The position numbers and the translations under genes are program-made. Source: a virus (Duplodnaviria > Caudoviricetes). Taken from it: a stretch of DNA of 64,000 nucleotides. Shown here in pieces: positions 1 to 64,000 of this stretch. The stretch covers positions 8,447 to 72,446 of IMG/VR virus record IMGVR_UViG_3300005805_009498; one strand, given 5' to 3'. Within the stretch, counting starts at the first letter, position 1, and each line of letters opens with the position of its first letter. The notes beneath the pieces are model-generated. The model worked only from the letters and a program-made list of their open reading frames with translations, made no database searches and had not been told where the DNA came from.

Positions 1-3000
1 TTGTACAGGTGGATTTGTCGTAAAGTTAAAAGATCCTACGCCCTGGTTTCTTGACAATATTTCAAACACTGCGTTCCATCCAGTGAATGTATCGTTTGCT
101 CCGGCCCCAAAGTTTATAGAGGATATAGTAGAATTAACGAAGTCATGTAGTTTAAACCCTATCTCGGAATTTATGTCCTGCAAAGGTGACAATAAAGTAT
201 TTACGTATTTTGTTCCTTTTATGCTGTAGATGTAAGTTCTTGTGTTTCCTTCCGAGTTTGTCTTGTTTGTTACGGTTGATACCTCTTTTTCTATTACAGA
301 CTTTGTGAGTTTGTCTATGTACTTGCTGTATCCTGCAAGGAACGTATTCTTGTTCTGCGAAAGATCTGTCTTTCCGCGTTCGTAAAATTCATCTAGCGCA
401 ATTTCTGCCTTAAATGCAGAAAGACCATCGATGGTTCTGGTGTATTTTGTAGTTATAGGTGAAAGCTTTTGTTCACCTTCATATGTTGCCTGTATATTTG
501 CCTCGGGACCGCTTCTTTTTGCAAGCTTTGCGAATCCTTCATTACCAAACTCTATGACAGCAAACTTTATTTTAGTAGTTGCTCCTGTGCTTGAACCGTT
601 GTTGTTGTTATTTCCCCCTTTGGTGTTCTCTTTTTCTACAAACCATTTTGAATCGTATGCCTTTTGCCCTGCTTGGAAAGTTCTAGGCTGTATTTTCTTC
701 AATTCAGTATACTTTCCTCCGTTTGTTCTTGGATCGTTTACGAACTCCTTGTTAAACAGAGCGTTCTTTTGTTCTGTTGTCAATCCTGCATAGGAGAACG
801 AACGTATTTCGTATCTTCCTACAAAGGTATCGGTGTTAATGTAATAGACGTTATAGTTTACTGTTGTGGTGGTTTGGGTATTTGTGTTTGTATTTGTTCC
901 TGTTCCGAGGTTTCCACTTCCTCCTGGGCCAAATTGATCCTGCCACATTGTTCCACCGTCTATTATGGAATCCACATTGAAGTTGTTATTTTTTCCTCCT
1001 CCTTGTGGGCCTTGGTTTCCTGTTCCTTGGTTTCCTGTTCCTTGGTTTCCTGTTCCTTGGTTTCCTGTTCCCTGATTTAATCTTGAAAGTCTCTCTATTT
1101 CTTCTCTTAAACTCTTTATAATGTCACTAAGTTCTTTTACCGATGATGACTGATTGTTTTTTGCTTCTTCCGCTAGTCTTTTTAGCTCTTCTTCCCTTTG
1201 TTTCAAAAGAGCATTTCTACGATCTAACTCGGTTTTTTGATCTTCCAACGATTCTACCTGATCTTCCAGGGTTTGTTGTTGTCCAAGCAGAGCAGTTTCA
1301 AGAGCCTTTAACGTTGATTCCTTGGAATTTAGTTGAGCCTCAAAAACGTTAAGACTGTTGCTTCTGGCATCAAGCGCAGACTCCCTATCCTTTACGGCAT
1401 TAAGTCTCGCTATGAATGAGTTGTTTCGTAGTTCTTCGATTTTGTCAAGAACTACCTGATAATTCTCTATTGCCTCAACGTTTCCTTTGTAGACCACCGT
1501 TTCTTCCCCTGTCAATCCATCCGGTATCACCTCTATTATCTCTAGATATTTCTTTTCTAGGGTGTATGGTTTAAGGTTGTTGTACACGGTTATAAGATCG
1601 TCCTTGGACTTCTGTGCCCAATCAGAAAATGGTATTGTAACCTCTTTTCCTCTAAGATCGCTTGCTATTTCTAGGCTTACCCTTGCTCTTACTATGTTCT
1701 TGTTTCTTACCGTTATGTAAAACTTACCAGGAAGATCCGATATCATTCTGGTAGCATCATTCGCAGGAACCCTAAATATGAGTTTTCCTGACTTTGTATC
1801 ATTTATTTGATTTGTTATGGCCGTTTCGTTGTTAGGGAAAGGCTGATACAGAGAATACCTGTACTTGTTTCCTGATCCGGTTTCAAAGATTATGTTTATC
1901 TCTTGTGCGCTAGAAAGATCAAGGGATTCTATGGAGTCCGGGGTAACCCTAAACACGTTAAACTTAAAATAATTATCGAACGGACTAACCAATACCACAG
2001 CTTCTGTTTGCCCGAACACTATGTCCCATTCGAACAGGTCTTCAGGTATAAACTGCCCAGACTTATCTATGAATAGTTTTCCCGTAGATACAGAGACATT
2101 ATTGTTTTCATAAAACGAAGGAGAAACTATCCTTTGAACTCTTATGTCCTGTTTTGGAACAGGAAGATTAAAAACGGGTCCTTCGGAAATTTTGTTGTAC
2201 ACCCTAAAAGGTATGACGTCTTCTCTAACATTTAACTTTAATCCGTTTCTTCCGAATTTTTTTGGTTCAAAAGAAGTCACTGACGCGGTACGAATTATCT
2301 GGCTTCCGTCTGTTTCGTTTGTAAGCCTCATCGTATAATCGATAGAAAAAGAAAACGCGGTATCGGAATTCTTCAGAATGGGTTTAAAAAGAGAAGGCTG
2401 ATCGAAATCATCGGTCTGTAAAATTACGTTACTGCTGCTGTACAGTTGAGAAAATCCAACCTGTTCCGAAACGGTGAGTTCGTGTATTACAACGTACTTT
2501 CCTCTGGTTTCATTTAGTATGGCTATGTAGTCCGATATGAAATTTTCGTCCCACGTAGGATAGTATTCAAAATAATCTCCGTTCTGTTTTATTACTGCAG
2601 CTAAATTTGAGAACTGATCCTGAGGTTCTATAGAAACATAAGAAGGTACCCCGGTTGTTAGATAATCGTAACCGTTTAGAGAGTTTACCTGTTCAATTTC
2701 GTAGAAATCAAACTTTATTAAGCCTTCTGTCAGGAATCCGTCGTTATCCGAAGTAAAGTAGTAAGCTATAGCGTCCTGTTTATCAGTTGCTGCGTTGTAT
2801 TCAGTTATCATGTCTGATAACGAAGGTATCAAAAACTCGACGTACTTATCGTAGTTAGCTCCGTTTATCACCATCGGTCTGGTGTTAAAAACTATGTAAT
2901 CGTCACCGTTAACATATGTCTGTAGAGCAACTCTTGTGTTCTTTATCCTGTTTGTCTCTGGGTAGGAAACGTCCAAAACAAATCCACTAGAGGAAGTAAA

Positions 3001-3354
3001 TGTATACCCAGATAAAATATGAACCCTTACCCTATCATAAGTAACGTTCCACTGTTGGGTAGGCGCATCTTCCGAAAGACTAGATACCTCAAACCTTTGA
3101 TCTGTGCTTAGATATGGTATAGGGACGTCCTGTTCGGTTCTAACCCATTGGTTTGCCCCGAGTTGCACAGACGATCTATCTAAAACGTTTCCTGTAGAAA
3201 GTTCGGAGTTGTTGTCGTTTAATACCTGAGTGTAACCCTGTATCGTGTTATCTATTATCGTAAACCCCGATGAACTGGTGTTTATCGTTGTATGTTCGTA
3301 CGTTATCTCTAATAGAGCGTAATCGTTTATCTTTACTAGTCTTGACTTAGGCAT
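1..3354 (-). CDS. Large putative virion structural protein, 3'-truncated by the window edge (at least 1118 aa); absent from the supplied ORF track
   Basis: I read it manually from ATG at 3354 (TGATG overlap with the upstream stop). MPKSRLVKINDYALLEITY... stays open through position 1. It contains a coiled-coil stretch (~1100-1450) and a GTGNQ repeat. Confidence 0.85.
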   Translation of the reverse strand, partial: MPKSRLVKINDYALLEITYEHTTINTSSSGFTIIDNTIQGYTQVLNDNNSELSTGNVLDRSSVQLGANQWVRTEQDVPIPYLSTDQRFEVSSLSEDAPTQQWNVTYDRVRVHILSGYTFTSSSGFVLDVSYPETNRIKNTRVALQTYVNGDDYIVFNTRPMVINGANYDKYVEFLIPSLSDMITEYNAATDKQDAIAYYFTSDNDGFLTEGLIKFDFYEIEQVNSLNGYDYLTTGVPSYVSIEPQDQFSNLAAVIKQNGDYFEYYPTWDENFISDYIAILNETRGKYVVIHELTVSEQVGFSQLYSSSNVILQTDDFDQPSLFKPILKNSDTAFSFSIDYTMRLTNETDGSQIIRTASVTSFEPKKFGRNGLKLNVREDVIPFRVYNKISEGPVFNLPVPKQDIRVQRIVSPSFYENNNVSVSTGKLFIDKSGQFIPEDLFEWDIVFGQTEAVVLVSPFDNYFKFNVFRVTPDSIESLDLSSAQEINIIFETGSGNKYRYSLYQPFPNNETAITNQINDTKSGKLIFRVPANDATRMISDLPGKFYITVRNKNIVRARVSLEIASDLRGKEVTIPFSDWAQKSKDDLITVYNNLKPYTLEKKYLEIIEVIPDGLTGEETVVYKGNVEAIENYQVVLDKIEELRNNSFIARLNAVKDRESALDARSNSLNVFEAQLNSKESTLKALETALLGQQQTLEDQVESLEDQKTELDRRNALLKQREEELKRLAEEAKNNQSSSVKELSDIIKSLREEIERLSRLNQGTGNQGTGNQGTGNQGTGNQGPQGGGKNNNFNVDSIIDGGTMWQDQFGPGGSGNLGTGTNTNTNTQTTTTVNYNVYYINTDTFVGRYEIRSFSYAGLTTEQKNALFNKEFVNDPRTNGGKYTELKKIQPRTFQAGQKAYDSKWFVEKENTKGGNNNNNGSSTGATTKIKFAVIEFGNEGFAKLAKRSGPEANIQATYEGEQKLSPITTKYTRTIDGLSAFKAEIALDEFYERGKTDLSQNKNTFLAGYSKYIDKLTKSVIEKEVSTVTNKTNSEGNTRTYIYSIKGTKYVNTLLSPLQDINSEIGFKLHDFVNSTISSINFGAGANDTFTGWNAVFEILSRNQGVGSFNFTTNPPVQ
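1011..1070 (-). repeat. Four exact tandem copies of a 15-bp unit encoding (GTGNQ)4
   Basis: cttggtttcctgttc at 1011, 1026, 1041 and 1056; in frame in the 1..3354 CDS. Confidence 0.95.
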
Positions 3355-4100
3355 CAGAAGTTAAATAAATTTATGCCGACATAAACGCCGACGCTTGGAA
3401 AAAATCCCGAACCCCCTGGAGTTATACCGTATCCTATTCCTCCACCCAACATAAGTGAGAATGGTCCTGAATTTCCCTTTACGAAAGATTTATCTGGGTC
3501 AATTACTGCACCCTCAAGATCGAAGTTTATTCCGGGAAAATCGGTTCTGGCAAATATTGAATAGCTTCCCTTCTCTTCTTTTATTCCTGTGTATATCTTT
3601 ACGTTCATCGAAAGATCGGAAAGTGTCGTTGATTTTGATCTCAACGAAATTTTGTTGTTAGCGATGGAAACCTCTGCGGGTAGAGATCCCTTGAACGATA
3701 TGGTATTTGAGCTATCGTAATTCCTATCGTATTTAAAGGAAACTGAGAAAGTGGAATCGTTTATTTTTTCCACGTCGTTATTTACAACAATGGTATCAAA
3801 AACAAACTTTGTTACTATCTTTGTTATGACCCTTACGTTTCCCTTTTGATTTTTCAGTTCCTGTGAAAGGTCGTCGTTTAGTTTCTTTAGGATTTCAATA
3901 TCGCCCATCAGAATCTTTCTCTCGTACTGTTCTTTTCCAAGCAGGTTCTTTACCTTTCTTGTTGTATCGATTAGCGCCTCATTGTTTTGATTGGCAACCT
4001 TTAGTTGCAACGCATTGGAACTGCACTGTTTTGCTGTAAACAAAAGAGCCAGAACCAATATGGCGATTGAAGCTATGTATGTTATTCTTTCTGTGTTCAT
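3354..4100 (-). CDS. Membrane-anchored coiled-coil protein with C-terminal amphipathic beta-strands; spanin-like candidate
   Basis: N-terminal hydrophobic helix ending in QC, a coiled coil, then a C-terminal GIGYGITPG...SVGVYVGINLFNF ending in Phe. Confidence 0.4.
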   Translation of the reverse strand: MNTERITYIASIAILVLALLFTAKQCSSNALQLKVANQNNEALIDTTRKVKNLLGKEQYERKILMGDIEILKKLNDDLSQELKNQKGNVRVITKIVTKFVFDTIVVNNDVEKINDSTFSVSFKYDRNYDSSNTISFKGSLPAEVSIANNKISLRSKSTTLSDLSMNVKIYTGIKEEKGSYSIFARTDFPGINFDLEGAVIDPDKSFVKGNSGPFSLMLGGGIGYGITPGGSGFFPSVGVYVGINLFNF

Positions 4101-4336
4101 TTTTCTGTAAGTACTGAGTTTATATCAAAAAGTATGTTACGTTCTCCGTATTTTTTTGTATAGTCGTCTATGAACCTTTTTTCTTTTTGCTTTATTTTTT
4201 CAAGCTGCAGTAGAGTTTCTTCGTTTTTCTTTTCTAACTTTTGTATCGAAGATAGGGTTCTTTCCAGCTTATCATTAATGACATTGTATTGCTTTATTAT
4301 CGATAACGCCTCTTCCCTTTCCTTGTTTGTCATCAC
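4097..4336 (-). CDS. Small coiled-coil hypothetical protein
   Basis: 79 aa, E/K-rich heptads, overlaps the genes on both sides by 4 nt. Confidence 0.7.
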   Translation of the reverse strand: MMTNKEREEALSIIKQYNVINDKLERTLSSIQKLEKKNEETLLQLEKIKQKEKRFIDDYTKKYGERNILFDINSVLTEK

Positions 4337-6867
4337 TTTACTCCTATAAGTTCAAAGTTAACCTGAGAATATACTATATTTATTCCTGCGTTCACTACTT
4401 GTAAGTTTACCATTGGATTTCCTGCCACTCCCATGGAGTTAAAGACAATATCGTCATACTGCGGGGAAGGATCTACACCTATTTGTTTTTCCATAATAAA
4501 TGCAACCTCTGCAATCTCGTTGAATCTAAGAGGAACTATCTCCGATGATTCTACCTTTATAATGTGATTACACAGTACGCTGTTAGTAGATACAGAAGCC
4601 GCACTGATATATTGTTTATTTCCCAAACTATCTATGACAAAATAATCGTTATCTATTCCAGTGTTTGGTGCAACATTTCCAACTGCGTTTACTGAAAGCG
4701 TTCCCTCATTGAATTGTGCTGGCGCAAATTCCCTTGTGTGAGTCGAAAGATACGAATATATCACAGGGGAAGAATAAGTGACATCTGTGGTATTGTAGTA
4801 GGATGAATAAAAGGGTTGTGAAGAGGTAGGTACAGTTTTTGGTAACGGTTGCGCCCAAGGAATGGTTGAATCGTACACCATTATTGCAGTGTGCACCGGA
4901 ATTGGCGATCCAAGACCAACAGTCGTCGGAGAAACATTTGGTCCAGCAAGCTTAACGTTCACGTATCCGTAAGCAACAACAGTAACACGATAAAACGCAA
5001 TCTTACCGTCGCTGCTTGTATTTGCTTTTACCTTATTTAAAACCGACGCGCGCAGTCTAGGAGTTATAGGATGTACGTATTGTCTTCCTGTTACGGTATC
5101 TGCTACGCTTATGCTATAATCTACACTTATTCCAGGTACTGTTATGTCGCTTACTGCGGGAGCAGGAGACTTAAAGTCAGGGAAATCGTATTCAAGCTTT
5201 GCGGTTTGGGTAATAGGATCTACCCCGATTTTATTTTGAACCAAAGGGACGTACATCACTTCCTTTTGATACTTATACGAGTCCGTGGCCCTTGACTGAG
5301 GCCACCCCCATGATGAGATTCTAGAATCTATTAAATTACTTCCCTTAGCCGGATTAATATCGGGTCTCCATGCCGAAGCCAGAATGTTTTTAAAGGGTTC
5401 ATAATTACCTTCGTTCTGCGCAACCGTTAAGTAGTCTGCCCCCCATTTCATCTGATTGTTTGCCCCAAGTCTGTTTGGAAACGCAAGTTGGTTTGATGGG
5501 TGTAACCAGTTCGATGAATACGTTATCCTGGATCCTAGGAAATTCATCAGCGTCGGGTACGATGCAAATACTGATGGATTAATGTCTAGATTTAATGTGT
5601 TTCCGCTTCCGCTTGCTATAAATTTATCGGTAAGATTTATATCAAGCGCGGTGTTTGGATTTGAGCTAAACTGTAAATTTGCTCCCCCGCCATTAACGTT
5701 AATATCTGTAAATGCGTATTGTAACCCTGTTCCTCCAGGAGGAGATGCGTTTATTACCAATGTATTTCCGGTACTTCCGGAAAAACTCACACCGGTTCCT
5801 GCTTGAAATATTACCGATGTCTGCGTGAAAGCGGTAGTTGGGCTAGACAACAACAACGTTGATGTGTCGACTAAAGTCGACATGCTAATTTGCGGGTCGA
5901 TAACCACCGGATTTTGTTGTAATGGAATCCAGTTTGAATCATAGAAATATTCAAAATGATCTACGTTCCACCTAAACGATCCGTTTCCGTAATCGGAGGA
6001 CGATTCGTTATTTGAAACAAATCTTACGACCCCTCCGATTATACCGGAGGTCTTTGTGTCAGAACTCGAAAACGAGCTTGTTCCTAATAGAAAGTATGGG
6101 CCATTAAACCCTGAATTGTCTGCAGGTTTGTTTATTACTGTACGGTCTGCCGAGAGATTAAATAATTGTTTATGTGTTGCATAATCGTCCCTCAGACCAA
6201 ATATGGATAGGGTTTCCTGTTCGTTTCCGTCCCAATCAGAGCTGATTACATATCCAGATTCTTCTGTCCATGTTGGATCAGGAAGATCCTCTCTTGCCGG
6301 TTGGTTTGCGAGTCGTATGTTGTTTCCTTCGCTAAAGACCTTAAGCTTATAGTTTCCTCCAACGTTTCCGTCCAATCCTGAGGCAGCTTCTGCGACATCT
6401 GTAGTGAGAAGCAGATTGTTTTGTGCTAAAAGGTTTAGTATGGTGTTACTGGTCCTCTTAAAAAACGGATCATCGGTTGTATCACCACCACCAGCTCCGG
6501 TCGTCGATCTAGTTAGTGTTCCAACCTTACTCCAAACACCAGCATTTCCAACATATTGATATATGTCAGAAGTAGACAAATCTATGTATAGATCCGAATT
6601 TGCAGGTGTAGGTAGTATATTACTTGCAGGACCCCCCGTTCCGGTATACCACCTGCTGCCTCTATCCCCCTTCACACCTCTTGCTCCTGGAAGACCTGGA
6701 GGCCCTGGAGGACCCGATATTCCAGGAAGACCGGTTAAACCCCTCTTTCCTGCTGGGCCTCCTCCTGCAAATCCTAGCTGTTCAAAGTTGTAGTTAATCT
6801 TATCAAATGCCTGTGCCAGACCATCGGAGGACTGTACAAGAAGCAGATTTATTGGGGTAGTTGACAT
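4333..6867 (-). CDS. Collagen-like tail fibre protein
   Basis: N-terminal fibre-anchor motif DGLAQAFDKINYNFEQL, then a G-X-Y run (GKRGLTGLPGISGPPGPPGLPGARGVKGDRG), then WYTGTGGP...DLYID typical of phage fibres. Confidence 0.75.
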   Translation of the reverse strand: MSTTPINLLLVQSSDGLAQAFDKINYNFEQLGFAGGGPAGKRGLTGLPGISGPPGPPGLPGARGVKGDRGSRWYTGTGGPASNILPTPANSDLYIDLSTSDIYQYVGNAGVWSKVGTLTRSTTGAGGGDTTDDPFFKRTSNTILNLLAQNNLLLTTDVAEAASGLDGNVGGNYKLKVFSEGNNIRLANQPAREDLPDPTWTEESGYVISSDWDGNEQETLSIFGLRDDYATHKQLFNLSADRTVINKPADNSGFNGPYFLLGTSSFSSSDTKTSGIIGGVVRFVSNNESSSDYGNGSFRWNVDHFEYFYDSNWIPLQQNPVVIDPQISMSTLVDTSTLLLSSPTTAFTQTSVIFQAGTGVSFSGSTGNTLVINASPPGGTGLQYAFTDINVNGGGANLQFSSNPNTALDINLTDKFIASGSGNTLNLDINPSVFASYPTLMNFLGSRITYSSNWLHPSNQLAFPNRLGANNQMKWGADYLTVAQNEGNYEPFKNILASAWRPDINPAKGSNLIDSRISSWGWPQSRATDSYKYQKEVMYVPLVQNKIGVDPITQTAKLEYDFPDFKSPAPAVSDITVPGISVDYSISVADTVTGRQYVHPITPRLRASVLNKVKANTSSDGKIAFYRVTVVAYGYVNVKLAGPNVSPTTVGLGSPIPVHTAIMVYDSTIPWAQPLPKTVPTSSQPFYSSYYNTTDVTYSSPVIYSYLSTHTREFAPAQFNEGTLSVNAVGNVAPNTGIDNDYFVIDSLGNKQYISAASVSTNSVLCNHIIKVESSEIVPLRFNEIAEVAFIMEKQIGVDPSPQYDDIVFNSMGVAGNPMVNLQVVNAGINIVYSQVNFELIGVK

Positions 6868-6870
6868 ATG

Positions 6871-9800
6871 TTATCTTCGTTTTATATTGAATGCTAGTAA
6901 TATCTGTTTTGTTCCATCTACCGGGATATCGAAATCGAACGACCTGGACTCCTGTATTCCTATGCTATCAACCATTTTGAATCCCTCGGATTCAGGAGAG
7001 GCTTCGATAGAAACAACCTCTGTCCGTGAAAAAGGTCTTTCGTAGACTTCGATGCTTTCCACGCTATAACGATACAACAGATTTCTGTTTATATATTCCT
7101 TAGATATTTCATATGGGCTCAAAGTCGTATTTAATTCTTCCCATATAGAAGAAAAGAAAGAAAATACACCAGAGTTAAACAGGTGATCGGATATAACACG
7201 ATCGAAATCGATGTGTATCTTTAGTCCTGTTCCTATCGAGGAATAGAAAACGGCGCTTTCACTTGAGTTTGAAGGAACAGAAAAATCTAAACATGAATAT
7301 GTGTTGGTTCTAAAAAATGTAGGAACCGACATGCTCTTTGAAGCAAGAAAGAATTTGTGATCGACCGGGTCTTTTATTCCCTCTATTGGGACATCTACGA
7401 ATTCATCTTCTGCCATTACGTAAAAATCGGAGCCCCACACATCGGTTATAGGGGAAAAATTTCTCCTACCTATCGCATAAGGGAGTTTCAATAACTTTCC
7501 GTTCATGTTTATGGTTCCAAAATTCACTCCTTTTTCAGAGACACGCTTGTACCAAATGCTCAAAGGATTTACTTGTAAAACATATGTGTTGTATCCCTTA
7601 AATGAATTTAATACCTGTTTTGTGATAGAAACGTCTTCGGAAGCCGCAAAGGAAACAATGTTTTTATAGGATGGTTCAAACTCTCCATCCAACCTAAATA
7701 TGTTGGTGTTGCTTTCCCTTTCTCTTATATTCACGTTTCCAAACTCGTCTAGGTTGGCTTCTTTTATTTTTGTTGGCCTTATCACTGATGGGTTTAAATA
7801 GGAAATCTTTATTTTGCTTTTTGCCTCATCGGTGTTTAAGTTCACCAAGATGTCATCAAAATCCATAAGATTCATCCTAGAAATTATCGAGTTCGCTGTT
7901 ATGGAGTTAAGGGTATCCAAATATATCGGCCAATCTCCTATTGCGTATACCTTGGCTTTCTGGATGAATGTTGTTTTTCCTCCTATCGATATTACGTTGT
8001 TCTCAGAATAGTTTACGTATGTCACCGCTAAAGTTCTATCGACGTCGGATATCACTCCAAAAAAGTTATCCGAGTATATTCCATCTATAAATAGTCTTTC
8101 TTTTTGTAATTCTGGATCAAAAACCCCTCTGACCCTTGATCTTGGTATTACTATATCGATTTTCAGTTCCTGACCAGATCCAGAGAACACCGTTCCTGAT
8201 ACGATGTAATCGACGTTTGGAAAATACTTAACACCGAATATTTCTATGTCCTTCTGTCTATTATCGTATTTTATGATCTTGACGTTTTTGTATTGATATT
8301 GATTGTATTCGTTCTGGTCATCTCCTTCAGAAGGTGTATTTATTAAGACCGTCTCATCTTCATTGTAAGCCCTGTTTACCTTTGAAAACTCCAGAATATC
8401 GGATCCATACACCATCATTGGGCCGTATATCTTTCCGCTTTCTGTGTTTTCATAGTTGAACCTTAGATCGTACAACTGTTGAAGCGATATGGACCCATCG
8501 ATAGAATAGGAATCAACGTTAATTTGAACAAATAGTGTTAAAGTTTTCCAAACTTCGTTGTATATGAGGCTTATCTTTGAAGGTTTATCTAACTCGGGTT
8601 CTACCTGTAATATTGCGGCAAACTTTGAACCGGATATGTTTATTTTAGAATCGAAAACCAGAGGGATGCCCTTAAACGTGGTTGTATATCCTGTGTTTCC
8701 TTGCTCTATGGTGGTCCACAAAAATCTTTTTTCTCTCTGAGCACCGCCAGAAAACACTTCTTCGCCATATCCAACGGTGAGATAGTCTGTAAAATAGTCG
8801 TATGTAGTGGACTTAAGGTCATCGATACTTATCCTTTTTCCGATGTACTCGTAGGTTTTTTCTACCTCTTGCAAAGGATAAAATTTTGGCCACCCGGATA
8901 TGAGATACCAATCCAACGAAAACGCTGTTTTTGAGATCCCAGATTCCGTTGCGTTAACAAACATATCGTATGGTAATAGATTAGGATCAACGTTTATAAG
9001 ATATGGAGCCATATCGACATTAACCGTATTTCTTCTCTTCCATCTTCCCGATGTATTTTCTAGCTTATTATTTACAGACTGTGTTGAGGTTGCAAAATTT
9101 GTTATTGAAGTTTCTTCCGTAATCCCGTTAAAACCCAATTCTATCGGATCTGATTCAGGCTGAGCAGATTGATCATCCGATTCTATGACAACACTGTAGG
9201 TTCCTTGCTCAAGATTCGTTGTGTATCTGTAGTCTAGATGGTCGTCATCAATCGGAAGAATTGTTGTATAAACATAGGTGCCAGAATTGGAAGTCTTGTC
9301 AATGTTTTGTTGTCCAAGTTTATTAAATGCAAAAGAAACAAGTCGTTTTATTTCAGAAAATACCCTCAACCTTTTTTCATCTGCCGGTAATTGGTACATG
9401 AAAGAAATCAACGCGTTCATAACGGCCTGTAGGTCAAACCCTCCTCCAGCAGATCCAACTGGAGGTTTTCCATAGACTATGTCAACCGACCACATTTCAG
9501 AAGCGTTATAGTCATAATTTAAAAAGTAGTCGCTTATATAGAAGTCTGTGGTGGTTGTAACAGTCGGATAGGATATTTGATAATCGACCCATTGCTTATC
9601 CTTGTTTAGATATTGGATCTTGAACTGATTAGGCGATTTTAAAATGTTCCATACAAAAGGAAACTGGGAATTTTCCACGACATTTGTACCCCTTTGTTTC
9701 CTCTTGTTCTGATCAAGAAAATCTGGTTCCTTTTGTGGGTCCCAATTTCTCCACTCGGTGTAAATGTTTTCGGCAATGTTTACCGATAGCTTTAGATTTT

Positions 9801-12800
9801 TCTGTTGGGATGTCCCATTGGCTGAAAATGGAGAGGAAAGTATTGTCGCTTCAGGTGCCAAAGATTGTCTTATTGAAAGTCCTGGAGAAATTTCTGTGTT
9901 ATTTGAATTTTTGTTGGGTTGAACCCTAACTGGTATCTCGTCAAAAAAATCCAAATCAATTACATTATAAAAAGAAAGTAATGATAGAGAAACCTTGTTG
10001 AAGTCTATCACCTGTAAACGATCGTTTAATAGGCTGGGTTCTCCGTTTCCGGAGAATTTTATGAGTACCCTTTCTTCCGATTCATCAACGAGAGAACGAA
10101 TGTCAGGAACGCTGTATTGCGAATTGTTCCATCTTTCAACAGTAAGTGGGCTTCCGCTCTTCGATAGTATCTTTGAATCTTCAGACAATAGCGTTGAAAA
10201 GCTTGGTTCCGTCGAAAAAACCTTTAGGTTCGACATGGAATCCAAGTTATAGATGTAATAGTTCGAAGATAGAACATCTTCCGACCTTTTTACTGTTAGA
10301 GGTTTTAGATTTGCCCCGTTTATTTCTGTTATGACTATTGATCTGTAAGGTGCATACATTCCAACAGAAATGTTCGATTGACCCGATTCCGAATAAAGAT
10401 AAAGGATCCCGTTAGAAACCAGAGATTTTAAAGGACAATCAACAAATCTTTGAATAGCGATACTAACAGAAGTAGCCAGGGAATCAGACGCAGAATAATC
10501 AAAATACGTTACTTGGTTTTCCGAAACTTTGACCCTTAAAGCCTGATAATCGGTTTTTAACTTTCCTCCGTAAAAGGTCAAACGATAATTTCCCGTTTCT
10601 AAGGATTCTGCAGAAACAAATCTGAGCGGAATGTTTGATTGAAAGCTTTCGCTGTTTATTAATTCGTAAGAATCCAAATTTACGGGAAAATATTCGTTTG
10701 TGAATATCTCCAATTCTGTGTACAGATCAGTTGAAATAAGCGTGTTTGTAACTATAGGTATTTCTATGATGGTTCCCGGTGTTTTTGTAACGTTGGGACT
10801 TGGGTTGTTTGACCTTATCACAGACCATCTTCTAGAGAATTCTCCGGTTTTCTCTTCTATTGTTATCCTGTCTCCGTATGATAGACTTTGTTCTCCTACA
10901 TAATCATAGAATTTAAACGATATACCGGTGTATGGATCCTTTTGTGTTTTAACAGGAACATTTACGTTGGATTTTGTTCCTATTATAGAACCCAGATCGA
11001 AGGTCTTGGAATCCAAGTCCATTAAACCAACTATAGAATTCTTATAATTTAGGAAAGAGAATGATTTTATAGAAGATGCCTGATCCTTGGATTTTATAAC
11101 AAATTTTCTATTCTTAGAATTTACTATCTTTGGACCAGGAATTGCTCCGTCTGTATCAAACTCCGAAACGTTAATGAAAACCTCATCGGAATGATTGAAC
11201 ACCCCATCTGATTCCAACACATCGAAGAACACCTTTATGTAGGTATCTTCAACTATAACCTTATTCGCAATAAGTATAGAATATGCCGAAGAATTCTTAT
11301 CGAAAAGAACCAAACAATCATTAAACTTGGAATCTTGATCAACTATCGCAGATATCCAATCCTGTATTTCGTTCCCTAATGAATCCTGTTTAGAAAGAAC
11401 CAAACAACGAGATAACGAAGCCTCGGATGAATCGAACTTTATTAATCCCTGATTTAATTCAGAACCACCAGGGTACAGGTCGAATATCCTTATCCAGTAG
11501 TTTATGGAAGTAGAATAGGTTTCGTTCTCAACGAATTCAAGATTCATCAATTTCTTTTGAGCGTTATACGAGGATTTTTCTACGTTTAGGTACTTGACAA
11601 AATCACCATTATCAAGCTCGAGCCTAATCTGTGTTCCGGTTTGTAAAATATCAGAAATGTTCGTCTCGCTAAAAAAAGAAACCTTCAATGTTCTAGAAGC
11701 CTGACTTGTTTCTACTATTTCGATTTCATAACGAGAAGGTATGAGATTATCGTTAAAGTCTATGAGAGAGGGATTAGAAACAGAGAAATTTCTATCGGGT
11801 GTATCGTTAAGATCCACCACAAGTTTAACCCCGTCTGAATTTATTATGGTTGAAGAATTAAAATCGGAATTGCTCGAAGATCTTGTTTGTTTTTGTGTGA
11901 AAAGCGTTGTTGTCGAATCTACGTTAGGTATGAATCTAGAAAGCTCGATATCATCGCAGTACATTCCAAAGTATTGATTTATTTCGTAGATCCCTGATTC
12001 AACATCATCGAACAGAAATTCTATGTTTAATAACTGAGGGTTAACAATCAATCCCCTGGAAAAACCGCTCGATAAGATCTCGTTGAATTCAAAATCTGAT
12101 AAGCCATCTTGTATGTCAACACCTATAAATTCGGTGTGAGAAACCCAATACCCTGTTTCTACCGAAACCCCGTTCCATTTTAATTGGTAACCCTGATTTA
12201 TCGAAACTTCAAGCGGAGGTTTGGAAAAGTTTTCGTTAGATATTAGATTGTTTAGATAAGGACCCAGCTCAGTAGACTGTATGTCTATCATTTTAACAAG
12301 GCTTGCTCCTTCAAGAAGATCTTTGCTATTATTGGTTGCGCTTCTTCTAAATATGGCGAAATACGAAGGAATAGTATCCTTTAACCACAACGGAGCAAAC
12401 ATTCTAAAGGATTCTTGGGTTTCCCTGTTTATTGAAACCCCTGAATTAAAATCTGTTAGGTATTGCTCAGATAAATTTGTTGTAGATACTTCGTAGTCCT
12501 GATTTGGTAATTGATATATCGATGGTTTTGACAGTGTTGAACAAAATCTTGAAATATCTTTTTCAAATCCAAGATTTGTGCACCGTCTTCTGTAACCTTG
12601 TTGTGAGTTTGAACTCGCAGAATATAGCTTATCCATGTAAAGTTCTCCCTCTGAATTAACCTGAAGGGTTATCACAGAAGAAACCGGTATGAATGACCTA
12701 GATAGCTGTGATGTTTGTGCGTTTTTTATTCCCAACGGCGGTTGGTCTATCGTTTTTATAGGAGAATCAACAGGTTCAACTATGAATTCGTATTCTAAAT

Positions 12801-13374
12801 TTTGTGTTATTCCCTGTTGAGATTCAAGCGAAATTGTTGCTGTTTGTCTCGAGTTCACAGAAACAGATGTTGAAACCTTTAAAAAATTCCTTATTTCAAA
12901 CTCTGTAGAAAAAAAACAACGGTTTGTTATTTGTACTGGGTTGTTTTGGGTCGGAAGAGTACCGTTCAAAAATTTATTTAGAGAATCCTTCTCTATCAAA
13001 AATAGAGGAAATTCTCCGTTGTATCCTATGAAATCGACATATATCGAAAGATACGATCCATCAGAAGAAAAAATGTAAAATCTCTTTCCCTTTTCATAAG
13101 CCTTAAAGGAAATATTTGACACACACAATTCTAGGTAATATTCCTCCGATTGTCCTTTCTTTGCATAAAGGGTGTTCTGTTTTATGAGAACAGAAGGTAC
13201 ACTGGGTACGGTAATATAAATGTTTCTTTCTGGACCGGGTCCTATCGTATTTTCAATCGAAAGGATTCCATAACTATCGTTAACGTTAACTTTGTAACTT
13301 AACTCGTTCCTACAAGAATTGTTGGAAACGGGTATGTAAAATGAATCTTGAAATTTGTCTGTGTATATTTTCAT
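6871..13374 (-). CDS. Very large putative virion structural protein (2167 aa)
   Basis: Uninterrupted ORF, beta-rich S/N/T composition, tightly coupled to tail genes; no catalytic motif recognised. Confidence 0.7.
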   Translation of the reverse strand: MKIYTDKFQDSFYIPVSNNSCRNELSYKVNVNDSYGILSIENTIGPGPERNIYITVPSVPSVLIKQNTLYAKKGQSEEYYLELCVSNISFKAYEKGKRFYIFSSDGSYLSIYVDFIGYNGEFPLFLIEKDSLNKFLNGTLPTQNNPVQITNRCFFSTEFEIRNFLKVSTSVSVNSRQTATISLESQQGITQNLEYEFIVEPVDSPIKTIDQPPLGIKNAQTSQLSRSFIPVSSVITLQVNSEGELYMDKLYSASSNSQQGYRRRCTNLGFEKDISRFCSTLSKPSIYQLPNQDYEVSTTNLSEQYLTDFNSGVSINRETQESFRMFAPLWLKDTIPSYFAIFRRSATNNSKDLLEGASLVKMIDIQSTELGPYLNNLISNENFSKPPLEVSINQGYQLKWNGVSVETGYWVSHTEFIGVDIQDGLSDFEFNEILSSGFSRGLIVNPQLLNIEFLFDDVESGIYEINQYFGMYCDDIELSRFIPNVDSTTTLFTQKQTRSSSNSDFNSSTIINSDGVKLVVDLNDTPDRNFSVSNPSLIDFNDNLIPSRYEIEIVETSQASRTLKVSFFSETNISDILQTGTQIRLELDNGDFVKYLNVEKSSYNAQKKLMNLEFVENETYSTSINYWIRIFDLYPGGSELNQGLIKFDSSEASLSRCLVLSKQDSLGNEIQDWISAIVDQDSKFNDCLVLFDKNSSAYSILIANKVIVEDTYIKVFFDVLESDGVFNHSDEVFINVSEFDTDGAIPGPKIVNSKNRKFVIKSKDQASSIKSFSFLNYKNSIVGLMDLDSKTFDLGSIIGTKSNVNVPVKTQKDPYTGISFKFYDYVGEQSLSYGDRITIEEKTGEFSRRWSVIRSNNPSPNVTKTPGTIIEIPIVTNTLISTDLYTELEIFTNEYFPVNLDSYELINSESFQSNIPLRFVSAESLETGNYRLTFYGGKLKTDYQALRVKVSENQVTYFDYSASDSLATSVSIAIQRFVDCPLKSLVSNGILYLYSESGQSNISVGMYAPYRSIVITEINGANLKPLTVKRSEDVLSSNYYIYNLDSMSNLKVFSTEPSFSTLLSEDSKILSKSGSPLTVERWNNSQYSVPDIRSLVDESEERVLIKFSGNGEPSLLNDRLQVIDFNKVSLSLLSFYNVIDLDFFDEIPVRVQPNKNSNNTEISPGLSIRQSLAPEATILSSPFSANGTSQQKNLKLSVNIAENIYTEWRNWDPQKEPDFLDQNKRKQRGTNVVENSQFPFVWNILKSPNQFKIQYLNKDKQWVDYQISYPTVTTTTDFYISDYFLNYDYNASEMWSVDIVYGKPPVGSAGGGFDLQAVMNALISFMYQLPADEKRLRVFSEIKRLVSFAFNKLGQQNIDKTSNSGTYVYTTILPIDDDHLDYRYTTNLEQGTYSVVIESDDQSAQPESDPIELGFNGITEETSITNFATSTQSVNNKLENTSGRWKRRNTVNVDMAPYLINVDPNLLPYDMFVNATESGISKTAFSLDWYLISGWPKFYPLQEVEKTYEYIGKRISIDDLKSTTYDYFTDYLTVGYGEEVFSGGAQREKRFLWTTIEQGNTGYTTTFKGIPLVFDSKINISGSKFAAILQVEPELDKPSKISLIYNEVWKTLTLFVQINVDSYSIDGSISLQQLYDLRFNYENTESGKIYGPMMVYGSDILEFSKVNRAYNEDETVLINTPSEGDDQNEYNQYQYKNVKIIKYDNRQKDIEIFGVKYFPNVDYIVSGTVFSGSGQELKIDIVIPRSRVRGVFDPELQKERLFIDGIYSDNFFGVISDVDRTLAVTYVNYSENNVISIGGKTTFIQKAKVYAIGDWPIYLDTLNSITANSIISRMNLMDFDDILVNLNTDEAKSKIKISYLNPSVIRPTKIKEANLDEFGNVNIRERESNTNIFRLDGEFEPSYKNIVSFAASEDVSITKQVLNSFKGYNTYVLQVNPLSIWYKRVSEKGVNFGTINMNGKLLKLPYAIGRRNFSPITDVWGSDFYVMAEDEFVDVPIEGIKDPVDHKFFLASKSMSVPTFFRTNTYSCLDFSVPSNSSESAVFYSSIGTGLKIHIDFDRVISDHLFNSGVFSFFSSIWEELNTTLSPYEISKEYINRNLLYRYSVESIEVYERPFSRTEVVSIEASPESEGFKMVDSIGIQESRSFDFDIPVDGTKQILLAFNIKRR

Positions 13375-13375
13375 T

Positions 13376-16300
13376 TTACGATTGTGTTGATGTTACTGTT
13401 GTTGTAGTATATTCTGTCACCGTTTGTGCGGTGTACGATGCGTTAACGATGAAATCAAAAGAGAACGTAGGTTCTCCTTTTATCGATATGTCCATTCCTA
13501 ATCCCCTGACATAGGTTAAGTTTGCTATGACTCCGTTTAGTGCTCCTCCGACGTTTCCTAAATAATCGACCATCCTGTATTGAAAAACCACAGGTATTGT
13601 AATTTGATTCTCGGATCCAAAATCCAATTCTACAGAAGAATCCAAACCTGTTCCCTTAACCTTTATAGCCTCCATGCTAGGAGCCTCCACGAACAAATAG
13701 GATCCAACCGTATTTGAACCTATGAGATATCTATCATTCTGGTAGAACGATTGTTTCATAGGATAAGGCCAATTAGATCCAACAATGGTGGAAAAATCTG
13801 AGTAAGAAGCCTGTGGAGAAGGAAGGTTATTTATTGGAGAAGAGGTGAATGTAGAAGCATGATAAAACTGAGGGTACCTAAAGGGAGCGTTTGACGCCAG
13901 AGAAGGGTTTGTATTGTTTAGATTTTGAGAATTGAAGTATTGATCAATAGTCAATGAAGATGCCGTTTGCAAATTAGGTTGGTTTGCACCATCTACAACT
14001 CTAATGAACTTCACAGCAGGGTGATCTATGCTTACGCAAAAGTTGCTTAACGCTCCCCCGCCTAGTGGCTTTAGATATTGTATTCCGTTTATGGTAACTG
14101 TATTTGTTGTATCAAATGTTCCGTTCCAAACCTTTGTGTTTGCTGTCCCTGATGAGGTCGGTTTTAACAATTGTGCGTTTGTAAAATACCTTGTTCCACC
14201 GTTGGCTGCTACATTTCTAACGTAGATGAATTGCCCTGCCTGTTGACGAGACTGGAAAGGAACAGGTTGCATTGCAACGTTTTCTACATCATAGAAATTT
14301 GCTTTTCCCCTTTGAGGTGCGATCGCCAATCCAATAGGAGCTATATCGTACTGTTTTTGTGCATAGTCCGATGGAACTTGTATTCCCTTGAATGTAGATA
14401 AAATAGAAACCGGGGTTCTTGGAAGAAGATCTGTTAGAAGACCCGGGAATTGTGATATGAGCTGAAGAGGAGTGGCCGAAGTGTTATCAATAATAACATC
14501 GTATCTCTTTGTTATTATTGCACCTGCTCTTTCGGTAGAAGGAACCGCCTTTAGATCCTCTGTGTAAAAACCCGAGTTTACCTTTATAGTAGCGCCGTTT
14601 GAAACGGTTGTTATGTTTCCAAAAGGATCTTTGATCCTAACCCTTAGTGTGCCTCTCGCGCTCTCTATCTTGGTCTGTAACGCAGTTATTTTTTCTTCTA
14701 GTTCACGAATCTTTTGGTTTATAGTTACCAACGAGGACCCTGTTAAGCTGTAATATATCGAGTCTCCGGAGTGGGCTATGTATGAACTGCCTACCTGTTG
14801 CACCTGTTGTAGGTGTTGGTTTATTCCAAGGTTTGTTATTGTATCTTGCAATCCCTGTTGGGCAAGCCTTGTTTGTATTGAGTTAACCAGGTTTGCTAAA
14901 TCTGGACTGACCAACGAATCTGGAAAATCAACTATTATGCTTGAAGAAAAATCGCTCTCTAACGGATTAGATGGCCATCCTGCTTCTGATATACTTGCTA
15001 CCTGTATCTCTAACCTCTCACCCTGGGTTATTGCAAGGTTTAACTGTTGTGTGTTTACCTGATTAGGGTCCTGTATATCGCTTCCTGTCCAAACTACCCT
15101 TCCATCGGGAAGAACCGTTTTTGTTCTTGGCTTAGTTACGAACTCTTCATATCTAGAAAAATAAGCAGAGGTGTCAGCGCCGGACGTGGTTGTGAAAGGT
15201 ATCTGTCTTGCAGATGCAACAGAATCGTTAACAGGAAGATACCTGTACTTTACCCTGAACGCAACTATTTCTTCTTTTCTACCGCTTGTCGATGTTGTGG
15301 CGGTAGGTATTTCCCAAAAACCGAACACTGAATACTTTGCATTCGTTGTAGACAGGTTGGGGTTTTGGTTTATGAAATTCTGTGCGCGCGTTAACAGACC
15401 CGCATTTTGTTCGTTCAACGAATCTATTTGCGACTGTAAGCTCTTCTTTGATGATTGATAGGATTGAACCTGGGAAGTAGAAAGATTTGCGTTCGAAGTA
15501 AGTATCGAATTTATCTTGTTTATTTCCGAACCAAGGCTCGATATAGTCCTATCGTTTATCTGTATCTGGTTGTAAATCTGATTTATCTCTTGTTCAGATT
15601 TTACTCCCTCCAACTGATCGTTTAATCTTTGAACGGTAAAATTTTGAGGAAGTATCTGAGGAGGAGAAGGCTTGGTACCAGTTAGTATGCTTACCCTCTT
15701 TTCCCTCGCCTGCGCCAATAATTCTTCGCTGAGATCCACAACACGTGTGTTATAAAAATCGGTTATTGTTTGATTTCCTGCTGCAGTTTGATAAAAAAGT
15801 TCGTTGCTGTAAAAAGCTACGCCAGGAGACCATTCCGAAGACATGATGTTATCGAATATCGGTTTCATGAAGATTATCTGATACTCGTCCACCGTTATAG
15901 GAACAGAAATTATCTGTGAGTTGTAGAGCTCGCTCTGTATGCTAAGTTCATCTACTCCTATGGCGATTACGTCCTCGCCCTGTAGCCTCTTTAGTGTTAC
16001 AACGTTTGTCGTAGAATCCACCTCTTGGACAGCGAACGTAGATGCTCCTTTCACCAATACATCTCCGGGTTTCAACGTCTGATTTGATCTTATCCTTGAT
16101 ATGCTATCGGTGTAAGATAAAGAAGAAAAGGTGTATCTTCTTGTGTTTGATTGACCTGATACCTGTTCAAGTACTTGAGTTACCGTAAAGTTTCCAAAGT
16201 AGCGAGGGGTAGATAAAGGTAGATCTATAGTTTCATCGTCGATACTAAAGTTTATTATTCCGTCTGTCAGAAATATAACGGTTTCATCGAACGCGAGATC

Positions 16301-16828
16301 CGGTCGATTTCTAAAGTTATTATTGAATATAGTTTGTTTATCAACAGAGTCTATGTTAAGTATCAGTCTTCTAACCATCACCTTTTTTACAGACGAATCG
16401 ATCTTTCCTGTTAGATCAAATCTAACAACCATCTGCGGTGATACCAAATTGTTAAAGAAGTAATTGTCCCTAGGAACAAAGTTTGTTGGCACAGTCAAAG
16501 AATTTATACGACGAGGGGCCGGATTTAAATTTACAGCTATTACCTTCTGATAACTTCCGTCCTGCTGTCTAACCAAAACATCTGTTTGACCTATTCCCGC
16601 AAGCTGATTTATGTTGTTATTTAGTCTCTTTAGTTCGTTGTTTATGTAACCCAAGGAAGGTATAGTAAGGCTAGAAACCTGACTATTTTCTAAAGTCAAC
16701 TGCACATCTATAGATTCGCTTGATGTACTCGCAGTAAGAGCAAGAGTGTTCAATATCTCTATTGCATTCTTGTTTATTCTTGTTAGTTCTGCTATGAAAC
16801 TATTTGAGCTATTGAATACTGCGGACAT
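13376..16828 (-). CDS. Putative baseplate/tail structural protein with central coiled coils (1150 aa)
   Basis: Long ORF in the tail operon with coiled-coil segments and beta-sandwich-like regions. Confidence 0.65.
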   Translation of the reverse strand: MSAVFNSSNSFIAELTRINKNAIEILNTLALTASTSSESIDVQLTLENSQVSSLTIPSLGYINNELKRLNNNINQLAGIGQTDVLVRQQDGSYQKVIAVNLNPAPRRINSLTVPTNFVPRDNYFFNNLVSPQMVVRFDLTGKIDSSVKKVMVRRLILNIDSVDKQTIFNNNFRNRPDLAFDETVIFLTDGIINFSIDDETIDLPLSTPRYFGNFTVTQVLEQVSGQSNTRRYTFSSLSYTDSISRIRSNQTLKPGDVLVKGASTFAVQEVDSTTNVVTLKRLQGEDVIAIGVDELSIQSELYNSQIISVPITVDEYQIIFMKPIFDNIMSSEWSPGVAFYSNELFYQTAAGNQTITDFYNTRVVDLSEELLAQAREKRVSILTGTKPSPPQILPQNFTVQRLNDQLEGVKSEQEINQIYNQIQINDRTISSLGSEINKINSILTSNANLSTSQVQSYQSSKKSLQSQIDSLNEQNAGLLTRAQNFINQNPNLSTTNAKYSVFGFWEIPTATTSTSGRKEEIVAFRVKYRYLPVNDSVASARQIPFTTTSGADTSAYFSRYEEFVTKPRTKTVLPDGRVVWTGSDIQDPNQVNTQQLNLAITQGERLEIQVASISEAGWPSNPLESDFSSSIIVDFPDSLVSPDLANLVNSIQTRLAQQGLQDTITNLGINQHLQQVQQVGSSYIAHSGDSIYYSLTGSSLVTINQKIRELEEKITALQTKIESARGTLRVRIKDPFGNITTVSNGATIKVNSGFYTEDLKAVPSTERAGAIITKRYDVIIDNTSATPLQLISQFPGLLTDLLPRTPVSILSTFKGIQVPSDYAQKQYDIAPIGLAIAPQRGKANFYDVENVAMQPVPFQSRQQAGQFIYVRNVAANGGTRYFTNAQLLKPTSSGTANTKVWNGTFDTTNTVTINGIQYLKPLGGGALSNFCVSIDHPAVKFIRVVDGANQPNLQTASSLTIDQYFNSQNLNNTNPSLASNAPFRYPQFYHASTFTSSPINNLPSPQASYSDFSTIVGSNWPYPMKQSFYQNDRYLIGSNTVGSYLFVEAPSMEAIKVKGTGLDSSVELDFGSENQITIPVVFQYRMVDYLGNVGGALNGVIANLTYVRGLGMDISIKGEPTFSFDFIVNASYTAQTVTEYTTTTVTSTQS

Positions 16829-16829
16829 A

Positions 16830-18971
16830 TTATCTAATTTTTTCGGTATTGAAAGTAAATGTGTTCTTATCCAAACAAACTATTTCGATGTATGGTGTGT
16901 TTCCTGAGAGCGCAAAGCTGTTAGCATCAAAAGATCCTACAACTACGCTATACGGTGAGCTAGCGCCAGATTTGTTTGACGCATCTGTCAATATGGTGAA
17001 CTTTCTATCAAACAGGGTTGATGTCTTCAAGAGATTCACCGGTGTAGAAAAACAAACCCTTATCACCTGACCGGTTTCGAAATCGTTTTGCGAATCATCT
17101 ATCAATAAAACCATATCTAGGTTTGGTTCGAACACTGCATTATTTGCTGTTTTAAAAAGCAAGTAGTTTGTTCCAGTCGTTAGACTTGCGTTGTAATTGT
17201 AAGATGTCGGCGTCTGACTATATTGCTCTAAATCGATGAAAGGCTTAGACGCATCAAAATTATAACCCTCTCTGGTGTTGTTTATAAACACCTTTCCTCC
17301 CTGTTTTAGTATGGAAATTCCAGGACCAGATTTTAAAACGTCTGTGTTATATTGAACCTCTACACTTGATTTATTGTTGTAGATGTTTAATATTTCCTGG
17401 TAGTTTCTATTTATCAGTTCAACAAGCGCCTTTGAATTTGTAAAATATGCCTGTGATGTCAAATACTGATCCTCAAGTGTTGTCACCCTTGAATCAAGGG
17501 AGTCTATCGAACTTTGGGTTATCATCAGATCTTTTGTTTCATCGATCTGTTTTTGTAAATTAGAGACGTCTGCTATTTGCGTTAAAAGGAGATCGCTTGC
17601 GTTACGAAGTTCTGTCAATGCATCGCTAAAAAGCTGCATAGAGAACGTATTGTAATCGTTTATGCTTGCCTGAACTGAGGTATCCTCGACGTTTGTGTCA
17701 AGTCTAAGATTTATCCTAAACCCGTAAGAATTTCCATTCATGTTGGTATTCTTATTTGGTTTGTATTTTGTAAATCTTGGAATGAACGCGCCAGAGGTTG
17801 ACGATTGAACATCATCAAGGAATAAAACCCCGTACAGATTTGTTGCCCTTTCGTTTGGATCTGATTGGGAAACAATATCATAGTAAACTAGAACCGCATT
17901 AAAATCAAACGTCACGCTTCCTGTGGTAACGTTAAATTGCTGCCATGCGTTTATCGCATTGTTCTGTACTGCCTGTTGGTAGTTAGAAAGACCAAAATCT
18001 ATTCCTATTCCATCTAGTCTGCTACGTCTAAAATAAACGTCCTCTCCTGCCATTGATCCCAGACCGGTGATTCTAAGATCGTCGTTTCTTGGATCGTTTA
18101 ATCTTATTGGTTCCAACAAGTAGCTGTTGTTATTAGGGAAAGACCACCACCATTCGTCGTTTACATAAAGTCCGTTGGAATCCTTTTTTGCCAATTGATA
18201 TGTTGGTTCTTCATATGCTCCCTCGGAATCATAATAAGCCCTAAAATCCAATCCTGCCGGTTGTGTGTCTTCCGCTGTTCTCCCTGATATGTAAACGGAA
18301 TCTATAGGGTTGGTTGCATTATATTGAAAAACCGCATTTGCCCCGTAGTTTAAATCCTTTGTATCGCTCTTTAGAAGAACATAAGGAGAACTTCCTGTTT
18401 CTGTGGGTATGTGAATGTAAATCTCAGCCTGGGTGTTTCCTTGAAACTTCGATGTATTCGTTATATCGATGTCACCAACGTATTTTATCACCCGTGAATA
18501 AAAAGAGGTTTCGTCCTCTTCTACAAACCTTTGACCCACGTTTGTGCTGTTCGTTGAGGTTTCCGAAGAATTTGCTTCCCTAAACCTAACAGCTCCTATC
18601 TCTTTAAGCCATTTAAAGAATACTCTCTCGGAAACTGTTGGAAGTTTTGTAGAGTCGTAATTGGGATCGCTTGTTATTAGGGTTTCTAAATTAAGCGCAT
18701 AGTTCTGAAAGGATTCCGCAAAGGCTATGTTAGGGTCGTTAGAGGTATCGTAGACCTTAGAAAAAGCCCCTGGGATTGATCTCAGTTGTATGTAATTTTC
18801 ATCGTTATTTGGTAAAGCGATGTTTGGTATGTTGAGTAATGCGAACTTTGAGAACGATATGTTATAGTTCGGATTTGTGAACGTAAAACTAAGGTCCTCG
18901 ACGCACGAAGGAAAGGTATAGAACGTTCCTCCTTGTACTCTTATGGGTCTTATAAAGGGTGCTACTGCCAT
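16830..18971 (-). CDS. Putative tail structural protein (713 aa)
   Basis: Long ORF with a coiled coil near the C-terminal third; preceded by the AATATATAAG motif. Confidence 0.65.
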   Translation of the reverse strand: MAVAPFIRPIRVQGGTFYTFPSCVEDLSFTFTNPNYNISFSKFALLNIPNIALPNNDENYIQLRSIPGAFSKVYDTSNDPNIAFAESFQNYALNLETLITSDPNYDSTKLPTVSERVFFKWLKEIGAVRFREANSSETSTNSTNVGQRFVEEDETSFYSRVIKYVGDIDITNTSKFQGNTQAEIYIHIPTETGSSPYVLLKSDTKDLNYGANAVFQYNATNPIDSVYISGRTAEDTQPAGLDFRAYYDSEGAYEEPTYQLAKKDSNGLYVNDEWWWSFPNNNSYLLEPIRLNDPRNDDLRITGLGSMAGEDVYFRRSRLDGIGIDFGLSNYQQAVQNNAINAWQQFNVTTGSVTFDFNAVLVYYDIVSQSDPNERATNLYGVLFLDDVQSSTSGAFIPRFTKYKPNKNTNMNGNSYGFRINLRLDTNVEDTSVQASINDYNTFSMQLFSDALTELRNASDLLLTQIADVSNLQKQIDETKDLMITQSSIDSLDSRVTTLEDQYLTSQAYFTNSKALVELINRNYQEILNIYNNKSSVEVQYNTDVLKSGPGISILKQGGKVFINNTREGYNFDASKPFIDLEQYSQTPTSYNYNASLTTGTNYLLFKTANNAVFEPNLDMVLLIDDSQNDFETGQVIRVCFSTPVNLLKTSTLFDRKFTILTDASNKSGASSPYSVVVGSFDANSFALSGNTPYIEIVCLDKNTFTFNTEKIR

Positions 18972-18977
18972 GTATGT

Positions 18978-18987
18978 CTTATATATT
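18978..18987 (-). promoter_or_regulatory. Candidate phage promoter motif AATATATAAG
   Basis: Lies in the 18-nt gap just upstream of the 18971 ATG; matches the motif recurring before other genes. Confidence 0.5.
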
Positions 18988-18989
18988 TC

Positions 18990-21239
18990 TTAGAAAAATG
19001 TGTTAAAAGTTCCTTGATCGGAGAATCCACTGTATCCTCCGGTAGAATCGTTGAATCCCATTATCTCCTCGAGAAATATTGTGTTGGGAAGAACGTTTTC
19101 TATTATAGTGCTGCTGCTTGTCGTCTCAACATATTTCCACGTTGAAGAATTATGAGGTTTGTACCTAAACACATATCTATTAAATCTTTTATTTTCCTGT
19201 ATTTGTAATCTGACGGAAAATACGCAGTTTAAAAGATTGTGTTCAAGAATCTCTTCCTGTGTAAGGTTAGAGATATAGTAGTTTAAAGATATCGGTATAT
19301 TTATTTGATCCACCTCGGAAATAACGTACCATTTTGATCCTGAGGCACTTGCACCGGTGGGTTTAAAGGAAACCATAGCGTCTAATACACCGTTATCAAA
19401 GGATAGAACGATTGCTTTGAAGTAGTCTATTCCGTAATTTCCTGATTTAACATCTATTAACGATTTAGATACGTATATCGTGTCTCCTTTTTTGTATTCG
19501 AACTGGTAAGGAATTTCCAGGTTTATTGTCACCTTTGATCCCGCCTTTATCTTTTTGAGATTTAAAGGCGTAGTAGGAGGTATAGATGAGGTCCATGAAG
19601 AACCGCCGTTAGATGTCGTCTTTATGTAGGTGTCATTTCCAGAAGACCAGAACAAGGAAGTGTTTAACATCTGTACGGAATAGAGGCTTCCGTAACCTGA
19701 AATCGTTGAAGGGTTCCAATTTATCCCTCCGTCGGTTGTTTTTGTGACAGAGCCGTTATTTCCAACACAAATCCCAACGTTTCCTATGAACCATACAGAG
19801 CGAAGATCATTGCTTGTTCCTGAATTTCTTGTAGTCCAAGAGTCTCCATCGGTGTTTGTTCTTATTATGGTTCCGTTCTTTCCACATGCATATCCTCTAG
19901 TTGAGCTCGTAAAAAACACGCCAAGAAGATCCTGCGACGTACCCGATACAGATGTTTTGTCCGTCCATGTCGATCCACCGTCCTCTGTCTCTATGACAGT
20001 ACCGGAGTTTCCAACTGCCCATCCTGTCAAAGAATCTATAAAATGAACCGAGTTAAGGTTGGTTACTACACCAGAAGTCTGACTAGACCATAATGATCCG
20101 TCCGAGGTTCCGTACAGTACTTCCCCGTTTGATCCTACTGCCCAAATGTTATCTTCGTCCAACAGGGTTATAGAATGTAGGTTTTCGTTTGTTCCCGAAT
20201 CTATTTCTTCCCAAGTTTCACCGCTGTCGGTTGTTTTAAATATTGATCCTGAATTTCCAACAACAAAACCAGTATACATTGATTGTGAGTTAATGGTGTC
20301 CATAAATGCAATCGATCTTGGCGTGTTCTTCATTTCCTTCGGGGTCACTAGCTTCCATGTAGATCCGGAGTTAGTTGTTTTTAAAACCACCGGATGTCCT
20401 TCGTTGTTTGTTCCTACAGTAAATCCCAACGAAGAGTTAATGAAAAATATAGAGTAAAATAGATCACCCGGTGTCATGTCGCTTATTTGGCTACGATATG
20501 TCGGTGTTCCGTCTATGATCACCTCAAACCCTGATTCTGGGTTGTCCCTTCTTTGAAGCCTCAAACTGTTTCCTTTTATCAGTTGAGGATAAGAAAGCAC
20601 GCTTTCTGGTGATTCTATCCATAAACTTCCGTTTGAGCTGTAAGACAACAAAGGCTTGTTTATTATCTTCGATAGATCCTTTGCATTAAAATTTACCTTA
20701 CGGATTATATCGTTATCGATATCAAAAACAGATCTATTTGCGTATTCGGTTAAAGGACTCGAAGAAATGAAGTATACCTGTTCCCCGAGCTGTATGGAAT
20801 CAACATACTTGGAAAACACATTAGAATATGTCGAATCGGCGACAAGAACCTTTGTTATGTTTCCGTATGTCGGATCTGTAACGTCTTGAGTGTCAACTAT
20901 TACCAAATCGAACACGCTTAGGTCCAACTCGTTCACAAAAAATATCCACCTTCCGCCGTTTAACAAGTTTCCTTCTTGGTTTCCGTTATTAACAAAACCA
21001 TCGATCCATATTTCATATAGATATCCGCTTGTAGAATAGTTTCCTCCCTGTTGATTCAGCGTGTAGGAAGAAAAGACAGAATCTATCGTTAGGGTTTTTG
21101 AAACCCTAAGTATTTCCCCCGTTGAAGATTTCCATCTTACAACATTTGCGTTTGACACCGGAGAAGGACCTGATGGATTTCCATCCTCAAGCCCTGGACT
21201 GTATCCAAACGGATCTTTGCATGTTAGTTGATTGGACAT
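18990..21239 (-). CDS. Tail-associated protein with a YCF48-like/BNR (Asp-box) beta-propeller and a C-terminal FN3-like domain
   Basis: Seven xTxDGGxxW-type repeats (KTTNSGSTW, KTTDSGETW, GTSDGSLW, ETEDGGSTW, RTNTDGDSW, KTTDGGINW, KTTSNGGSSW). C-terminal YVFRYKP...W..V...TIIENVLPNTIF resembles FN3. Confidence 0.8.
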   Translation of the reverse strand: MSNQLTCKDPFGYSPGLEDGNPSGPSPVSNANVVRWKSSTGEILRVSKTLTIDSVFSSYTLNQQGGNYSTSGYLYEIWIDGFVNNGNQEGNLLNGGRWIFFVNELDLSVFDLVIVDTQDVTDPTYGNITKVLVADSTYSNVFSKYVDSIQLGEQVYFISSSPLTEYANRSVFDIDNDIIRKVNFNAKDLSKIINKPLLSYSSNGSLWIESPESVLSYPQLIKGNSLRLQRRDNPESGFEVIIDGTPTYRSQISDMTPGDLFYSIFFINSSLGFTVGTNNEGHPVVLKTTNSGSTWKLVTPKEMKNTPRSIAFMDTINSQSMYTGFVVGNSGSIFKTTDSGETWEEIDSGTNENLHSITLLDEDNIWAVGSNGEVLYGTSDGSLWSSQTSGVVTNLNSVHFIDSLTGWAVGNSGTVIETEDGGSTWTDKTSVSGTSQDLLGVFFTSSTRGYACGKNGTIIRTNTDGDSWTTRNSGTSNDLRSVWFIGNVGICVGNNGSVTKTTDGGINWNPSTISGYGSLYSVQMLNTSLFWSSGNDTYIKTTSNGGSSWTSSIPPTTPLNLKKIKAGSKVTINLEIPYQFEYKKGDTIYVSKSLIDVKSGNYGIDYFKAIVLSFDNGVLDAMVSFKPTGASASGSKWYVISEVDQINIPISLNYYISNLTQEEILEHNLLNCVFSVRLQIQENKRFNRYVFRYKPHNSSTWKYVETTSSSTIIENVLPNTIFLEEIMGFNDSTGGYSGFSDQGTFNTFF

Positions 21240-24200
21240 CCTTGGAACTGTAATGTTTCAAATGAATCGAACACCGTGATGAAACCTTTCTTGTTTATCG
21301 TTTTTGTGTTTCCGTTTAGGTCGATCACCTCGGCCTCAACGTCAAAATCCCCGACCGAATCAAACGTCCAAACAAAGTAAGGATTCTTTGTTTTTAATAG
21401 AAGAACCCCCGTCTCTGAATCTGTAAGCTTCCATATTACGTCAACCACCCCAGATATCTGACAATTTGCAAGGTTGAAGAACACGGTAGAAAGGGTTAAC
21501 GCATCAACATGATCGTATCCTATGTAGGTTTCATTCCAGTTGAAGCTTCCATTTAGATACGGACCGTATTGAGATTTCATCAAGGCCGGAAGATTTCCGT
21601 TACACGTATCGAAATATTTTACAGGAGGAAATGTAAATCCGCCCTCTTCCCATGCCCTGTAATTTGACTCCTCTCGTGGATCATAGTTTCCTATGTTATC
21701 GGTGTCTCTGTATTTTCTAAAATCGTAAACCGGATATGTGTGAGAACGTGTTGGGAAATTTCTATAAATTCCTGTTACACCACCATCGAACTCTATGTAA
21801 CCCAAAGCATTCACACCTGGGACCTTTGCGGTTGCCAGTATCACATAAGTCGGTGGAACATAAATCTCTCTAGGAGGGGTTGCAGTTCCATCGAAAACCA
21901 ATGTTTGCGGTATTTGTCCCCATGGGGTAAAAAACACACGGTAATCAGTGAAATCGGTTATTGATGAGTATTCTATGCTGTCTTCTACATTTATGACTAT
22001 TTCGCCTATCGAGTTGAATTCCGCTCCTAGAGATGATATCGTGAGTTCTATGGTTTCGCTGTTATCGGATTTCACGACCTTTATCGTGTTTCCCGGAGAG
22101 AAATAGGGAAGACCTGATATGTCTTTATCAAAATCAAAGTTTACTGTAGGAGAAACCGAAGAATCCGAAGAGTTATCGTTTAGAAAATACCCATCGTTTA
22201 CCTCATAGCTTATTGATGTATAGTACGGCCACACGTTGCTCGCAGGATCGGGTAAAACCCTAATTATTCCCATGGTTTCGTTGTAAACGGCTATTGTGTA
22301 GTTGAACATTGAAATCTCTTGGATTTGGGATTCCTTAAGAGATTGAAGCGCATCTCCCATCGTCATATACTGATCGTTTGGAAATTCAAATAGTTCTCCG
22401 TCGTTTATACGTATTGAACCCCCAGGAGAAACAGTGTTTATGATGAAACCACATGTATAACTTGGATGATAGTCAAATGATCCCCATGTTCTAGAAAAAG
22501 CATTTTTCCATTGAACAGGTAAAGACGACCATTTATTCACAGATAGTATTCCCGCCCATTTTTCGGCGTAGTCTACGTCAAACTCGGAAAAATCTATTGA
22601 ATAGCTAGTATCAACGTTTGGCAAAAGATTTGCTGGGTCCTCCACTACAACGTTTGTATAAGAACCATCAAAAAATACGTTGGACACATGGAACGATATC
22701 CCTGCGTTTACATTTCCCCAATATGCAAGTACTTCGTTTGTTGCAGGATCCGGTAACTTTTCTAACGTCTTATCAGGATCATTAAAAAATATCGAGGTCC
22801 TTCCGTTATATGCGTTTGTTGTTCCAGGCGTTAGTCTTGTAGAAAAGTTAAAATACCTAAGTGTACAACCGTCAACCGAAGGAATTATAGACCCACCGGT
22901 CTGAGAGGTAGATATGTTGAAATTAGAATACCTTCTGTCCGTGGTTTTAAATTCAACCTCAGTTTTATCGGTCGTTACGTTATAATAACTGTAGGTGGCT
23001 ATGGCATCGGAAAATTCTACATCTCCGTTTAACATTATTTCTATGCTTAACCCAGTTCTGATCCATTTAGTTAGATTTCCATCTAACTCTGTTTTGTATT
23101 TAGGATAATAACCCGCCTCGCTTATTTCCGGGGTCATTGAATTAAACGTTAAAGAGTCTAAAGTAACCCTAGATATTATAGATATCAGTTTTCCTTTTAT
23201 TACGGAATCTTGGTATTCTCCACCTACGTATAGAGTTTTTTTCGCAGAATCATAAGACATCACATTTGTTGATGTTCTTGATTCCGGACCCTTAAATATA
23301 ACTATCTGATCCTTTGTCAACGCAGTCCTTGCGCTGGTATCAGGTTTATAATAGTTTCCAAACAACAAAACAGTTTTGTTTTCGTAATCTATGTCCGCTA
23401 TCTGTGCATTTTCTACCTCGTCCAAGAAGTCCTGGTCAAAATACCTAGAGGAGTTTATGTCTGCCCATCTTATTACCGATTGCTCCCAAGTGGTGTTTTT
23501 AAACCTTCTTGGAGATGATCTTCTAGATGTTCTACGCTTTCTTGTTGGTCTAAGAACCCCTTGGTTTCTAGTTGCCCATGACCAGTTTCCTTCTTGCCAT
23601 GTTCCGTATATTTCGTTCCATTCATCAACGGTATTAGAAGCACGATAAAACCCAACGAGGTTTGACGATTTCATGTTTGCAATAAAGGCTGATCTTATCA
23701 ATCTTGATTGAACGCCGCTACTAGTAAGATAGTACGCAAGTTCTACATCGTACGTTCCCTCGTAAGGAACGATGACCTCGTGTACAGTCAGCTCGCTTAG
23801 CTTTCCTCGTTTAACATATGTGAAGGGCCTTGCGTTTCCTGTGGAATTTATCCTCCATTCCATCTCATAGACGTCTCCGTCAGAAAGACCTCCCCATGTG
23901 AACTGGCTTCCAGGAAGAACGTCTTCAGATTCCTGAAGTTTGTTCCAGGACATACCAAGATCCTTCCAATAAAGCTTAAACGTTTCTGCTGTACAAGTTA
24001 CCTTTGCTCCGATTTTTTGAATTCCGCTTTCTAAAAACGTTGGAGCATTTTTGTTTACGTAAAAACTAGAAAGCTCATAGTTCGAAAGATCGGAAACGCT
24101 GTATGCAGAAAGCTCTTCTATCGAAAGACCCTCTCCTATTGGGTTTGTTTTTTTATACGGATTGTCTTGATCTTCTATGTAAGCTATCGTTGGTTCAACC

Positions 24201-26263
24201 TTAAACTTTATGTCAAGATAATCCGGTGATGCAACAACGTATTGGTTTTGCGTTAACCATGATTCTGTTGCGTATGTGTCAAAATAGACGCCTTCTCCCG
24301 TTATGTCAACTATTCTTGCGTTTAAGGGAAGAAAATATTTCTTCAAAACGTTTTTTAGGGAAAAAAGCTTTATCAGTATTTCTTCGTTTGTGAACTGAAA
24401 CGCATCTTGCGTTATCGGTTCACCGTTATCGTCAAAGGTTCCGGTCAACTTGTTTATGTCATAAACAAGACTAAACTTGCTAGTTTTTTTCCATACCTGA
24501 CTTGGAACCAAGGAATCGCTGTTTATCCCCTTTAAATTAAGAGGTACCTCGGTCTGTTTATACTTCCCATAAAGAGAAGAAGTAATGTCTATGTTTTTCC
24601 AATATTCCTTTAGCCTAAGATCTCCATACCCGAAAAACTTTAGCGCATTTATGAACCCTTTATAGGAACCAGTGTAAGGAAATATCTCTTCTCCTGCAGC
24701 AAGTAGTTCTTTTCTCTTTTCGTTTATTATTTGATAGTCTGGAAGGGCCTCGTTTACGTCTGCGTTTCTAAACACCGGTCCAACCTCAGGAACTATATCA
24801 TTTCCAAAGTTTTCCAGTATGAGTTTAAATCTTTCATCCTCTCCCTCAACTTCACCATAAACTGCAATTTCTGCAACCTTCTGCGATTCTTCTATAAGGT
24901 TCCATTCAACTACCACACACGAAGAAGCAGCAGGAACGTAACCGTTCTTATTATTACCGAAGAAAACATTTAATTCTGACGAGTTGCTTTTTTGTATGCT
25001 TACCACCGATTCTTTTGGATCATAATCCTCTATCTTATCGATGATCTTCATCGAGGTGAGCTGCTGATCTGTCACCAATATTCTATACGAAGAGAAATCT
25101 GTTATAGAGGAAAAGAAAGAATTGTCCTCGATATCGACTATCATGATATCTGTCGATGTATTGTAATTGCTACCTATTACTGTGCAGAAAAATATCGAGG
25201 AAGGGCTGTTGTTTTTTATTATTGCTACGGTAGAACCAGGCTGTAAACGTGACTCGGATTCAAAACTTCTTGGAGAAGAAAACTCCGCAGACATCGAACC
25301 CGGAGTTATGCTAGAGCTTGATAGAAGCTGAAACCCTGACTGTGGTTGCGCAACATAGATGTTAAAATAATAATCGCTTGGATTAAAGGAAGAGTTTACA
25401 TCTATCGGATAAATCTGGTTATTTAAACCGGTTCCGGTGAAAACCTGTCTTTGTGTTTCCGATACAGAGGTGAGGTTTGTATAGTATATCTCGAGGGTCC
25501 TTGCATACCTCGATTCCTCTTCCGAAAACAGACCCAGGTTCAATTGCATGACCCTGGAATCTATTTGGGTTCCGTCTTCTATTATTCTAAACAGGCTTGC
25601 ATCAGGATCCACCGCGATTGGTTCACCCCCGGAAAAGGTAACGCCCTCTATGGCATCGCTTGATCCATTATCCAGGTTTACGTCCTGATACTCGAGTCTT
25701 TTTATTAGAGGATAATCCCCAGCAGTGTCTACATCAAAAATGAAAAGGTTGTCTTTGGCTATTCCCTCTCTCCACTTTACGCTAAAATACGAGTTTTCTG
25801 CGCCTCTCGGGAATGTGTAAACATATGCTTCTATTTTCCACGAGGAAATAGTGCCTGATCCAAATTTTGAAATCGCCCTAACATAAAGAGAACCATCACC
25901 TGGATTATATCCCTGTACAGAAGCTACGAAATAATTAGACTCATCTGATTGATCTATTACCTTGACTTGTTGCCCAGGGTAATAAATGCGATCGAGCAAG
26001 TCGATATCGCTTGGATCCGCGTTAACATTTAACGTGACTATTCCACTCAGCCCTATCGGTAAGGTACCAAGGTTTATTGATTGAGAAAAAGAATATTCAT
26101 ACTTTACCTGTTCGGCAATGAAGATGTGTTGTACTTCATATAGAGATGTGGAAACCCTAGGAAAATAGAGCATTCCATACCACACACCGTATGTCCTACT
26201 TAGGTTAAGTTCATTACCTTCTTTATCGAAAAATTTAAGGTGACGACCTACCTCTATAAGCAT
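21224..26263 (-). CDS. Baseplate wedge protein, gp7/P2-gpI-like core with a C-terminal PKD-like domain (1679 aa)
   Basis: Motif YTGSYKGFINALKFFGY resembles P2-I/gp7; C-terminal WTFDSVGDFDVEAEV...GFITV resembles PKD; located downstream of the gp6-like gene. Confidence 0.6.
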   Translation of the reverse strand: MLIEVGRHLKFFDKEGNELNLSRTYGVWYGMLYFPRVSTSLYEVQHIFIAEQVKYEYSFSQSINLGTLPIGLSGIVTLNVNADPSDIDLLDRIYYPGQQVKVIDQSDESNYFVASVQGYNPGDGSLYVRAISKFGSGTISSWKIEAYVYTFPRGAENSYFSVKWREGIAKDNLFIFDVDTAGDYPLIKRLEYQDVNLDNGSSDAIEGVTFSGGEPIAVDPDASLFRIIEDGTQIDSRVMQLNLGLFSEEESRYARTLEIYYTNLTSVSETQRQVFTGTGLNNQIYPIDVNSSFNPSDYYFNIYVAQPQSGFQLLSSSSITPGSMSAEFSSPRSFESESRLQPGSTVAIIKNNSPSSIFFCTVIGSNYNTSTDIMIVDIEDNSFFSSITDFSSYRILVTDQQLTSMKIIDKIEDYDPKESVVSIQKSNSSELNVFFGNNKNGYVPAASSCVVVEWNLIEESQKVAEIAVYGEVEGEDERFKLILENFGNDIVPEVGPVFRNADVNEALPDYQIINEKRKELLAAGEEIFPYTGSYKGFINALKFFGYGDLRLKEYWKNIDITSSLYGKYKQTEVPLNLKGINSDSLVPSQVWKKTSKFSLVYDINKLTGTFDDNGEPITQDAFQFTNEEILIKLFSLKNVLKKYFLPLNARIVDITGEGVYFDTYATESWLTQNQYVVASPDYLDIKFKVEPTIAYIEDQDNPYKKTNPIGEGLSIEELSAYSVSDLSNYELSSFYVNKNAPTFLESGIQKIGAKVTCTAETFKLYWKDLGMSWNKLQESEDVLPGSQFTWGGLSDGDVYEMEWRINSTGNARPFTYVKRGKLSELTVHEVIVPYEGTYDVELAYYLTSSGVQSRLIRSAFIANMKSSNLVGFYRASNTVDEWNEIYGTWQEGNWSWATRNQGVLRPTRKRRTSRRSSPRRFKNTTWEQSVIRWADINSSRYFDQDFLDEVENAQIADIDYENKTVLLFGNYYKPDTSARTALTKDQIVIFKGPESRTSTNVMSYDSAKKTLYVGGEYQDSVIKGKLISIISRVTLDSLTFNSMTPEISEAGYYPKYKTELDGNLTKWIRTGLSIEIMLNGDVEFSDAIATYSYYNVTTDKTEVEFKTTDRRYSNFNISTSQTGGSIIPSVDGCTLRYFNFSTRLTPGTTNAYNGRTSIFFNDPDKTLEKLPDPATNEVLAYWGNVNAGISFHVSNVFFDGSYTNVVVEDPANLLPNVDTSYSIDFSEFDVDYAEKWAGILSVNKWSSLPVQWKNAFSRTWGSFDYHPSYTCGFIINTVSPGGSIRINDGELFEFPNDQYMTMGDALQSLKESQIQEISMFNYTIAVYNETMGIIRVLPDPASNVWPYYTSISYEVNDGYFLNDNSSDSSVSPTVNFDFDKDISGLPYFSPGNTIKVVKSDNSETIELTISSLGAEFNSIGEIVINVEDSIEYSSITDFTDYRVFFTPWGQIPQTLVFDGTATPPREIYVPPTYVILATAKVPGVNALGYIEFDGGVTGIYRNFPTRSHTYPVYDFRKYRDTDNIGNYDPREESNYRAWEEGGFTFPPVKYFDTCNGNLPALMKSQYGPYLNGSFNWNETYIGYDHVDALTLSTVFFNLANCQISGVVDVIWKLTDSETGVLLLKTKNPYFVWTFDSVGDFDVEAEVIDLNGNTKTINKKGFITVFDSFETLQFQGCPIN

Positions 26264-26274
26264 ATTAATTTGAT

Positions 26275-26343
26275 TTAACGGTTGTAGTCGTTAGAAAATT
26301 TTCCAGGAAATTCGCATCCTCTGTGTACAAGAAATTGTTTCAT
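26275..26343 (-). CDS. Putative 22-aa micro-ORF MKQFLVHRGCEFPGKFSNDYNR
   Basis: Starts in a TAATG stop-start overlap and fills the 80-nt gap, ending 11 nt before the next ATG. Confidence 0.3.
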   Translation of the reverse strand: MKQFLVHRGCEFPGKFSNDYNR

Positions 26344-27164
26344 TACATTTCCTGTATTATTGCACCATAAAGGTTCAATATAATCCACTGTGAACCGGTC
26401 CATGCAAGCTCTACGCAGCTGTTAAAAACGTTTGTGCTTGATGAACCATCGTTCTTACAGATAAGAATTCCTTGGTTTCCTACAGAAGAAGAATCAACCC
26501 CTAATATTGTACCTCCGGTTGGGGCCATTAAGTAATGTTCCGCAGTATTTGTAACATCACTATCAAGGGTTGTAACTATGGTTATCCTTTGACCTATGTC
26601 CCCTGTGTTGGGAAGCCTAACGTCCTTTATGTTATAACCATCAGCAGTGTTTGTTGGGTCGTATTCGTTTGTCCACTGTAAAAGAAAAACGCTAGATCCC
26701 GCAGTCACTAAATTTCCAGTTGTTCCAGAGACGGTTGCGTATGAATCTTGATCGTACGCAGGAACGAATGCGTTGGAGAAACCGGTCTGGATGTATGATC
26801 CGGAAACAGAAATTCCACCGGTGCTGGTTATTTTATTCGCAGAATTAGTTAGGTTTATGTTTCCACCCGAAACAGTTATCCCGTTTGTGACAACCAAGGA
26901 ATTGGTTGTCAATGTCTGCCCAACACCAAGATTTCCGTCAACATCTGCGGAATTTTCAACACTTAGTCCTATAGTAGTAAAAGGATCGGTTGAAAGTTTC
27001 TGTACCGTAACAGAGTTAGCAGTAAAATCACCGGTTGTTGTATCAAGGTAATTATCTGTTATGGTATCCACTGCTGTTTTTAGCGCAGAAAAATTATTGT
27101 TAAGGGTTATTCTGGACGCTGCAATTTCGTCCGTTTCTAGTATTTCTGTTATTGTTACTGACAT
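26343..27164 (-). CDS. Short tail/baseplate fibre protein
   Basis: N-terminal anchor DEIAASRITLNNNFSALK, a beta-helix-like middle, and a C-terminal FNSCVELAWTGSQW module. Confidence 0.6.
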   Translation of the reverse strand: MSVTITEILETDEIAASRITLNNNFSALKTAVDTITDNYLDTTTGDFTANSVTVQKLSTDPFTTIGLSVENSADVDGNLGVGQTLTTNSLVVTNGITVSGGNINLTNSANKITSTGGISVSGSYIQTGFSNAFVPAYDQDSYATVSGTTGNLVTAGSSVFLLQWTNEYDPTNTADGYNIKDVRLPNTGDIGQRITIVTTLDSDVTNTAEHYLMAPTGGTILGVDSSSVGNQGILICKNDGSSSTNVFNSCVELAWTGSQWIILNLYGAIIQEM

Positions 27165-27180
27165 CTTTACCTTAATTTTT

Positions 27181-27189
27181 GTATATATT
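27181..27189 (-). promoter_or_regulatory. Candidate phage promoter motif AATATATAC
   Basis: In the 28-nt gap upstream of the 27164 ATG. Confidence 0.5.
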
Positions 27190-27192
27190 TGT

Positions 27193-28914
27193 TCAAGTCA
27201 ATTTTAATTTCTTTATCTTTTCTATCGCCATTTTGTTATAGATTGATTCGCTTATAACTTCCTTTATCTCAATGTTAAGAGAACACGGTACTTCAAAATC
27301 TAGTGTGTCGTTGAAGTAGTTTCCGTACCTATCATACCAGCCTCCTCTTACCAATGGGAGTTCTCCTTTTCCTATTATGACATCTCCTTGACTATCTATG
27401 CCTATATCGGCAGGCTCAGGTACACCGGGGGTGGTAGCCAATTTTTGCAACCATTCGGCTTTTGCCCTTTCGTTTTCCTCGCATAGGAATTTAACGTTCA
27501 CGGAATCTATTCCCTTTATTCCCTCTAAAATTGCAACTATATCACTCTGCGGTATTCTGTCCCTTCTAACAAACGAAAGCAAATAACGATTCAGCTTTGA
27601 AACAATTTCAGATTTCAAGAGGTCTATTGATACGTTATCAAAAACGACCAGACTTATGTTCATAACATATCTCTTTAAAACCGGTCTAAGAATTCTCATT
27701 TCCGAGGTGACTAACATAGACCCTGATTCTTGTACGTAATCTCTTATCTTGTTTATTTCATCATCAAACAGGGTGAATTTATCCAGATCTACGGTGAAGT
27801 AGTTTTCGTTTGTCTTTAATCTTTTCTGTATTTCTGGCACAAGATACACATAAACCACGTTGTCGTCTTCTAGGTAATCGTCACCAAACGTGTCGAACGC
27901 ATCGACTATAGAAAAGTAGTTTAATTTTTGTAGGAAATAGACGTAGTTTTCCGGTCTTGCCAAGACAAACGACCTTGAGGCCTTTGGTGCTATTATTTTT
28001 GTTAGTTCTATTGGTTCAGAAAACGAACCTAACACCACCCTCGATGCTAACGCTATGTTTATTCCGTTGTTAACGTCTATTGTGTTACCAACCGCATCGA
28101 AGACAGAGTCTATGAATTTAAACTTTGCCTTTTCGGTAAAATCTATGATGTTTCCAAACGCACCATCGGTTACAAGATATTGAATGGTTATAGTTGAACC
28201 TACCGGTGGCCTCTTTCCGTACTGTTCGTTTCCAAATATTACGTCTATTCCGTTATTTAGAGATGTCTTTACCAAACACCCTGGAGTATCTAAAGGAATA
28301 TCGTATAAGCTATCATAGATTGCGTATTCTTCTCCGTTTACGTAAACATTAACATAGAAATTATCGATGTTGTTATTGTTCTTTACCACAGCATTGAACG
28401 TTTGTAAGGATTGCCCGGTTCCGGTAAAAGACTGGGTCTCTACTTTTCCCTGGACCATCTTTACCCTAACGGAGTTTCTTTGACCTATGTTCATTCTTAT
28501 TTCTTCCCTTGGGGCAAGAATCGAGTAGTAAAGACCGTTATTCAAACACTGTATGGTTGTAAAATTCGGTATAACGACCTGGTTGTTTGCTGCCTGTATT
28601 GTTTCCCCCGTAAAGGTGAGATCTATGTCTCCTGTTGCAGCTATTGCCCTGGTTGGGTTGTGTCCGGCCAATCTTGCGAGACCGTAAATCGAACTTTTTC
28701 TGGTAGCGGTGTATATGTTTAACTCAGTTATGCTGTCTTCTATGTAGAAAAAGACCTTTTGCGTGAACGCAGATATTGCAATTAATAATTGACCGTATGC
28801 AGAAGAAGGACCAAAAACCGATCCTGACTGTGAATACGCGTTCGAAAAATAGGTCTTGGCATCAGAATAAACCTGAGAAAAGAGTACCCTTATTTTATTT
28901 AGAAGTTCGTTCAC
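27193..28914 (-). CDS. gp6: Baseplate wedge subunit, T4 gp6-like (baseplate J family)
   Basis: IYTATRKSSIYGLARLAGHNPTRAIAA, DVIFGNEQYGKRPPVGSTITIQYLVTDG, and RSFVLARPENY match gp6/J motifs. Confidence 0.85.
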   Translation of the reverse strand: MNELLNKIRVLFSQVYSDAKTYFSNAYSQSGSVFGPSSAYGQLLIAISAFTQKVFFYIEDSITELNIYTATRKSSIYGLARLAGHNPTRAIAATGDIDLTFTGETIQAANNQVVIPNFTTIQCLNNGLYYSILAPREEIRMNIGQRNSVRVKMVQGKVETQSFTGTGQSLQTFNAVVKNNNNIDNFYVNVYVNGEEYAIYDSLYDIPLDTPGCLVKTSLNNGIDVIFGNEQYGKRPPVGSTITIQYLVTDGAFGNIIDFTEKAKFKFIDSVFDAVGNTIDVNNGINIALASRVVLGSFSEPIELTKIIAPKASRSFVLARPENYVYFLQKLNYFSIVDAFDTFGDDYLEDDNVVYVYLVPEIQKRLKTNENYFTVDLDKFTLFDDEINKIRDYVQESGSMLVTSEMRILRPVLKRYVMNISLVVFDNVSIDLLKSEIVSKLNRYLLSFVRRDRIPQSDIVAILEGIKGIDSVNVKFLCEENERAKAEWLQKLATTPGVPEPADIGIDSQGDVIIGKGELPLVRGGWYDRYGNYFNDTLDFEVPCSLNIEIKEVISESIYNKMAIEKIKKLKLT

Positions 28915-28928
28915 CCTTTACTAATTTT

Positions 28929-30275
28929 TTAGATACCAACAACCGTGGTTTTATCGTCAATCGAAGCAAGATCTGATAACCCACCGCTTCTTATGATGCA
29001 GTTTGTTATCTCACCCTTGACATTGTGTGGAAGATTGTCTATGTAGCAGTTAGAAAACTTATTATCGATCATCTTTATGTAAGAGGATTTTAATTTAGAG
29101 TCTTCTATTTTATTATCCATGACAATTTCACAGAAAAATAATTGAGAAGATTTTATTTCGCAGCCTATCAAGGTACATTGATCCAATATCGAATTTTTCA
29201 ATTTGCAGTCTATTAGGTCGTAAAACGATAGTCCCCAAGGTTTCTTAAAGACACCGTCCTTTACCTGATATCTGTGTAGATCAATATCTAGATTAACATA
29301 GCCTGATTTTAATCCATTCTTATATATCAGATCAAATAGCACCTTTCTGTATTCATCCCAATAAGTTGACAGAAGTTGATCACCATTTTTCAGGTCAACG
29401 TAAATGTCTATGTCTTTGTAAAATATTGAGAATACCTTGTGGTTTAACATTCCGTTTATGAACTTCTTGTGTTCAACCAATCGGGTTCTCAATCTTGATA
29501 CGTTTTCTTCGGTATATTTTGGATTTAAAAGACAATCGTATATTGTAAAGACCGCGTAATCCATGCACTCCAATATAGCCTTTATGTTGTCTTCGTAATT
29601 TTTTCCTCCGAGATATCTCATTTCCAGGTAACCCTTTGCGAGTTTCGCAAAGTTAAATCCAAAATATTTTTCTTCAGGAACAGAAAAGCTTGAACGGTTT
29701 ATGGTTTTTATGTTATCATCAAAACTAAAAAGATTGTTAGGAAACACATAATCGATCGATCGTGCAAAAACGTTTCCGCTTCTGTTTGGAAATTTAGAGA
29801 AAATGTAATCCTCATCAAACGAAAGAATGAGTTTCAAAACATCAAGCGCTGATATATCGATGTTTTTATTTGGTGTTTTAAACTTATCAAAACTAATGTT
29901 TATGTGAATTCCCGATCTATCGTTTGTCTTTCCGTTTTCTTTGATCCAGTTTAAAACCTTTGCCATGACAATTTTTGCTTCAAAGAATGGAGTTGGACCC
30001 GTGACAAGCTCTATCATGGATGCTCCTCCGGAGAAGTCGTGTTCTAGCTTATAATTATTATAATCCACAGGAACATCGGTATGGGATCCAGGAACTTTTT
30101 CCCCCTTTGGATTGGTTTTATAACCAGGAGCAACATTTTTTCCAAGAAGAGCCGAGAGTTCGGCTGCAACCATCGAGAAATTCTTTTTTCTAGAAAAGAA
30201 CTCGAACTCGAACCCTATAAGGGCCGAGTTCAAGATCTCATTCTTTGATAGAAACTCTTTAGTTTGTTGATTCAT
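28929..30275 (-). CDS. Putative amidoligase (COOH-NH2 ligase, Amidoligase_2-like) with a C-terminal beta-helix-like tail
   Basis: GFEFEF, ELVTGP, SGIHINISF, YFGFNF and YLEMRYLGG motifs. Confidence 0.75.
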   Translation of the reverse strand: MNQQTKEFLSKNEILNSALIGFEFEFFSRKKNFSMVAAELSALLGKNVAPGYKTNPKGEKVPGSHTDVPVDYNNYKLEHDFSGGASMIELVTGPTPFFEAKIVMAKVLNWIKENGKTNDRSGIHINISFDKFKTPNKNIDISALDVLKLILSFDEDYIFSKFPNRSGNVFARSIDYVFPNNLFSFDDNIKTINRSSFSVPEEKYFGFNFAKLAKGYLEMRYLGGKNYEDNIKAILECMDYAVFTIYDCLLNPKYTEENVSRLRTRLVEHKKFINGMLNHKVFSIFYKDIDIYVDLKNGDQLLSTYWDEYRKVLFDLIYKNGLKSGYVNLDIDLHRYQVKDGVFKKPWGLSFYDLIDCKLKNSILDQCTLIGCEIKSSQLFFCEIVMDNKIEDSKLKSSYIKMIDNKFSNCYIDNLPHNVKGEITNCIIRSGGLSDLASIDDKTTVVGI

Positions 30276-31395
30276 TTTCGTTTATTATGGTTGCAGAAAT
30301 CCTGTTGCATTTTGGCTCTATTTGATTTATTCTTATCTTTATTTCTCCGCCTATCTTTAATCTATTATTCTGACCAAATTGACCCTTCATTGATATCGTG
30401 CTACTTATTCCGCTAAACTCTAATGTTACGTAAGGTCCCTTTATGGAAACAACCTTTGCGCTCATGGCTATATCGCTATTTTCCCTTTCTATGATGTTTG
30501 CCATCTCTTGCAGCCTAAGTATCATTTGTTCTGTTGGGTTTTGCGTGAGAATGAAATTCTTTGGAGGAATTATGTCCCTTACCCATATGTTTATTTTGTT
30601 GCCTGGTCTAACTTGTCCGTTCTTAAACAGGTTCATCGTAGATTCATCCATGTCGTTCATAGACAATAAACCTGTCATTATTTCGTTAAATTCTATGAAT
30701 ATTCCCGTTTGTATCGTACCCGTAACAGTTCCTTCGTACATAACAGACATATCAAAATTCTCAATGAGCTCTGGCATGATGTGTTCGATGTATCTCTTGT
30801 TGGAAACGATGAACGTATTGCTTTCGTTTATGTAAGAGTCCAACATCACCTTTACGGTTTTTCCTAGGAAAGATTCGAAGTTGATTATCTTGTTTGCACT
30901 CGCAAGTGAACCAGGAAGAAACGCTTCAAGACCCTGAATGTTAACAAAATATCCTCCTCGATTCTTCTCTATCACCTTTGCGTTGTATACCTTTGAAGGG
31001 TCCCTTAGTTGATCAAAGAATTCGTTTCTTAAAATTTCCTTTCCTGCTTCGTAAAAGCTTCCACGTAAACCAGAGTCCACGGATGTTATCTTTACATGAT
31101 AGGTATTATTATACGATATTGACGACGCGAATTCCTCCGTAGTCATGCCTATAGACTTTAAGAATTCCTTCTCCTTGTTCATTTTTACAGCAATGGACGG
31201 GGAGTGTGGGCCGGAGACAACCAAAAGATTGTCAGAAAGCATAGTTGAAGAATTCACCTGAAAAATCTGTCCGACCGACACAGTTTTGTTTACCTCTCCG
31301 TGAGAATTATTTGAAACCATATCGAAATACATGGCGTCATCTACTGGATGTTGAAAATTTTGTTGTATCGAAAAGACCCTGGGATTGAATGTCAT
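30259..31395 (-). CDS. rpsA: Ribosomal protein S1-like multi-S1-domain RNA-binding protein
   Basis: NAKVIEKNRGGYFVNIQGLEAFLPGSL matches S1 domain 2; EGTVTGTIQTGIFIEFNEIMTGLL matches domain 3; there are further degenerate OB repeats. Confidence 0.8.
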   Translation of the reverse strand: MTFNPRVFSIQQNFQHPVDDAMYFDMVSNNSHGEVNKTVSVGQIFQVNSSTMLSDNLLVVSGPHSPSIAVKMNKEKEFLKSIGMTTEEFASSISYNNTYHVKITSVDSGLRGSFYEAGKEILRNEFFDQLRDPSKVYNAKVIEKNRGGYFVNIQGLEAFLPGSLASANKIINFESFLGKTVKVMLDSYINESNTFIVSNKRYIEHIMPELIENFDMSVMYEGTVTGTIQTGIFIEFNEIMTGLLSMNDMDESTMNLFKNGQVRPGNKINIWVRDIIPPKNFILTQNPTEQMILRLQEMANIIERENSDIAMSAKVVSIKGPYVTLEFSGISSTISMKGQFGQNNRLKIGGEIKIRINQIEPKCNRISATIINENESTN

Positions 31396-31428
31396 GAAAC
31401 CCTCTTAAATAAAGTTTGTTAAATATCT

Positions 31429-31437
31429 CTATATATC
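31429..31437 (-). promoter_or_regulatory. Candidate phage promoter motif GATATATAG upstream of the S1 gene
   Basis: 33 nt upstream of the 31395 ATG; identical 9-mers occur at 44250 and 54402. Confidence 0.55.
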
Positions 31438-31464
31438 TTTGTCATAAAGCTCCTCAAAAATCCC

Positions 31465-34218
31465 TTACAACGGGATTGTTGTTGGGCCAAATACGCTCTC
31501 TGGTAAAAATCCTCCGACGTACTTTCCTGATTTACACCATTTCCAAAGAAACAATAGAAACGGTATGTTTAATAAAGAAAGTCTTTCCCATACCGGTAAC
31601 TCGTCCTTCGCCATCGGAAGAGATGCGCTAAATGAAGGGCTTATTTCGGTTGGAAACCCAAATTGAAGCATCTTCGGAGAAAGGCTTGCCGCCAATGAAA
31701 CCAGAGATCCTAAAGCCAGAGAGAATGAGGTCAACAAAGCACTTAAATTTATTAAACCCAAATCTATGGTTGGAACTCTTATTTTATCAATAAGATCTCT
31801 AAGAGTTTTTAAAGTTTTTTCGTATTCCTCCTTGTATCTTTCGAACTCTTGCAATTTTTGTTTGTAGATCTGTTTTCCGTTTTCTATTATGCCTTTAACG
31901 AGATCCTCCGCCCTTTTTTTCAAAGAGGCTGCGATCTCATCTGCGTTGATCCTTATTTTTTCTGCCTGCTCTATTGCGTCTTTTACGAGTTTTGTTGCAT
32001 GATCTATCTGCGCCTGAATGTTTCTTGATATGTTTAGAGCAGCTTCTTCGTATTGTTTAAGATCGGTGTATCGTTGTTTTGCTTCATCTATTAAACGTTT
32101 TCCCTCGTCCTTTGCCTGTTTTATAGCCGCCTGTGCGGTTTCTTTTGCCGAGTTAACTATCTGTTGTCCTTGGTTCTTTGCGTTTTCTATTATCTTGTTT
32201 ATATCAACGCTTGCGTTTGCTAGATATGAATCTGCCTGTCTTTGAACGTCCTTCAACTGGTTTTTTACTTCCTGAACAAGCGCATTTATGTCTGCGGTAA
32301 CCCCATTTCTAAAATTTTCAAGCAAAGCCGCCAAAGCAGCAAACGTTAAATCAAACGAGGGTAAAGTTACCGGAGGTAAAGGTTCATGAGTGCTTATGTC
32401 GGTTGGTCCTCCTAAGGCAAAAGCAAAATACATCGAGCTCGACTGAAAAGGCCCCAAAGGTATAGGTAAAAAATGCTGTAGGAAAAGATACGGGCAGGGA
32501 AGAACCCCGCATTGCCCTATTAACAAGACGGCTATCATCTTGTCAGTTGGCGCTATAAAAACAGGTATCCATATTATCGGAAACGGTATCTTAAATAGAC
32601 CTGCGGGAGAAGGAATAAGAAGACCAACCGGCCAATGTACCGGAACAAGATTTACTATCGTTGCAAGCTTACAAAACTTTACCCACCAAGCGTAATCGAA
32701 TATGGTTGGATTTTTGCTTACATTTTTGAAATTCAGATCTTTTCCAGATTCGACCTTCGCAGGAACTTCCTTCGATTGACAGTTTAGCTTTGCTAATTCT
32801 TCCGTTACAGTCTTGTTTATCCCGTCTATCTCTTCCTGGGTTTTCTTTTCCTCTTCCTTTAGGCCTTTATACTGTTTTGACAGTTCAATAGATTTTTCGT
32901 TGTATTGTTTTGAAATCTCCATGAAATCGTTTTCTATGGCCTCTTTCTCTAAAAATCTATTAACGCCGAACGCAAATGACAACCTTGAAACTTCATCAAC
33001 GGTCTTTTTAAATTCGTTCTCTATGTTTTTTTCCATCTCGGAGCCTTGCTTCTTCACATCATCTGTTGCGCCGTCCTTTTCCATATTCATACCGTTGACG
33101 TAATTCATGAATTCGTCAGGTATGTCCTTTATCTTGCCCTTTATTGGAAGATTTTCTTTGTTTATCTTTATCAAAGGAGAAGATCCGAATATCCCTCCAA
33201 GGAATCCTGCGTCTATTTCTATGTCGAATTGGTTACTAAACGAAAGTATTATTTCTTCCATCTTTTTTTGAACAACCGAATCTTCCGACGCAAATTCATA
33301 GTCCTTATCTAAGGTTTGTAGCTTCTTTCTGATTTCTTCTACGTTGTTTTTTGGATCCTTTAGCTGTTCGTTAAGTCTATTGACTTCACCGTATCCTTCC
33401 AGGAAAGATTGGTAGTACGCATCAACTATAGAGTGATAATAATAGTCTAGCTGTATCTCCTGTATCTTGTTTTTTATTTCTGTGTATTTTTTTACTTTTT
33501 CCTGAACGGACTTTACTATTTCGTTCATTTTTGATACGCAGTCGGGTGCATTTTTTGGGAATATATCGGCGCTTTGTGTCGCCTTCATTTCGTCCAATAA
33601 TCTATTGAAATCCTCCGGTGATATTTCAGGAAGAGAAGTGTTCTGTATATCTGTGCTTTCTCCGGGAGGTGGTATTTCAGGAATAACCTCTGCTATTTTT
33701 ACGGGTGTCTCTTGTTGAACCGGAACCTCACACGCAGCGCCAATGACCTCATTTTCGGAAAACTCCAGAGTCTCTTCTATCTCTGGTGGTGCGCATAGAT
33801 CAAACTGATCTATTTGTTCTTCCGATAACCTAGGTGTTTGATCCTCCTGTGTTGGATCTATTTGACCCGGTTGCGTGTTTTGTTCAGGCTCAACGTCCGG
33901 ATCAATTGGTGGTGGTTCTAAAGCCTTCGCTAATTCGTCTTCAGTAAAATCCCTTTGCATGTTCTGTTCCACCTGATCGATGTCTATCAGAGCGGCCTTC
34001 AATCGATTTTCATCGATGGGTTCCAAACCGTTTTGTTTCAGGATTTCGTTTAACTGTTTGATGTTGGATAAATCTGGTTCTTCAAAGTCTATGAACTCGG
34101 TTCCGTTTATCTTTTTCTTTTTTATCCGTGAAATTATGTCCTGTATGATGGGTATCAGCTGTATAGGAAGCGTCGTTATGGACATAATCCAATTAACTAT
34201 TTGTTGAAAGTCTATCAA
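31465..34218 (-). CDS. Large helical/coiled-coil protein downstream of the spike gene (possible ejected or tape-measure-like protein)
   Basis: 917 aa with an acidic Pro-rich linker, coiled coils, 11-residue A-K-x-x-x repeats and hydrophobic Pro-rich segments; TTG start with a strong SD. Confidence 0.5.
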   Translation of the reverse strand: MIDFQQIVNWIMSITTLPIQLIPIIQDIISRIKKKKINGTEFIDFEEPDLSNIKQLNEILKQNGLEPIDENRLKAALIDIDQVEQNMQRDFTEDELAKALEPPPIDPDVEPEQNTQPGQIDPTQEDQTPRLSEEQIDQFDLCAPPEIEETLEFSENEVIGAACEVPVQQETPVKIAEVIPEIPPPGESTDIQNTSLPEISPEDFNRLLDEMKATQSADIFPKNAPDCVSKMNEIVKSVQEKVKKYTEIKNKIQEIQLDYYYHSIVDAYYQSFLEGYGEVNRLNEQLKDPKNNVEEIRKKLQTLDKDYEFASEDSVVQKKMEEIILSFSNQFDIEIDAGFLGGIFGSSPLIKINKENLPIKGKIKDIPDEFMNYVNGMNMEKDGATDDVKKQGSEMEKNIENEFKKTVDEVSRLSFAFGVNRFLEKEAIENDFMEISKQYNEKSIELSKQYKGLKEEEKKTQEEIDGINKTVTEELAKLNCQSKEVPAKVESGKDLNFKNVSKNPTIFDYAWWVKFCKLATIVNLVPVHWPVGLLIPSPAGLFKIPFPIIWIPVFIAPTDKMIAVLLIGQCGVLPCPYLFLQHFLPIPLGPFQSSSMYFAFALGGPTDISTHEPLPPVTLPSFDLTFAALAALLENFRNGVTADINALVQEVKNQLKDVQRQADSYLANASVDINKIIENAKNQGQQIVNSAKETAQAAIKQAKDEGKRLIDEAKQRYTDLKQYEEAALNISRNIQAQIDHATKLVKDAIEQAEKIRINADEIAASLKKRAEDLVKGIIENGKQIYKQKLQEFERYKEEYEKTLKTLRDLIDKIRVPTIDLGLINLSALLTSFSLALGSLVSLAASLSPKMLQFGFPTEISPSFSASLPMAKDELPVWERLSLLNIPFLLFLWKWCKSGKYVGGFLPESVFGPTTIPL

Positions 34219-34223
34219 TCTTT

Positions 34224-34231
34224 CCTCCTTA
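34224..34231 (-). promoter_or_regulatory. Perfect Shine-Dalgarno TAAGGAGG, 5 nt before the TTG start at 34218
   Basis: Minus strand reads TAAGGAGG-AAAGA-TTG; the TAA is the stop codon of the spike gene. Confidence 0.6.
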
Positions 34232-34960
34232 CGCTGTTGTTTTTACGGTCTTAGAAAGCGCAGATCTTGCCTGTTGCATTGTCGCTGTAGCTACACCCGG
34301 AGACGGAGGCCACTTTAGATCAACCGTTGCCGCAAGAGTATCAAGGGCCGCAAGTAAAACTTCGCCTAGCACAACGGAGAACTCAGGAGAAGTACCCAGA
34401 TCGGTTTTTCCTCCGTTTACGTGTATCTTTGGAGAATTAACCTCAACCTTGCTACGGGCATTTATTGTTATCTTTCCGGCCTTAAGTTCAATGTTCGACT
34501 GGCTTTCCTTGTGATCTATAAGGATAGACTGATCCGGATTTATGGATATGCTGCTGTCTTTATAGTAGATTTGCATGCCGTTTGCTGGTGTGAACCAAAC
34601 TTTAAGATCCTGGCCCTCGTCGTACAACAACACATGAGAATCTAAATAGCTCTGTGCCAGTTCTCGTCTAAGCTTATCGTTTAGGTGAATTATCGACGTC
34701 CAAACAGGAGCGTGTATATCTCCGTTCATGAACGATACGTGCACCAACGCTCCGATCTTTGGGATGGATATGTTTCCTCCTCCTCCCGTTTCACCGCCGG
34801 CAAAAACAGTGGAACCAGAATAGAAGCACCATGGAAGGTCTTCGTCCTTCTCATCTTCGAAAATACCAATTACCCTTATCTTGCATCTGCCAAGACGTTC
34901 AGGATCCTTGTTATCTACTACTACTCCTATGTAGTCGTTTTTATCAAGATCTAAAGCCAT
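34229..34960 (-). CDS. gp5: Baseplate central spike, gp5/gpV-like OB-fold (no lysozyme domain)
   Basis: YIGVVVDNKDPERLGRCKIRV...LPW...IPKIGALVHVSFMNGD is the Gp5 N-terminal OB signature; beta-strand repeats follow. Confidence 0.85.
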   Translation of the reverse strand: MALDLDKNDYIGVVVDNKDPERLGRCKIRVIGIFEDEKDEDLPWCFYSGSTVFAGGETGGGGNISIPKIGALVHVSFMNGDIHAPVWTSIIHLNDKLRRELAQSYLDSHVLLYDEGQDLKVWFTPANGMQIYYKDSSISINPDQSILIDHKESQSNIELKAGKITINARSKVEVNSPKIHVNGGKTDLGTSPEFSVVLGEVLLAALDTLAATVDLKWPPSPGVATATMQQARSALSKTVKTTA

Positions 34961-36650
34961 CTTCTACTGTTGGTTTTTCAAACTTTATTTTCTCTGTTAT
35001 ATCATCTAAAACGCTAGGTTTTACAAACTGTATGTCGTTATCTACGTTTGTGACGACCGAAGGAAATCCGAAAGATATGGAACCCAAAGAGGTCTCTACT
35101 GTAGGTTTTTCCATGTTTACCGATTGGTTTATCACCGTATTCACTGTTGGCCGGGTCAAAGAAACCGTCTCTTCGGAATCCGTTTCAACGCTCGGTCTTG
35201 TTTGATCAACCCCTTCGGATATCTCAGTGTTCACCGTTGGAGAAACAAACTGAACATTGTTTTCTACGTTGTTGTTCACCGTGGGTTTTGTTAGATTGAT
35301 GGAGTCACCCAGCTCGGTTTCTACCGGTGGTCTGTTAAGGGTTATTTCAGATAGTTTATCCTCGACCTTTGGTTTTATGAAATCGATCCTTTCTGTTGCC
35401 ATATTTTCCTCTATTTTTATTCCTTCTCCGTTTTCCGCGTCGGCGGACATGTTAACGCTACCTGTTATCTCTCCGCTTTGATCGTTGGAATCCATGATTA
35501 CGTTACCGGTTAGTTCGGTTTCTACGCTTGGTCTTCCAAGATTAACGAACGATGGCTCTCCGGTTATTTTTGCCGAAGAGTTTATAGCGTCTATGATGTT
35601 CTTTGCAGATTCGGAAAATGTCTGTTGTTTTGAAATTCCGTCTAGTAATTGTTTTGTTATTTGATCCCTTTGGGCATAAGGAAGCGAAGCTATCCTGTCT
35701 CCACGGGTGAGGGTCAATCTGTTGATGAAATTTTGATCAATGTTCCTCTGGAGGTCCAACAACACCTGTTTATAGTTTGTTTCGTACGATCTAACAAACG
35801 GAGAAAGAAGGGATCGGTAGTTTATTACATCGTTTCGCTGGTTCAAATCCGCTCCGCTGCCGCCCTGTTTTATTACTAGGTCTCTTTTTATTTCCCCTAA
35901 CATGTAATTAAGCAGGGAATAGGAGTTTGTTTCTTGAACCCTATTCACTATGATGTTAAATTTAGGATTTATCTGCGTAGGAGCCTCAGAACTATCTAAT
36001 TGAGTCGGCATGGAATCAGAGAAATCAAATTCGCAGTCCATACATCGGAAAGCGACCGTTGAAACATGATTCAACCAATTTGTACCACTCTGTTGGGAGA
36101 AGGTTCTTAGATTCCTTGCCTCGCCTATCATGACGGTCATGTTGAACCTCTTTTTATCTATGGTCAGAAGCTCTCTAAAAAATCTTCTGTCTCTTGTTGC
36201 CTTTCTGTATAGATCGGCCAACGCGGTCATCCTTAGATCTACCGTTTCATAACAATCTAATGTTAGTGTTATAGGTTTGGACTCGGTTGTCCCTTCTTTG
36301 GTTTGATAGCCCCATTTCCAAAGTTCGTTAATCCCGGATATGCTTTTAAAAAACCAAGGAAAATCGTTTGATATTTTGTACAACATCCAAACAAATTCGT
36401 TAAGGACGTCGCCTCTTTCCTGTTCCCCCATCCTTCTAAGGTAGCTTATAGCGCTTTCGTCACGGGATTCGTTTAACAACAACCCTTGCATGACTTCATC
36501 GTTGGAAACCGGAGGTTCAAAATCAAAGAGTACCCTAAACGTAACAAACCCTGGGTCGTTATACTTAAGCTTCTGTTCGTTTTGAGAACCAGAAGACTCC
36601 GTAATGAACTTTCTTTCTAACCTTCCAACGCTTAATAGGCTACTGCTCAT
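34944..36650 (-). CDS. Putative baseplate/tail-tube-related protein with a C-terminal 15-aa repeat tail
   Basis: Baseplate operon context, a globular N-domain (NDPGFVTFRVLFDF), and a degenerate repeat array at the C-terminus. Confidence 0.5.
   Translation of the reverse strand: MSSSLLSVGRLERKFITESSGSQNEQKLKYNDPGFVTFRVLFDFEPPVSNDEVMQGLLLNESRDESAISYLRRMGEQERGDVLNEFVWMLYKISNDFPWFFKSISGINELWKWGYQTKEGTTESKPITLTLDCYETVDLRMTALADLYRKATRDRRFFRELLTIDKKRFNMTVMIGEARNLRTFSQQSGTNWLNHVSTVAFRCMDCEFDFSDSMPTQLDSSEAPTQINPKFNIIVNRVQETNSYSLLNYMLGEIKRDLVIKQGGSGADLNQRNDVINYRSLLSPFVRSYETNYKQVLLDLQRNIDQNFINRLTLTRGDRIASLPYAQRDQITKQLLDGISKQQTFSESAKNIIDAINSSAKITGEPSFVNLGRPSVETELTGNVIMDSNDQSGEITGSVNMSADAENGEGIKIEENMATERIDFIKPKVEDKLSEITLNRPPVETELGDSINLTKPTVNNNVENNVQFVSPTVNTEISEGVDQTRPSVETDSEETVSLTRPTVNTVINQSVNMEKPTVETSLGSISFGFPSVVTNVDNDIQFVKPSVLDDITEKIKFEKPTVEDGFRS
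34950..35535 (-). repeat. About 10-11 degenerate 14-15-aa protein repeats, [KR]P[ST]V[EN]x...[IV]x[FL]x
   Basis: RPPVETELGDSINLT / KPTVNNNVENNVQFV / SPTVNTEISEGVDQT / RPSVETDSEETVSLT / RPTVNTVINQSVNME / KPTVETSLGSISFG / FPSVVTNVDNDIQFV / KPSVLDDITEKIKFE / KPTVED. Confidence 0.85.
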
Positions 36651-37933
36651 CTATCCTGAAATTTTGTCACTAACGCCGCATTAGGAGTGTCTTCCGGATT
36701 TCGAATTGATAAATTTGAGCTTTGCGTGGATTCTTCCCAAACAAAATCATCAAATCCCAACTCCAGGAATCTCTCGTGTATCATCTTATCGTAGTATGAT
36801 GATATGTATCTCACTGCCCTCTGTATCTCTGGCCTTCTAGGTTCTTGGGTGTTGTTTCCTCCGCTGTTCATGTACTGGAGATAACACAGACGAGGTACAT
36901 GTATGAAGCGAGTCTTTAGAAAGCTTCTGACCACAAGCTCGTAATCATCTGCGATGTGTAGCTTAGGATTGTGCCCGCCTATGCTGAAATAAAACTCAGA
37001 TTCCCATGCCCTTATGTGGTTTGGGGCTGCAACAATATGACGTATCGTCTTTGGATTTATAGGAGCGGTTTCGCAAGTGTAAATGGCTCCGTTGTAATGA
37101 GCATCATAGTGTTTTCCGTATCCAAACCCCCAACCCGGTCCATAATTTACGCAACCACCAGTTTCAAAAACTTCCGAGGCATCCGTGTACAGAAACTTTG
37201 CATCTGGATATTCTTTGAACCCAGAAACCACATGATCAAGCGCCCAAAAGGTTAAAACGTCATCGTGATCCAGCTCAACAAGATATTTTCCTGTGCAAAG
37301 TCCTGCGGCGTTTCTCTTTACTTCTCCTATCATTCCGCTGGGTTTGTTGCCTTTAAAGACCTTTATTCTATGATCTTGCTGAGCAAGTTCACAAAGCATG
37401 TCATAGGTTTTATCCCCGTCGTTTGAGTCGTCATATAGAACCCATTCCCAGTTTTTATGTCTCTGCGCAATAAGCGAAGAAAAAACCCGGTATATTCTGT
37501 TTCCGGTTCTATAGGTTGGAGTAAAACAGCTAACCAACGGATCCGCATCGTTCTTTTCGGTGTTTAAACACGAATCTATGAAACATGTGTACGCCGCATC
37601 TCCTATTTCAGGGTTGTTCGAGTATTCATTAACATGAATCCATTTTCTTCTGATACTATAAGGAGCGTTTAGGAGCTGAGGATATTCCGAGGAGCTCTCT
37701 CCCGTAGTTAGAAAAACCGAGGGATTTATCTTGTTTATTATGGTATTTAGATCCTCTTGGTCTGTGAAGAAATGACATTCGAAATCGTGTGATTCCCAAT
37801 TTATGTAATCGCTCGATTTAATTTTTATGTCCTGTATTGAAACAGGATCCTTGGAAAATATTGCAACAACTGGTGTAATAGGCACGGTAATATCCTTTAA
37901 ATTGTTTATTGTCTTACTGAAGATGTGGTCCAT
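36647..37933 (-). CDS. Glycosyltransferase family 2 (GT-A) with an extra N-terminal domain
   Basis: PLVSCFTPTYR...WEWVLYDDSND...CTGKYLVELDHDD (DxD motif). Confidence 0.9.
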   Translation of the reverse strand: MDHIFSKTINNLKDITVPITPVVAIFSKDPVSIQDIKIKSSDYINWESHDFECHFFTDQEDLNTIINKINPSVFLTTGESSSEYPQLLNAPYSIRRKWIHVNEYSNNPEIGDAAYTCFIDSCLNTEKNDADPLVSCFTPTYRTGNRIYRVFSSLIAQRHKNWEWVLYDDSNDGDKTYDMLCELAQQDHRIKVFKGNKPSGMIGEVKRNAAGLCTGKYLVELDHDDVLTFWALDHVVSGFKEYPDAKFLYTDASEVFETGGCVNYGPGWGFGYGKHYDAHYNGAIYTCETAPINPKTIRHIVAAPNHIRAWESEFYFSIGGHNPKLHIADDYELVVRSFLKTRFIHVPRLCYLQYMNSGGNNTQEPRRPEIQRAVRYISSYYDKMIHERFLELGFDDFVWEESTQSSNLSIRNPEDTPNAALVTKFQDR

Positions 37934-39321
37934 TCCCTCTTCGATAAATATATCACCTGAGAAAATCCCAACTGCTCTGTTTGATCGTAAATTAGTTTGT
38001 GACCCTTTACATAATAAAAATCGCTAAGAAAAGAGTTTGCGGTTGACACAGTTCTGGTTCCTGTCTCGTATTTCGGATCGGTAACAGTAAACCTATCTGT
38101 CGCATCCCCGTAATTCATTATTATGACCGGAACGCGTTGTCCTCTGTGAACAAATAGGTTTGGGTTTGCCAGACTTGCTTCTAACATGATCTTTTCTATC
38201 TCCATCAGGTTAAATGAGTTCAACATTTTTGCTACCATGTAGTTTCGATGAACGTTTCCTATGGGTAAAGAATATTGGGTTCCCAACCAGACAAGGGAAG
38301 CTATTGTTCCAGTAAAAGCATTCCAAAACAATGGAGTCACAGTCTGAGGTGCATCAGGGGTAGATAAAGGACCTACAGCGTCTCCTACAACGGTTCTTGA
38401 AGAAAAATCATAAAGAGCGTAATCCTTATAAACACCTTGATTATATGTGATTAAAGAGGCGTTGTTTATGATATCGAACTTTCTTATGAAGTTGTTAAAC
38501 GACATCGTCGTGACATCGTTTGTTAAAGCGAAAACCTCCATGTTTGATTCGAACGTTTTATTCTCCTTTGGAATCCTCACGTTAATGTCGCTTATCACAC
38601 CGGGTTGTCCATCAGGGGCATATGTAAACTGTTTGTTTACGTTTATCAAATTGAGATTGTAATAGAAATCTATGAATGCGGTAAAGAAGCTGTTTTCGTC
38701 CTCCCACGCATGATCAGTTATAGAATTAATGAACCGTTCATAATTCCCAATCAATCTCCATCTCATCTTATCGTTGGTTGAATCAACGTTTGACGCGAAT
38801 CCTATTTCTAACTCCTCTGCGATTTTTTTTAACACCTCATAACTTGTTCCTTCGAGAGAAAAAATCTTCTCTGTATAAAAGTTAGGAATGTACAACCTTG
38901 CGGTAATCCTTAAAACGGAAACCCCGATGTCTCCAGGATAATCTCCTCCGAAATAGTCAACTGTAACTATTTGATAGTCGTTTCTTATTGGTTTTATGTT
39001 ATCGTTAGGAGAACGAAGAAATATGGAAATTATGTCTCCTGCTCTGGGAAATATCTGTTTAAAAAAATTACTTTTTCCTCCGGAAAGATTTATTGTCATG
39101 AACAGCTTTGGCATAAACCCCATGCAATCCAATTCTACACGTCCCAACATGGGTTGGGGAATTTCTTCGGAGTTCAATAAAACATAAGGATATGCCTGAC
39201 CTACCATTGCGGTAGTATATCCCTGGGGACCGCCCGTACCTAATTTTTGTTCGGGCGCATTCATGGTAAGGATCTTAAGCTTTGCCTTTACCTTTTCCTT
39301 TATGTTTATTTGTTCTAACAA
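37906..39321 (-). CDS. Putative baseplate hub protein (gp27/VgrG-N-like)
   Basis: Lies between gp53-like and gp5-like genes; GTSYEVLKKIAEELEIGF and FFTAFIDFYYNLNL are hub-like; 471 aa. Confidence 0.55.
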   Translation of the reverse strand: MLEQINIKEKVKAKLKILTMNAPEQKLGTGGPQGYTTAMVGQAYPYVLLNSEEIPQPMLGRVELDCMGFMPKLFMTINLSGGKSNFFKQIFPRAGDIISIFLRSPNDNIKPIRNDYQIVTVDYFGGDYPGDIGVSVLRITARLYIPNFYTEKIFSLEGTSYEVLKKIAEELEIGFASNVDSTNDKMRWRLIGNYERFINSITDHAWEDENSFFTAFIDFYYNLNLINVNKQFTYAPDGQPGVISDINVRIPKENKTFESNMEVFALTNDVTTMSFNNFIRKFDIINNASLITYNQGVYKDYALYDFSSRTVVGDAVGPLSTPDAPQTVTPLFWNAFTGTIASLVWLGTQYSLPIGNVHRNYMVAKMLNSFNLMEIEKIMLEASLANPNLFVHRGQRVPVIIMNYGDATDRFTVTDPKYETGTRTVSTANSFLSDFYYVKGHKLIYDQTEQLGFSQVIYLSKREWTTSSVRQ

Positions 39322-39324
39322 GTT

Positions 39325-39933
39325 TTACGTTATCCTATTTTTTATTAACCTAGCCAGAAGCTCTCCTTTGCTAACAGGATTGCTTTCGTTAGTTATACAC
39401 TTTCCAATGTTTGGCGCAAATATCACCTGACCGCCCTTTATCAAAAATTGTTTATCTCCAAAATCTGCTACACTGGGTGGAAGACCGCTTCCATCTTCCT
39501 TTAACTCTTCTACTCCCTTTTCGAAATTTTGGTTAAACTGTTGTATTGCAGACTCGAGAGTTTGCGTTTGATTTGGATCCGTGTAATTCAACCTAAAATC
39601 TAAGGGAACCTCTGTTTGTATTGGATCTCTCTCAACTTCAGATTCCCTTGAAAATGAAACGTTATTTGGAATAACTAAGGTATCATCCAAATCCAAAGAA
39701 AAAGGATTCGATATTCCATTTACTTTACATATTTGGTCCTGGTAGGAATCCTCTCCATAAACTCTTACAGACACCAAATCTGGTCTAGCCTGTTCTCCAT
39801 CGATAACCTTTGCAATGGTTTGAAATTTTATAGACAAACTTTTTAAGGTTTTAGCAGCGAGATCAACTATAGTCTCCGCACCATCGGTTCTTGTCTTTTC
39901 GGGCTTTAGAGAAAGTATAAATGAATCAAACAT
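39325..39933 (-). CDS. gp53: Baseplate wedge protein, gp53/LysM-like
   Basis: ARPDLVSVRVYG...ICKVNGISNPFSLDLDDTLVIP signature. Confidence 0.75.
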   Translation of the reverse strand: MFDSFILSLKPEKTRTDGAETIVDLAAKTLKSLSIKFQTIAKVIDGEQARPDLVSVRVYGEDSYQDQICKVNGISNPFSLDLDDTLVIPNNVSFSRESEVERDPIQTEVPLDFRLNYTDPNQTQTLESAIQQFNQNFEKGVEELKEDGSGLPPSVADFGDKQFLIKGGQVIFAPNIGKCITNESNPVSKGELLARLIKNRIT

Positions 39934-40537
39934 CGGTCTGCAATTTTTTCAATATCCAGTAGGAATCCACCAGATCGTCTATAGGTTTAACAACGTTTTC
40001 TTTTTTGATCAAATTTTCCAGCTGAGATTTCATCTTTATGTATATTGGATTTTTTTCTAACTGTTGGTCTTCAGATGAAAGAAATGCATTGAGCATATCG
40101 GGTTTCTTAAATCTTGCACCACCAGCGAAGGATTTTATTGTCACGGGAGAATAAAAAAACATTCTTTCTGGCTCCAATATCTCCTTTATGATCATGTTTC
40201 TAAGAAGGAATTGGTAAGAAGCCAACTCTAAAAGACTATTTCCTTTACTATTAAAGGAATGACCTTCCAGCGCAATTGCCGTTATATGATTTTTTTTCAA
40301 TACCTCTGTTATCGAAGAACACAGAATCTGCGCATCTATTATCTTCATTCTTTCGGAGGAACAATAATTTGAACCTTGAACCCTTTTTGGTAAAACATGG
40401 GAGACAAACCCTTTTTCTCCGAGATCAAAATGTTTCATTCCTTCCCTAGAAAAATGATGCCACGTGTAATTACCGTCTAATAGAATACAAACACAGGTGG
40501 AATTTATGCTAAAATCTATGGATGCGATGCCTTCCAT
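39926..40537 (-). CDS. RuvC-like Holliday junction resolvase
   Basis: Acidic residues in IDFSINST, IALEGHSF and DDLVDS, plus SPVTIKSFAGG...KKPDM. Confidence 0.8.
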   Translation of the reverse strand: MEGIASIDFSINSTCVCILLDGNYTWHHFSREGMKHFDLGEKGFVSHVLPKRVQGSNYCSSERMKIIDAQILCSSITEVLKKNHITAIALEGHSFNSKGNSLLELASYQFLLRNMIIKEILEPERMFFYSPVTIKSFAGGARFKKPDMLNAFLSSEDQQLEKNPIYIKMKSQLENLIKKENVVKPIDDLVDSYWILKKLQTDV

Positions 40538-40556
40538 TTTCTATTAATTTTATAGA

Positions 40557-43151
40557 TCATTGTCGTTGAATCGAGGTTCCGCTTACTACAGCTGCAGGAT
40601 TCGTATTTTTTGGAGCTGTACGTGATATTTGAGGAGTAGGAAGAGTAAGATCCGGGTTTGATGGAACCTTAAAGAAGTTTGACATAGGAGCCGCGATACT
40701 ATCTGAAAACGCATCGGTAAAATCAAAAATAGCAGAGGTTGCAACCTGTTTTGATATTTCTTCTTGAACCTGTTCAAGGGTCTTGGACGTTCCAGTGATT
40801 CCTGGTTTTGGTATGTAAAGAGGCCCAAATCCGTCGTTGAAAACAGATTCAACGTCCTGATTTGCCCTAGGCATTCCAGGTTTTAATGTGACGGTTGCAG
40901 ACATTTCAGTTGGAAAATCATCCGGTCCTAATTCGTTGTTAAATGTTATCTCGACCCCCTCACAAATAAGATTTCCTAAGGTTGCTATAGGTTTGAATGG
41001 GTTTCCTACTGTGAGATGCCACTCTCCCACAGGAGCGCCTGTCTTTAGTGCTTGAAATTCAGGAATTGCAGGATTTCCTCCGCTTGTAAGGTTAAACAAA
41101 CCAGACAGAAGATCTATTGCCGTTAACTCTTTTAGTTGCTCTGGTAAAAGACCACCGATACCGGCCATTGCTGCAGTTGCGGTTGCTGTAGTATCTTGAC
41201 TGCCCCCTGCCGCATCTACGCTGCTGCTGTCCTTTGCTTTATTAGGATTTTGTATGTTGCTATTTCTTAGTTGGGTAAAAAATTTAACTATATCTGCGCC
41301 TTTAAACTGATTCCCAAATGATTTTTGTAGGATCTCATAAAATTTTGTTGTGGCAGAATCAAAATCCCCGTTCCATATCAATCCAACCAGCTTTATTGTG
41401 TCCTCTTCGCTTAAAAGAGGAAATATTCCCTTATTCAGATAGAACCTGGCTTCTCCTCCCCAAAAATTACCGCGGTAATGGGTTGTTGCTAAAATGTTTG
41501 ACATGATGTCCAACATAGCGGCCTTCGCATTTATGTGACCTATTGCCTTTAAAGAATATTCAAACTTTAATTGTATGGTTTCGGCAACTCCACCAAAAAG
41601 TCCAGGAACCCTTTTTTGTGCGCTGGTTATAACATTGTAAGGCTCTCTATAGAGATCCGAAAGATAACCGCCTCGTTCATATGGGTTGAATGTGTCCAAA
41701 TAGCTTCCTATTCCAGAAAAACGAGACTTATCTATGATGTTTGCATACGCAAGTATACCTGACGCAAAAAATTCTGGATTTAATCCGGCTTTACTTGCTG
41801 CCTGTTTTATAGAACCAGTAAGATCTCCTATGTCATTAAAAAATGTTCCTTTTCCGCCTCCTGTAAGGGCCTTTGACAGTCCTCCTGTTGCCAGTCCTGC
41901 GGCTAAAGATGCTACTCCGGCCCCAAGTTTTGCAACACGACTAGCTTCAAATAAACTTGTTATTCCAGTAGCTGCGCCTTGAAAGAGTTTTACATCCTGT
42001 ATATTTGATTCGTTTTGACCCTGCCACTTTGAACTAACACTAATCTTGAGTATTGTGCCCAGATCGTTCCCACTTTCTCCTCCAAAATAGGTCACCATTT
42101 GCGAGACTGGATTATTTCCCCATCCCTGTACACGATATGCCCCTTTTACTCCCTTTCCGCTTGATCCAAAATAAGCAGAACGGGTTAAATTGTCCTGTAT
42201 AGGAAACATGTATCTTCTTAGGGTTATTAGCCTTGTTAAAGGAATTCTATTGTAATGTTTAAGCCAAAGAAAATCTGCCGCCCTGTATGGGGTTGGGTTA
42301 GTTTTTGAAAATGCGCCAAATTTATTTAACAAGGCGGATAACGTAACCTCTTTTTTTCCTATAGTTGAAACCCCAAGTCTAGATTCTTTATCCAATAGCA
42401 ATCTTGATTGAGCCTTTGAATCTTCACCAGCGCTAGTTCCATTTGCTATGGAATTTAATCTAAAAACGTAGTGTGGGTTTACAATCGGTTCAACCCCTTG
42501 GTATCCTACTCTTTCTCCTTGTCCGTCGCCCGAAACTTTTTCAAGGCTCAATCCCTTTGAATATCTTTCATGAGCATCTATTGGTCCAAAGAATGCATAA
42601 GAAAGACGGGAATCAACAACGCCTAGGTTGGTTGTTGCAGCTGCGCTTGGGTTTAATAGTGTGTTCACCGCACCGCGAAAAACGTCCTTAACATCCTGCA
42701 CGACACTACGTGCTATGGATTCTCCTGCCTGTTCAGCCTGGTTAGATACGCTGCTTGAAAGATTACGAGCAAACGTTGAAATCTCTTGCCCCGGGTTTCT
42801 TATAAGGTTTCCAACGTTAATCCTAGAAAGCTCATCGCCTACGAAAGTTCCTCCAAAGTTCGATGCTATGTCTGCGATTGGAACCAGGTCCTGACCGGAT
42901 TGAAAGAAATTTCCCGTGACGCCGAAAGCCTGAGGAGAAGATAGCACAGAAAACCTATCGAAATTAGGACCAAGGTTTTGTACGGTGTTGGAATTTAATC
43001 CCGATATGTTCTTTACTGTAGAGCTTACAGATTTCGCGGGATCGGATCCGAACGTTATGCCAGAAGATATGTTTCCTGTGACCAGTCCCTCTTCAAGGTT
43101 TTGAGGGTCAAAAGGAAGGGCAATGTTCTGTGCGTTGGAAAAAATGCTCAT
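40557..43151 (-). CDS. Putative baseplate/tail tube initiator-like structural protein (864 aa)
   Basis: Baseplate context; C-terminal GEWHLTVGNP...GNLICEGVEITF...DDFPTEMSATVTLKPG resembles a tube-fold beta-sheet. Confidence 0.45.
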   Translation of the reverse strand: MSIFSNAQNIALPFDPQNLEEGLVTGNISSGITFGSDPAKSVSSTVKNISGLNSNTVQNLGPNFDRFSVLSSPQAFGVTGNFFQSGQDLVPIADIASNFGGTFVGDELSRINVGNLIRNPGQEISTFARNLSSSVSNQAEQAGESIARSVVQDVKDVFRGAVNTLLNPSAAATTNLGVVDSRLSYAFFGPIDAHERYSKGLSLEKVSGDGQGERVGYQGVEPIVNPHYVFRLNSIANGTSAGEDSKAQSRLLLDKESRLGVSTIGKKEVTLSALLNKFGAFSKTNPTPYRAADFLWLKHYNRIPLTRLITLRRYMFPIQDNLTRSAYFGSSGKGVKGAYRVQGWGNNPVSQMVTYFGGESGNDLGTILKISVSSKWQGQNESNIQDVKLFQGAATGITSLFEASRVAKLGAGVASLAAGLATGGLSKALTGGGKGTFFNDIGDLTGSIKQAASKAGLNPEFFASGILAYANIIDKSRFSGIGSYLDTFNPYERGGYLSDLYREPYNVITSAQKRVPGLFGGVAETIQLKFEYSLKAIGHINAKAAMLDIMSNILATTHYRGNFWGGEARFYLNKGIFPLLSEEDTIKLVGLIWNGDFDSATTKFYEILQKSFGNQFKGADIVKFFTQLRNSNIQNPNKAKDSSSVDAAGGSQDTTATATAAMAGIGGLLPEQLKELTAIDLLSGLFNLTSGGNPAIPEFQALKTGAPVGEWHLTVGNPFKPIATLGNLICEGVEITFNNELGPDDFPTEMSATVTLKPGMPRANQDVESVFNDGFGPLYIPKPGITGTSKTLEQVQEEISKQVATSAIFDFTDAFSDSIAAPMSNFFKVPSNPDLTLPTPQISRTAPKNTNPAAVVSGTSIQRQ

Positions 43152-43510
43152 ATCAGTAATTGAAAGTTTAGTTCTTCATTGATGTAAACATCAAGCACGG
43201 CCGTTTTTGATATTTCTCCCTCTGAAATGTAAAGATCGAACTCAACGTTGATTCCAGGAAAATAGGGTTTTATGTATTGAAAATACTGTGAATCTATTTC
43301 CTGCAACATGTCGTCCCTATCAAAGTCGTATTCAAAAAGCATATCTTCAAGGTTCAACCCATAGAATGGAAATGCCACCACTTCTCCTGGAGAAGTGGCA
43401 AAAAGCATTTTCAACTGTTCGATAAGGTCTTGAAGCTTATCGTTTTCTTCCATTTTGTTCGCAACGAACTTTGGGTCGTCTTCGTTACGAAGATATATGT
43501 CTCTTAACAT
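43148..43510 (-). CDS. gp25: Baseplate wedge/sheath initiator, gp25-like
   Basis: 120 aa; LKMLFATSPGEVVAFPFYGLNLEDMLFE matches the GPW/gp25 motif. Confidence 0.75.
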   Translation of the reverse strand: MLRDIYLRNEDDPKFVANKMEENDKLQDLIEQLKMLFATSPGEVVAFPFYGLNLEDMLFEYDFDRDDMLQEIDSQYFQYIKPYFPGINVEFDLYISEGEISKTAVLDVYINEELNFQLLI

Positions 43511-43514
43511 AAGT

Positions 43515-44246
43515 TTAGTGTATCTGTAAGAAGTAGTCAGGAACGTTTTCCGTGTCTATCTTCTCTATTACCTTGTCAACCATTGCTGTTCCTTGAGTTT
43601 CAAGAGTGTTCGCATTTATCTGTGCACCACCAGGAAGCGTCATGCTTATGAATGAATAAACGCGTGCCATGGATATAAGCGCCTTTCCTTTCACATAGTC
43701 TATGAAAAGAGGATCATCGTACAGGCTTTGCTCTGGTATCTTTGTCATTACCCTGCAGGAAACATCGTACATCGGATTTCTTCCAAGAAGAGTCAGGTGA
43801 CGGGTGTTTTGATTAAAGCTAAACTGTATCCTCTCAAGAAAATAAGCTCTTGTTAAGTCGTAATAGGCGTATTGGGCCGTACGGTATACTAGATCATCGC
43901 TACCGAACGGGGCAAGATAAAGCTCTGCTGCTATCAGTCGATTTTCGGTTATGTCCCGGTCGATCATTCCAAAAAAGTTGGCTGACTTCATCTCTTTAAC
44001 GTCCAAAACGCTGACCACGCACTCAGGGAGAACTATCTGTCTGCGATTGGATTTCCATACGCTATCAAACGTAGACTTAGGAAGTATGTAATAAACAGTT
44101 TCTACCGCATATTGATAGTTTTGATAGAACCATCGAGCTGCGTCATTTATTATCCTGTCTATTTCTTTTATTCCTATCGAGGTAGAAATAGCGCCAGAAG
44201 CTGTTATTTCGTCCTGAACAAGTTCTATTAATTGATCTTTTACCAT
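43515..44246 (-). CDS. gp13: Neck/head-completion protein, gp13-like
   Basis: C-terminal MTLPGGAQINANTLETQG matches the gp13 LPGGxxxN motif. Confidence 0.8.
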   Translation of the reverse strand: MVKDQLIELVQDEITASGAISTSIGIKEIDRIINDAARWFYQNYQYAVETVYYILPKSTFDSVWKSNRRQIVLPECVVSVLDVKEMKSANFFGMIDRDITENRLIAAELYLAPFGSDDLVYRTAQYAYYDLTRAYFLERIQFSFNQNTRHLTLLGRNPMYDVSCRVMTKIPEQSLYDDPLFIDYVKGKALISMARVYSFISMTLPGGAQINANTLETQGTAMVDKVIEKIDTENVPDYFLQIH

Positions 44247-44249
44247 GGT

Positions 44250-44258
44250 CTATATATC
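44250..44258 (-). promoter_or_regulatory. Candidate phage promoter motif GATATATAG
   Basis: Sits between the terminator and the neck-gene ATG (3 nt upstream). Confidence 0.55.
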
Positions 44259-44261
44259 AAA

Positions 44262-44291
44262 AAATAAAGGGCGCTTTTGCGCCCTTTATTT
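44262..44291. terminator. Rho-independent terminator ending the 49553-44286 operon
   Basis: 13-bp stem aaataaagggcgc-tttt-gcgccctttattt, with a T-run on the minus strand. Confidence 0.9.
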
Positions 44292-44645
44292 TATCTTTAT
44301 CACTTGATCGACGTGTTTGTGTAGCCTCTTCAAAGAATCGTTGTCCAACAAAAAGGATTTCTTTATCTCTATTTCAAGAGACAACAGCTCCTTTTTTATG
44401 TTTTTCACCAGTTCAACCGATATTGAGGGGTTGATATACTGAATGCTACTTTTCTTTTTCTTTTTGGCAAACTCAAATTCTTCCTTTAATATTAGATTCA
44501 TAAGGTAAACAGAAGTGTTTTCCATCTGTCCGTCTGAATTCTTTTTCAATCTTAGAAGTATTTTGTTTACATCTATGACATACGGTTTGGATCCCGTAGC
44601 GTACTTCGGTGCGTTGGATTTCTCCTTAGAAAAAATCAGGTTCAT
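44286..44645 (-). CDS. Hypothetical protein
   Basis: 119 aa, 4-nt overlap with the upstream gene, ends in the terminator. Confidence 0.7.
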   Translation of the reverse strand: MNLIFSKEKSNAPKYATGSKPYVIDVNKILLRLKKNSDGQMENTSVYLMNLILKEEFEFAKKKKKSSIQYINPSISVELVKNIKKELLSLEIEIKKSFLLDNDSLKRLHKHVDQVIKIK

Positions 44646-45079
44646 TTACTTAATTTTTTACTTTCAATCTTTTCTTGAACTTCCATGTTTCTTTCCATTA
44701 TCTCTGATACCTTTTCCTCAGAATATCCTTTTTCCAAAAGATGCGCAGCGATAGATTCGTTTCTTAGATCCATGGATTTTCTAATGTTTTTTATGACTTC
44801 CTCGGTGTTTGATGCATGAAGTTGTTTTCCGTTCTGTATGTTATTCTTTATGTTTTCAAACCAATCCTTATATCCTAATCGATTCTTTAACTTTATGTAT
44901 CCGCTTTGTTTTAACAAGGATCTTCTAAACTTTCTATTAAACGTCATGTTTGAGAATAACGAAGTATCAAAATCATCCTGAATAGCTGGATCTGGCTGTT
45001 CAACGCTTAGATCGATCTCTTGGACCGGGTTTTCTTGTTCTATGTTGTTTTCTTCCAAAACCTGTGTTTCCTCGTTCAT
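44642..45079 (-). CDS. Hypothetical protein
   Basis: 145 aa, acidic N-terminus, coupled by 4-nt overlaps. Confidence 0.75.
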   Translation of the reverse strand: MNEETQVLEENNIEQENPVQEIDLSVEQPDPAIQDDFDTSLFSNMTFNRKFRRSLLKQSGYIKLKNRLGYKDWFENIKNNIQNGKQLHASNTEEVIKNIRKSMDLRNESIAAHLLEKGYSEEKVSEIMERNMEVQEKIESKKLSK

Positions 45080-45648
45080 TTCTTTTCTCCGTAAATTTTT
45101 GTTATTGAATTTTTTATGGCGTTATTTATTTCTTCCTTGGATACCGATTCTACTATTATATCTATCACCTCATTGACTGTAGACTCATCAAAGGTTTCGT
45201 TTATCATCTTAAAAAATGACTTTGTCGGTAAGTTTATTTCCAATTCTATGGGAACGATCTCTGTACTTTTTTTGGATCTTAATAGTAGATCGGACGAGAA
45301 CGTTCCTCTACTCTTTTTGCTCTGCGTTTCCGTTGGTTTTTCTTTGACTCTTTCCAGGCCTAACATTGCCATGTGTTGGTCAGGAATGGCTGATTCGCTT
45401 TTAACCCTTTTTTGTTTTAAAACCTCGGGACTCTCAATTGGGTACATCATGTCCAAATCTATTCTGCCTAAAGCGTTTTCCTTTGTTGGAATAACGATGA
45501 AGTCCTTTCCCAATTTTGACATCGGAATCCTTTGACCGTTGGAAAGAACAGCAAAATCCTCAAAAGTTTGACTGTCCTGTGTTAGTTCAACCGGTTCAAC
45601 ATTTCCTCTGTTTGATCCTATTATCCATTGTAAGTATTGATTATTCAT
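45076..45648 (-). CDS. Hypothetical protein
   Basis: 190 aa, overlaps both neighbours. Confidence 0.75.
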   Translation of the reverse strand: MNNQYLQWIIGSNRGNVEPVELTQDSQTFEDFAVLSNGQRIPMSKLGKDFIVIPTKENALGRIDLDMMYPIESPEVLKQKRVKSESAIPDQHMAMLGLERVKEKPTETQSKKSRGTFSSDLLLRSKKSTEIVPIELEINLPTKSFFKMINETFDESTVNEVIDIIVESVSKEEINNAIKNSITKIYGEKK

Positions 45649-45952
45649 CGAAGAGCGTTATTATATTTTCTTGATAAAACTTTTTTCTATCTTCCTGCAT
45701 TGTATCTATGGTGTTGGTTATCATTTCCTTAAGAAATTCTAGATTTTCTTTAAAGAATATGTTTACCCCTCTTTTAGAGACATCGTCGGAATTTGATGTG
45801 AAGTTTTTTGGAATCTCGTTTATTCTCCAAAACAATAGTGGACGACAATCCACAAATTTTATGTTTACCTCTTTCCATCCGTTTGGCTTTACGGTTATCG
45901 TTTCACAAAGATCCCATTCTATGTCGTTTTCAATCTTGTAGTCTATCTTCAT
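45641..45952 (-). CDS. Hypothetical protein
   Basis: 103 aa, overlaps both neighbours. Confidence 0.7.
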   Translation of the reverse strand: MKIDYKIENDIEWDLCETITVKPNGWKEVNIKFVDCRPLLFWRINEIPKNFTSNSDDVSKRGVNIFFKENLEFLKEMITNTIDTMQEDRKKFYQENIITLFDE

Positions 45953-46647
45953 GCGTTAATTCCCCCTATTACCCTTGGCCAATAAACATCTGGGGATATT
46001 CCCATCAACTGTATCACCAATTCCAATTCCTTATCGGCGTTAAGACCATTAGGAAGATTCCAATGATGGCTTTCTACCGGTTTCACGTGAGAGGCTTTAA
46101 CATCGTCTATTATAGCAAGTCTTTCGTAATTAAGTTCCCTTGCCCATAGATAATCTTGCGCCCACCCTGAATATGTTATGGTGAATGTTCCAAGAACACG
46201 TCTTAGCGCCGATGTCTTAAACAACGGACACATTATCTCAACATAGTTTGTGTATCTAATGAACTTGGTTTGATCGTTCAATACTAATGGAAAACTATAG
46301 TAACTGTCATGGGTTAACGATGGCTGACATATATTTAGATTATAATCCTGCGCAATCGTAAACAATCTAGCTATCTCGGTTGGATCAAGATGAACATCGT
46401 AATCAGGCATCCATATCCAATCATACTGATCGAGTATGTCGTACTTTTCGATGAACCTCTTGTATATGTGATGTTTGTACCCTTTGTCTTTCACATAATA
46501 CTTTGCTGTTCCATACACCTGAGGATCGTCGTTCCATTCGTCAGGGTTGAAATTTATAAGAGCAAGATCAAATCCGCATAGTTTAAAGTCTTTGTCGTTA
46601 TAAAATCCCCCCTCGGCGCTTGTAGCTATGACGAGGTTTCTTTTCAT
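45949..46647 (-). CDS. DUF707-family GT-A glycosyltransferase-like protein
   Basis: YDWIWMPDYD (DxD), ICQPSL, YVEIMCPLF and SGWAQDYLW match the DUF707 pattern. Confidence 0.8.
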   Translation of the reverse strand: MKRNLVIATSAEGGFYNDKDFKLCGFDLALINFNPDEWNDDPQVYGTAKYYVKDKGYKHHIYKRFIEKYDILDQYDWIWMPDYDVHLDPTEIARLFTIAQDYNLNICQPSLTHDSYYSFPLVLNDQTKFIRYTNYVEIMCPLFKTSALRRVLGTFTITYSGWAQDYLWARELNYERLAIIDDVKASHVKPVESHHWNLPNGLNADKELELVIQLMGISPDVYWPRVIGGINA

Positions 46648-46883
46648 TGCTGTGTTTGTTCTTCTTGCTGCTGTGTAGCGTTTACCGATTCTACAGAGCG
46701 ATCAGGTCTAAAAAACACTATTGCATCATAAATGATCTTGGCTTCTTGAATTGAATATGCGCCAAGTCTTGTTGCGTGTTCTGCCGCGTTTACGAGAACG
46801 TTTATCGCCTTAGCTGGATCGTCTATCACATACGCAGGTGTTTGTGGACGTTCTGGTTGCGGTGTTTGTTCGGTTGTTTCCAT
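46644..46883 (-). CDS. Small hypothetical protein
   Basis: 79 aa, TAATG and ATGA coupling; GAYSIQEAKIIYDAI helix. Confidence 0.7.
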   Translation of the reverse strand: METTEQTPQPERPQTPAYVIDDPAKAINVLVNAAEHATRLGAYSIQEAKIIYDAIVFFRPDRSVESVNATQQQEEQTQQ

Positions 46884-47731
46884 TATTCCTCTACGAAAAA
46901 TTTGTTAAATATGTCGATGTAATCTTGTGTTTTAAGAACCGAAAAATCTTCTATAGATTCCATGTGTTCGTTAAAACGCTTTGCTTGTATTGATATTCCA
47001 GTATTTGGATCAAAGATCGGCTTAGTTATCTTTAGCTCTATATCATTATTTGAATTTGGATTTTCCTTTCTCAATTCTTGTACCAGAGAGAAATGTCTCT
47101 CGTAATAATGAGTATTATCAGAGCAATGATAGTAGGTTCCAACTTCGAGTTCGTTGTATTTTTCCTTTAGAAGAAGGTACATCGATTGATAAACAACAGA
47201 AAAGAACGGCGCATCGTATTGAAGACCATAGAATATGTCGTTTGATCTCATCTGTACCTTCATGTTTAGCTTATTATCTCTTATCCAAAAGTTCATATAC
47301 ATTGTACAAACGAAATCCTTAACACCTTGACGTTGATACGCCGGTGTATTAAAAACCATTATGGCTTGACGCGTAGATTTGTCGTTAATAAGGGCATCAT
47401 AGGCCCACTTGAACTGGCTTTTGTTTTGTCTTGAATTTATGATGTATCCGTAATTGGAATTAACACGGTTAAACTCATCTACCAGACTTTTCCAAAAGCT
47501 AGAAAATTCGTTGATTCTATTTATGTTTGTATCTTCACACAGATACCACCATAATTCTCCTATGAAATACTTCCAATTAAAAGCCTTGCTATCGAAGTTC
47601 ATGAGAGGGTATAACGGATCGAACTCAAGGGTGGTAAGATACTCTTCTACGACCTTTAATCCTCTTGGTGAATCTTCGGTTTCCATCCTTGAAAGGAGAG
47701 ACAGAACTTCGCTGTTTAGGGTTTTTTTCAT
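46883..47731 (-). CDS. Thymidylate-synthase-superfamily enzyme of the cytosine-specific type (dCMP hydroxymethylase-like, T4 gp42-like)
   Basis: E59, catalytic C142 (DFVCT), MRSND165, and D173 at the position of E. coli Asn177 / T4 gp42 Asp179; HYY210. Confidence 0.85.
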   Translation of the reverse strand: MKKTLNSEVLSLLSRMETEDSPRGLKVVEEYLTTLEFDPLYPLMNFDSKAFNWKYFIGELWWYLCEDTNINRINEFSSFWKSLVDEFNRVNSNYGYIINSRQNKSQFKWAYDALINDKSTRQAIMVFNTPAYQRQGVKDFVCTMYMNFWIRDNKLNMKVQMRSNDIFYGLQYDAPFFSVVYQSMYLLLKEKYNELEVGTYYHCSDNTHYYERHFSLVQELRKENPNSNNDIELKITKPIFDPNTGISIQAKRFNEHMESIEDFSVLKTQDYIDIFNKFFVEE

Positions 47732-47769
47732 GATTGATTTATACGTCCTTTAAACTTGCTTGGTTATAC

Positions 47770-48822
47770 CTAAAATAAAGCGATGATTTTTGTTTTTCTC
47801 GTTGGTTTTCCTGTTTCAAAATCATACATGTATGAGTGTCTGGATAGATGTACGGATCCAGGTTTTTCCATACACTGTTCCGCGTATTTTTCAGGGTCCA
47901 TCACATACCATTCATCTGGCCACCTAATGACCATATAATCATGGTCGTAAGAGAAATCGCTAATAAGTCTATTGAATTCCTTTACCGCATCTGATCTTTG
48001 TTGTCTTGTTCCGAAAAAAGGAGATCCTTTATACCATCCGGTTTTTGGGATCTTCCTTTCTTCGTGTTCTATGGGAAGAAGAGAAACCAACCAGACATTT
48101 TCTATTCCTCTATTGTCTTTAAGATCCTTTGCAAACTCTGCATATCTTTTAGCAAGATCAAGCAACGACGCCATTGGATCTTCCTGTCTAAAAATATGAT
48201 GCCTAACGTCTATGTTACCCATGTAAAGGATCACGTTTTTGGTTCCTTCAGGGAAATTAAATTGATCCTTTTTGTTTAAAAACCCGTGTAAAGTTTGGCC
48301 ATCGTTCCTGCTAATGTTTGCCCCTGGTTCATAGATAGAGACAGCATGACTGTCCCCATAGATGAAGGTTTTACTGTTAAGAACAACATCAATTCGAGGA
48401 ATGGACTCTGATATGGACTTATATCGTGAGGCGTCAAGTTCAACCCACTCTTCGCATGCGCCCTTTGCTCTTGAATTTATGAATTCACCGATATCAGGCA
48501 TATCGTGATTCAATATGAATATTTTTCCTTTAAATGATTCTAGCCTTTTTACCCTGTCTGCTACTTCCTTTGTTGCTCCTCCAAATAAGTTGAAAGTTCC
48601 TTGAAACTCCATAGGAAGAAGTATCAACCAAACATCGTAATTATGAATGTTATCGTCCTTAGTAAGGACATCGCATTCTATTTCAAGGCTGTTTAATTGA
48701 CAGCGTATTAGATATGGCCAGGAGGATTTGTGGGATTCTTTTTTTCTGCTATATGACGTAACAACGTCGTCTATGGCAATCCTTTTTCCCCTTAGATCAT
48801 CAAGAGCATCATATATGTTCAT
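47770..48822 (-). CDS. Fusion of a T4 beta-glucosyltransferase-like N-terminal domain and an SGNH hydrolase/acyltransferase domain
   Basis: N-half KRIAI...YLI...CDVLTK...NYDVWLIL...FNLFGG...FKGKIFILNHD parallels T4 BGT (KIAII...YLF...VDIISLK...DYDRLIVV...INFFGG...YKSKIYYLFTD). C-half has GDSH, G175, GNID and SVH blocks. Confidence 0.65.
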   Translation of the reverse strand: MNIYDALDDLRGKRIAIDDVVTSYSRKKESHKSSWPYLIRCQLNSLEIECDVLTKDDNIHNYDVWLILLPMEFQGTFNLFGGATKEVADRVKRLESFKGKIFILNHDMPDIGEFINSRAKGACEEWVELDASRYKSISESIPRIDVVLNSKTFIYGDSHAVSIYEPGANISRNDGQTLHGFLNKKDQFNFPEGTKNVILYMGNIDVRHHIFRQEDPMASLLDLAKRYAEFAKDLKDNRGIENVWLVSLLPIEHEERKIPKTGWYKGSPFFGTRQQRSDAVKEFNRLISDFSYDHDYMVIRWPDEWYVMDPEKYAEQCMEKPGSVHLSRHSYMYDFETGKPTRKTKIIALF

Positions 48823-48824
48823 CT

Positions 48825-49106
48825 TTATTTCTTCTCGTTATGATAGTTCTCTAAACCTTGGATGTATGCGACAGCATCTAAAAGATTATCCCTCTTATGC
48901 TGATAGCTCTCTCTGGAAAATTTAAGGGCTATGAGGGCCTTAAACATGTGATCCGCGCTAAGGTTCATCCCTGTCATACCGTTAAATATCATTGCGGCCC
49001 TTTCCATACCTTCGCTAAATGGGCCATATTGACGATCGGCTTCTTCCGATCGATTGTTAACTATTTCTTCTGCTTGTGTTAATATGCTCATAGATTTATT
49101 ATACAT
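48825..49106 (-). CDS. DUF6378-like all-helical protein (dNTP diphosphohydrolase-like)
   Basis: RQYGPFSE...LIALKFSRE...RDNLLDAVAYI pattern. Confidence 0.7.
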   Translation of the reverse strand: MYNKSMSILTQAEEIVNNRSEEADRQYGPFSEGMERAAMIFNGMTGMNLSADHMFKALIALKFSRESYQHKRDNLLDAVAYIQGLENYHNEKK

Positions 49107-49121
49107 TGTTAGATAGAATTG

Positions 49122-49553
49122 TTATTTATCATAGCCGTTTTCGTTTATCCATCGCAAATACTTTTTTAGTTCCTTGTCCTCTACCGTTATGGAATATACG
49201 CCCTGTTGAAATATCTTCCATGAATCCGAGGCGTACTTTCCCACTCCAGGAAGGGATTCAACGGAATTTCCATCCCAATTTAACCATTTTTCAGAGAATT
49301 TTTTCCACATCTTTGCCCTTCTATTGTAAAATCCTAGAGGCCTTATTATGGATATGATTTCCTCATCCGTTGCAGAACAAAGAGATTTTGCATCAGGAAA
49401 ACGAGAGAAGAACTGGTTTCTTACCTTATCCACTTGTTTGTACCCGGTCTGATTAAGCATCATACAAACCAGGAGCATCTTCCATGGGTCGTCTTGATAG
49501 ATTTCTTGACGATATTTAAAGGGACTGGTAGGGGGCTTTGTCGTTTTTTTCAT
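49122..49553 (-). CDS. MBD4-like HhH-GPD mismatch DNA glycosylase (143 aa; real start at 49553)
   Basis: DPWKMLLVCMMLNQT...RPLGFYNRRAK...LPGVGKYASDSWKIF...EDKELKKY closely follows the MBD4 catalytic domain; the catalytic Asp is present. Confidence 0.9.
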   Translation of the reverse strand: MKKTTKPPTSPFKYRQEIYQDDPWKMLLVCMMLNQTGYKQVDKVRNQFFSRFPDAKSLCSATDEEIISIIRPLGFYNRRAKMWKKFSEKWLNWDGNSVESLPGVGKYASDSWKIFQQGVYSITVEDKELKKYLRWINENGYDK

Positions 49554-49559
49554 GATTCT

Positions 49560-49579
49560 AATATATAGAAAAACTATAT
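49560..49579. promoter_or_regulatory. Divergent promoter region with AATATATAG and an inverted ATATAG/CTATAT pair
   Basis: 29-nt gap between divergent starts at 49553 (-) and 49583 (+). Confidence 0.5.
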
Positions 49580-49582
49580 CTT

Positions 49583-49900
49583 GTGAAAACTTTTTTACAG
49601 ATAAAAAGCATAAACGAATCGAAAGAAGGATACCAGGCATTAAAAGATCTAAATAGATTACATAAGTTAGAGCTTGAGATACAGGATATCCAAAGAACGG
49701 TTGTGGAACTATTGGATAAGGCAAAGAAATATAAGATTGGAAGCAAGGAAAGAGAAAAGTTGGAAGAAAGAATGTTTAAGTTTATCGAAGAGAAGAAAAG
49801 CATTCAGGAAGAGATAGATTACGAAATTAGAATTTTTAAGCGCTCCATTGCTTTAATTGACACGGATGGACACTTAGACGTAGAAGATTTTTTTAATTAA
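49583..49900 (+). CDS. Small coiled-coil protein, putative internal head protein
   Basis: GTG start; N-terminus MKTFLQIKSINES resembles the T4 capsid-targeting sequence. Confidence 0.65.
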   Translation: MKTFLQIKSINESKEGYQALKDLNRLHKLELEIQDIQRTVVELLDKAKKYKIGSKEREKLEERMFKFIEEKKSIQEEIDYEIRIFKRSIALIDTDGHLDVEDFFN

Positions 49901-49912
49901 AAAACCTTAAGT

Positions 49913-50506
49913 ATGCCAGCAAGATCACAACAACAACAAAAAATAATGGGTTTAGCCCTTGCGTTCAAAAGAGGAGAAGTTCCATCTTCTGAAGTTAGCG
50001 ATAAGGTTAAATCATTGGCAAAAACCATGAGCATGAAAGAATTAGAGGCTTATGCATCTACAAAGCATAAAGGCCTTCCAAAAAAAGTAAAGGAGTCAAC
50101 AATGAACACACCCGGTTCTAAATTATCAACATTCGTTCAATTTATGCGCGAAAAAGAAGAAGACGTAGAAGACGTTGAAAAAATGGACAACGATGCAGAG
50201 ATGGTCGATGATACAGACGTTGATGTGGAAATCGATACGGATGATGAAATGACCGGCGATGAGAAGATGATAAGTGTAAGATCTAGCTCTCCGATGAAAC
50301 CGGTAAGAAACAAACATTCTTACGAATGGAGCGAGCCAGAATCAAAGATGATACAGTATCAGTTAAAAAACATCATTGAAAATGCAGAGGAACTTATTCA
50401 GCTTGTCGAAGGCTGCGATGAAATTGAGGATTGGGTTCAATCAAAGGTTACCCTCGCAGATGATTACATCTCTACCCTAAGGGATTACATGAAACACAGG
50501 GACTAA
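49913..50506 (+). CDS. DUF3008-like N-domain protein, putative internal head protein
   Basis: MPARSQQQQKIMG...MSMKELEAYASTKHKGLPKKV is DUF3008-like; acidic linker; C-terminal EDWVQSKVTLADDYI helix. Confidence 0.8.
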   Translation: MPARSQQQQKIMGLALAFKRGEVPSSEVSDKVKSLAKTMSMKELEAYASTKHKGLPKKVKESTMNTPGSKLSTFVQFMREKEEDVEDVEKMDNDAEMVDDTDVDVEIDTDDEMTGDEKMISVRSSSPMKPVRNKHSYEWSEPESKMIQYQLKNIIENAEELIQLVEGCDEIEDWVQSKVTLADDYISTLRDYMKHRD

Positions 50507-50527
50507 ATAAAAACTCTATAGAAAAAG

Positions 50528-50553
50528 AAAAAGGGAGCATTAGCTCCCTTTTT
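50528..50553. terminator. Bidirectional rho-independent terminator
   Basis: aaaaagggagc-atta-gctcccttttt between convergent genes. Confidence 0.9.
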
Positions 50554-50587
50554 TATTGTTCGATAGTTGGCCTTGGACAAAAATAAA

Positions 50588-50615
50588 AAACCCTCTTGGT
50601 TTCCCAAGAGGGTTT
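50588..50615 (-). terminator. Rho-independent terminator of the major capsid gene
   Basis: aaaccctcttgg-tttc-ccaagagggttt, with a T-run on the minus strand, 25 nt after the capsid stop. Confidence 0.9.
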
Positions 50616-50639
50616 ATTTAGAAATCTAGGTTTTCTAGA

Positions 50640-52475
50640 TTAGACTATACCTGCTGCAGGTGTTTCAACCCAGAATGTGTAGTATTGAGCTTCTGGATAG
50701 AATCCAGCGTCAACAAGAGCGTAACGGCTCTTAACAGCAATCTTAGGTGACATTGTTCCTTCAGCGATAGTGCTGATCGACTCCGCCATGAGGTAAGGCA
50801 TGAACTTGATGCCTGGCTCGATGTCAGCGCCCTTACGACCAACGAGGATACGTGTATCGTTCCATGTCATGTTAGGATCAACGTAAACTGTCATTCCGAA
50901 CAGCGTTCCTGCTGGATACAGCTGGCCGCTTGACTGGTTTAGGGTGTTATCGAACGGAGCAAGAGAGAATCCCTTAACGATGTTGAGGGCCGAAAGCACC
51001 TGAGCATTTGTGACAACGAAGTTCGCTGGGCCACGACGACCACGTGTGTGGATCAGGTTCGAAGCCGCATGGATCTTGCTGACGATGCGCTGTTGTGCTG
51101 TCGAGAGGTTCTCGAAGTTTCCGTAATCTGCGTAAGCTGGGATGTTGTTTGTCCATGAAAGCGCAGTGTTTGACTTACCAATGTACGATGACGTTGTTGC
51201 TGATACTGTCTGTGTTGGATCAAGCGAAAGGTTAAGTGTGAAACCTTGCGTTTGCTTAACATCGTAGTTGTTCTGCCATCCGAGTGCGAACGCGCGAGAA
51301 AGGATGTGCTTGTTGATCGACTGTGAAACTTCGTTAACAAGTACGCCTTCTGCCATAGCGAGGATATCGATACCAAACTGGCGGTTCATGTCCTGGATTT
51401 GCTCAGTTGTTACGCTGATCGTTACCTGGAATGTTCCAGCTTGTACGTTCTTTGTGAACGTTTGGATACCCATTGCACGTGGATATGTTTCTTCTCCAGT
51501 TCCACGGCTCATAGGATCGTATGGCTTTGTTCCGTCTGTGAACGGTCCGTTCCATGTGTTTGTATCATCTGCACCAGCTCCAGAGAAACCATAGATGTGA
51601 TTCTCAAGGGCAGAAACATAACCTGGACGGAAAGGAGCGCCTGTTGTTCCATTTCCTGAAGCGTACGCTGTATCGTTTGGTTGACCCGAAGTTTCACCTA
51701 CGATAGAAGAATACGTAGTGCCAGAACCAACGCCAAACGCATCAGCGATAGTTACTGTGTTTGGATTTGTGCTAGCCTGATAATCAAGCGCAGAATCAAG
51801 CACACCAGTTGAAACAACCTTGAAAATTAGATCGCCCGTTACGAACGACTTACCAACATAAACAAGCTTTGCTGCGTCGCATTCTGCAAGTGTTACCTCA
51901 TAGTCTGTTGTCTTTGAAGTATCAAGCGATGCCTCAAGAGGAACAGCATAGTATGTAGATCCAACAGTTAGCTGTCCAGTATCTCCATCGTATACCTCAG
52001 TTGCAGGCATGCTAATCATGAGCGGCTGTGTCTTGTTTGCATCTTGACCTGATGTTGCGTAATCAAGCTTACCACCTGCATAGATGTAATCTAGATAAGG
52101 AAGGATTCCCGTCGGTCCTGGCATAGGTATAACAGAGACGATGTCGAAACCGACTGTCTTTGCAGCAACCTGGATTGCCAAAGGAAGAAGCGATGGGAAC
52201 TTATCACCTGATCCCTGATACGATGTGTTGTAAAAGTTAGCAGGCGTTACCATTGCTGTACCGAGGTTAACCGGTCCTTGACCAGGAACGTTAACAAGTT
52301 GAGCAAGACCAGTTCCCTGGAATGACTCGTTCATTGTGAAGCTTTCGTTCATCTGGTGGTAGTGGCAATACTTAGAGAGCCAGTTCTTCTTGTAACCTTC
52401 CTTGACTCCAACGGACTCAAGCATAGGCGACCACTCGTTGATGATCTGTGCTTCGTTCAAAAGCTGTAGATTCAT
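50640..52475 (-). CDS. gp23: Major capsid protein, T4 gp23-like
   Basis: AAKTVGFDIVSVIPMPGPTG, FQVTISVTTEQIQDM, EVSQSINKHIL, PGIKFMPY and KIAVKSRYALV motifs; strong codon bias; downstream of the protease. Confidence 0.92.
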   Translation of the reverse strand: MNLQLLNEAQIINEWSPMLESVGVKEGYKKNWLSKYCHYHQMNESFTMNESFQGTGLAQLVNVPGQGPVNLGTAMVTPANFYNTSYQGSGDKFPSLLPLAIQVAAKTVGFDIVSVIPMPGPTGILPYLDYIYAGGKLDYATSGQDANKTQPLMISMPATEVYDGDTGQLTVGSTYYAVPLEASLDTSKTTDYEVTLAECDAAKLVYVGKSFVTGDLIFKVVSTGVLDSALDYQASTNPNTVTIADAFGVGSGTTYSSIVGETSGQPNDTAYASGNGTTGAPFRPGYVSALENHIYGFSGAGADDTNTWNGPFTDGTKPYDPMSRGTGEETYPRAMGIQTFTKNVQAGTFQVTISVTTEQIQDMNRQFGIDILAMAEGVLVNEVSQSINKHILSRAFALGWQNNYDVKQTQGFTLNLSLDPTQTVSATTSSYIGKSNTALSWTNNIPAYADYGNFENLSTAQQRIVSKIHAASNLIHTRGRRGPANFVVTNAQVLSALNIVKGFSLAPFDNTLNQSSGQLYPAGTLFGMTVYVDPNMTWNDTRILVGRKGADIEPGIKFMPYLMAESISTIAEGTMSPKIAVKSRYALVDAGFYPEAQYYTFWVETPAAGIV

Positions 52476-52495
52476 TTTTTCTTTATTTTTTAAAA

Positions 52496-54367
52496 TTATA
52501 ATTTACCAATTAGACTCTTCTTAACCTGTTCGATATAAGAAGAATTGTTACCCTTCACGGACTCAATTGTGCTGTAAGGATTTACAGATTCGTTGAGGGT
52601 TTCCGTGACGTTTCCATTGAAGTTGACAACGTCAGGCCTTGTGGCCCAGAAGTTCCTTATCTGATAAGGCGTATCAAGCTTTATGTATTGAGCCTGGGAC
52701 GCGATACGACGACGGCTTTCCTCTGAGAGGGATTCCCAAATAGGAGCGTACTCCGTTGGCATTTCCTTTATCCACTTTGGAAGACTTGCCTTCTTCCTCG
52801 ATGCAGAAAGCGAAGATTCCCAAATGTTCACAACGTCCTTCTCCGTAAAGAATATCGAGTTACTCATTGCCTCATTGACTATCTCTTTTTCAGTCAGCGG
52901 CAAGTCTATGAACTTCTTCCTTCTTTCTGGTGAAAGCAGTCTTAAGAACGGGAACTTTGCTGATTCATTCAACGTCTGAACCTTCTCTTTTTTGGCTTCA
53001 GCTATCAAATGATTTACCTTTTCGGAAAGATTATCACCGGCCAACATTGATGCCTGTTTTTCTTTCCTCTTCTTAACCATTTTCTTTTCTTTTTCATTTA
53101 TAGATTCAACAACGTAATCCGAATATTGTATGGCCTTGTCTGTCTGTTCAGCAACATATTCGGTGTATCCTATAGAATGGTTTACCGCTTCTGCAAGATA
53201 ATCGTTGTGCTTGATAGAAAGATCCAGATTTTCTCCTAGGTATTCGGAATAACCTATAGAATCGTTTAGATTCTCTGCCAGATAGTTTCCGTATTCTATT
53301 GAATCTTCGACCTTTTCTGCCAGATAATTACTGTAATTTATGTTTTGGTTTACCTTCTCTGAAATGTAGTTAGAATAAGAGATGTTCTTATCTAGATTTT
53401 CAGCGAGATAGTTTTGATAGCTGTCAGAAAGATTCAATCTCTCGGCTATGTAGTTTGAATAATCTATTGTGTCCGTCACCTTTCTCTTGAGCTTATTGAC
53501 AGAGCTAATATTCGTGTCAACATTCTCTGAAAGATAGTTACAATAGTTTATTGTTCCATTGAGCTTCTCCGCAAGATAGTTTGTGTACTCTATCAACTTC
53601 GCCATGTTGTCGTCGTTAGAAGAAGCTCTGTTAACTCTCTTTATAAGACCCGAGAGTTTCTTCTCGAGTAATTCGATCTCTCTCTTAACAAGCTTTGAAT
53701 ACTCGTTGAGCTCAGAGACCTTTACCGTATCATCCTTTGGATTTGAGCCCATAACTTTGTTATTTTTTTGTTGTTTTGTTTTTTCAATATCGCTAAATAA
53801 TGAGCCCGGATCATACATCTCCGAAACATCATATATGTGTATGTTTGATTTTGCAGAAAAACCTAGAGATTCGTTCACCAGTGAAAGCTGAGCGTTTTCA
53901 AATCCTGGGTCTGCGACTAGATCGTAAGTAAATATTTTCTTAAGTTTGACCTTTTTATCTGAGCCAACCGTTCCTGCCGCCCTTGATGAAATCGAAAGAG
54001 GAACTCCCGCTTCAACCAATCGTTTTGCGGTGATTCCTGCATCTGTGTTTAAGAGTCTTACCTTGCCCTTAAGACACCTTGTTGACTTATCGTATTCAAG
54101 ATTTTCTATTATGTGAGATACCTTTTGCAGAGAAACATCAAACTTCTCTGGATGGTCCAATTCTCCCATAAGTCTCTTTGACTTTATCTTATCGCGAAGA
54201 TAATCGAGGTGTGGAAGGTATTCGTTTTCCTCGTATATCCTATCGTTGTTATTTACAACTCCAAACTGGGCAAATATTCCCTCTAGAACTATATCTCCGT
54301 TGCCTTCGTTCTTGGATTCGAGGATTGAACTGGAATTTTCCAGTATTAAAAGAACCTTTTGATCCAT
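52496..54367 (-). CDS. gp21: Prohead protease (gp21/peptidase U9-like) fused to a scaffold-like coiled-coil region
   Basis: NNNDRIY, MGELDHP (His), SISSRAAG (Ser) and TYDLVADPGFENA, followed by 14-aa repeats. Confidence 0.92.
   Translation of the reverse strand: MDQKVLLILENSSSILESKNEGNGDIVLEGIFAQFGVVNNNDRIYEENEYLPHLDYLRDKIKSKRLMGELDHPEKFDVSLQKVSHIIENLEYDKSTRCLKGKVRLLNTDAGITAKRLVEAGVPLSISSRAAGTVGSDKKVKLKKIFTYDLVADPGFENAQLSLVNESLGFSAKSNIHIYDVSEMYDPGSLFSDIEKTKQQKNNKVMGSNPKDDTVKVSELNEYSKLVKREIELLEKKLSGLIKRVNRASSNDDNMAKLIEYTNYLAEKLNGTINYCNYLSENVDTNISSVNKLKRKVTDTIDYSNYIAERLNLSDSYQNYLAENLDKNISYSNYISEKVNQNINYSNYLAEKVEDSIEYGNYLAENLNDSIGYSEYLGENLDLSIKHNDYLAEAVNHSIGYTEYVAEQTDKAIQYSDYVVESINEKEKKMVKKRKEKQASMLAGDNLSEKVNHLIAEAKKEKVQTLNESAKFPFLRLLSPERRKKFIDLPLTEKEIVNEAMSNSIFFTEKDVVNIWESSLSASRKKASLPKWIKEMPTEYAPIWESLSEESRRRIASQAQYIKLDTPYQIRNFWATRPDVVNFNGNVTETLNESVNPYSTIESVKGNNSSYIEQVKKSLIGKL
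53090..53593 (-). repeat. Twelve tandem 14-aa repeats, consensus IxYxNYLAExLxxS
   Basis: Run from IEYTNYLAEKLNGT to IQYSDYVVESINEK; one copy is degenerate; 504 nt. Confidence 0.9.
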
Positions 54368-54401
54368 GTTTTTTTATTTTATTAAGTGTATTACCTCTTT
54401 G

Positions 54402-54410
54402 CTATATATC
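54402..54410 (-). promoter_or_regulatory. Candidate phage promoter motif GATATATAG upstream of the protease-capsid operon
   Basis: 34 nt upstream of the 54367 ATG, followed by an A-rich leader. Confidence 0.55.
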
Positions 54411-54426
54411 AATAGTTTTAGAAAAA

Positions 54427-55281
54427 TTAAGTTAAGAACAAATTTCTCTCGGTTTCTCTTCTTCTTGTCAAGCCCTTTAACACCTTGCCTTTTGATTTAT
54501 TCCATTTTGAAAAATCTGCAGCCGCCCCCTGATAATCCTTATCGTTAAGTTTTGTAAGAAGCGAGCTTTTCTTTAGGTTTCCTCCGCCCACGTTATATGT
54601 AAATGAAACCAACGCGTCATATTGGTTTTGGCTCAGAGGGACTTTTACGTATTTCTTTACGTAGTTTTCGTATCCTACAACCTTCTTTCTTAAAAGGGCA
54701 TCGGCCTGTTGTTCGGTCATGGAGGTATACTCCCCGGGTTTCATCGTGACGCCGTATCCGATGGTTAATTTTCCGCCCGCACAGATGTATGGAGTGGATC
54801 TAAATCCCTCGAATTTTTTTATGAGGTTTATTCCGTTTTCGGATATTGAAATCCCTAAAACGTTTGACGGTATCGATTTTTTCTGCGTTTCGGCGTTGGA
54901 TAAATTTTTAGAATCTTTAGGGTTCTCTTCGGATTTGGTTTCTTGCTTTTTACTTAAGGATATCTGGTTGTTTATTTTAGCAGATAATGAATTAGCAATT
55001 TCCTTTGTTATTGGATCCGATTCTATTGTTGTACGTATATCTATAGAATCTATCGAAGAATTTATACTTTCTCCCGAATTTAAAAGCGATACTAATTTAT
55101 CCCTGTCAAATGTTATTTCGGTTGCGTACGAATCGGAATTTTTAGGTTCGTTCCCTGAGACTATTTCCCTTATATTGTTTATATCGTCTTCCGAAAATCC
55201 GTTAGAGGCAACAGAAAACGATCGTACGAATGGTACGTAGTATTTTATTTCCGATTTGCTTTCTAGTATGAAGGATCTCAT
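54427..55281 (-). CDS. GH24 lysozyme with an N-terminal extension
   Basis: ISENGINLIKKFEGFRSTPYICAGGKLTIGYG (E-x8-C-x5-T), LSQNQYDALVSFTYNVG and GLTRRRETE. Confidence 0.92.
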   Translation of the reverse strand: MRSFILESKSEIKYYVPFVRSFSVASNGFSEDDINNIREIVSGNEPKNSDSYATEITFDRDKLVSLLNSGESINSSIDSIDIRTTIESDPITKEIANSLSAKINNQISLSKKQETKSEENPKDSKNLSNAETQKKSIPSNVLGISISENGINLIKKFEGFRSTPYICAGGKLTIGYGVTMKPGEYTSMTEQQADALLRKKVVGYENYVKKYVKVPLSQNQYDALVSFTYNVGGGNLKKSSLLTKLNDKDYQGAAADFSKWNKSKGKVLKGLTRRRETERNLFLT

Positions 55282-55285
55282 GATC

Positions 55286-55294
55286 CTATATACT
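55286..55294 (-). promoter_or_regulatory. Candidate promoter motif variant AGTATATAG
   Basis: 4 nt upstream of the lysozyme ATG, in an 18-nt gap. Confidence 0.4.
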
Positions 55295-55299
55295 ATTTT

Positions 55300-55941
55300 T
55301 TATATGTGAACTGCTAAAAGTTCAGGAACTTCAATCCATTCGAACATTTTTCCAAGCCTATCGTAGGTGTAACCGTCATTATAATAACCTTGTTCTCCCG
55401 AGAATGTGTCCCAACCGCATGCGATCATAGCTTCCCTTCTAACAACCACCTGTTGCGTATCGATGTTTTGAAACACCGGTGGTATACCATTTATGACCTG
55501 TGGAGCAGAACCTAAGTGCTGAGGAAGGGGCCCTAGATGTAGAATCTTACATATTGAAAAAGCTTTATCGGGATTAGATTCCAACGCCTCTACGTTTCTT
55601 TCCACAAAGTGGGAAAACAGGACGTTATCATCGTCCATGTGAACCAAATACTTTATACTTAAATCGGATTCTATGAAGTTTCTAAGAACGTATTCTCTAA
55701 CTCCACCGCCGTAGGAGTTGGTGTTTTCTCCTGTACACACATAGATGATATACGGATCCTGAAGAGATTCAACGTATTGCTTTACGTGTTCTTCTTCCGG
55801 TCCGTCCGAACATATTATGTGTAACATCGATCCGGCATATGATTGGGATCTGACAGAACGAACCCCACGATCTATTATGTTTATGTCCCTCTTGTATGTC
55901 GGGGTTATTATTGCAACCTTTGGTAGCTGTGGATTTATCAT
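55300..55941 (-). CDS. Glycosyltransferase family 2 (GT-A)
   Basis: KVAIITPTYKR...IICSDG...YLVHMDDDN. Confidence 0.88.
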   Translation of the reverse strand: MINPQLPKVAIITPTYKRDINIIDRGVRSVRSQSYAGSMLHIICSDGPEEEHVKQYVESLQDPYIIYVCTGENTNSYGGGVREYVLRNFIESDLSIKYLVHMDDDNVLFSHFVERNVEALESNPDKAFSICKILHLGPLPQHLGSAPQVINGIPPVFQNIDTQQVVVRREAMIACGWDTFSGEQGYYNDGYTYDRLGKMFEWIEVPELLAVHI

Positions 55942-56462
55942 TGTATGTTGTATCCTTCTATTATTTCTAATATCTGTTCTTCTGTGTATTCGTCTGTATC
56001 AAGGATTATATCATAGTCTTTAAAGTTCGAGAAAGTTTTTTTATCCCGAGATATTCTTTTTAGTATCTGCAGAACGGAATCCCCTCTCTCTGTGGATCTT
56101 TTTATCCTTGTTACCAATGGAGCGGTAAGCTGTATTACCAGGGTTGATTCTGAAAGTTCGGAGGTTCTTAACTTAGATATGGCCTTTGGTGTCAATATGA
56201 AAATTTGACGTGCTTCCAGGTCTCTCATGGAAGTTCCATAATAGTCCCCAAAAACATCATCATATTCAAAGAAAAAATCCTGTTGTATAAGTTCTTCGAA
56301 CCTTTCCCTAGAAACAAAGTGATAATCATGACCCTCTATTTCGTTTTCTCTCATTGGACGGGTCGTGTAAGAAACCGAAGGATTAAGGTTTCTTTGTATC
56401 AATGACTGTTTTATCGTTGTTTTTCCCGAACAGGAGGGACCGCAAAGAACTATTCTTTTCAT
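55938..56462 (-). CDS. gmk: Guanylate kinase-like NMP kinase
   Basis: GPSCSGKTT P-loop, SYTTRPMRENEIEGHDYHFVS and YYGTS. Confidence 0.92.
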   Translation of the reverse strand: MKRIVLCGPSCSGKTTIKQSLIQRNLNPSVSYTTRPMRENEIEGHDYHFVSRERFEELIQQDFFFEYDDVFGDYYGTSMRDLEARQIFILTPKAISKLRTSELSESTLVIQLTAPLVTRIKRSTERGDSVLQILKRISRDKKTFSNFKDYDIILDTDEYTEEQILEIIEGYNIQ

Positions 56463-57694
56463 ATCACAAACCCCACTTTACTTTTCTTTTCCTTTACATT
56501 ATGATATAATACGGTTCTTTGGTTTTTCAACGAATATATGTCGGCCAAAGACATTTCACGATCAGCTTCCTTTTCTATTTTTAGATGCTTTAGCAGAAGA
56601 TTGGATTCTTCTATGCTAAGATTGGTGAATTCCTTCCTTGCAAGCAGTCTTTCTGGTCGAAGCAAAGCGGAATCGATGAACTCAAGGTTTGTGTTGAACG
56701 TTAGTATTATTTGTGTTCCTAATATGTCGTTTAGTATTCCATCTGTTATATTCAAGAGGTTAGATATTCCAAGACTTCTAACACCGGAATCTCGACTTTC
56801 GACAAGTGTTTCGGCATCCTCTAGCAATATTATCGTCGGATTGTTTTGCTCTAAAATCCAATCGGACAAGAACGTTATGAAATTTGGGTCCAAGAAAGAA
56901 TCTATGAAATTCGAAGGAACATAGAGAACGTTCTTCTTGCTCTTGACTAAATCCTTTAGTAACATTCTTATGTAATAGGTTTTTCCTGTTCCAGGTTCTC
57001 CGTGAAATATTATGAGTCCTTTACTATCGGTCTTTAATAATGACGATAGTTTCTTATGAAACTCAGAGAATTTTTCTCCATAATGAAGATCAAGTTCCTG
57101 GGCAGAAAGATTTTTTGCACCCTTTCCAAGATTGTATTCCTTTACATACATCCCCTCTGGAGTAGATCCAATTATTCCTATTATCGGTGAGTCTTCGTCT
57201 ATGAATTGACTTGCTCGTTGATAACAGGAAAGCAACATATCTTTAGAAAGTTGTTCGCACTGTTCTCTTAGCTCTTCTACGAACGATATCTCACTATTGC
57301 TGATCTCCAATATTTTTCTTTGAACATCGTCTATTTTTTGCGAATATTCCTTCGTACTAAACTGTACAAGAATATCACAGTTCTCGTTCTGATAAGTTTC
57401 GGTCCTTATGCGATCTATGAGATATTTTTCGGATGCATCTTTAACTAGGTTTTCCCTAAATTCTTCGTTATTCACGGTGTCATCGAAAGCTGTGCTGCAA
57501 TATGAGGATGCGCATTTAAACCCTTTTTCTGCTAAAAAAGATCTTACTTTATCGAGATTTAAAGTACATGTGTTTAAAATAGAGGACGTTGGTTTTTCAT
57601 GGATCCTTGACAAATAGCTCGTAGAATTAAATTGATATGCCGACGTTCTATTTCCATGCAAACCGTTGTATGGTCCTTCAGCTAAGCTTAACAT
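56459..57694 (-). CDS. AAA+ ATPase (classical AAA clade)
   Basis: Walker A GEPGTGKT, Walker B ILLEDAE, NLLNITDG, and second region of homology DSALLRPERL. Confidence 0.9.
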   Translation of the reverse strand: MLSLAEGPYNGLHGNRTSAYQFNSTSYLSRIHEKPTSSILNTCTLNLDKVRSFLAEKGFKCASSYCSTAFDDTVNNEEFRENLVKDASEKYLIDRIRTETYQNENCDILVQFSTKEYSQKIDDVQRKILEISNSEISFVEELREQCEQLSKDMLLSCYQRASQFIDEDSPIIGIIGSTPEGMYVKEYNLGKGAKNLSAQELDLHYGEKFSEFHKKLSSLLKTDSKGLIIFHGEPGTGKTYYIRMLLKDLVKSKKNVLYVPSNFIDSFLDPNFITFLSDWILEQNNPTIILLEDAETLVESRDSGVRSLGISNLLNITDGILNDILGTQIILTFNTNLEFIDSALLRPERLLARKEFTNLSIEESNLLLKHLKIEKEADREMSLADIYSLKNQRTVLYHNVKEKKSKVGFVI

Positions 57695-57944
57695 ATTTCC
57701 CCGCTATTCTTAAAAATTTTGCGTTATCAATCAGATTGAAATCTGTATCGCTAAAGAAGACCAATGGATAATTCAACCATTCGCTCACGCAATACATTAC
57801 TATTCTCTTATCGCCTAATTTTATTATGGTTTCCCTCGATGCGGGGTTCTCTCTAAAAGAATCAATCTCTATAAGGTCGGGTCTTTTTAGCAATTCCCCG
57901 TATACAATGTGAGCCTTTGAGGGTTTAAATTTATTCATTAACAT
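57678..57944 (-). CDS. Hypothetical protein
   Basis: 88 aa, overlaps the ATPase start. Confidence 0.6.
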   Translation of the reverse strand: MLMNKFKPSKAHIVYGELLKRPDLIEIDSFRENPASRETIIKLGDKRIVMYCVSEWLNYPLVFFSDTDFNLIDNAKFLRIAGKYVKLS

Positions 57945-57992
57945 TGTAGGTTTTCCTGTGATAAAATCTTAATTATTATTTCATAGACCTAA

Positions 57993-58002
57993 CTTATATA
58001 TG
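57993..58002 (-). promoter_or_regulatory. Candidate promoter motif CATATATAAG for the leftward 57944 operon
   Basis: In the divergent region, overlapping the ATG of the plus-strand gene. Confidence 0.35.
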
Positions 58003-59256
58003 TTCTACCAAGCATTTGAACTATTCGAACAGTTTAAATATTCCGAGTGTTTAGGAATGTTCGAAGAAATATCTTTAAACACCGAGGATCCTAAATTTAA
58101 GTACTGGTCTCTCGTATTTTTAGGAAGATGCAAAAGAAAGCTTTCGATACCGGGTGAATTATCGCACTTTGAAGAGGCTATGTCACTTTTCCCTGATAGG
58201 GCGGAAGCCATATTTGAAATGGGAAACAGTCATTATCTGCACAGAAACTTCGAAGAGGCCGAAAAATTTTTAAAGATGTCGTATTCGTGCGACAAGAACC
58301 ATCAATGTATCAGATATGAGTTTGAAAAATATTTTGAAGAACCGCACGAAATTTTGATCGACATATATTTAAGACAAAAAAGGTTCAATGAGGCAGAGGA
58401 ATTGATAACAGGATTAATTCTAAACGGGAGAAAAGACCTTTATAACGTTAAGAACGCCGAACATAACCTTCTTTACTCGAGATTTTTCAATAACGCGGGT
58501 CTTGAGTTTATGAAATCAAGAACCATACAGACTTCTGATACATTGATAATACAGTTAACAAACGGATACGATGGCCTTGGAGACAATCTGGTTTTCAGCC
58601 ACATACCAAGGATAGCAAAAGAATCTGGAAAATTTAAAAGGGTCCTTATTTCAAATCAAAACAAATACAAAGGAGAAGATTACCCTAAATTGGTATGGGA
58701 AACAAATCCTTATGTTGATGGCTTTACCGATCTTCCGGGAACCTATTCTTCGATACAGATGAACCGAGTGTTAGATAAATGGAACAACATACACGATTCC
58801 TTAAACCTAATGGACAGCATAATGTTGCTACATAATTTAGACGATGGGAAAAGGAATCATATGCCGGAGTGCTATTATAAGCCCAAAGTTATAGAATCAC
58901 TGAAAGACAAAGTGATTTTTGACGTTGGAACAAAAACGTTAAATACCTCCATCATCAATAAGGATAAACTTACAAGCATATTAAAGGAAAACGGTATATT
59001 TCCTGACTACATCGTAGGAGCTTCGACGCATGAGAATTCTATAAAACTAGAAGGAGTAGAACAACTAAACCCTGCATCTATATGGGATTGGGCAGATATG
59101 ATGTATAGCGCAAAACACTACGTCTGTTTCAACAGCGGAGGATATTGGTTATCCGGGGCATTGGGAATAAAAGCTAAACACATTTGGGTGGAAACAAAGA
59201 ATTTACCCGCATGGTCATTTCTCGATCACGAAAACATAAAAATAGACGTTGAGTAA
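58000..59256 (+). CDS. TPR-domain protein fused to a GT9-like (GT-B) glycosyltransferase
   Basis: N-terminal TPRs (FPDRAEAIFEMGNSHY...); GLGDNL and YVCFNSGGYWLSGALGIK parallel the GT9 GD and DSGxxHLAxAxG motifs. Confidence 0.7.
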   Translation: MFYQAFELFEQFKYSECLGMFEEISLNTEDPKFKYWSLVFLGRCKRKLSIPGELSHFEEAMSLFPDRAEAIFEMGNSHYLHRNFEEAEKFLKMSYSCDKNHQCIRYEFEKYFEEPHEILIDIYLRQKRFNEAEELITGLILNGRKDLYNVKNAEHNLLYSRFFNNAGLEFMKSRTIQTSDTLIIQLTNGYDGLGDNLVFSHIPRIAKESGKFKRVLISNQNKYKGEDYPKLVWETNPYVDGFTDLPGTYSSIQMNRVLDKWNNIHDSLNLMDSIMLLHNLDDGKRNHMPECYYKPKVIESLKDKVIFDVGTKTLNTSIINKDKLTSILKENGIFPDYIVGASTHENSIKLEGVEQLNPASIWDWADMMYSAKHYVCFNSGGYWLSGALGIKAKHIWVETKNLPAWSFLDHENIKIDVE

Positions 59257-59263
59257 TTAAATG

Positions 59264-59317
59264 TACCTTATCGGGTATAAATGTGTGTTGAGGGAAATAA
59301 TTATACCCGATAGGGTA
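59264..59317. terminator. 17-bp inverted repeat with a 20-nt loop between convergent genes
   Basis: taccttatcgggtataa ... ttatacccgatagggta (one G-T pair); no U-tract. Confidence 0.55.
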
Positions 59318-59551
59318 TTACCACTTATCTAACGGACACTTTGAATCGGTCAGTTTTGCCTTCGCATCAAGAAAACACCCACACTGTAAACACCTTGCAG
59401 GCAGTGACTCTGCGCTATAGAAGCTACAACGTTGACATGTGTTAAGTCTTTCGTTGTAAACAGAATCATCCACCGTTATGGACGAAATTGATTGTTGAAC
59501 CTTATCTATGACGGTGGAAACGAGGTTCTTTTTCTTACAGTTACAACCCAT
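59318..59551 (-). CDS. Small Cys-rich protein, DUF6171-like
   Basis: ERLNTCQRC...CLQCGCFLDAKAKL...KCPLDKW. Confidence 0.8.
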   Translation of the reverse strand: MGCNCKKKNLVSTVIDKVQQSISSITVDDSVYNERLNTCQRCSFYSAESLPARCLQCGCFLDAKAKLTDSKCPLDKW

Positions 59552-60038
59552 TTTTAAACTCCGAAAATGTTTTTATAGTTCTTAGATTATCAAAGGATTC
59601 CGCTGTTATCCTCTGTGGTTCGACCATGTTCTTTGAAGGTCCAGGAACATAGAAGTTATCATGATATCCTAAAAGTTCCATATCAGTTATATCTCCGCTG
59701 TCATCAACTTTAACAATAGAATCGGGATTAAGTTCAACCTCTTTGTTTCCGTTGGACCTTATTATCACCGTTCCAACGTTGCCCTTTTCGTCTGTTATTA
59801 TTTTTGTTATTACACCCTTGTGAAGCTTTTCTGATTTTTTCCTTGACCTTTTTCCTATCACAACCTCTCCAACGTTTAACTGTTTTGAGTAGTCGACATC
59901 ATTTCTTCCATCTACGGACGGAAGACCAGTGTCACGTATGTCTCTAATTCTTACCCTGAACGCGGGATTCTCATAGTTGGAATACGCATCCTGTGTAGAA
60001 TTTTGAAAGGGAAAAGTACCAGAGGTTATAGAAGACAT
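59541..60038 (-). CDS. Hypothetical protein with an SH3/KOW-like domain, putative head protein
   Basis: LNVGEVVIG...GVITKI...EVELNPDSI; C-terminal IKTFSEF motif. Confidence 0.6.
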   Translation of the reverse strand: MSSITSGTFPFQNSTQDAYSNYENPAFRVRIRDIRDTGLPSVDGRNDVDYSKQLNVGEVVIGKRSRKKSEKLHKGVITKIITDEKGNVGTVIIRSNGNKEVELNPDSIVKVDDSGDITDMELLGYHDNFYVPGPSKNMVEPQRITAESFDNLRTIKTFSEFKNGL

Positions 60039-60045
60039 GTTTTAG

Positions 60046-60273
60046 TTACTTCTTTTTTCTATTTGTATAGGATTCTTCCTCAGGAGGGTTTGTCCCAAGC
60101 TCAAAGAAATGATGAGATACATCTTCCAGATCGTTGTTAATTAGGTCGTTTGTGATATCGTCCTGTATGTCTAGTGGTCTACCCTTTGAGTACTGATGTA
60201 TCTTTTTGAAAAAATCTACGGGAACTCCCGAGTGTAGGGATTCGTTCATCCATTTGTTGAATTTCTTTACCAT
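60046..60273 (-). CDS. Small putative internal head protein
   Basis: N-terminal MVKKFNKWMNES; the promoter motif lies 21 nt upstream. Confidence 0.6.
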   Translation of the reverse strand: MVKKFNKWMNESLHSGVPVDFFKKIHQYSKGRPLDIQDDITNDLINNDLEDVSHHFFELGTNPPEEESYTNRKKK

Positions 60274-60291
60274 TGGGCATTAATTTTTACT

Positions 60292-62991
60292 CTAGTATAT
60301 ATCGCGTCTTAAGAATTCTATCCAATCTTTTCCGTCATAAACCAAGAAAAGTCTTGAATTGTATTTTTCATTTCCCCATTGATCGGTGGATATTATCACC
60401 CTTTGGTCCCCAGAATTACCTGTCAGAAGCTCTCCGTTTGTTAGGGTGACGCCCAAAAAAGGATATATTAGGTTGTTTATCTCCAACACTAAAACCTGCC
60501 CTCTTTTTCCCGGGGATATTTTTATCCTGTAATCTAGGGCAGAATTTCCAATTTCATCTTCGCTAAACTCTAACTTATAATATGATTTTTCGACATTTAA
60601 CCCTATGTAATAAGGTGAAGGATTTAGGGTTATTATATTTATTTTGAATACCGCGGGGTTTATAAAGTCCTCTAAACTTAAGTCAACCTCTTTTTTCTTT
60701 TCCCCGTTTGGACCGGTTACTATCACGGGTCCAGTAGGACTAGTTTGATAAGGATTAAACTTATCTTCTATGTTTGAACAATCTTTATACGAAAGCATTC
60801 TTTCTCCTAGAATGGTTTTTCCGTTTATTATCTGTGTTTGATCCTTTAAAATAAACGTGGTAACGGGATATTCGTATGTTGGATTTCCTATATTTGTAAC
60901 AACCCCTGATGCAGAGGTTGAAGTTTGTTGTATCTTTATTCTTCTTATTATCTGTCTACCATCGGGAGCAGGAGAGGGATCGCAATATTCGGTCGTTCTG
61001 ACCTCTCCTCTTGTAGCCGGAATACACACATAGAAATCGTTCCATGCGGGGTTATTAGGAGATGGGTCACCGATAAAAATTCCATCGATCACCCTTTTAT
61101 AAGTTGAATATGCAAGCTCGGGTGTATCATACATCCCGGATTTGACTATCGAACATGCAGTTTCCTGATCCCATGCCCTAGATTCGTAACCCAGCCAACT
61201 TTTTGTTTCCATGTCTTTAGCTCTGGTAAAATATCTCCCGTTGCGTGTCCATTGAGCAGGATTACCTAGTTTACCAGGAGCCATGAATATCCATGTTAAA
61301 AATGAGAATACGTTATTTTTAATTGCTCCAGCCGAAGAGTTTAATAAAATTACCTCTGAACCCCCATCGTTATCAATGTATTCTACGTAACCTATGGAAT
61401 TTATTCTATCGGTTGTGGTTGATCCCAAAGAGTTGGGAAGTAGATCTGGTTTTGTTATTATTTTCCTTCTGTATTGGTTAAGGTTATCGGATACAACCTT
61501 TTTTAGATCGGTCGAAGTCTCACATTCTATGATGTTCACAACCGATTGGTCGGTTGAAAAAGGGACCGTTATAAGATCGAGCAATTCCTTTCCCGTCGAA
61601 TTGTTTTTGTATTGCTTGAACTTATAAAAAGGAAAGAACTTTGACCCAATGAATCTTTCTGGATTAGAAGTGTTTAAATAGGGAGAAACATCGCCCTTTT
61701 CAACAGGAGACCTATCGACAACGTATTGTATTAGGTTTGATAAGAAGTACTTTCTTCTTGCTTTTATGAATCCTCCGTTGGACTCAAGATTTCCTGGTTC
61801 ATCGATCGGGCTTTGACCGCTTCCTTGATAATACGTCGTCAGTCTAGTCATGAATATTGAAGGACTGTTAGAATATATGTCTCCGGAATAAAGATCGGAG
61901 AAGGGTTCCCAATATATGTTATCATAACTCATCAAAAGGTCAACATCTGGCCTTCCCCTGGTTGCTGCTTCTGCGGATATAGCCGACAGCCAGTCCTCTA
62001 AAACGTTTGATTCCGTATACGCGAATGTCGGTATAGTCACCTGTTTTGGAACAACCGAAGAAGGTTCGTATTCCTCTGACGCGTTTCTTAATGTTATGTC
62101 CGTGTTTAACCAATTAAGCAAAACAGAGGAATCAATCCTAAGTGAAAGATTATCGGTAGACTGTGAAAATATCATCCCATTGTATATGGTCTTTAAAACA
62201 TCGGAAAGTTGAACGTAAGTTATGTCGGTCTTATCGTTTGTCGTTACAGGATACAAGAAATGACCCCACCCGGTCTTCAAAGAATTTTTGGTCGTAAAAT
62301 TTGACCTTAGATAGGTTGGAATAGTTTGTTCGTAATAGAAGCTTTTTTCTCCAAGAAGGGACGTATTAGTAAAATCGGAATATTGACCCCCTAAAGAAGA
62401 GTCTATTAAATAAGCCCTGATTGTGTAATGGAACTGTAGGTTCTTTATCTTGTTATTTCCCACTGTTCTTTCAATGAGGTCAAGCTTATTTACAAACATA
62501 ACAAGCCTTATTCCAACTTCGCCGGAATCAAATAGTCCCTCGGAGACTGTTTTTCCGGTCGGTTTAATTGAATCAATGGCTAAATATGCAGCATCAACTC
62601 CAAGGTTTATGTTTGCAAACGATTGCAAAGACACACCGGATGCATCCTTGTTATTTATGGGAGGAGGAGAATTGTTGTACCCAATTAACACCGCGTTCAT
62701 GTACCATAAATCTGATATATTTGAAAGGTATTTAAGACCCTTAAATTGAAAATGATAACGACCGTTGTGATTTATGTCATAAACAATGTTGTTATCTAAC
62801 CCGCTATCTTCAAAGCTATAGTATCTTCCATATGCGCCGGGTATATCGGTTTCATATACCCTAGTATCTATATAAGTAATGTTTGCGCATTCATTCAAAG
62901 ACTGATTAAACAGAGTGTAATCCGTATTCGGATAAGATACTAGATACGGATACCCAGTAGCAAGTCTAAGAAATGGAATTTTTTTTATCAT
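60292..62991 (-). CDS. Large putative virion/fibre-associated protein (899 aa; real start at 62991)
   Basis: ATG in a TAATG overlap; C-terminal YNSRLFLVYDGKDWIEFLRR module shared with its neighbour. Confidence 0.7.
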   Translation of the reverse strand: MIKKIPFLRLATGYPYLVSYPNTDYTLFNQSLNECANITYIDTRVYETDIPGAYGRYYSFEDSGLDNNIVYDINHNGRYHFQFKGLKYLSNISDLWYMNAVLIGYNNSPPPINNKDASGVSLQSFANINLGVDAAYLAIDSIKPTGKTVSEGLFDSGEVGIRLVMFVNKLDLIERTVGNNKIKNLQFHYTIRAYLIDSSLGGQYSDFTNTSLLGEKSFYYEQTIPTYLRSNFTTKNSLKTGWGHFLYPVTTNDKTDITYVQLSDVLKTIYNGMIFSQSTDNLSLRIDSSVLLNWLNTDITLRNASEEYEPSSVVPKQVTIPTFAYTESNVLEDWLSAISAEAATRGRPDVDLLMSYDNIYWEPFSDLYSGDIYSNSPSIFMTRLTTYYQGSGQSPIDEPGNLESNGGFIKARRKYFLSNLIQYVVDRSPVEKGDVSPYLNTSNPERFIGSKFFPFYKFKQYKNNSTGKELLDLITVPFSTDQSVVNIIECETSTDLKKVVSDNLNQYRRKIITKPDLLPNSLGSTTTDRINSIGYVEYIDNDGGSEVILLNSSAGAIKNNVFSFLTWIFMAPGKLGNPAQWTRNGRYFTRAKDMETKSWLGYESRAWDQETACSIVKSGMYDTPELAYSTYKRVIDGIFIGDPSPNNPAWNDFYVCIPATRGEVRTTEYCDPSPAPDGRQIIRRIKIQQTSTSASGVVTNIGNPTYEYPVTTFILKDQTQIINGKTILGERMLSYKDCSNIEDKFNPYQTSPTGPVIVTGPNGEKKKEVDLSLEDFINPAVFKINIITLNPSPYYIGLNVEKSYYKLEFSEDEIGNSALDYRIKISPGKRGQVLVLEINNLIYPFLGVTLTNGELLTGNSGDQRVIISTDQWGNEKYNSRLFLVYDGKDWIEFLRRDIY
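60295..60303 (-). promoter_or_regulatory. Candidate promoter motif GATATATAC
   Basis: Overlaps the last codons of the upstream gene, 21 nt before the 60273 ATG. Confidence 0.45.
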
Positions 62992-63515
62992 TACACCGTA
63001 TATAAAAATCTGCTTAATTCTATCCAATTAAACCCGTCGGAAACAAACAATATAGACGCGCGATTATACGCATTGACATCGGTGGGATCGACCACTATGT
63101 CTTCGTTTTCCTTTAACAAAATGCAACCGGTCCCTGACACCAAGAGTTGATTTGCCAAAATTTTTAACCCACCTCCTGTGGGCGCGGAAGAAAACAACAC
63201 CAACAGGATTTTTGCAGGAGGTTCGGCAAAATCAAAGGTTATCCGGAAATTATCGATATCGTTTGGATCGGTGTTAACAGCCCTATCCGAAGTCAATGAA
63301 ATGTAGGATGTGCCGGAAGTAGAAACTTCGTAAGGTGGATTATCGCTAACTATTTGTATGTCCGAAGGATCGTCAAATACCAAAGAATTTATTGTTAATT
63401 CTCCCAATACATCGATAGTATCAGGGGTGTTATCAACACTCTGAACAAGATATGTATTCTGAGTAGGATAAATTGGAATTCCATTTACCCAATATAAGGG
63501 TTCTTGTACTGGCAT
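62991..63515 (-). CDS. Putative fibre/decoration protein
   Basis: 174 aa, beta-rich, C-terminal YNRASILFVSDGFNWIELSR. Confidence 0.65.
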   Translation of the reverse strand: MPVQEPLYWVNGIPIYPTQNTYLVQSVDNTPDTIDVLGELTINSLVFDDPSDIQIVSDNPPYEVSTSGTSYISLTSDRAVNTDPNDIDNFRITFDFAEPPAKILLVLFSSAPTGGGLKILANQLLVSGTGCILLKENEDIVVDPTDVNAYNRASILFVSDGFNWIELSRFLYTV

Positions 63516-63516
63516 G

Positions 63517-64000
63517 TTATGCTGATATTAAGTAACCAAAAGATGTTGTAGAATCCATGTATATTATCAGTGTTTTATTTGTTGGAATGGTTATAGGAGA
63601 ACCTCCATTAATCGTAGCACTGAAAGCAAATGAAGAACTTGTATTAACTATAGTAAACACATGTGCTTCTCCTGTCGCAGGATTTCCTGAGAGTGTAAAT
63701 GAAACTGTGTATCCTGTATTATTTGGAGTATAGAACAATACCTTTTGAGATTCCGTTGATGTCAAATTTTGTGCAACATTGTTTGTTATTTGAATAGGTC
63801 CAGATTTATCTGGTGGACATGGGCAAGGACCACTTGGTCCCTGTGGACCTGAAGGGCCTTGTGGACCTGAAAGGCCTTGTGGACCTGAAGGGCCTTGTTG
63901 ACCTGAAGGGCCTTGTGGACCTGAAGGGCCTTGTGGACCTGAAGGGCCTTGTGGACCTGAAGGGCCTTGTGGACCTGAAGGGCCTTGTTGACCTGAAGGG
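63517..64000 (-). CDS. Collagen-like fibre protein, 5'-truncated by the window edge
   Basis: The frame of the listed 63517..63765 ORF stays open to the window end as (GPSGPQ)[11 protein letters not shown], followed by a beta-rich C-domain. Confidence 0.85.
63842..64000 (-). repeat. 18-bp tandem repeat (about 9 copies visible) encoding GPSGPQ collagen hexapeptides
   Basis: tgtggacctgaagggcct repeated; copy 2 has an L variant, copies 4 and 9 have a Q variant. Confidence 0.95.

Follow-up and report, generated by a model that had tools for sequence, protein, structure and literature searches.

The ten-gene cassette g1-g10 (44,286-49,553, minus strand) is best explained as a module that makes 5-hydroxymethylcytosine (5hmC), decorates it through g3 and carries a repair glycosylase alongside, a reading to which we assign a probability of about 55%. 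It lies in a window of 64,000 nucleotides, the whole stretch of DNA analysed here, from an uncultured jumbo T4-like phage whose genome is 24% complete in hand. Four steps are envisaged; what g4 makes and what g3 and g6 act on are our predictions. In the first, g4 would turn dCMP into 5-hydroxymethyl-dCMP, as its sequence signature strongly suggests, and this nucleotide would be phosphorylated by a kinase not found in the sequence in hand and then incorporated in place of C. In the second, g3, judging from its fold, conservation and gene linkage, would engage 5hmC DNA via a lobe resembling the acceptor lobe of T4 beta-glucosyltransferase (BGT), with its SGNH lobe (Ser158, His325 and the oxyanion residues Gly180 and Asn203) performing ester chemistry on the 5-CH2OH group; O-acylation appears likeliest, either as the final mark or as an activation for another group. 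More tentatively, g6, a DUF707 protein with a DxD motif, might in a third step attach a sugar to the base or its adduct. In the fourth, homology and a parallel in phage Xp12 suggest that g1 would excise a 5-hydroxymethyluracil-type base opposite G, derived from deaminated modified cytosine, and so initiate base-excision repair of the phage genome. The cassette would then be a variant of cytosine hypermodification in which an SGNH-fold enzyme takes the decorating role and a repair glycosylase stands beside it.

All ten tightly coupled minus-strand genes described in the initial annotation are present, and their junctions, at which neighbors either overlap by 1-8 nt or stand 2-38 nt apart, show that the coupling is genuine; g4, g5 and g6 overlap by 1 and 4 nt and are translationally coupled. 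At the upstream end 29 bp separate the g1 ATG (49,553) from a plus-strand GTG (49,583), and immediately upstream of g1 the minus strand bears a sigma70-like match, TTCACA-16-TATATT (49,560-49,587), agreeing at 10 of 12 positions. The divergent promoter region proposed earlier has a candidate site, but promoter-like matches are about as common there as in shuffled sequence (26 versus 24.2), and we therefore regard the site at 49,587-49,560 as a plausible cassette promoter. The strong terminator expected at the other end is readily recognized as a hairpin (44,261-44,292) of 14 pairs, six of them GC, with a 4-nt loop; flanked by an A-run on one side and a T-run on the other, it should be able to terminate transcription in both directions. 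Past this hairpin an ATATATA motif (44,251-44,257) precedes a gp13-like late gene; the flanking late genes are preceded by this exact motif, but no copy of it lies upstream of the cassette on the cassette's own strand. The GC content of the cassette is 0.372 versus 0.406 and 0.395 in the flanks. The predicted conservation of the neighborhood in related phages is borne out, as the cassette is kept as a unit with its gene order in the relatives L003 and L005 and, at 46-49% identity, in the 260-kb L075. The cassette lies amid the late structural region, between capsid and neck/baseplate genes, and the best explanation is that it represents a DNA-modification module with transcription of its own embedded there.

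MBD4 removes T, U and 5hmU opposite G, the bases left when 5mC, C and 5hmC, respectively, are deaminated. The first gene of the cassette, g1 (49,122-49,553, minus strand; 143 aa), encodes an HhH-GPD DNA glycosylase of this type (Pfam HhH-GPD, 43 bits), whose top PDB match is the MBD4 glycosylase domain (E 1.1e-23, residues 5-139) and which falls far under the Nth and MutY equivalog cut-offs. The match to the human and mouse domains (PDB 1ngn, 4e9e and others; E 1e-23) is nearly full length and includes the HhH and the catalytic Asp (Asp110, invariant in alignment A8), although the phage-encoded protein is stand-alone and has no methyl-CpG-binding domain. Its closest cultured relatives belong to the Xp12 group, in which the glycosylase gene lies two genes from a cytosine-type thymidylate synthase (TS) homologue, in a run that also codes for dCMP deaminase and DHFR. 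In Xanthomonas phage Xp12 itself, which has a 5-methylcytosine genome, the glycosylase gp61 shares 35% identity with g1, retains the catalytic Asp and occupies one gene run with the TS homologue gp59. Xp12 differs in being a 64-kb siphovirus, in the Asn at position 143 of its TS, which goes with a methyl product, and in having no g3, DUF707 or DUF6378 gene in the run. It nevertheless provides an independent parallel for the deamination-repair idea of the initial annotation. The proposed tie between glycosylase and cytosine modification, which Xp12 favors, is weakened by the many MBD4-like phage contigs with no visible cytosine-modification gene: about 25 viral contigs have such a gene but show no TS homologue, g3 or C5-methyltransferase, five such partial contigs have neither TS homologue nor C5-methyltransferase, and the neighbors include genes for peptide deformylase, a DruA-like protein and an exoribonuclease. 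This scatter among unrelated neighbors, together with the absence of an MBD4-like gene from the g3-bearing Aeromonas phages, raises the possibility that g1 does not repair the phage's own modified base and instead acts as a generic U:G/T:G glycosylase, counters cytosine-deaminase defences of the host or works on host DNA. We consider this rather doubtful, given that g1 heads the cassette, that it occurs beside g3 in two clades (adjoining it in the second, L006, L009 and L033), that the Xp12 group has its relative in one run with a cytosine-type TS homologue and that the known MBD4 substrates are those expected from deaminated cytosines.

The cassette had also been described as self-contained, covering each step of a pathway including dCTP depletion. 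This is not supported, as no dCTPase or dNMP kinase (homologues of T4 gp56 and gp1) was found in the 24% of the genome in hand, the DUF6378 protein g2 has no detectable likeness to MazG-type NTPases, and two further GT2 genes lie beyond the cassette among structural genes (36,647-37,933 and 55,300-55,941). The g2 gene (48,825-49,106, minus strand; 88-93 aa; Pfam DUF6378, 37.7 bits) probably starts at Met6 (49,091), because its homologues and the Atlas record start there. It is very strongly conserved, with 80% identity where g3 has only 51%, adjoins g3 in L075 and L078 too, and probably assists g3 or g4. The g6 product (45,949-46,647, minus strand), a putative GT-A-type glycosyltransferase, scores 26.9 bits against the Pfam DUF707 cut-off of 24.1, and its DxD motif in alignment A6 comprises an invariant D84 and nearly invariant P81 and D82; its Atlas neighbors are DUF707 and viral 'glycosyltransferase' clusters. 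A GT-A-like gene near a TS homologue on a viral contig recalls the TS-associated clusters of DNA glycosyltransferases described in the available part of a preprint (bioRxiv 10.1101/2023.12.21.572611), with the difference that the candidate here, with a putative DNA role, is a DUF707 protein, a family that this part of the preprint does not mention. However, the substrate glycosylated by g6 may not be DNA, because distant DUF707 homologues occur in glycan or polysaccharide-type clusters that also include genes for GT2, GT25, sulfotransferase and pyruvyl transferase enzymes, and because of the GT2 genes in the structural region of the window.

The remaining genes, g5 (46,644-46,883; 79 aa), g7 (45,641-45,952; 103 aa), g8 (45,076-45,648; 190 aa), g9 (44,642-45,079; 145 aa) and g10 (44,286-44,645; 119 aa), all on the minus strand, have no match in Pfam, PHROGs or NCBIfam and are tied to the pathway by position alone. 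The clade-specific g5 has no relationship to the small ORFs found after TS genes elsewhere, in other clades. In L003 and L005 it is 94-98% identical over residues 17-68, and g8, g9 and g10 show 46-51%, 56-64% and 63-69% identity, respectively; g7 (50-60% identity) keeps its position in close relatives only. Such fast-evolving, family-less products (g7-g10), the flanking capsid and neck/baseplate genes, the two GT2 genes, the glycan clusters of the distant DUF707 homologues and the MBD4-like genes on contigs devoid of modification genes would all fit a composite cassette, in which g4, and perhaps g3, alone concern DNA, g6 and the GT2 enzymes add sugars to virion proteins or to some other glycan, g1 is a general mismatch glycosylase, and g5 and g7-g10 encode small proteins with unrelated accessory or anti-defence roles. 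We regard this as unlikely: it is hard to reconcile with the translational coupling of g4-g5-g6, with retention of the entire gene order at the divergence of L075, with the TS-associated GT-A cluster class noted above, and with boundaries formed by a promoter-like site and a terminator in place of the late-gene ATATATA.

The decorating role in the four-step pathway falls to g3 (47,770-48,822, minus strand), for which an AF2 model (pLDDT 90) displays a BGT-like N-lobe (residues 1-147) and a C-lobe (148-350) with a clear SGNH fold (Z 13.6; Foldseek E 1e-4), although the protein scores 19.1 against the Pfam Lipase_GDSL cut-off of 23.6. When the N-lobe was folded alone, residues 1-139 of T4 BGT, the DNA-binding lobe of that enzyme, ranked first among 48,161 chains, with a weak Z of 6.7 that has TIR and receiver-type folds within 1 unit. 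Foldseek places BGT second (E 9e-3), hhalign pairs NLFGG with NFFGG at a probability of 32%, and the structural matches further include AGT and the DNA glycosyltransferase of phage HY126. Across 28 diverse members S158, H159, G180, G202, N203, D205, S323 and H325 are invariant, block V of the SGNH domain reads S-V-H, not D-x-x-H, and several invariant Arg, Lys and His residues are located past the SGNH blocks. Family members do not conserve D107, the equivalent of BGT Asp100 that was earlier put forward as catalytic. The family (329 clusters at E <= 1e-30) is linked in distant phages to gp42-type TS and known DNA-hypermodification proteins. Of the TS homologues located no more than 8 kb from a g3 relative, 16/16 have the D/D/D signature of gp42, as do those of G003 and G004, both complete genomes, and of L080; the TS near the g3 relative in L078 is a canonical ThyA. 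One relative combines an FkbM methyltransferase, HMUDK_hel (the helical domain of 5-hmdU DNA kinase) and g3 in a single chain, and genes for the same three adjoin in L078. The partners vary by clade, being kinase-like proteins, PLP and radical-SAM enzymes (in marine clades) or DUF707, which leaves the exact step of g3 ambiguous; fam1 and fam2, partner families of other clades, have no Pfam or PDB match and are absent from G000 and G001.

The HMUDK_hel, PLP and radical-SAM associations are reminiscent of the thymidine hypermodification clusters of phages M6, ViI, PaMx11, SP10 and PhiW-14, which code for 5-hmdU DNA kinase and aGPT-Pplase and in which a group is likewise transferred post-replicatively onto a 5-hydroxymethylpyrimidine in DNA; here the base would be cytosine, and the cassette has neither kinase nor aGPT-Pplase by Pfam. 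Relatives of g3 also occur in Aeromonas phages 44RR, 31 and 25, which have genes 42 and 56 and no glucosyltransferase (PMC2993671). In 44RR2.8t, gp42-positive and devoid of glucosyltransferase, the N-terminal 340 residues of ORF233c (phrog_17781) are homologous to g3 at 35% identity, but about 450 additional C-terminal residues have a faint HMUDK_hel match (E 0.0036), a Na+/solute symporter gene adjoins, and the genome has no MBD4-like, DUF6378 or DUF707 gene. That symporter, the generic Rossmann-like range of the N-lobe match and the carbohydrate, lipid or peptidoglycan ester substrates of SGNH enzymes of known function, all the structural neighbors included, could suggest an esterase or acyltransferase acting on a small molecule or glycan (for instance a nucleotide sugar, an acetylated precursor or host surface polysaccharide), with the TS linkage mere general clustering of metabolic genes. 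We find this improbable in view of the one-chain fusion, the uniform gp42-type linkage, the top rank of BGT alongside two other phage DNA glycosyltransferases, the invariant basic residues outside the SGNH blocks and the absence of a tail-fibre or further Pfam-recognised domain from the g3 proteins examined.

The first step of the preferred pathway depends on g4 (46,883-47,731, minus strand; Pfam Thymidylat_synt, 79.6 bits), which lies far under the ThyA equivalog cut-offs and has T4 dCMP hydroxymethylase (gp42) as its best PDB match (E 2.6e-20). In alignment A3 its DFVCT and MRSND...YD motifs correspond to L143D, a retained D169 and N177D, which distinguish hydroxymethylases from methylases and 5hodCMP synthases under rules derived from a small number of tested enzymes (PMC13326640). 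This full gp42 signature strongly predicts a 5-hydroxymethyl-dCMP synthase. The gene assignments of the initial annotation all hold, with its TS homologue narrowed to this type. A 5-hydroxy-dCMP synthase is disfavored by the retained D169, since every tested enzyme of that kind carries Asn there (D169N; PMC13326640); RB69 gp48 reads RSQN in the same alignment. Residue rules from so few enzymes leave a very slim chance of another C5 product, the 5-methyl-dCMP of Xp12 or the 5-hydroxy-dCMP of RB69, in which case the downstream chemistry would depart from a 5hmC pathway, but Asp143 is shared with T4 gp42 where Xp12 gp59 has Asn, D169 speaks against the hydroxy product, and gp42 is the top PDB match.

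The arabinosyl-5-hydroxycytosine pathway of RB69 and DLP3 similarly clusters a dCMP-acting TS homologue with glycosyltransferases in T4-like phages (PMC13326640), but its synthases are D169N where g4 keeps Asp169, and the present cassette has no NDP-arabinose genes. The glucosyl-hydroxymethylcytosine pathway of T4 comprises gp42, gp56, gp1 and the alpha- and beta-glucosyltransferases. With it the cassette shares the gp42 fold of g4, down to the catalytic Cys and Glu and the complete trio of specificity residues, and a g3 N-lobe structurally nearest the DNA-binding lobe of BGT, with an aligned NxFGG loop. It departs from T4 in showing no gp56 or gp1 homologue in the sequence in hand, in the non-conserved equivalent of BGT Asp100, in the SGNH domain that stands where BGT has its UDP-glucose-binding lobe, in the added glycosylase and DUF6378 protein, and in its location within the late structural region.

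The ten minus-strand genes at 44286-49553 (g1-g10) very probably form a DNA-modification unit based on 5hmC; its central enzyme, the two-lobed product of g3, comes from an uncharacterised family. The initial annotation had described ten tightly coupled ORFs here, and all are present, with neighbours overlapping by 1-8 nt or sitting 2-38 nt apart. Its assignment of a cytosine-type thymidylate synthase (TS) to this cassette was also borne out: g4 matches PF00303 at 79.6 bits (Pfam cut-off 24.3), and its nearest PDB entry is T4 gp42 (dCMP hydroxymethylase; E 2.6e-20), whose full residue signature it carries. In the g4 alignment the catalytic Cys C142 (E. coli C146) is invariant, GELWWY aligns with T4 RELEWY and covers the catalytic Glu (T4 E60), GLQYD stands against T4 GFRND with an Asp at the E. 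coli N177 position, and KDFVC against T4 SDFMC with an acidic residue at the L143 position, where Xp12 gp59 has Asn. According to a recent study, dCMP-specific enzymes are recognised by N177D, an acidic residue at the L143 position admits water and denotes a hydroxymethyl rather than a methyl product, and the flavin-dependent 5-hydroxy-dCMP synthases, a recent discovery, are told apart by D169N (PMC13326640, 2026). As g4, which reads KDFVCT and MRSND...YD, matches T4 gp42 at all three diagnostic positions, its product is predicted to be 5hmdCMP. A 5-hydroxy-dCMP synthase of the RB69 gp48 type was rejected because D169 is kept, with RSND in g4 as against RSQN in gp48. A canonical ThyA was likewise rejected, given the Asp at 177 and a best NCBIfam ThyA score of 57 bits where the cut-off is set at 327; g4 falls well under every ThyA equivalog cut-off of that collection. 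The cassette pairs a gp42-type synthase not with a GT-B glucosyltransferase but, in that place, with a member of the large and uncharacterised g3 family.

The AF2 model of g3 (pLDDT 90; N-lobe modelled separately, pLDDT 82) comprises two lobes, for which a fusion of the N-terminal part of T4 beta-glucosyltransferase (BGT) to an SGNH domain had been proposed. The SGNH half of this proposal is clear: residues 148-350 adopt the SGNH fold (VIA: Z 13.6, rmsd 3.4, 176 aligned residues; Foldseek E 1.1e-4), and blocks I-III (G156-D-S158-H, G180 and G202-N203-I-D205) as well as block V (S323-V-H325, which keeps the His and has Ser for the Asp of DxxH) are invariant in 28 sequences, with the Pfam Lipase_GDSL match at 19.1 bits lying under the gathering cut-off of 23.6. 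The BGT half is likely only. The best of 48,161 chains for the N-lobe is T4 BGT residues 1-139 (Z 6.7, 107 aligned residues), tied with generic folds, while T4 alpha-glucosyltransferase ranks 8th; in Foldseek BGT comes second (E 9e-3) in a list that also includes the DNA glycosyltransferase of phage HY126, and hhalign pairs the invariant NLFGG of g3 with NFFGG of BGT at a probability of just 32%. Since the scores against BGT lie within the range of generic Rossmann-like folds, we rate the relationship no higher than likely. The two proteins also differ: where BGT has its C-terminal UDP-glucose-binding Rossmann lobe, g3 has the SGNH fold, and the position aligned with the catalytic Asp100 of BGT, D107, is D, Q, E, S or P depending on the family member. 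Because this equivalent is unconserved, the N-lobe would serve DNA binding rather than catalysis.

A search of 5.8 billion proteins yielded 212 relatives of g3 lacking any Pfam domain or name, and a profile run against 1.84 billion representatives placed 329 clusters at 50% identity in the family (E <= 1e-30); in PHROGs, g3 itself matched solely families without assigned function. The C-terminus of g3 (47770-47790) consists of a basic stretch followed by ALF, the only ORF ending of this kind in the window, and the [AS]LF end is common to the window clade and the 50%-identity clade. This tail may be a sliding-clamp docking tail. Elsewhere in the cassette the final residues are LFDE in g7 and FFVEE in g4.

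Conservation of the neighbourhood, suggested as a check in related jumbo phages, was found: the order from the glycosylase gene g1 to the gp13-like gene is intact in the loci of two close relatives (L003 and L005) and of a 260-kb relative (L075; 46-49% identity). In the last of these the capsid gene and the cassette are separated by an RmlC-like dTDP-sugar isomerase gene (4407-5048), which is missing there in the window. Beyond these relatives g3 recurs in several distinct settings. In marine T4-like contigs it is part of a run encoding DNA polymerase, a PRA-PH protein, TS, fam2, fam1, a PLP enzyme, g3, a radical-SAM/SPASM enzyme and UvsX. Here fam1 and fam2 denote two proteins of about 390 and 330 aa which accompany g3 in the marine and 180-kb clades (L017, 4913-7053; L006, 9005-11192); their mean column identity is 69% and 59%, while g3 is only ~33% identical. 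They have no match in Pfam, PHROGs or the PDB, and were not found by tblastn and profile searches in the window, the Aeromonas locus or the close relatives. Elsewhere, a single chain of 981 aa (P0295) combines an FkbM methyltransferase, a 5-hmdU-DNA-kinase helical domain (43 bits) and g3, and at another locus (L078, 10784-12519) FkbM, HMUDK_hel and g3 proteins are separate neighbours, along with DUF6378 and inositol-1-phosphate synthase. TS homologues within 8 kb of g3 relatives carry the D/D/D signature in 16 of 16 cases, as do those of locus L080 and of two complete genomes (G003 and G004); L078, which has a canonical ThyA close by, is an exception. On account of these links across clades, we place g3 in the hypermodification of a 5-hydroxymethylpyrimidine in DNA; the links do not fix the exact step.

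Among cultured phages, g3 relatives are found in 38 Aeromonas records and in Stenotrophomonas and Tenacibaculum records, including phages 44RR, 31 and 25, for which a review gives genes 42 and 56 and no glucosyltransferase (PMC2993671). In Aeromonas phage 44RR2.8t (L035, 4420-8400) the homologue forms the N-terminus of the 795-aa ORF233c, straight after a phage-encoded Na+/solute symporter. The g3 family would fill this long-standing gap, and since these phages are cultured its chemistry is directly accessible to nucleoside LC-MS.

The gene g1 encodes an HhH-GPD protein (PF00730, 43.1 bits) which, as initially annotated, is MBD4-like: the match to the MBD4 glycosylase domain (PDB 1ngn, E 1.1e-23) covers residues 5-139 of 143, and GVGKYASD110S aligns with MBD4 GIGKYGNDS, with the catalytic D110 invariant in the g1 alignment. 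It scores well under the NCBIfam cut-offs for Nth and MutY and is devoid of their Fe-S cluster loop, having two Cys only and a chain that stops before the loop position. In a second clade (L006, L009 and L033) g1 adjoins g3. Its nearest relatives in cultured phages belong to the Xp12 group, whose DNA contains 5mC in place of C. In Xanthomonas phage Xp12 the MBD4-like glycosylase is gp61, annotated as hypothetical. It shares one run (L077, 3908-6986) with a HAD hydrolase, with a cytosine-type TS homologue located two genes further downstream, and with dCMP deaminase and DHFR, which come after the TS gene. This glycosylase/TS gene run offers an independent parallel, which supports a role for g1 in removing the deaminated modified base. 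The built-in deamination repair ascribed to the operon is thereby rendered plausible, as is g1 being the dedicated repair glycosylase of the cassette, but several observations speak against exclusivity: the gene occurs amid unrelated neighbours in ~25 other viral contigs, five partial contigs with MBD4-like genes show no TS homologue and no C5-methyltransferase, and no MBD4-like gene was found in the g3-bearing Aeromonas phages.

The presence of a DUF6378-like protein was upheld, g2 (48825-49091) scoring 37.7 bits against PF19905 (cut-off 27.1). It is strongly conserved, being 74-94% identical among the hundred-odd closest environmental homologues listed and showing 80% identity where g3 has 51%, and it adjoins g3 in three clades. 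In G003 and G004 a DUF6378 gene sits beside genes for dUTPase, dCMP deaminase, a gp42-type TS and a PLP enzyme; the domain was not found in 44RR and is mentioned in the literature on other phages. A dCTP-depleting role for g2 is unsupported, because no likeness of g2 to MazG-type enzymes was found: hhalign of the g2 alignment against the PRA-PH protein of the marine locus L017 gave a probability of 0.2%, and neither g2 nor the DUF6378 profile has a usable PDB match. Nor was the gp56-type dCTPase (PF08761) or PRA-PH (PF01503) found in the source genome, which is 24% complete, in its relative G001, or in G003 and G004. At the locus of G001 (L076, 1-3344) a split family-B DNA polymerase is represented by an N-terminal 460-aa piece between a trimeric-type dUTPase and ribonucleotide reductase.

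The claim that g6 is a DUF707 glycosyltransferase held in part. It passes the Pfam cut-off (PF05212, 26.9 bits versus 24.1, with the match confined to profile positions 91-155) and its DxD motif is conserved, D84 being invariant and P81 and D82 nearly so. Neither g6 nor the DUF707 profile has a usable PDB sequence match; more distant homologues map to glycan-type clusters on one large viral contig and one Rhizobium replicon. The motif and these homologues support a glycosyltransferase role for g6, whose acceptor may or may not be DNA. TS-linked GT-A clusters glycosylating 5hmC are documented in a preprint (bioRxiv 10.1101/2023.12.21.572611). The pairing of g3 with DUF707 in the window clade is, by gene content, a different variant from the other g3 settings. 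The remaining genes, g5 and g7-g10, have no match in Pfam, PHROGs or NCBIfam and were not found outside the clade. The 79-aa g5 was rejected as a counterpart of the small ORFs following TS genes in RB69 and in marine clades, there being no similarity. PHROGs gave no match for g1 or g6, and NCBIfam nothing further on the cassette except the sub-threshold Nth, MutY and ThyA matches.

A self-contained pathway, as first envisaged, is not borne out, given the missing PF08761 and PF01503 in a genome 24% complete and two minus-strand GT2-family glycosyltransferase genes outside the cassette (36647-37933 and 55300-55941), among baseplate genes and beside the lysozyme gene. These may serve virion-protein glycosylation or be part of a DNA sugar pathway.

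To our knowledge, phage cytosine hypermodification takes the form of sugars on 5hmC or 5hoC. We tentatively propose, at odds of roughly one in four for the reading as a whole, that g3 is the first DNA base O-acyltransferase, that the fate of the ester depends on the clade and that the MBD4-type glycosylase is dedicated to repair. The borrowed BGT-type base-flipping lobe would hand 5hmC to the SGNH Ser-His centre of g3, and the product would be 5-acyloxymethylcytosine. The window clade would retain the ester or let DUF707 swap it for a sugar; other clades would use it as a leaving group, which would take over the part that a DNA kinase plays in thymidine pathways. The thymidine-type 5-HMUDK/aGPT-Pplase clusters differ in possessing kinase and pyrophosphorylase domains, for which g1-g10 have no Pfam match, and HMUDK_hel is seen only in relatives. 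Under the same proposal, phages with fully C5-substituted cytosine would encode their own MBD4-type glycosylase for the deaminated base. A new cytosine adduct, if real, would matter for the evasion of restriction and CRISPR as well as for enzymatic 5hmC tools, and an MBD4-type glycosylase tied to C5-substituted cytosine in the window and Xp12 would, if true, be a new case of a virus mending the particular damage to which its own modified base gives rise.

The contig around the window is a 72.4-kb viral IMG/VR contig (CheckV completeness 24%), and as relatives sharing its genes reach 260-284 kb the source is a jumbo phage. By megablast the cassette had no match among GenBank phages. The structural genes of the window are T4-like and encode a gp23-type capsid protein (50640-52475), a prohead protease (52496-54367), a lysozyme, a baseplate injector OB-domain (Phage_base_V) protein, a gp25-like protein and, directly downstream of the cassette, a gp13-like neck protein. 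The strong terminator reported at the end of the operon was recovered as a hairpin (44261-44292) of 14 pairs with an A-run and a T-run on its flanks. Before g1, the supposed promoter has a sigma70-like match at 10 of 12 positions, but such matches are no commoner here than in shuffles. The heptamer ATATATA occurs ten times in the window, nine of them on the minus strand, and in seven cases (18980, 27182, 31430, 44251, 54403, 57995 and 60296, all minus) it lies within short spacers, 7-40 nt upstream of minus-strand late-gene starts; this is probably the late-promoter motif of the source phage. With 5.4 copies expected, the T4 late-promoter motif TATAAATA turns up a single time, and T4's late-promoter rule was therefore rejected for this phage. 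The ATATATA at 44251 is immediately past the hairpin, ahead of the gp13-like gene, and the leader of the cassette holds the motif in reverse reading only. Considered jointly, the junctions, hairpin, promoter match and ATATATA placement give the cassette the look of a transcription unit of its own inside the late region. Its GC content is 0.372, against ~0.40 outside. Also in the late region, Pfam recognises an S1 RNA-binding domain (E 1.4e-10) in a 378-aa protein (30259-31395, minus).

Follow-up and report, generated by a model that had tools for sequence, protein, structure and literature searches.

Does the thymidylate synthase homolog encoded in this stretch of viral DNA make dTMP, or does it act on dCMP, and in the latter case, which modified nucleotide does it produce? 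The gene (46883..47731, minus strand; 282 amino acids) lies in a 64,000-nucleotide window, the whole stretch of DNA that we analyzed, which derives from a 72,446-base IMG/VR virus record. CheckV estimates the record to be 24% complete, and therefore the genome to be approximately 300 kb. The window encodes a major head protein, a prohead protease and an endolysin, and the rest of the record contains gp32-like and UvsW-like replication genes. A previous, sequence-only reading of the gene noted an aspartate at the position that switches the substrate from dUMP to dCMP, proposed that the product is 5-hydroxymethyl-, 5-methyl- or 5-hydroxy-dCMP, suspected that automated tools would name the gene thyA, and suggested a phylogeny as a check. 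On the basis of the protein family, the closest solved structure, published diagnostic residues and a tree, we regard it as a probable gene for a deoxycytidylate 5-hydroxymethyltransferase of the T4 gp42 type, with 5-hydroxymethyl-dCMP as its predicted product.

The protein has the thymidylate synthase fold. It matched the Pfam family Thymidylat_synt (PF00303) with 79.6 bits over residues 47-241, and it also matched the PHROG "thymidylate synthase" families. Against the NCBIfam thymidylate synthase equivalogs, which have cut-offs of 108-427 bits, it scored at most 57 bits (the equivalog that gave this top score has a cut-off of 327). Because these cut-offs were missed by a wide margin, we do not regard the protein as a dTMP synthase. 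The best match in the PDB, searched with HMMER, was the T4 dCMP hydroxymethylase (T4dCH; 1b49, E 2.6e-20); the best ThyA had an E-value of 3.6e-13, and MilA was a weak match (E 6e-7), far below that to T4dCH. Metagenomic homologs numbered 3842 at E <= 1e-5, and 128 clusters were present at E <= 1e-30. Where these homologs carry a name at JGI, it is "thymidylate synthase", and the RefSeq product name even of T4 gp42 is thymidylate synthase, so the suspicion of a misannotated thyA was well founded.

Upstream of the gene, a T4-late-promoter-like TATAAAT is present 12 nt before the start codon. We dropped it as a signal; the word has just 7 occurrences per strand of the window.

The residue on which the earlier reading was built is indeed at the specificity-switch position. 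The motif MRSND spans residues 161-165, and a script confirmed that Asp173 (codon GAT, 47213..47215, minus strand) is exactly 8 residues after Asp165 (codon GAC, 47237..47239, minus strand). In HMMER alignments to solved structures, the segment running from MRSND through Asp173 matches, column by column, the part of T4 gp42 that ends in Asp179, and the deposited D179N mutants 6l18 and 6a9a have an asparagine in the Asp173 column. A MAFFT alignment of 157 rows likewise placed E. coli ThyA Asn177, T4 gp42 Asp179 and the query Asp173 in one column, the determinant of cytosine versus uracil recognition (PMC6400193, PMC8670742, PMC13326640). Aspartate occupies both motif positions in all 120 of the closest database homologs. 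In the wider alignment it fills the Asp173 column in 145 of 145 family rows, and the Asp165 column, which corresponds to E. coli Asp169 and T4 Asp171, in 144 of them, with Cys in the remaining row and Asn in none. With such conservation in both sets, Asp173 is not a chance substitution. Published data give this residue its meaning: the change from Asn177 to Asp sets dCMP use (PMC13326640), and in native phage metagenomes Asp177 is associated with modified-cytosine DNA, positions 177 and 147 being those that best split modified-cytosine from unmodified contigs (PMC8670742).

Use of dCMP is common to several products, and the chemistry that follows has its own signature. The ternary complex and mutagenesis of T4dCH identified Asp145, which precedes the catalytic Cys148 by three positions, as the residue that activates the substrate water, and Ser94-x-Tyr96 as completing the hydroxymethylation signature; the D145N, Y96F, S94N, D179N and C148S enzymes were each inactive (PMC6400193). 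The query has the counterparts of all of these (minus strand throughout). Asp139-Phe-Val-Cys142 (DFVC, 47306..47317) supplies the equivalents of T4 Asp145 and Cys148, and Cys142 also aligns with E. coli Cys146; Ser92-Asn-Tyr94 (47450..47458) matches the T4 residues that hold the water; and Glu59 (47555..47557) aligns with T4 Glu60 and E. coli Glu58, which function in the opening of methylene-tetrahydrofolate. Together, Glu59, Ser92, Tyr94, Asp139, Cys142, Asp165 and Asp173 constitute the published T4 dCMP hydroxymethylase signature, and apart from the single Cys in the Asp165 column they are invariant in 145 relatives. Over 26 active-site and cofactor residues of T4dCH, the query and the family keep all of the signature positions, namely Glu60, Trp82, Ser94, Tyr96, Arg123, Asp145, Cys148 and Thr149, as well as Arg168, Ser169, Asp171, Asp179, His216 and Tyr218 (T4 numbering). 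There is one notable change: T4 Arg124, one of the two phosphate-binding arginines contributed by the partner subunit, is replaced by Gln122 in the query and by Gln in 98 of the 145 family rows, and this counts against a T4 gp42-type reading.

To compare the query with enzymes of known product, we took reference enzymes from annotated records and read the columns at E. coli positions 143, 147, 169 and 177. E. coli ThyA and RB69 td have L/H/D/N; the dUMP hydroxymethylases of SPO1, Vi01 and phiW-14 have D/N/D/N; the enzyme of the 5-methylcytosine phage Xp12 has N/P/D/D; the RB69 5-hydroxy-dCMP synthase has E/T/N/D; and T4 gp42 has D/T/D/D, which is also the signature of the query. These four columns sort every reference according to its known product, and the query therefore falls with T4 gp42. 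Two further published rules apply here: a change of Leu143 to Asp or Glu accompanies hydroxymethylation rather than methylation, and a change of Asp169 to Asn marks the flavin-dependent 5-hydroxy-dCMP synthases, for which nine diverse D169N enzymes have been validated (PMC13326640). Over 14 active-site columns, the query is identical to T4 gp42 save for a Leu in place of Val at E. coli position 83.

We then placed the query in a tree of 54 rows, consisting of the query, 9 close homologs, every fourth of the 50%-identity cluster representatives that are 240-360 amino acids long, and 12 references (IQ-TREE, LG+G4, 1000 ultrafast bootstraps and SH-aLRT). The remaining representatives, fragments, fusions and MilA were kept outside this sample. 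The smallest clade that holds both the query and T4 gp42 comprises 38 rows with support of 95/95, and the enzymes of phages Xp15, HHU4 and RsoM2USA are also inside it. ThyA and td, the three dUMP hydroxymethylases, the Xp12 enzyme and the RB69 5-hydroxy enzyme are outside, as is the enzyme of Enterococcus phage vipetofem, which has the D/T/D/D signature. Approximately unbiased (AU) tests rejected the query lineage as sister to ThyA/td (p 0.023) and as sister to Xp12 (p 0.027), the latter being the only reference for the methylase class. The phylogeny that had been suggested as a check thus groups the query with T4 gp42, and the tree and the published diagnostic residues together narrow the three products first proposed to 5-hydroxymethyl-dCMP. 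We infer both this product and the dCMP substrate from residues and homology.

We searched five long IMG/VR relatives (G001-G005) in addition to the record of the window (G000); these records are 24-88% complete. The two closest, G001 (74% identity, 134 kb) and G002 (53% identity, 261 kb, 88% complete), each encode ThyX besides the thymidylate synthase homolog, and G003 and G004 (approximately 50% identity) encode a canonical ThyA of approximately 300 bits beside a homolog of approximately 70 bits. A dCMP deaminase is present in all five relatives. In the 72-kb record from which the window derives, which is 24% complete, we saw neither a separate thymidylate synthase nor a dCMP deaminase. Since the relatives have their own ThyX or ThyA, the Asp-type enzyme is not their source of dTMP, in the same manner that T4 gp42 exists beside td and cd.

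The later steps of a T4-like pathway are less completely represented. T4 gp56-like dCTPase genes are present in G003 and G004, which are more distant than G001 and G002. Searches of the incomplete records G000, G001 and G002 with the T4 gp56 protein, phrog_173, MazG (PF03819) and PRA-PH (PF01503) found no dCTPase or pyrophosphatase, and a search of the same records with T4 gp1 kinase as the protein query found no homolog. The kinase profile phrog_139 gave P-loop-level matches only, and it also had matches in 14 of 14 control genomes. The window does, however, encode a guanylate-kinase-like P-loop kinase of 174 amino acids (55938..56462, minus strand; PF00625, 95 bits) that is a candidate for a modified-dNMP kinase. 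It matched TIGR03263 with E 1.4e-29, below the cut-off of that model, and PDB guanylate kinases with E 4e-18; the gene is present in G001 and G005 and was not found in G002. It belongs to an operon 8 kb from the thymidylate synthase homolog, composed of an AAA ATPase, the kinase and a GT2-family glycosyltransferase of 213 amino acids (55300..55941, minus strand; PF00535, E 7.7e-7, and NCBIfam glycosyltransferase matches), with a 4-nt overlap at each junction. As we found neither a dCTPase nor a gp1-type kinase, and as G002 appears to lack the guanylate-kinase-like gene, the full set of steps for cytosine replacement is unaccounted for in this lineage.

These gaps are one reason to consider a reading in which the chemistry is that of T4 but the substrate or the fate of the product differs, namely that the enzyme uses CMP, as MilA does, or that its product is not incorporated into DNA in bulk. 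MilA has both Asp residues (PMC13326640) and was detectable, if only weakly, in the PDB search described above. Because the records are incomplete, however, the missing genes count for little, and the much stronger match to T4dCH, the replication genes of the record and the DNA glycosylase encoded in the operon of the query all speak against this reading. We judge it unlikely.

A dCMP methyltransferase, which would form 5-methyl-dCMP by hydride transfer from tetrahydrofolate and lead to 5-methylcytosine DNA as in Xanthomonas phage XP12, seems to us quite unlikely. Asp173 would suit any dCMP-using member of the family, the N177D form of ThyA yields 5-methyl-dCMP (PMC8670742), and an MBD4-like glycosylase of the type described below would also suit 5mC, the deamination of which gives T:G. 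Against these points, Asn and Pro of the Xp12 enzyme are replaced by Asp139 and Thr143 in the query, and the loss of hydroxymethylation in T4dCH D145N (PMC6400193) indicates that Asp at this position marks the hydroxymethylases. The tree, with its single methylase reference, agrees in placing Xp12 outside the 95/95 clade.

The third product first proposed, 5-hydroxy-dCMP, would be made by a flavin-dependent synthase of the RB69 gp48 and DLP3 gp80 type and would feed O-glycosylated 5-hydroxycytosine; we regard it as very improbable. Such synthases resemble the query in that their N177 position is an Asp and their L143 position is acidic (PMC13326640), and glycosyltransferase-like genes are nearby in the window. 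Yet the diagnostic change of Asp169 to Asn is absent, the query retaining Asp165 and none of the 145 family rows having Asn there. Further differences of the RB69 enzyme are at positions 80, 83 and 209 (E. coli numbering); the query is identical to T4 gp42 at 80 and 209, and at 83 it is unlike both. We set this class aside by the diagnostic residue and not by the tree, in which the RB69 5-hydroxy enzyme has a branch 2.5 long and a placement that is unreliable.

Finally, a divergent ordinary thymidylate synthase converting dUMP to dTMP, as the Pfam match and the names given by automated pipelines would have it, or a dUMP hydroxymethylase, is extremely unlikely, given that Asn177, Leu143 and His147 are all replaced, that the ThyA equivalog scores and the AU test described above speak against the former along with the separate ThyX or canonical ThyA of the relatives, and that the dUMP hydroxymethylases (SPO1 gp29, ViI and phiW-14) keep Asn177 with Asp143 and lie outside the clade, whereas the query has Asp173.

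For the favored T4 gp42-type hydroxymethylase, a reaction can be proposed by analogy with T4dCH. Cys142 would attack C6 of dCMP, with the cytosine ring recognized and protonated by Asp173, and Glu59 would open 5,10-methylene-tetrahydrofolate so that C5 receives the one-carbon unit. Tetrahydrofolate would then leave, and a water activated by Asp139 and placed with the help of Ser92 and Tyr94 would add to the exocyclic methylene; this addition would stand in for the hydride transfer of thymidylate synthase and give 5-hydroxymethyl-dCMP. A phage kinase, for which the guanylate-kinase-like protein is a candidate, would phosphorylate the product, and the polymerase would incorporate the modified nucleotide into DNA. 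There the base might be decorated further, perhaps by the SGNH-domain protein, the DUF707 protein or the GT2 enzyme, while dTMP would be made apart, through dCMP deaminase and ThyX as in the closest long relatives. What the analysis shows is the fold, the full set of signature residues, the place in the tree and the separate thymidylate synthases of the relatives; the incorporation into DNA and all of the steps downstream of it are inferred.

The gene is part of an operon on the minus strand, with the order glycosylase, DUF6378, 350-amino-acid protein, thymidylate synthase homolog, 79-amino-acid ORF, DUF707 and four small ORFs. It is headed by a promoter-like site (49560..49587, minus strand) that has 10 of 12 matches and is a consensus match only, and it ends at a terminator-like, 14-bp GC-rich hairpin flanked by T and A runs (44261..44292). 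Between it and the capsid operon are a short pair of plus-strand genes and, behind the capsid gene, terminator-like hairpins. The gene order is conserved in loci L003-L007.

The first gene (49122..49553, minus strand) encodes an MBD4-like HhH-GPD DNA glycosylase (PF00730; E 1.1e-23 to the mouse MBD4 glycosylase domain, 1ngn). In mammals, MBD4 excises the bases that arise when 5-substituted cytosines are deaminated, and an MBD4-type enzyme would therefore suit a genome that contains such bases. The second (48825..49106, minus strand) encodes a 93-amino-acid DUF6378 protein (PF19905). We considered it as a candidate all-alpha pyrophosphatase; the matches from a PDB profile search were all chance ones to repeat proteins, its AlphaFold model is weak (pLDDT 66), and Foldseek returned none at E <= 0.001. 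A DUF6378 gene is found within 1-2.5 kb of the thymidylate synthase homolog in five further loci, and DUF6378 and the 350-amino-acid gene recur as a pair in a second phage lineage (L061 and L071).

The 350-amino-acid protein (47770..48822, minus strand; phrog_13881), directly upstream of the thymidylate synthase homolog, combines an N-terminal alpha/beta domain with a C-terminal SGNH esterase/acyltransferase domain, as judged from its motifs and structure matches. Its GDSH, GNID and SVH motifs are invariant, and its AlphaFold model (pLDDT 78) matched SGNH and carbohydrate acetyl-esterase structures with Z 12 (Foldseek, VIA). A PDB profile search with this protein was uninformative, and in an hhalign comparison with the T4 beta-glucosyltransferase, a local match centered on an N[LF]FGG motif had a probability of only 7.8%. 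Downstream, the ATG of the 79-amino-acid ORF (46644..46883, minus strand) overlaps the stop codon of the thymidylate synthase homolog by one base (TAATG); the ORF is conserved in L003 and L007, and profile searches gave no family match for it. The DUF707 protein (45949..46647, minus strand; 232 amino acids; PF05212, E 3.5e-6) is glycosyltransferase-like and a candidate for a later base modification. Its atlas neighbors are DUF707 and "Glycosyltransferase" clusters, and it is conserved in L003, L004 and L007.

The glycosylase, the glycosyltransferase-like protein and the SGNH-domain protein fit a genome with 5-substituted cytosine, and a role for the operon partners in further modification of 5hmC is plausible but unproven. 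More specifically, and only tentatively, the hydroxymethylase may be the entry to an undescribed cytosine hypermodification, in which 5hmC would be acylated, or esterified in another way, by the alpha/beta-SGNH protein and perhaps glycosylated by DUF707 or GT2, the MBD4-like glycosylase would clear bases of the 5-hydroxymethyluracil type that deamination leaves, and the exclusion of cytosine would depend on a dCTPase unlike that of T4, for which the conserved partner DUF6378 is a candidate.

We note that the enzyme itself belongs to a known, textbook class, that the anti-restriction strategy is well known, and that earlier work on metagenomic phages made use of the Asn/Asp rule; the phage is unstudied. 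The assignment corrects a likely annotation error, in that the homologs are called thymidylate synthase, and it predicts 5-hydroxymethylcytosine-based DNA in an uncultured phage lineage with genomes of about 260-300 kb by completeness estimates. DNA of this type bears on the evasion of restriction and CRISPR, on biases in sequencing and cloning, and on efforts to find enzymes that modify DNA. The main value of the gene is as an anchor that makes its unusual neighbors, which are the MBD4-like glycosylase, the SGNH-domain protein, DUF6378 and DUF707, interpretable and testable.

Comparison with known systems places the query as follows. E. coli ThyA and phage td share with it the fold, the catalytic Cys, Glu58, Arg166-Ser167, Tyr94 and His207-x-Tyr209, whereas Asn177, Leu143, His147 and Trp83 of E. 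coli ThyA are Asp, Asp, Thr and Leu in the query. RB69 gp48 and DLP3 gp80 (PMC13326640) resemble it in the fold, in the Asp at the N177 position, in an acidic residue three positions ahead of the Cys, and in having glycosyltransferases nearby; they differ in the Asn at the position of E. coli Asp169, where the query keeps Asp165, and in their use of flavin and O2.

The metagenomic Asp177 homologs identified by MetaGPA (PMC8670742) are closer, with Asp177, a residue other than His at 147, and a co-occurring dCMP deaminase; the set linked to modified cytosine includes homologs beside 5hmC carbamoyltransferases (PMC8670742). The enzyme of Xanthomonas phage Xp15 belongs to the clade of the query and has the identical D/T/D/D signature. 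It adjoins a dCMP deaminase, and a "putative carbamoyl transferase" is two genes away, an arrangement linked by MetaGPA to 5-carbamoyloxymethylcytosine, whose starting point is 5hmC. The query locus differs from both in having no carbamoyltransferase; its neighbors are instead the SGNH-domain protein, DUF6378, DUF707 and the MBD4-like glycosylase.

The closest counterpart by solved structure is T4 gp42 (EC 2.1.2.8; PDB 1B49, 1B5D, 1B5E and 6A9A/6A9B), from which the query differs in several respects. Identity is approximately 30% over 175 residues, the query has approximately 60 extra C-terminal residues (282 versus 246 amino acids), and Gln122 takes the place of T4 Arg124. Homologs of gp56 and gp1 were not found in the incomplete records of its lineage, and its gene belongs to a jumbo-phage operon whose other members include an MBD4-like glycosylase, an SGNH-domain protein and DUF707, rather than being next to a beta-glucosyltransferase. 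What the two have in common is the fold, the 95/95 clade, and an active-site set of Glu, Ser-x-Tyr, Asp-x-x-Cys-Thr, Arg-Ser-Asn-Asp, the Asp eight residues beyond, and His-x-Tyr, as well as the logic of the T4 genome, in which thymidylate synthase and dCMP deaminase are separate enzymes, as they are here in the relatives.

The first gene of the predicted hydroxymethylase operon encodes a stand-alone HhH-GPD glycosylase (window 49122-49553, minus strand) that resembles the catalytic domain of MBD4, matching the mouse domain with an E-value of 1.1e-23. An alternative, longer reading frame, which opens at a TTG codon and extends to 49724, probably does not mark the true start of this gene. Also on the minus strand are a DUF6378 gene (48825-49106) and a gene for a 350-aa SGNH-domain protein (47770-48822), a pairing that is kept in two phage lineages. 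In the second of these lineages, represented by loci L061 (2063-3440) and L071 (2062-3439), the pair is found approximately 6.5 kb from the thymidylate synthase (TS) homologue, and five more loci carry DUF6378 by itself, 1-2.5 kb from the TS homologue. For DUF6378, the predicted model was too weak to give a fold match.

Within the TS homologue itself, codon 47366-47368 specifies Gln122 at the position of T4 Arg124 and E. coli Arg127. Arg124 of T4 is the second of two phosphate-binding arginines supplied by the partner subunit, and glutamine occupies its position in our protein and in 98 of the 145 family members.

Most of the related phage contigs belong to one lineage (62 of the 76 related loci, within L008-L082), where the genes on either side of the Asp-type TS homologue encode a ClpP protease, a double-AAA ATPase of the ClpB/ClpC kind and a LOG/SLOG-family protein, joined in 28 loci by a DUF2827 protein (examples at L034:7949-9952, L023:11105-11782, L035:6767-7432 and L041:15982-17178). 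In the distant relative G003, a P-loop kinase-like frame (C1:152422-152559) of 199 aa, which contains an in-frame TAA, lies approximately 500 nt from the TS homologue (151263-151925); it may encode a dNMP kinase or be the remnant of a disrupted one.

Elsewhere in the window, a three-gene run on the minus strand (55300-57694) encodes a 411-aa AAA ATPase, a 174-aa guanylate-kinase-like protein, whose TIGR03263 score falls short of the cut-off, and a 213-aa GT2 glycosyltransferase; the genes overlap by 4 nt at both junctions, and the run is immediately upstream of the endolysin, protease and capsid genes. Beyond the window, the same viral record (L107, G000:C1) carries genes for an RCC1-repeat beta-propeller protein (14-1147, plus strand; 263 bits), a UvsW-like helicase (3675-5225, minus strand) and a gp32-like single-strand DNA-binding protein (6965-7951, minus strand).

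Xanthomonas phage Xp15 (L101, AY986977) has, inside 4 kb (321-4257), genes for a TS homologue of the Asp type, a dCMP deaminase and a protein annotated "putative carbamoyl transferase". The combination matches the 5-carbamoyloxymethylcytosine gene set known from metagenomes, and Xp15 is a cultured phage.

What the first reader, a model, noticed from the sequence alone, without database searches (positions are those of the whole stretch)
47770..48822. T4 beta-glucosyltransferase DNA-binding half fused to an SGNH domain: candidate hmC acyltransferase
Seen: residues ~13-110 follow the T4 BGT N-domain as I recall it, element by element: KRIAI/KIAII, YLI..LNSLEIECDVLTK/YLF..ISEMGLNVDIISLK, NYDVWLIL/DYDRLIVV, N78-L-F80-GG/N70-F-F72-GG, FKGKIFILNHD107/YKSKIYYLFTD100. 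Known: in BGT this loop contacts and flips the target base, and Asp100 is the general base for the 5-hydroxymethyl OH. Seen: the UDP-glucose-binding C-domain is absent; residues ~150-330 carry SGNH blocks instead (GDS158H, G175, GN203ID, SVH325). Known: the SGNH fold includes O-acetyltransferases (OatA-C, PatB, AlgX). Inference: a DNA base-flipping enzyme that adds or removes an acyl group on modified cytosine, a chemistry I do not recognise among described phage modifications. The gene sits directly upstream of the cytosine-type TS homologue.
Basis: partly seen in the sequence, partly recalled or inferred. Interest (0 to 1): 0.93.

Follow-up and report, generated by a model that had tools for sequence, protein, structure and literature searches.

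The report
Glucosyltransferase-front, esterase-back phage DNA-modifying enzyme
A large uncultured phage encodes a widespread, undescribed enzyme that joins the DNA-binding half of phage T4's DNA glucosyltransferase to an esterase/acyltransferase domain, and it most likely acts on hydroxymethylcytosine in the phage's DNA where other phages use a sugar transferase or a DNA kinase.

Summary
Residues about 14-107 are a distant but real homologue of the N-terminal half of T4 beta-glucosyltransferase (BGT). Residues 148-340 are an SGNH fold with an almost invariant Ser158/His159, Asn203 and His325.

Context supports action on DNA. Every larger genome tested that holds the family also has a TS homologue with the signature of a dCMP hydroxymethylase. 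None has the P-loop 5-hmdU DNA kinase or an amino-acid:DNA transferase. The family is repeatedly fused or adjacent to an aGPT-Pplase-like helical protein (Pfam HMUDK_hel, like M6 gp55). Both proteins end in the same "-SLF" tail as the phage's own DNA polymerase, which looks like a sliding-clamp docking tail.

Fused forms occur in cultured Aeromonas phages 31, 44RR2.8t and 25. These were long noted to have gene 42 but no glucosyltransferase.

My best reading is a clamp-tethered hmC-DNA O-acyltransferase that activates or decorates the hydroxymethyl group. The chemistry is untested.

Other agents of this scan met the same hybrid enzyme on other genomes. I found no paper describing it in the held library.

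The parts
47770..48822 (-). BGT-N/SGNH hybrid gene, 350 aa (the finding)
   Evidence: ORF. Matches phrog_13881 at E 1.6e-63 and phrog_17781 at 1.4e-48, both of unknown function. 212 relatives by the word-index search, 393 by HMMER representatives, 574 or more IMG/VR loci.
48382..48822 (-). N-domain, residues 1-147: distant homologue of the N-terminal (DNA/acceptor) half of T4 beta-glucosyltransferase. Conserved S30-H31, W35, M71-E-F, G75, N78-x-F80-G-G82, P109, R118
   Evidence: hhalign 94%. VIA top hit 1c3j, Z 6.2. Foldseek TMq 0.53. PF09198 is the best Pfam family. Conservation.
47803..48381 (-). SGNH-fold domain, residues 148-340: G156-D-S158-H159 (block I), D174-G175 (II), G202-N203-x-D205 (III), S323-V-H325 (V). 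Further invariant residues T177, R207, H209, R256, R276, E319
   Evidence: Fold Z 12-13 to GDSL esterases. Pfam Lipase_GDSL 19.1 bits, below its 23.6 cut-off. Conservation. Motifs sit at the strand-helix junctions expected for SGNH.
47773..47802 (-). Low-confidence C-terminal tail ending ...KIIALF: clamp-docking-like peptide
   Evidence: pLDDT below 50 for residues 347-350. The -LF end is present in 72/80 family loci and 44/55 partner proteins, and in no other neighbour family. Split DNA polymerase C-halves in L081 and L070 end ...ASALF and ...STSLF. The Aeromonas fusion ends SLDGLFAI, against T4 gp43 ...SLDFLFG.
48825..49106 (-). DUF6378 gene (93 aa), translationally coupled upstream partner
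   Evidence: PF19905 at E 2.6e-9. Present in 75/80 related loci, immediately upstream in 61 of them and in most of those overlapping the target's start, at 63-94% identity. 44 invariant columns of about 88.
46883..47731 (-). TS homologue with the dCMP hydroxymethylase signature: catalytic Cys, Asp at E. coli positions 169 and 177
   Evidence: Best PDB hit is T4 dCMP hydroxymethylase 1b49, E 2.6e-20. Motif MRSNDIFYGLQYD. The D169-retained rule against 5-hydroxy-dCMP synthases comes from PMC13326640.
49122..49724 (-). HhH-GPD DNA glycosylase-like gene, first gene of the operon. The true start is probably the ATG near 49553
   Evidence: PF00730 at E 1.3e-10. Weak nth/mutY matches. The same position is conserved in L002, L003, L068, L072 and L079.
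45949..46647 (-). DUF707-like (GT-A-like) gene in the same operon
   Evidence: PF05212 at E 3.5e-6. Conserved only in the closest relatives, 2 loci.
44261..44292 (.). 14-bp-stem hairpin with T/A runs on both sides: likely end of the minus-strand operon
   Evidence: Terminator scan. A promoter-like site at 49587-49560(-) lies upstream of the glycosylase gene, but promoter matches overall are not above chance.

Best explanation
The gene encodes a DNA-directed tailoring enzyme of a kinase-less 5-hydroxymethylcytosine (5hmC) hypermodification pathway.

Proposed steps:
1. The neighbouring TS homologue makes 5hm-dCMP, which is built into phage DNA. This is inferred from its signature.
2. The BGT-like N-domain recognises 5hmC in DNA, as the same half of T4 BGT does. 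This is inferred from homology.
3. The C-terminal tail holds the enzyme on the sliding clamp behind the replisome. This is inferred from likeness to the polymerase tail.
4. The SGNH domain uses Ser158/His325 and its oxyanion hole to take an acyl group from a cytoplasmic donor and pass it to the 5-CH2OH group, giving a 5-acyloxymethylcytosine. This is inferred from the fold and the intact active-site residues.
5. In most lineages the ester is not the end product. It is an activated leaving group that plays the part of the phosphate installed by 5-HMUDK in thymidine pathways. The parallel is O-acetylserine versus O-phosphoserine. The fused or adjacent aGPT-Pplase-like (HMUDK_hel) protein then replaces the acyl group with the final substituent.
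6. Lineage-specific genes supply or trim that substituent: a PLP-type enzyme, an FkbM methyltransferase, an inositol-3-phosphate-synthase-like enzyme, or a solute symporter.
For: 1. The N-domain is homologous to the acceptor half of T4 BGT.
2. The C-domain is an SGNH fold, with catalytic Ser, His and oxyanion Asn conserved in 236-266 of 266 members.
3. The gene is adjacent to a TS homologue with Asp at both E. coli positions 169 and 177, the 5hm-dCMP type. Orthologues or gp42-like genes with the same signature occur in G001, G002, G003, G007, G008, G009 and Aeromonas phage 31. T4 itself has gene 42 next to b-gt.
4. There are recurrent fusions to the HMUDK_hel-type protein, in both orders and with two subfamilies: P0173 of the Aeromonas type, P0160 with an FkbM domain as well, and P0126, P0131, P0137, P0143, P0166, P0180, P0209 and P0236. 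The partner gene also lies within 1-4 genes in most of 80 loci.
5. The partner has no Walker A motif. The P-loop kinase PF18748 and the AADT family PF18724 are absent from G001-G003 and from the complete Aeromonas phage 31 genome. Both are found in the phage M6 control, which lacks this family.
6. Only the target and its partner share the -[SA]LF C-terminal tail with the lineage's DNA polymerase.
7. Aeromonas phages 44RR, 31 and 25 were reported to have genes 42 and 56 but no glucosyltransferase (PMC2993671). They carry the fused form.
Against: - No experiment exists and no acyl donor is identified.
- The SGNH fold is equally typical of hydrolases. Sequence cannot tell transfer from hydrolysis.
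- The fold match of the N-domain to BGT (Z 6.2) is within 1 Z of generic Rossmann-like domains, so homology rests mainly on the profile comparison.
- The block V acid is Ser323, not Asp. E319 may substitute, which is a guess.
- The function of the HMUDK_hel family is itself unproven. M6 gp55 was not needed for glycine transfer in vitro (PMC8989533).
- In the window's own clade the partner gene is not adjacent. It lies about 75 kb away in G001 and is not in the 72-kb fragment.
- Absence of a kinase rests on profile searches of genomes that are 74-88% complete, plus one complete genome.
- I could not inspect model coordinates to see whether Ser158 faces the BGT-like cleft.
Confidence: 0.45

Rival explanations
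1. The enzyme is a terminal decorating O-acyltransferase, and 5-acyloxymethylcytosine (for example acetyl-hmC) is the final base in virion DNA. The helical partner and other neighbours do something else.
For: The same architecture and conservation evidence as the best explanation. A carbamate ester of hmC is a proven final phage modification made by a different enzyme (PMC8670742). In the window's clade the partner gene is not in the operon.
Against: The tight and repeated fusion with the aGPT-Pplase-like protein, and the shared clamp tail, argue for two consecutive steps on one substrate. Simple esters on a benzylic-type 5-CH2 position are labile, which makes them a poor permanent mark.
Confidence: 0.2
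2. The SGNH domain is a hydrolase (esterase or amidase) that trims or deprotects a group already attached to the base by the helical partner. Alternatively it removes an acyl protecting group from a precursor. The BGT-like domain only targets it to modified DNA.
For: Most SGNH members are hydrolases. Later trimming steps are usual in thymidine hypermodification: decarboxylase, lyase (PMC8989533).
Against: This leaves the pathway without any activating enzyme for the hydroxymethyl group, since both the kinase and AADT are absent. The family is the one component present in every clade besides the hydroxymethylase, which fits a core step rather than a tailoring step.
Confidence: 0.17
3. The protein does not act on polymeric DNA. 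It works on free nucleotides, on a sugar or cyclitol precursor, or on a host envelope polymer. The BGT likeness is only a shared Rossmann-like scaffold.
For: The fold Z of 6.2 is not far above unrelated Rossmann folds. Neighbours include nucleotide-pool genes: MazG, DUF6378, and RNR in Tenacibaculum phage PTm1. The known hmC carbamoyltransferase also accepts 5hm-dCTP (PMC8670742).
Against: Profile-profile probability is 94% specifically to BGT, and BGT is the best Pfam family in an unbiased scan. The polymerase-like clamp tail and the fusion to a DNA-hypermodification protein also argue against it.
Confidence: 0.1

Closest known systems
T4 beta-glucosyltransferase (BGT, GT-B fold, Pfam PF09198; PDB 1c3j, 1qkj, 1j39)
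   Same: The N-terminal Rossmann-like half is homologous (hhalign 94%, residues 14-107 to BGT 2-100), including the N-x-F-G-G loop. The gene sits next to a dCMP-hydroxymethylase-type gene, as b-gt sits next to gene 42 in T4. The presumed substrate is 5hmC in DNA.
   Different: There is no UDP-glucose-binding C-domain; an SGNH domain stands in its place. The catalytic Asp100 equivalent is not conserved. A C-terminal clamp-like tail is added. It is not a glycosyltransferase.
SGNH/GDSL hydrolase-acyltransferase superfamily (for example PAF-AH 1bwp, sialate O-acetylesterase 7pzg, PatB 7tjb, OatA-C 6vjp)
   Same: The fold matches (Z 10-13). The nucleophile Ser in GDS, the oxyanion Gly and Asn, and the block V His are all in their canonical places.
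   Different: Sequence is below Pfam's threshold. Block I reads GDSH with an invariant His. Block V reads S-V-H, not D-x-x-H. There are extra invariant Arg, His and Glu residues (R207, H209, R256, R276, E319). It is cytoplasmic, fused to a DNA-enzyme domain, and set in a DNA-modification context that no described SGNH member in the held library shares.
Thymidine hypermodification pathways of phages M6, ViI, PaMx11, PhiW-14 and SP10: dUMP hydroxymethylase, 5-HMUDK P-loop kinase, amino acid:DNA transferase, then PLP, rSAM or FAD tailoring (PMC5889632, PMC8989533)
   Same: The logic is the same: a hydroxymethyl pyrimidine is made as a nucleotide and then modified after replication on DNA. An aGPT-Pplase-related helical protein (PF18723, like M6 gp55) is present, along with PLP-like and other tailoring genes.
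   Different: The base is cytosine, not thymine (Asp-type TS). There is no P-loop kinase and no PF18724 AADT. The BGT-N/SGNH enzyme is the candidate activating step.
5-hydroxymethylcytosine carbamoyltransferase (TobZ-like), which makes 5-carbamoyloxymethylcytosine (PMC8670742)
   Same: An ester-type (carbamate) group is placed on the hydroxyl of 5hmC. The gene is paired with a TS homologue in phage contigs.
   Different: The fold and cofactors are unrelated (carbamoyl phosphate plus ATP). There is no BGT-like domain, no helical partner and no clamp tail.

Membership tests
T4 beta-glucosyltransferase family (PF09198, GT-B) | N-terminal Rossmann-like acceptor/DNA-binding domain homologous to BGT residues 1-about 140 | tested here: met
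   hhalign A2 vs A3: 94%, E 1.4e-7. VIA top hit 1c3j: Z 6.2, 106 aa. PF09198 is the best Pfam family for 3 of 25 N-domains, E 7.7e-4.
T4 beta-glucosyltransferase family (PF09198, GT-B) | C-terminal UDP-glucose-binding Rossmann domain | tested here: not met
   The hhalign match ends at BGT residue 100-101. Residues 148-350 fold as SGNH.
T4 beta-glucosyltransferase family (PF09198, GT-B) | Catalytic base Asp100 (invariant in the BGT alignment A3) | tested here: not met
   The aligned position 107 is E 89, P 58, D 52 of 257 family members. D100 is invariant in A3.
SGNH/GDSL hydrolase superfamily | Three-layer alpha/beta/alpha SGNH fold | tested here: met
   Z 12-13, 158-183 residues aligned, to many GDSL esterases. 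Foldseek probability 1.00.
SGNH/GDSL hydrolase superfamily | Block I nucleophile Ser in G-D-S after strand 1 | tested here: met
   G156-D157-S158 in 265-266 of 266 members, at the strand 152-156 / helix 158-163 junction.
SGNH/GDSL hydrolase superfamily | Oxyanion-hole Gly (block II) and Asn (block III) | tested here: met
   G175 236/266. N203 236/266, with Ser in 28. Structural equivalence is inferred from position in the fold, not from a residue-level superposition.
SGNH/GDSL hydrolase superfamily | Block V D-x-x-H catalytic acid and base | tested here: inconclusive
   H325 is 263/264, but the -3 position is Ser323 (251/264), not Asp. Invariant E319 could serve as the acid. This was not checked in 3D.
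SGNH/GDSL hydrolase superfamily | Score above the Pfam Lipase_GDSL gathering threshold | tested here: not met
   19.1 bits against a cut-off of 23.6, and the match covers only residues 165-316.
5-hmdU DNA kinase (5-HMUDK, PF18748) | P-loop (Walker A) kinase domain in the protein, its fusions, or the genome | tested here: not met
   No Walker A in the target's fusions or partners. PF18748 is absent from G001-G003 and Aeromonas phage 31 and present in the M6 control.
Kinase-dependent thymidine-type hypermodification cluster | Amino acid:DNA transferase (PF18724) in the genome | tested here: not met
   0 of 5 target-bearing genomes. The M6 control is positive at E 2.3e-48.
Sliding-clamp clients of T4-like phages (gp43, gp55, gp33-type C-terminal tails) | C-terminal hydrophobic peptide like that of the cognate DNA polymerase | tested here: met
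   An -[SA]LF end on target and partner only. Polymerase C-halves end ASALF and STSLF. The Aeromonas fusion ends SLDGLFAI against T4 gp43 SLDFLFG. Binding to the clamp itself was not tested.

The most novel reading that the evidence does not exclude
Phage DNA hypermodification can start from an acyl-activated base. A clamp-riding SGNH acyltransferase with a BGT-derived hmC-recognition domain esterifies 5hmC in newly made DNA. An aGPT-Pplase-like partner then swaps the acyl group for lineage-specific groups, which may include a cyclitol. An inositol-3-phosphate-synthase-like gene follows the enzyme in most aquatic loci, and an SGLT/SMIT-type sodium:solute symporter gene precedes the fused enzyme in Aeromonas phages. 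This would be a new enzymatic route and probably a set of undescribed cytosine bases, among them the unknown modification of Aeromonas phages 31, 44RR and 25.
Probability: 0.3. Interest if true: 0.9.

Novelty: new variant of a known kind. Interest (0 to 1): 0.8.

Why it matters
Post-replicative hypermodification of hydroxymethyl pyrimidines is known in two forms: glycosyl transfer to hmC, and kinase plus amino-acid transfer on hmU. This family suggests a third entry point. It reuses the DNA-recognition half of a glucosyltransferase with esterase-type chemistry and works without a kinase.

It is abundant: 574 or more loci in IMG/VR, and nearly 400 50%-identity clusters. It occurs in large aquatic myoviruses and in cultured T4-like Aeromonas phages.

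It gives a concrete candidate for a question left open in 2010: what, if anything, decorates hmC in phages that have gene 42 but no glucosyltransferase.

New DNA bases and the enzymes that write them are of practical use for restriction and CRISPR evasion studies, and for hmC-selective labelling chemistry.

Tried and rejected
I rejected this. PF18723 corresponds to M6 gp55, a helical aGPT-Pplase-type protein. The real kinase is M6 gp54 (PF18748). The partners have no Walker A motif. Notes from earlier agents of this scan prompted the re-check.
2. Sequence searches of the whole protein and of profiles A1 and A2 against PDB sequences gave only chance hits: pectate lyase, TASOR, uS15. HMMER cannot see either domain's relatives.
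3. BLASTP of the protein against T4 BGT is not significant. The NLFGG region scores E 0.16.
4. hhalign of the c24-type partner against the c5-type partner, the MIPS-like protein and FkbM found nothing. hhalign of A4 against M6 gp55 and gp51 single sequences also found nothing. The c24 to HMUDK_hel link rests on the ESM Atlas feature search (score 0.98; 11-36% of members of the nearest clusters carry PF18723) and on a joint alignment.
5. A complex-prediction job for the target with DUF6378 could not be run.
6. No PDB relative of DUF6378 was found. Its function stays open.
7. PF18723 did not detect the partner in G001. The family profile A4 did.
8. I considered 5-hydroxy-dCMP chemistry for the TS homologue and set it aside. 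Asp169 (E. coli numbering) is retained, whereas proven 5ho-dCMP synthases carry Asn.
9. Literature searches for SGNH or GDSL together with hydroxymethylcytosine or phage DNA modification returned nothing. Iyer et al. 2013 could not be read.
Full report
THE OBJECT

window:47770-48822 (minus strand) is a 350-aa ORF. Its ATG lies 2 nt after the stop of an upstream 93-aa DUF6378 gene. Its own stop lies 38 nt before a TS homologue. The gene sits in a run of tightly packed minus-strand genes between the major capsid gene and other structural genes of a large phage. CheckV rates the 72-kb record as about 24% complete. The run starts with an HhH-GPD glycosylase-like gene and ends at a strong hairpin at 44261-44292.

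Pfam gives only a sub-threshold Lipase_GDSL match (19.1 bits against a cut-off of 23.6). PHROGs places the protein in two families of unknown function, phrog_13881 and phrog_17781.

The family is large:
- 212 relatives in the 90% clusters.
- 393 clusters at 50% identity.
- At least 574 loci in IMG/VR.

THE TWO DOMAINS

An AlphaFold2 model of the whole protein is confident (pLDDT 89.8, pTM 0.87).

Residues 148-350 match GDSL/SGNH esterases and acyltransferases at Z 12-13 over 158-183 residues. The motifs sit where SGNH blocks belong. G156-D-S158-H159 follows the first strand. G202-N203-I-D205 follows the third strand. H325 lies near the C-terminus.

Conservation in 266 family members:
- S158, H159, T177, D205 and H209 are invariant; R256, R276 and E319 are invariant wherever the position is covered.
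- H325 is 263/264.
- N203 is 236/266, with Ser in 28.
- G175 is 236/266.
- The residue three before the His is Ser323, not the usual Asp.

The N-domain was modelled alone from 25 sequences taken from fetched loci (pLDDT 91.7). Four lines of evidence link it to T4 BGT.
- In an all-against-48,161-chain structural comparison the top hit is T4 beta-glucosyltransferase: 1c3j, Z 6.2, rmsd 3.5 A, 106 residues, model 13-147 onto chain 1-138. T4 alpha-glucosyltransferase is also in the top ten. The margin over receiver, TIR and other Rossmann-like domains is below 1 Z unit.
- Foldseek gives BGT the best query-normalised TM-score, 0.53.
- I fetched T4 b-gt and six homologues down to 32% identity.
- In an unbiased scan of each N-domain against all of Pfam, PF09198 (T4 beta-glucosyltransferase) was the most frequently matched family, with best E 7.7e-4.

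I conclude that the N-domain is a true but distant homologue of the acceptor half of BGT.

The N-x-F-G-G loop is conserved: N78 253/258, G82 249/258. The residue aligned with BGT's catalytic Asp100 is not conserved: E 89, P 58, D 52 of 257.

THE NEIGHBOURING TS HOMOLOGUE

Its best solved relative is T4 dCMP hydroxymethylase (E 2.6e-20). It keeps the catalytic Cys and has Asp at the position of T4 D179 (E. coli N177), which sets cytosine specificity. It also keeps Asp at E. coli position 169. Lee et al. 2026 found Asn there in every TS homologue that makes 5-hydroxy-dCMP rather than 5-hydroxymethyl-dCMP (PMC13326640). The signature is therefore that of a dCMP hydroxymethylase.

The same signature is found in these genomes:
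- The adjacent genes of the window's close relatives L003, L004 and L068; in L002 the contig ends before the position of E. coli 177.
- Orthologues elsewhere in five large contigs of the commoner clade (G002, G003, G007, G008, G009).
- The gp42-like gene of Aeromonas phage 31.

GENOMIC COMPANY

I called ORFs in 80 IMG/VR loci and clustered the neighbours.
- DUF6378 is present in 75 of 80 loci, immediately upstream in 61 and mostly overlapping the target's start. It is far more conserved than the enzyme: 63-94% identity against 37-73%. It has 44 invariant columns of about 88.
- In most loci the downstream genes are, in order: an inositol-3-phosphate-synthase-like gene (TIGR03450, E 1e-85), a 132-aa gene, an FkbM-type methyltransferase, a 350-aa protein matching Pfam PF18723, a MazG-like pyrophosphohydrolase, and the split DNA polymerase.
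- More divergent clades have a second subfamily of the PF18723-like protein directly downstream (c24).

Fusions are frequent:
- Target plus PF18723-type protein in Aeromonas phages (795 aa).
- Target plus c24-type protein in eight representative clusters.
- An FkbM, PF18723-type, target triple fusion.

CORRECTING THE PARTNER'S IDENTITY

PF18723 is named '5-hmdU DNA kinase, helical domain', and I first took the partner for a kinase. Notes by earlier agents of this scan described similar cassettes as kinase-less, so I tested it.

In phage M6:
- PF18723 matches gp55, a 323-aa helical aGPT-Pplase-type protein.
- The proven kinase is gp54, which matches PF18748.
- The proven glycine:DNA transferase is gp51, which matches PF18724.

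Further results:
- None of the partners or fusions has a Walker A motif.
- PF18748 and PF18724 are absent from G001 (88% complete), G002, G003 and the complete Aeromonas phage 31 genome. Both ring in M6.
- M6 lacks the BGT-N/SGNH family.
- G001 shares the window's gene order. It has the c24-type partner about 75 kb from the enzyme, overlapping a weak PLP-enzyme (PALP) match.
- The window's own 72-kb fragment has no partner.

A SHARED TAIL

The enzyme's last residues are modelled with low confidence and end in -ALF.

Across the loci, 72 of 80 enzymes and 44 of 55 c5-type partners end in -[S/A/T/C]LF. None of the other neighbour families does. These two families account for 116 of the 144 LF-ending genes among 1,252 called genes.

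The tail tracks the lineage's DNA polymerase:
- The C-terminal halves of the split DNA polymerase in L081 and L070 end ...ASALF and ...STSLF.
- The enzymes of the same loci end ...TLALF and ...INSLF.
- The window's closest relatives end ...ALFFDITD and ...ALFLDVTEGV.
- The Aeromonas fusion ends ...SLDGLFAI, against ...SLDFLFG in T4 gp43.

It is established knowledge that the C-terminal tail of T4/RB69 gp43 docks on the gp45 clamp. The likeness therefore suggests that the enzyme and its partner ride the clamp. I tested only the sequence pattern, not binding.

INTERPRETATION

Shown here:
- The architecture.
- The conserved catalytic set.
- The link to hydroxymethylase-type TS genes.
- The fusion with the helical partner.
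- The lack of kinase and AADT in the genomes searched.
- The shared tail.

Inferred:
- The substrate is 5hmC in DNA.
- The SGNH domain transfers an acyl group to the hydroxymethyl oxygen.
- In most lineages the ester serves as a leaving group for the partner, taking the place of the phosphate installed by 5-HMUDK.

The chemical precedent is the use of either O-acyl or O-phospho activation of serine and homoserine before replacement. The AADT mechanism, an exocyclic methylene formed after loss of the C5 substituent (PMC8989533), would tolerate a carboxylate leaving group.

The rivals cannot be excluded from sequence: a terminal acyl decoration, a trimming hydrolase, or action on nucleotides or precursors.

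WHAT IS KNOWN

Petrov et al. 2010 noted that Aeromonas phages 44RR, 31 and 25 carry genes 42 and 56 but no glucosyltransferase. They left open whether another modification exists (PMC2993671). These are exactly the cultured phages that carry the fused enzyme.

An ester-type hmC modification, 5-carbamoyloxymethylcytosine, is known but is made by an unrelated enzyme (PMC8670742).

I found no paper in the held library that links an SGNH enzyme to hmC or to phage DNA modification. The scan's own notes show that other agents met the same hybrid enzyme in several other genomes. The finding is therefore new to the literature I could search, but not new to this scan.

LIMITS

- No coordinates of the models were available, so the relative placement of Ser158 and the BGT-like cleft is unknown.
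- Most genomes are incomplete metagenomic contigs.
- The function of the PF18723 family is itself unproven.

Noticed in passing
window:48825-49106 (-); alignment A5: The DUF6378 protein upstream of the enzyme is extraordinarily conserved: 44 invariant columns of about 88, and 63-94% identity where the enzyme is 37-73%. It overlaps the enzyme's start in most loci. It is absent from Aeromonas phage 31, PTm1, M6 and T4 by PF19905. It has no PDB relative and its function is unknown. Its motifs (N-x-R-x-E-E-x-x-R-x-Y-G ... K-x-S-R-x-S-Y ... D-N-L-L-D) recall, from my memory only, small all-helical nucleotide pyrophosphohydrolase-like phage domains.
   Followed up: partly
L001:4420-5943 (+), Aeromonas phage 31 ORF234c: A phage-encoded sodium:solute symporter (PF00474, E 7e-53; closest NCBIfam PRK10484) lies directly upstream of the enzyme-partner fusion. 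It is annotated only as hypothetical. It may import the group that ends up on the DNA.
   Followed up: partly
L074:11099-12289 (+) and equivalents in 68 loci: An inositol-3-phosphate-synthase-like gene (TIGR03450, E 1e-85; phrog_33138, unknown function) directly follows the enzyme in most aquatic loci. It is followed by a 132-aa gene and an FkbM methyltransferase. This hints at a cyclitol-derived, O-methylated DNA substituent.
   Followed up: partly
L118:8261-9232 (+), phage M6 gp55; Pfam PF18723: The Pfam name 'HMUDK_hel, 5-hmdU DNA kinase helical domain' invites mis-annotation as a kinase. In M6 it is a separate 323-aa protein without a P-loop. The kinase is gp54 (PF18748).
   Followed up: yes
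L110:1444-2118 (+) and L107:6974-7993 (+), Tenacibaculum phage PTm1: PTm1 has a very distant homologue of the enzyme (23% identity) between its RNR genes. It also has a divergent TS homologue with Asn at E. coli position 169 and Asp at 177, the signature reported for 5-hydroxy-dCMP synthases. The genome-search match held one in-frame TAA. No helical partner was found.
   Followed up: partly
L104:3054-6849 (G001:C1): In the 260-kb relative of the window's phage, the c24-type partner gene overlaps a 290-aa gene with a weak PLP-enzyme (PALP) match. It lies near a phosphodiester-glycosidase-like gene (NAGPA, E 7e-15) and a weak pyrimidine-dimer-glycosylase-like gene.
   Followed up: no
L081:10408-11616, L070:11402-12595 and PolB genes of about 30 loci: The family B DNA polymerase of these phages is split into two genes. 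The first is 465-469 aa. The C-terminal half ends in the same -[SA]LF motif as the two modification enzymes.
   Followed up: partly
window:50640-52475 (-): The major capsid protein is 38-42% identical over its whole length to those of Lak megaphages of Prevotella and of a 462-kb uncultured phage. It also matches T4-like cyanophage gp23.
   Followed up: no
window:49122-49724 (-): An HhH-GPD glycosylase-like gene leads the operon and holds the same place in several related loci (L002, L003, L068, L072, L079). A glycosylase-fold protein at the head of a base-modification operon could be a repair enzyme or another base-handling step.
   Followed up: no
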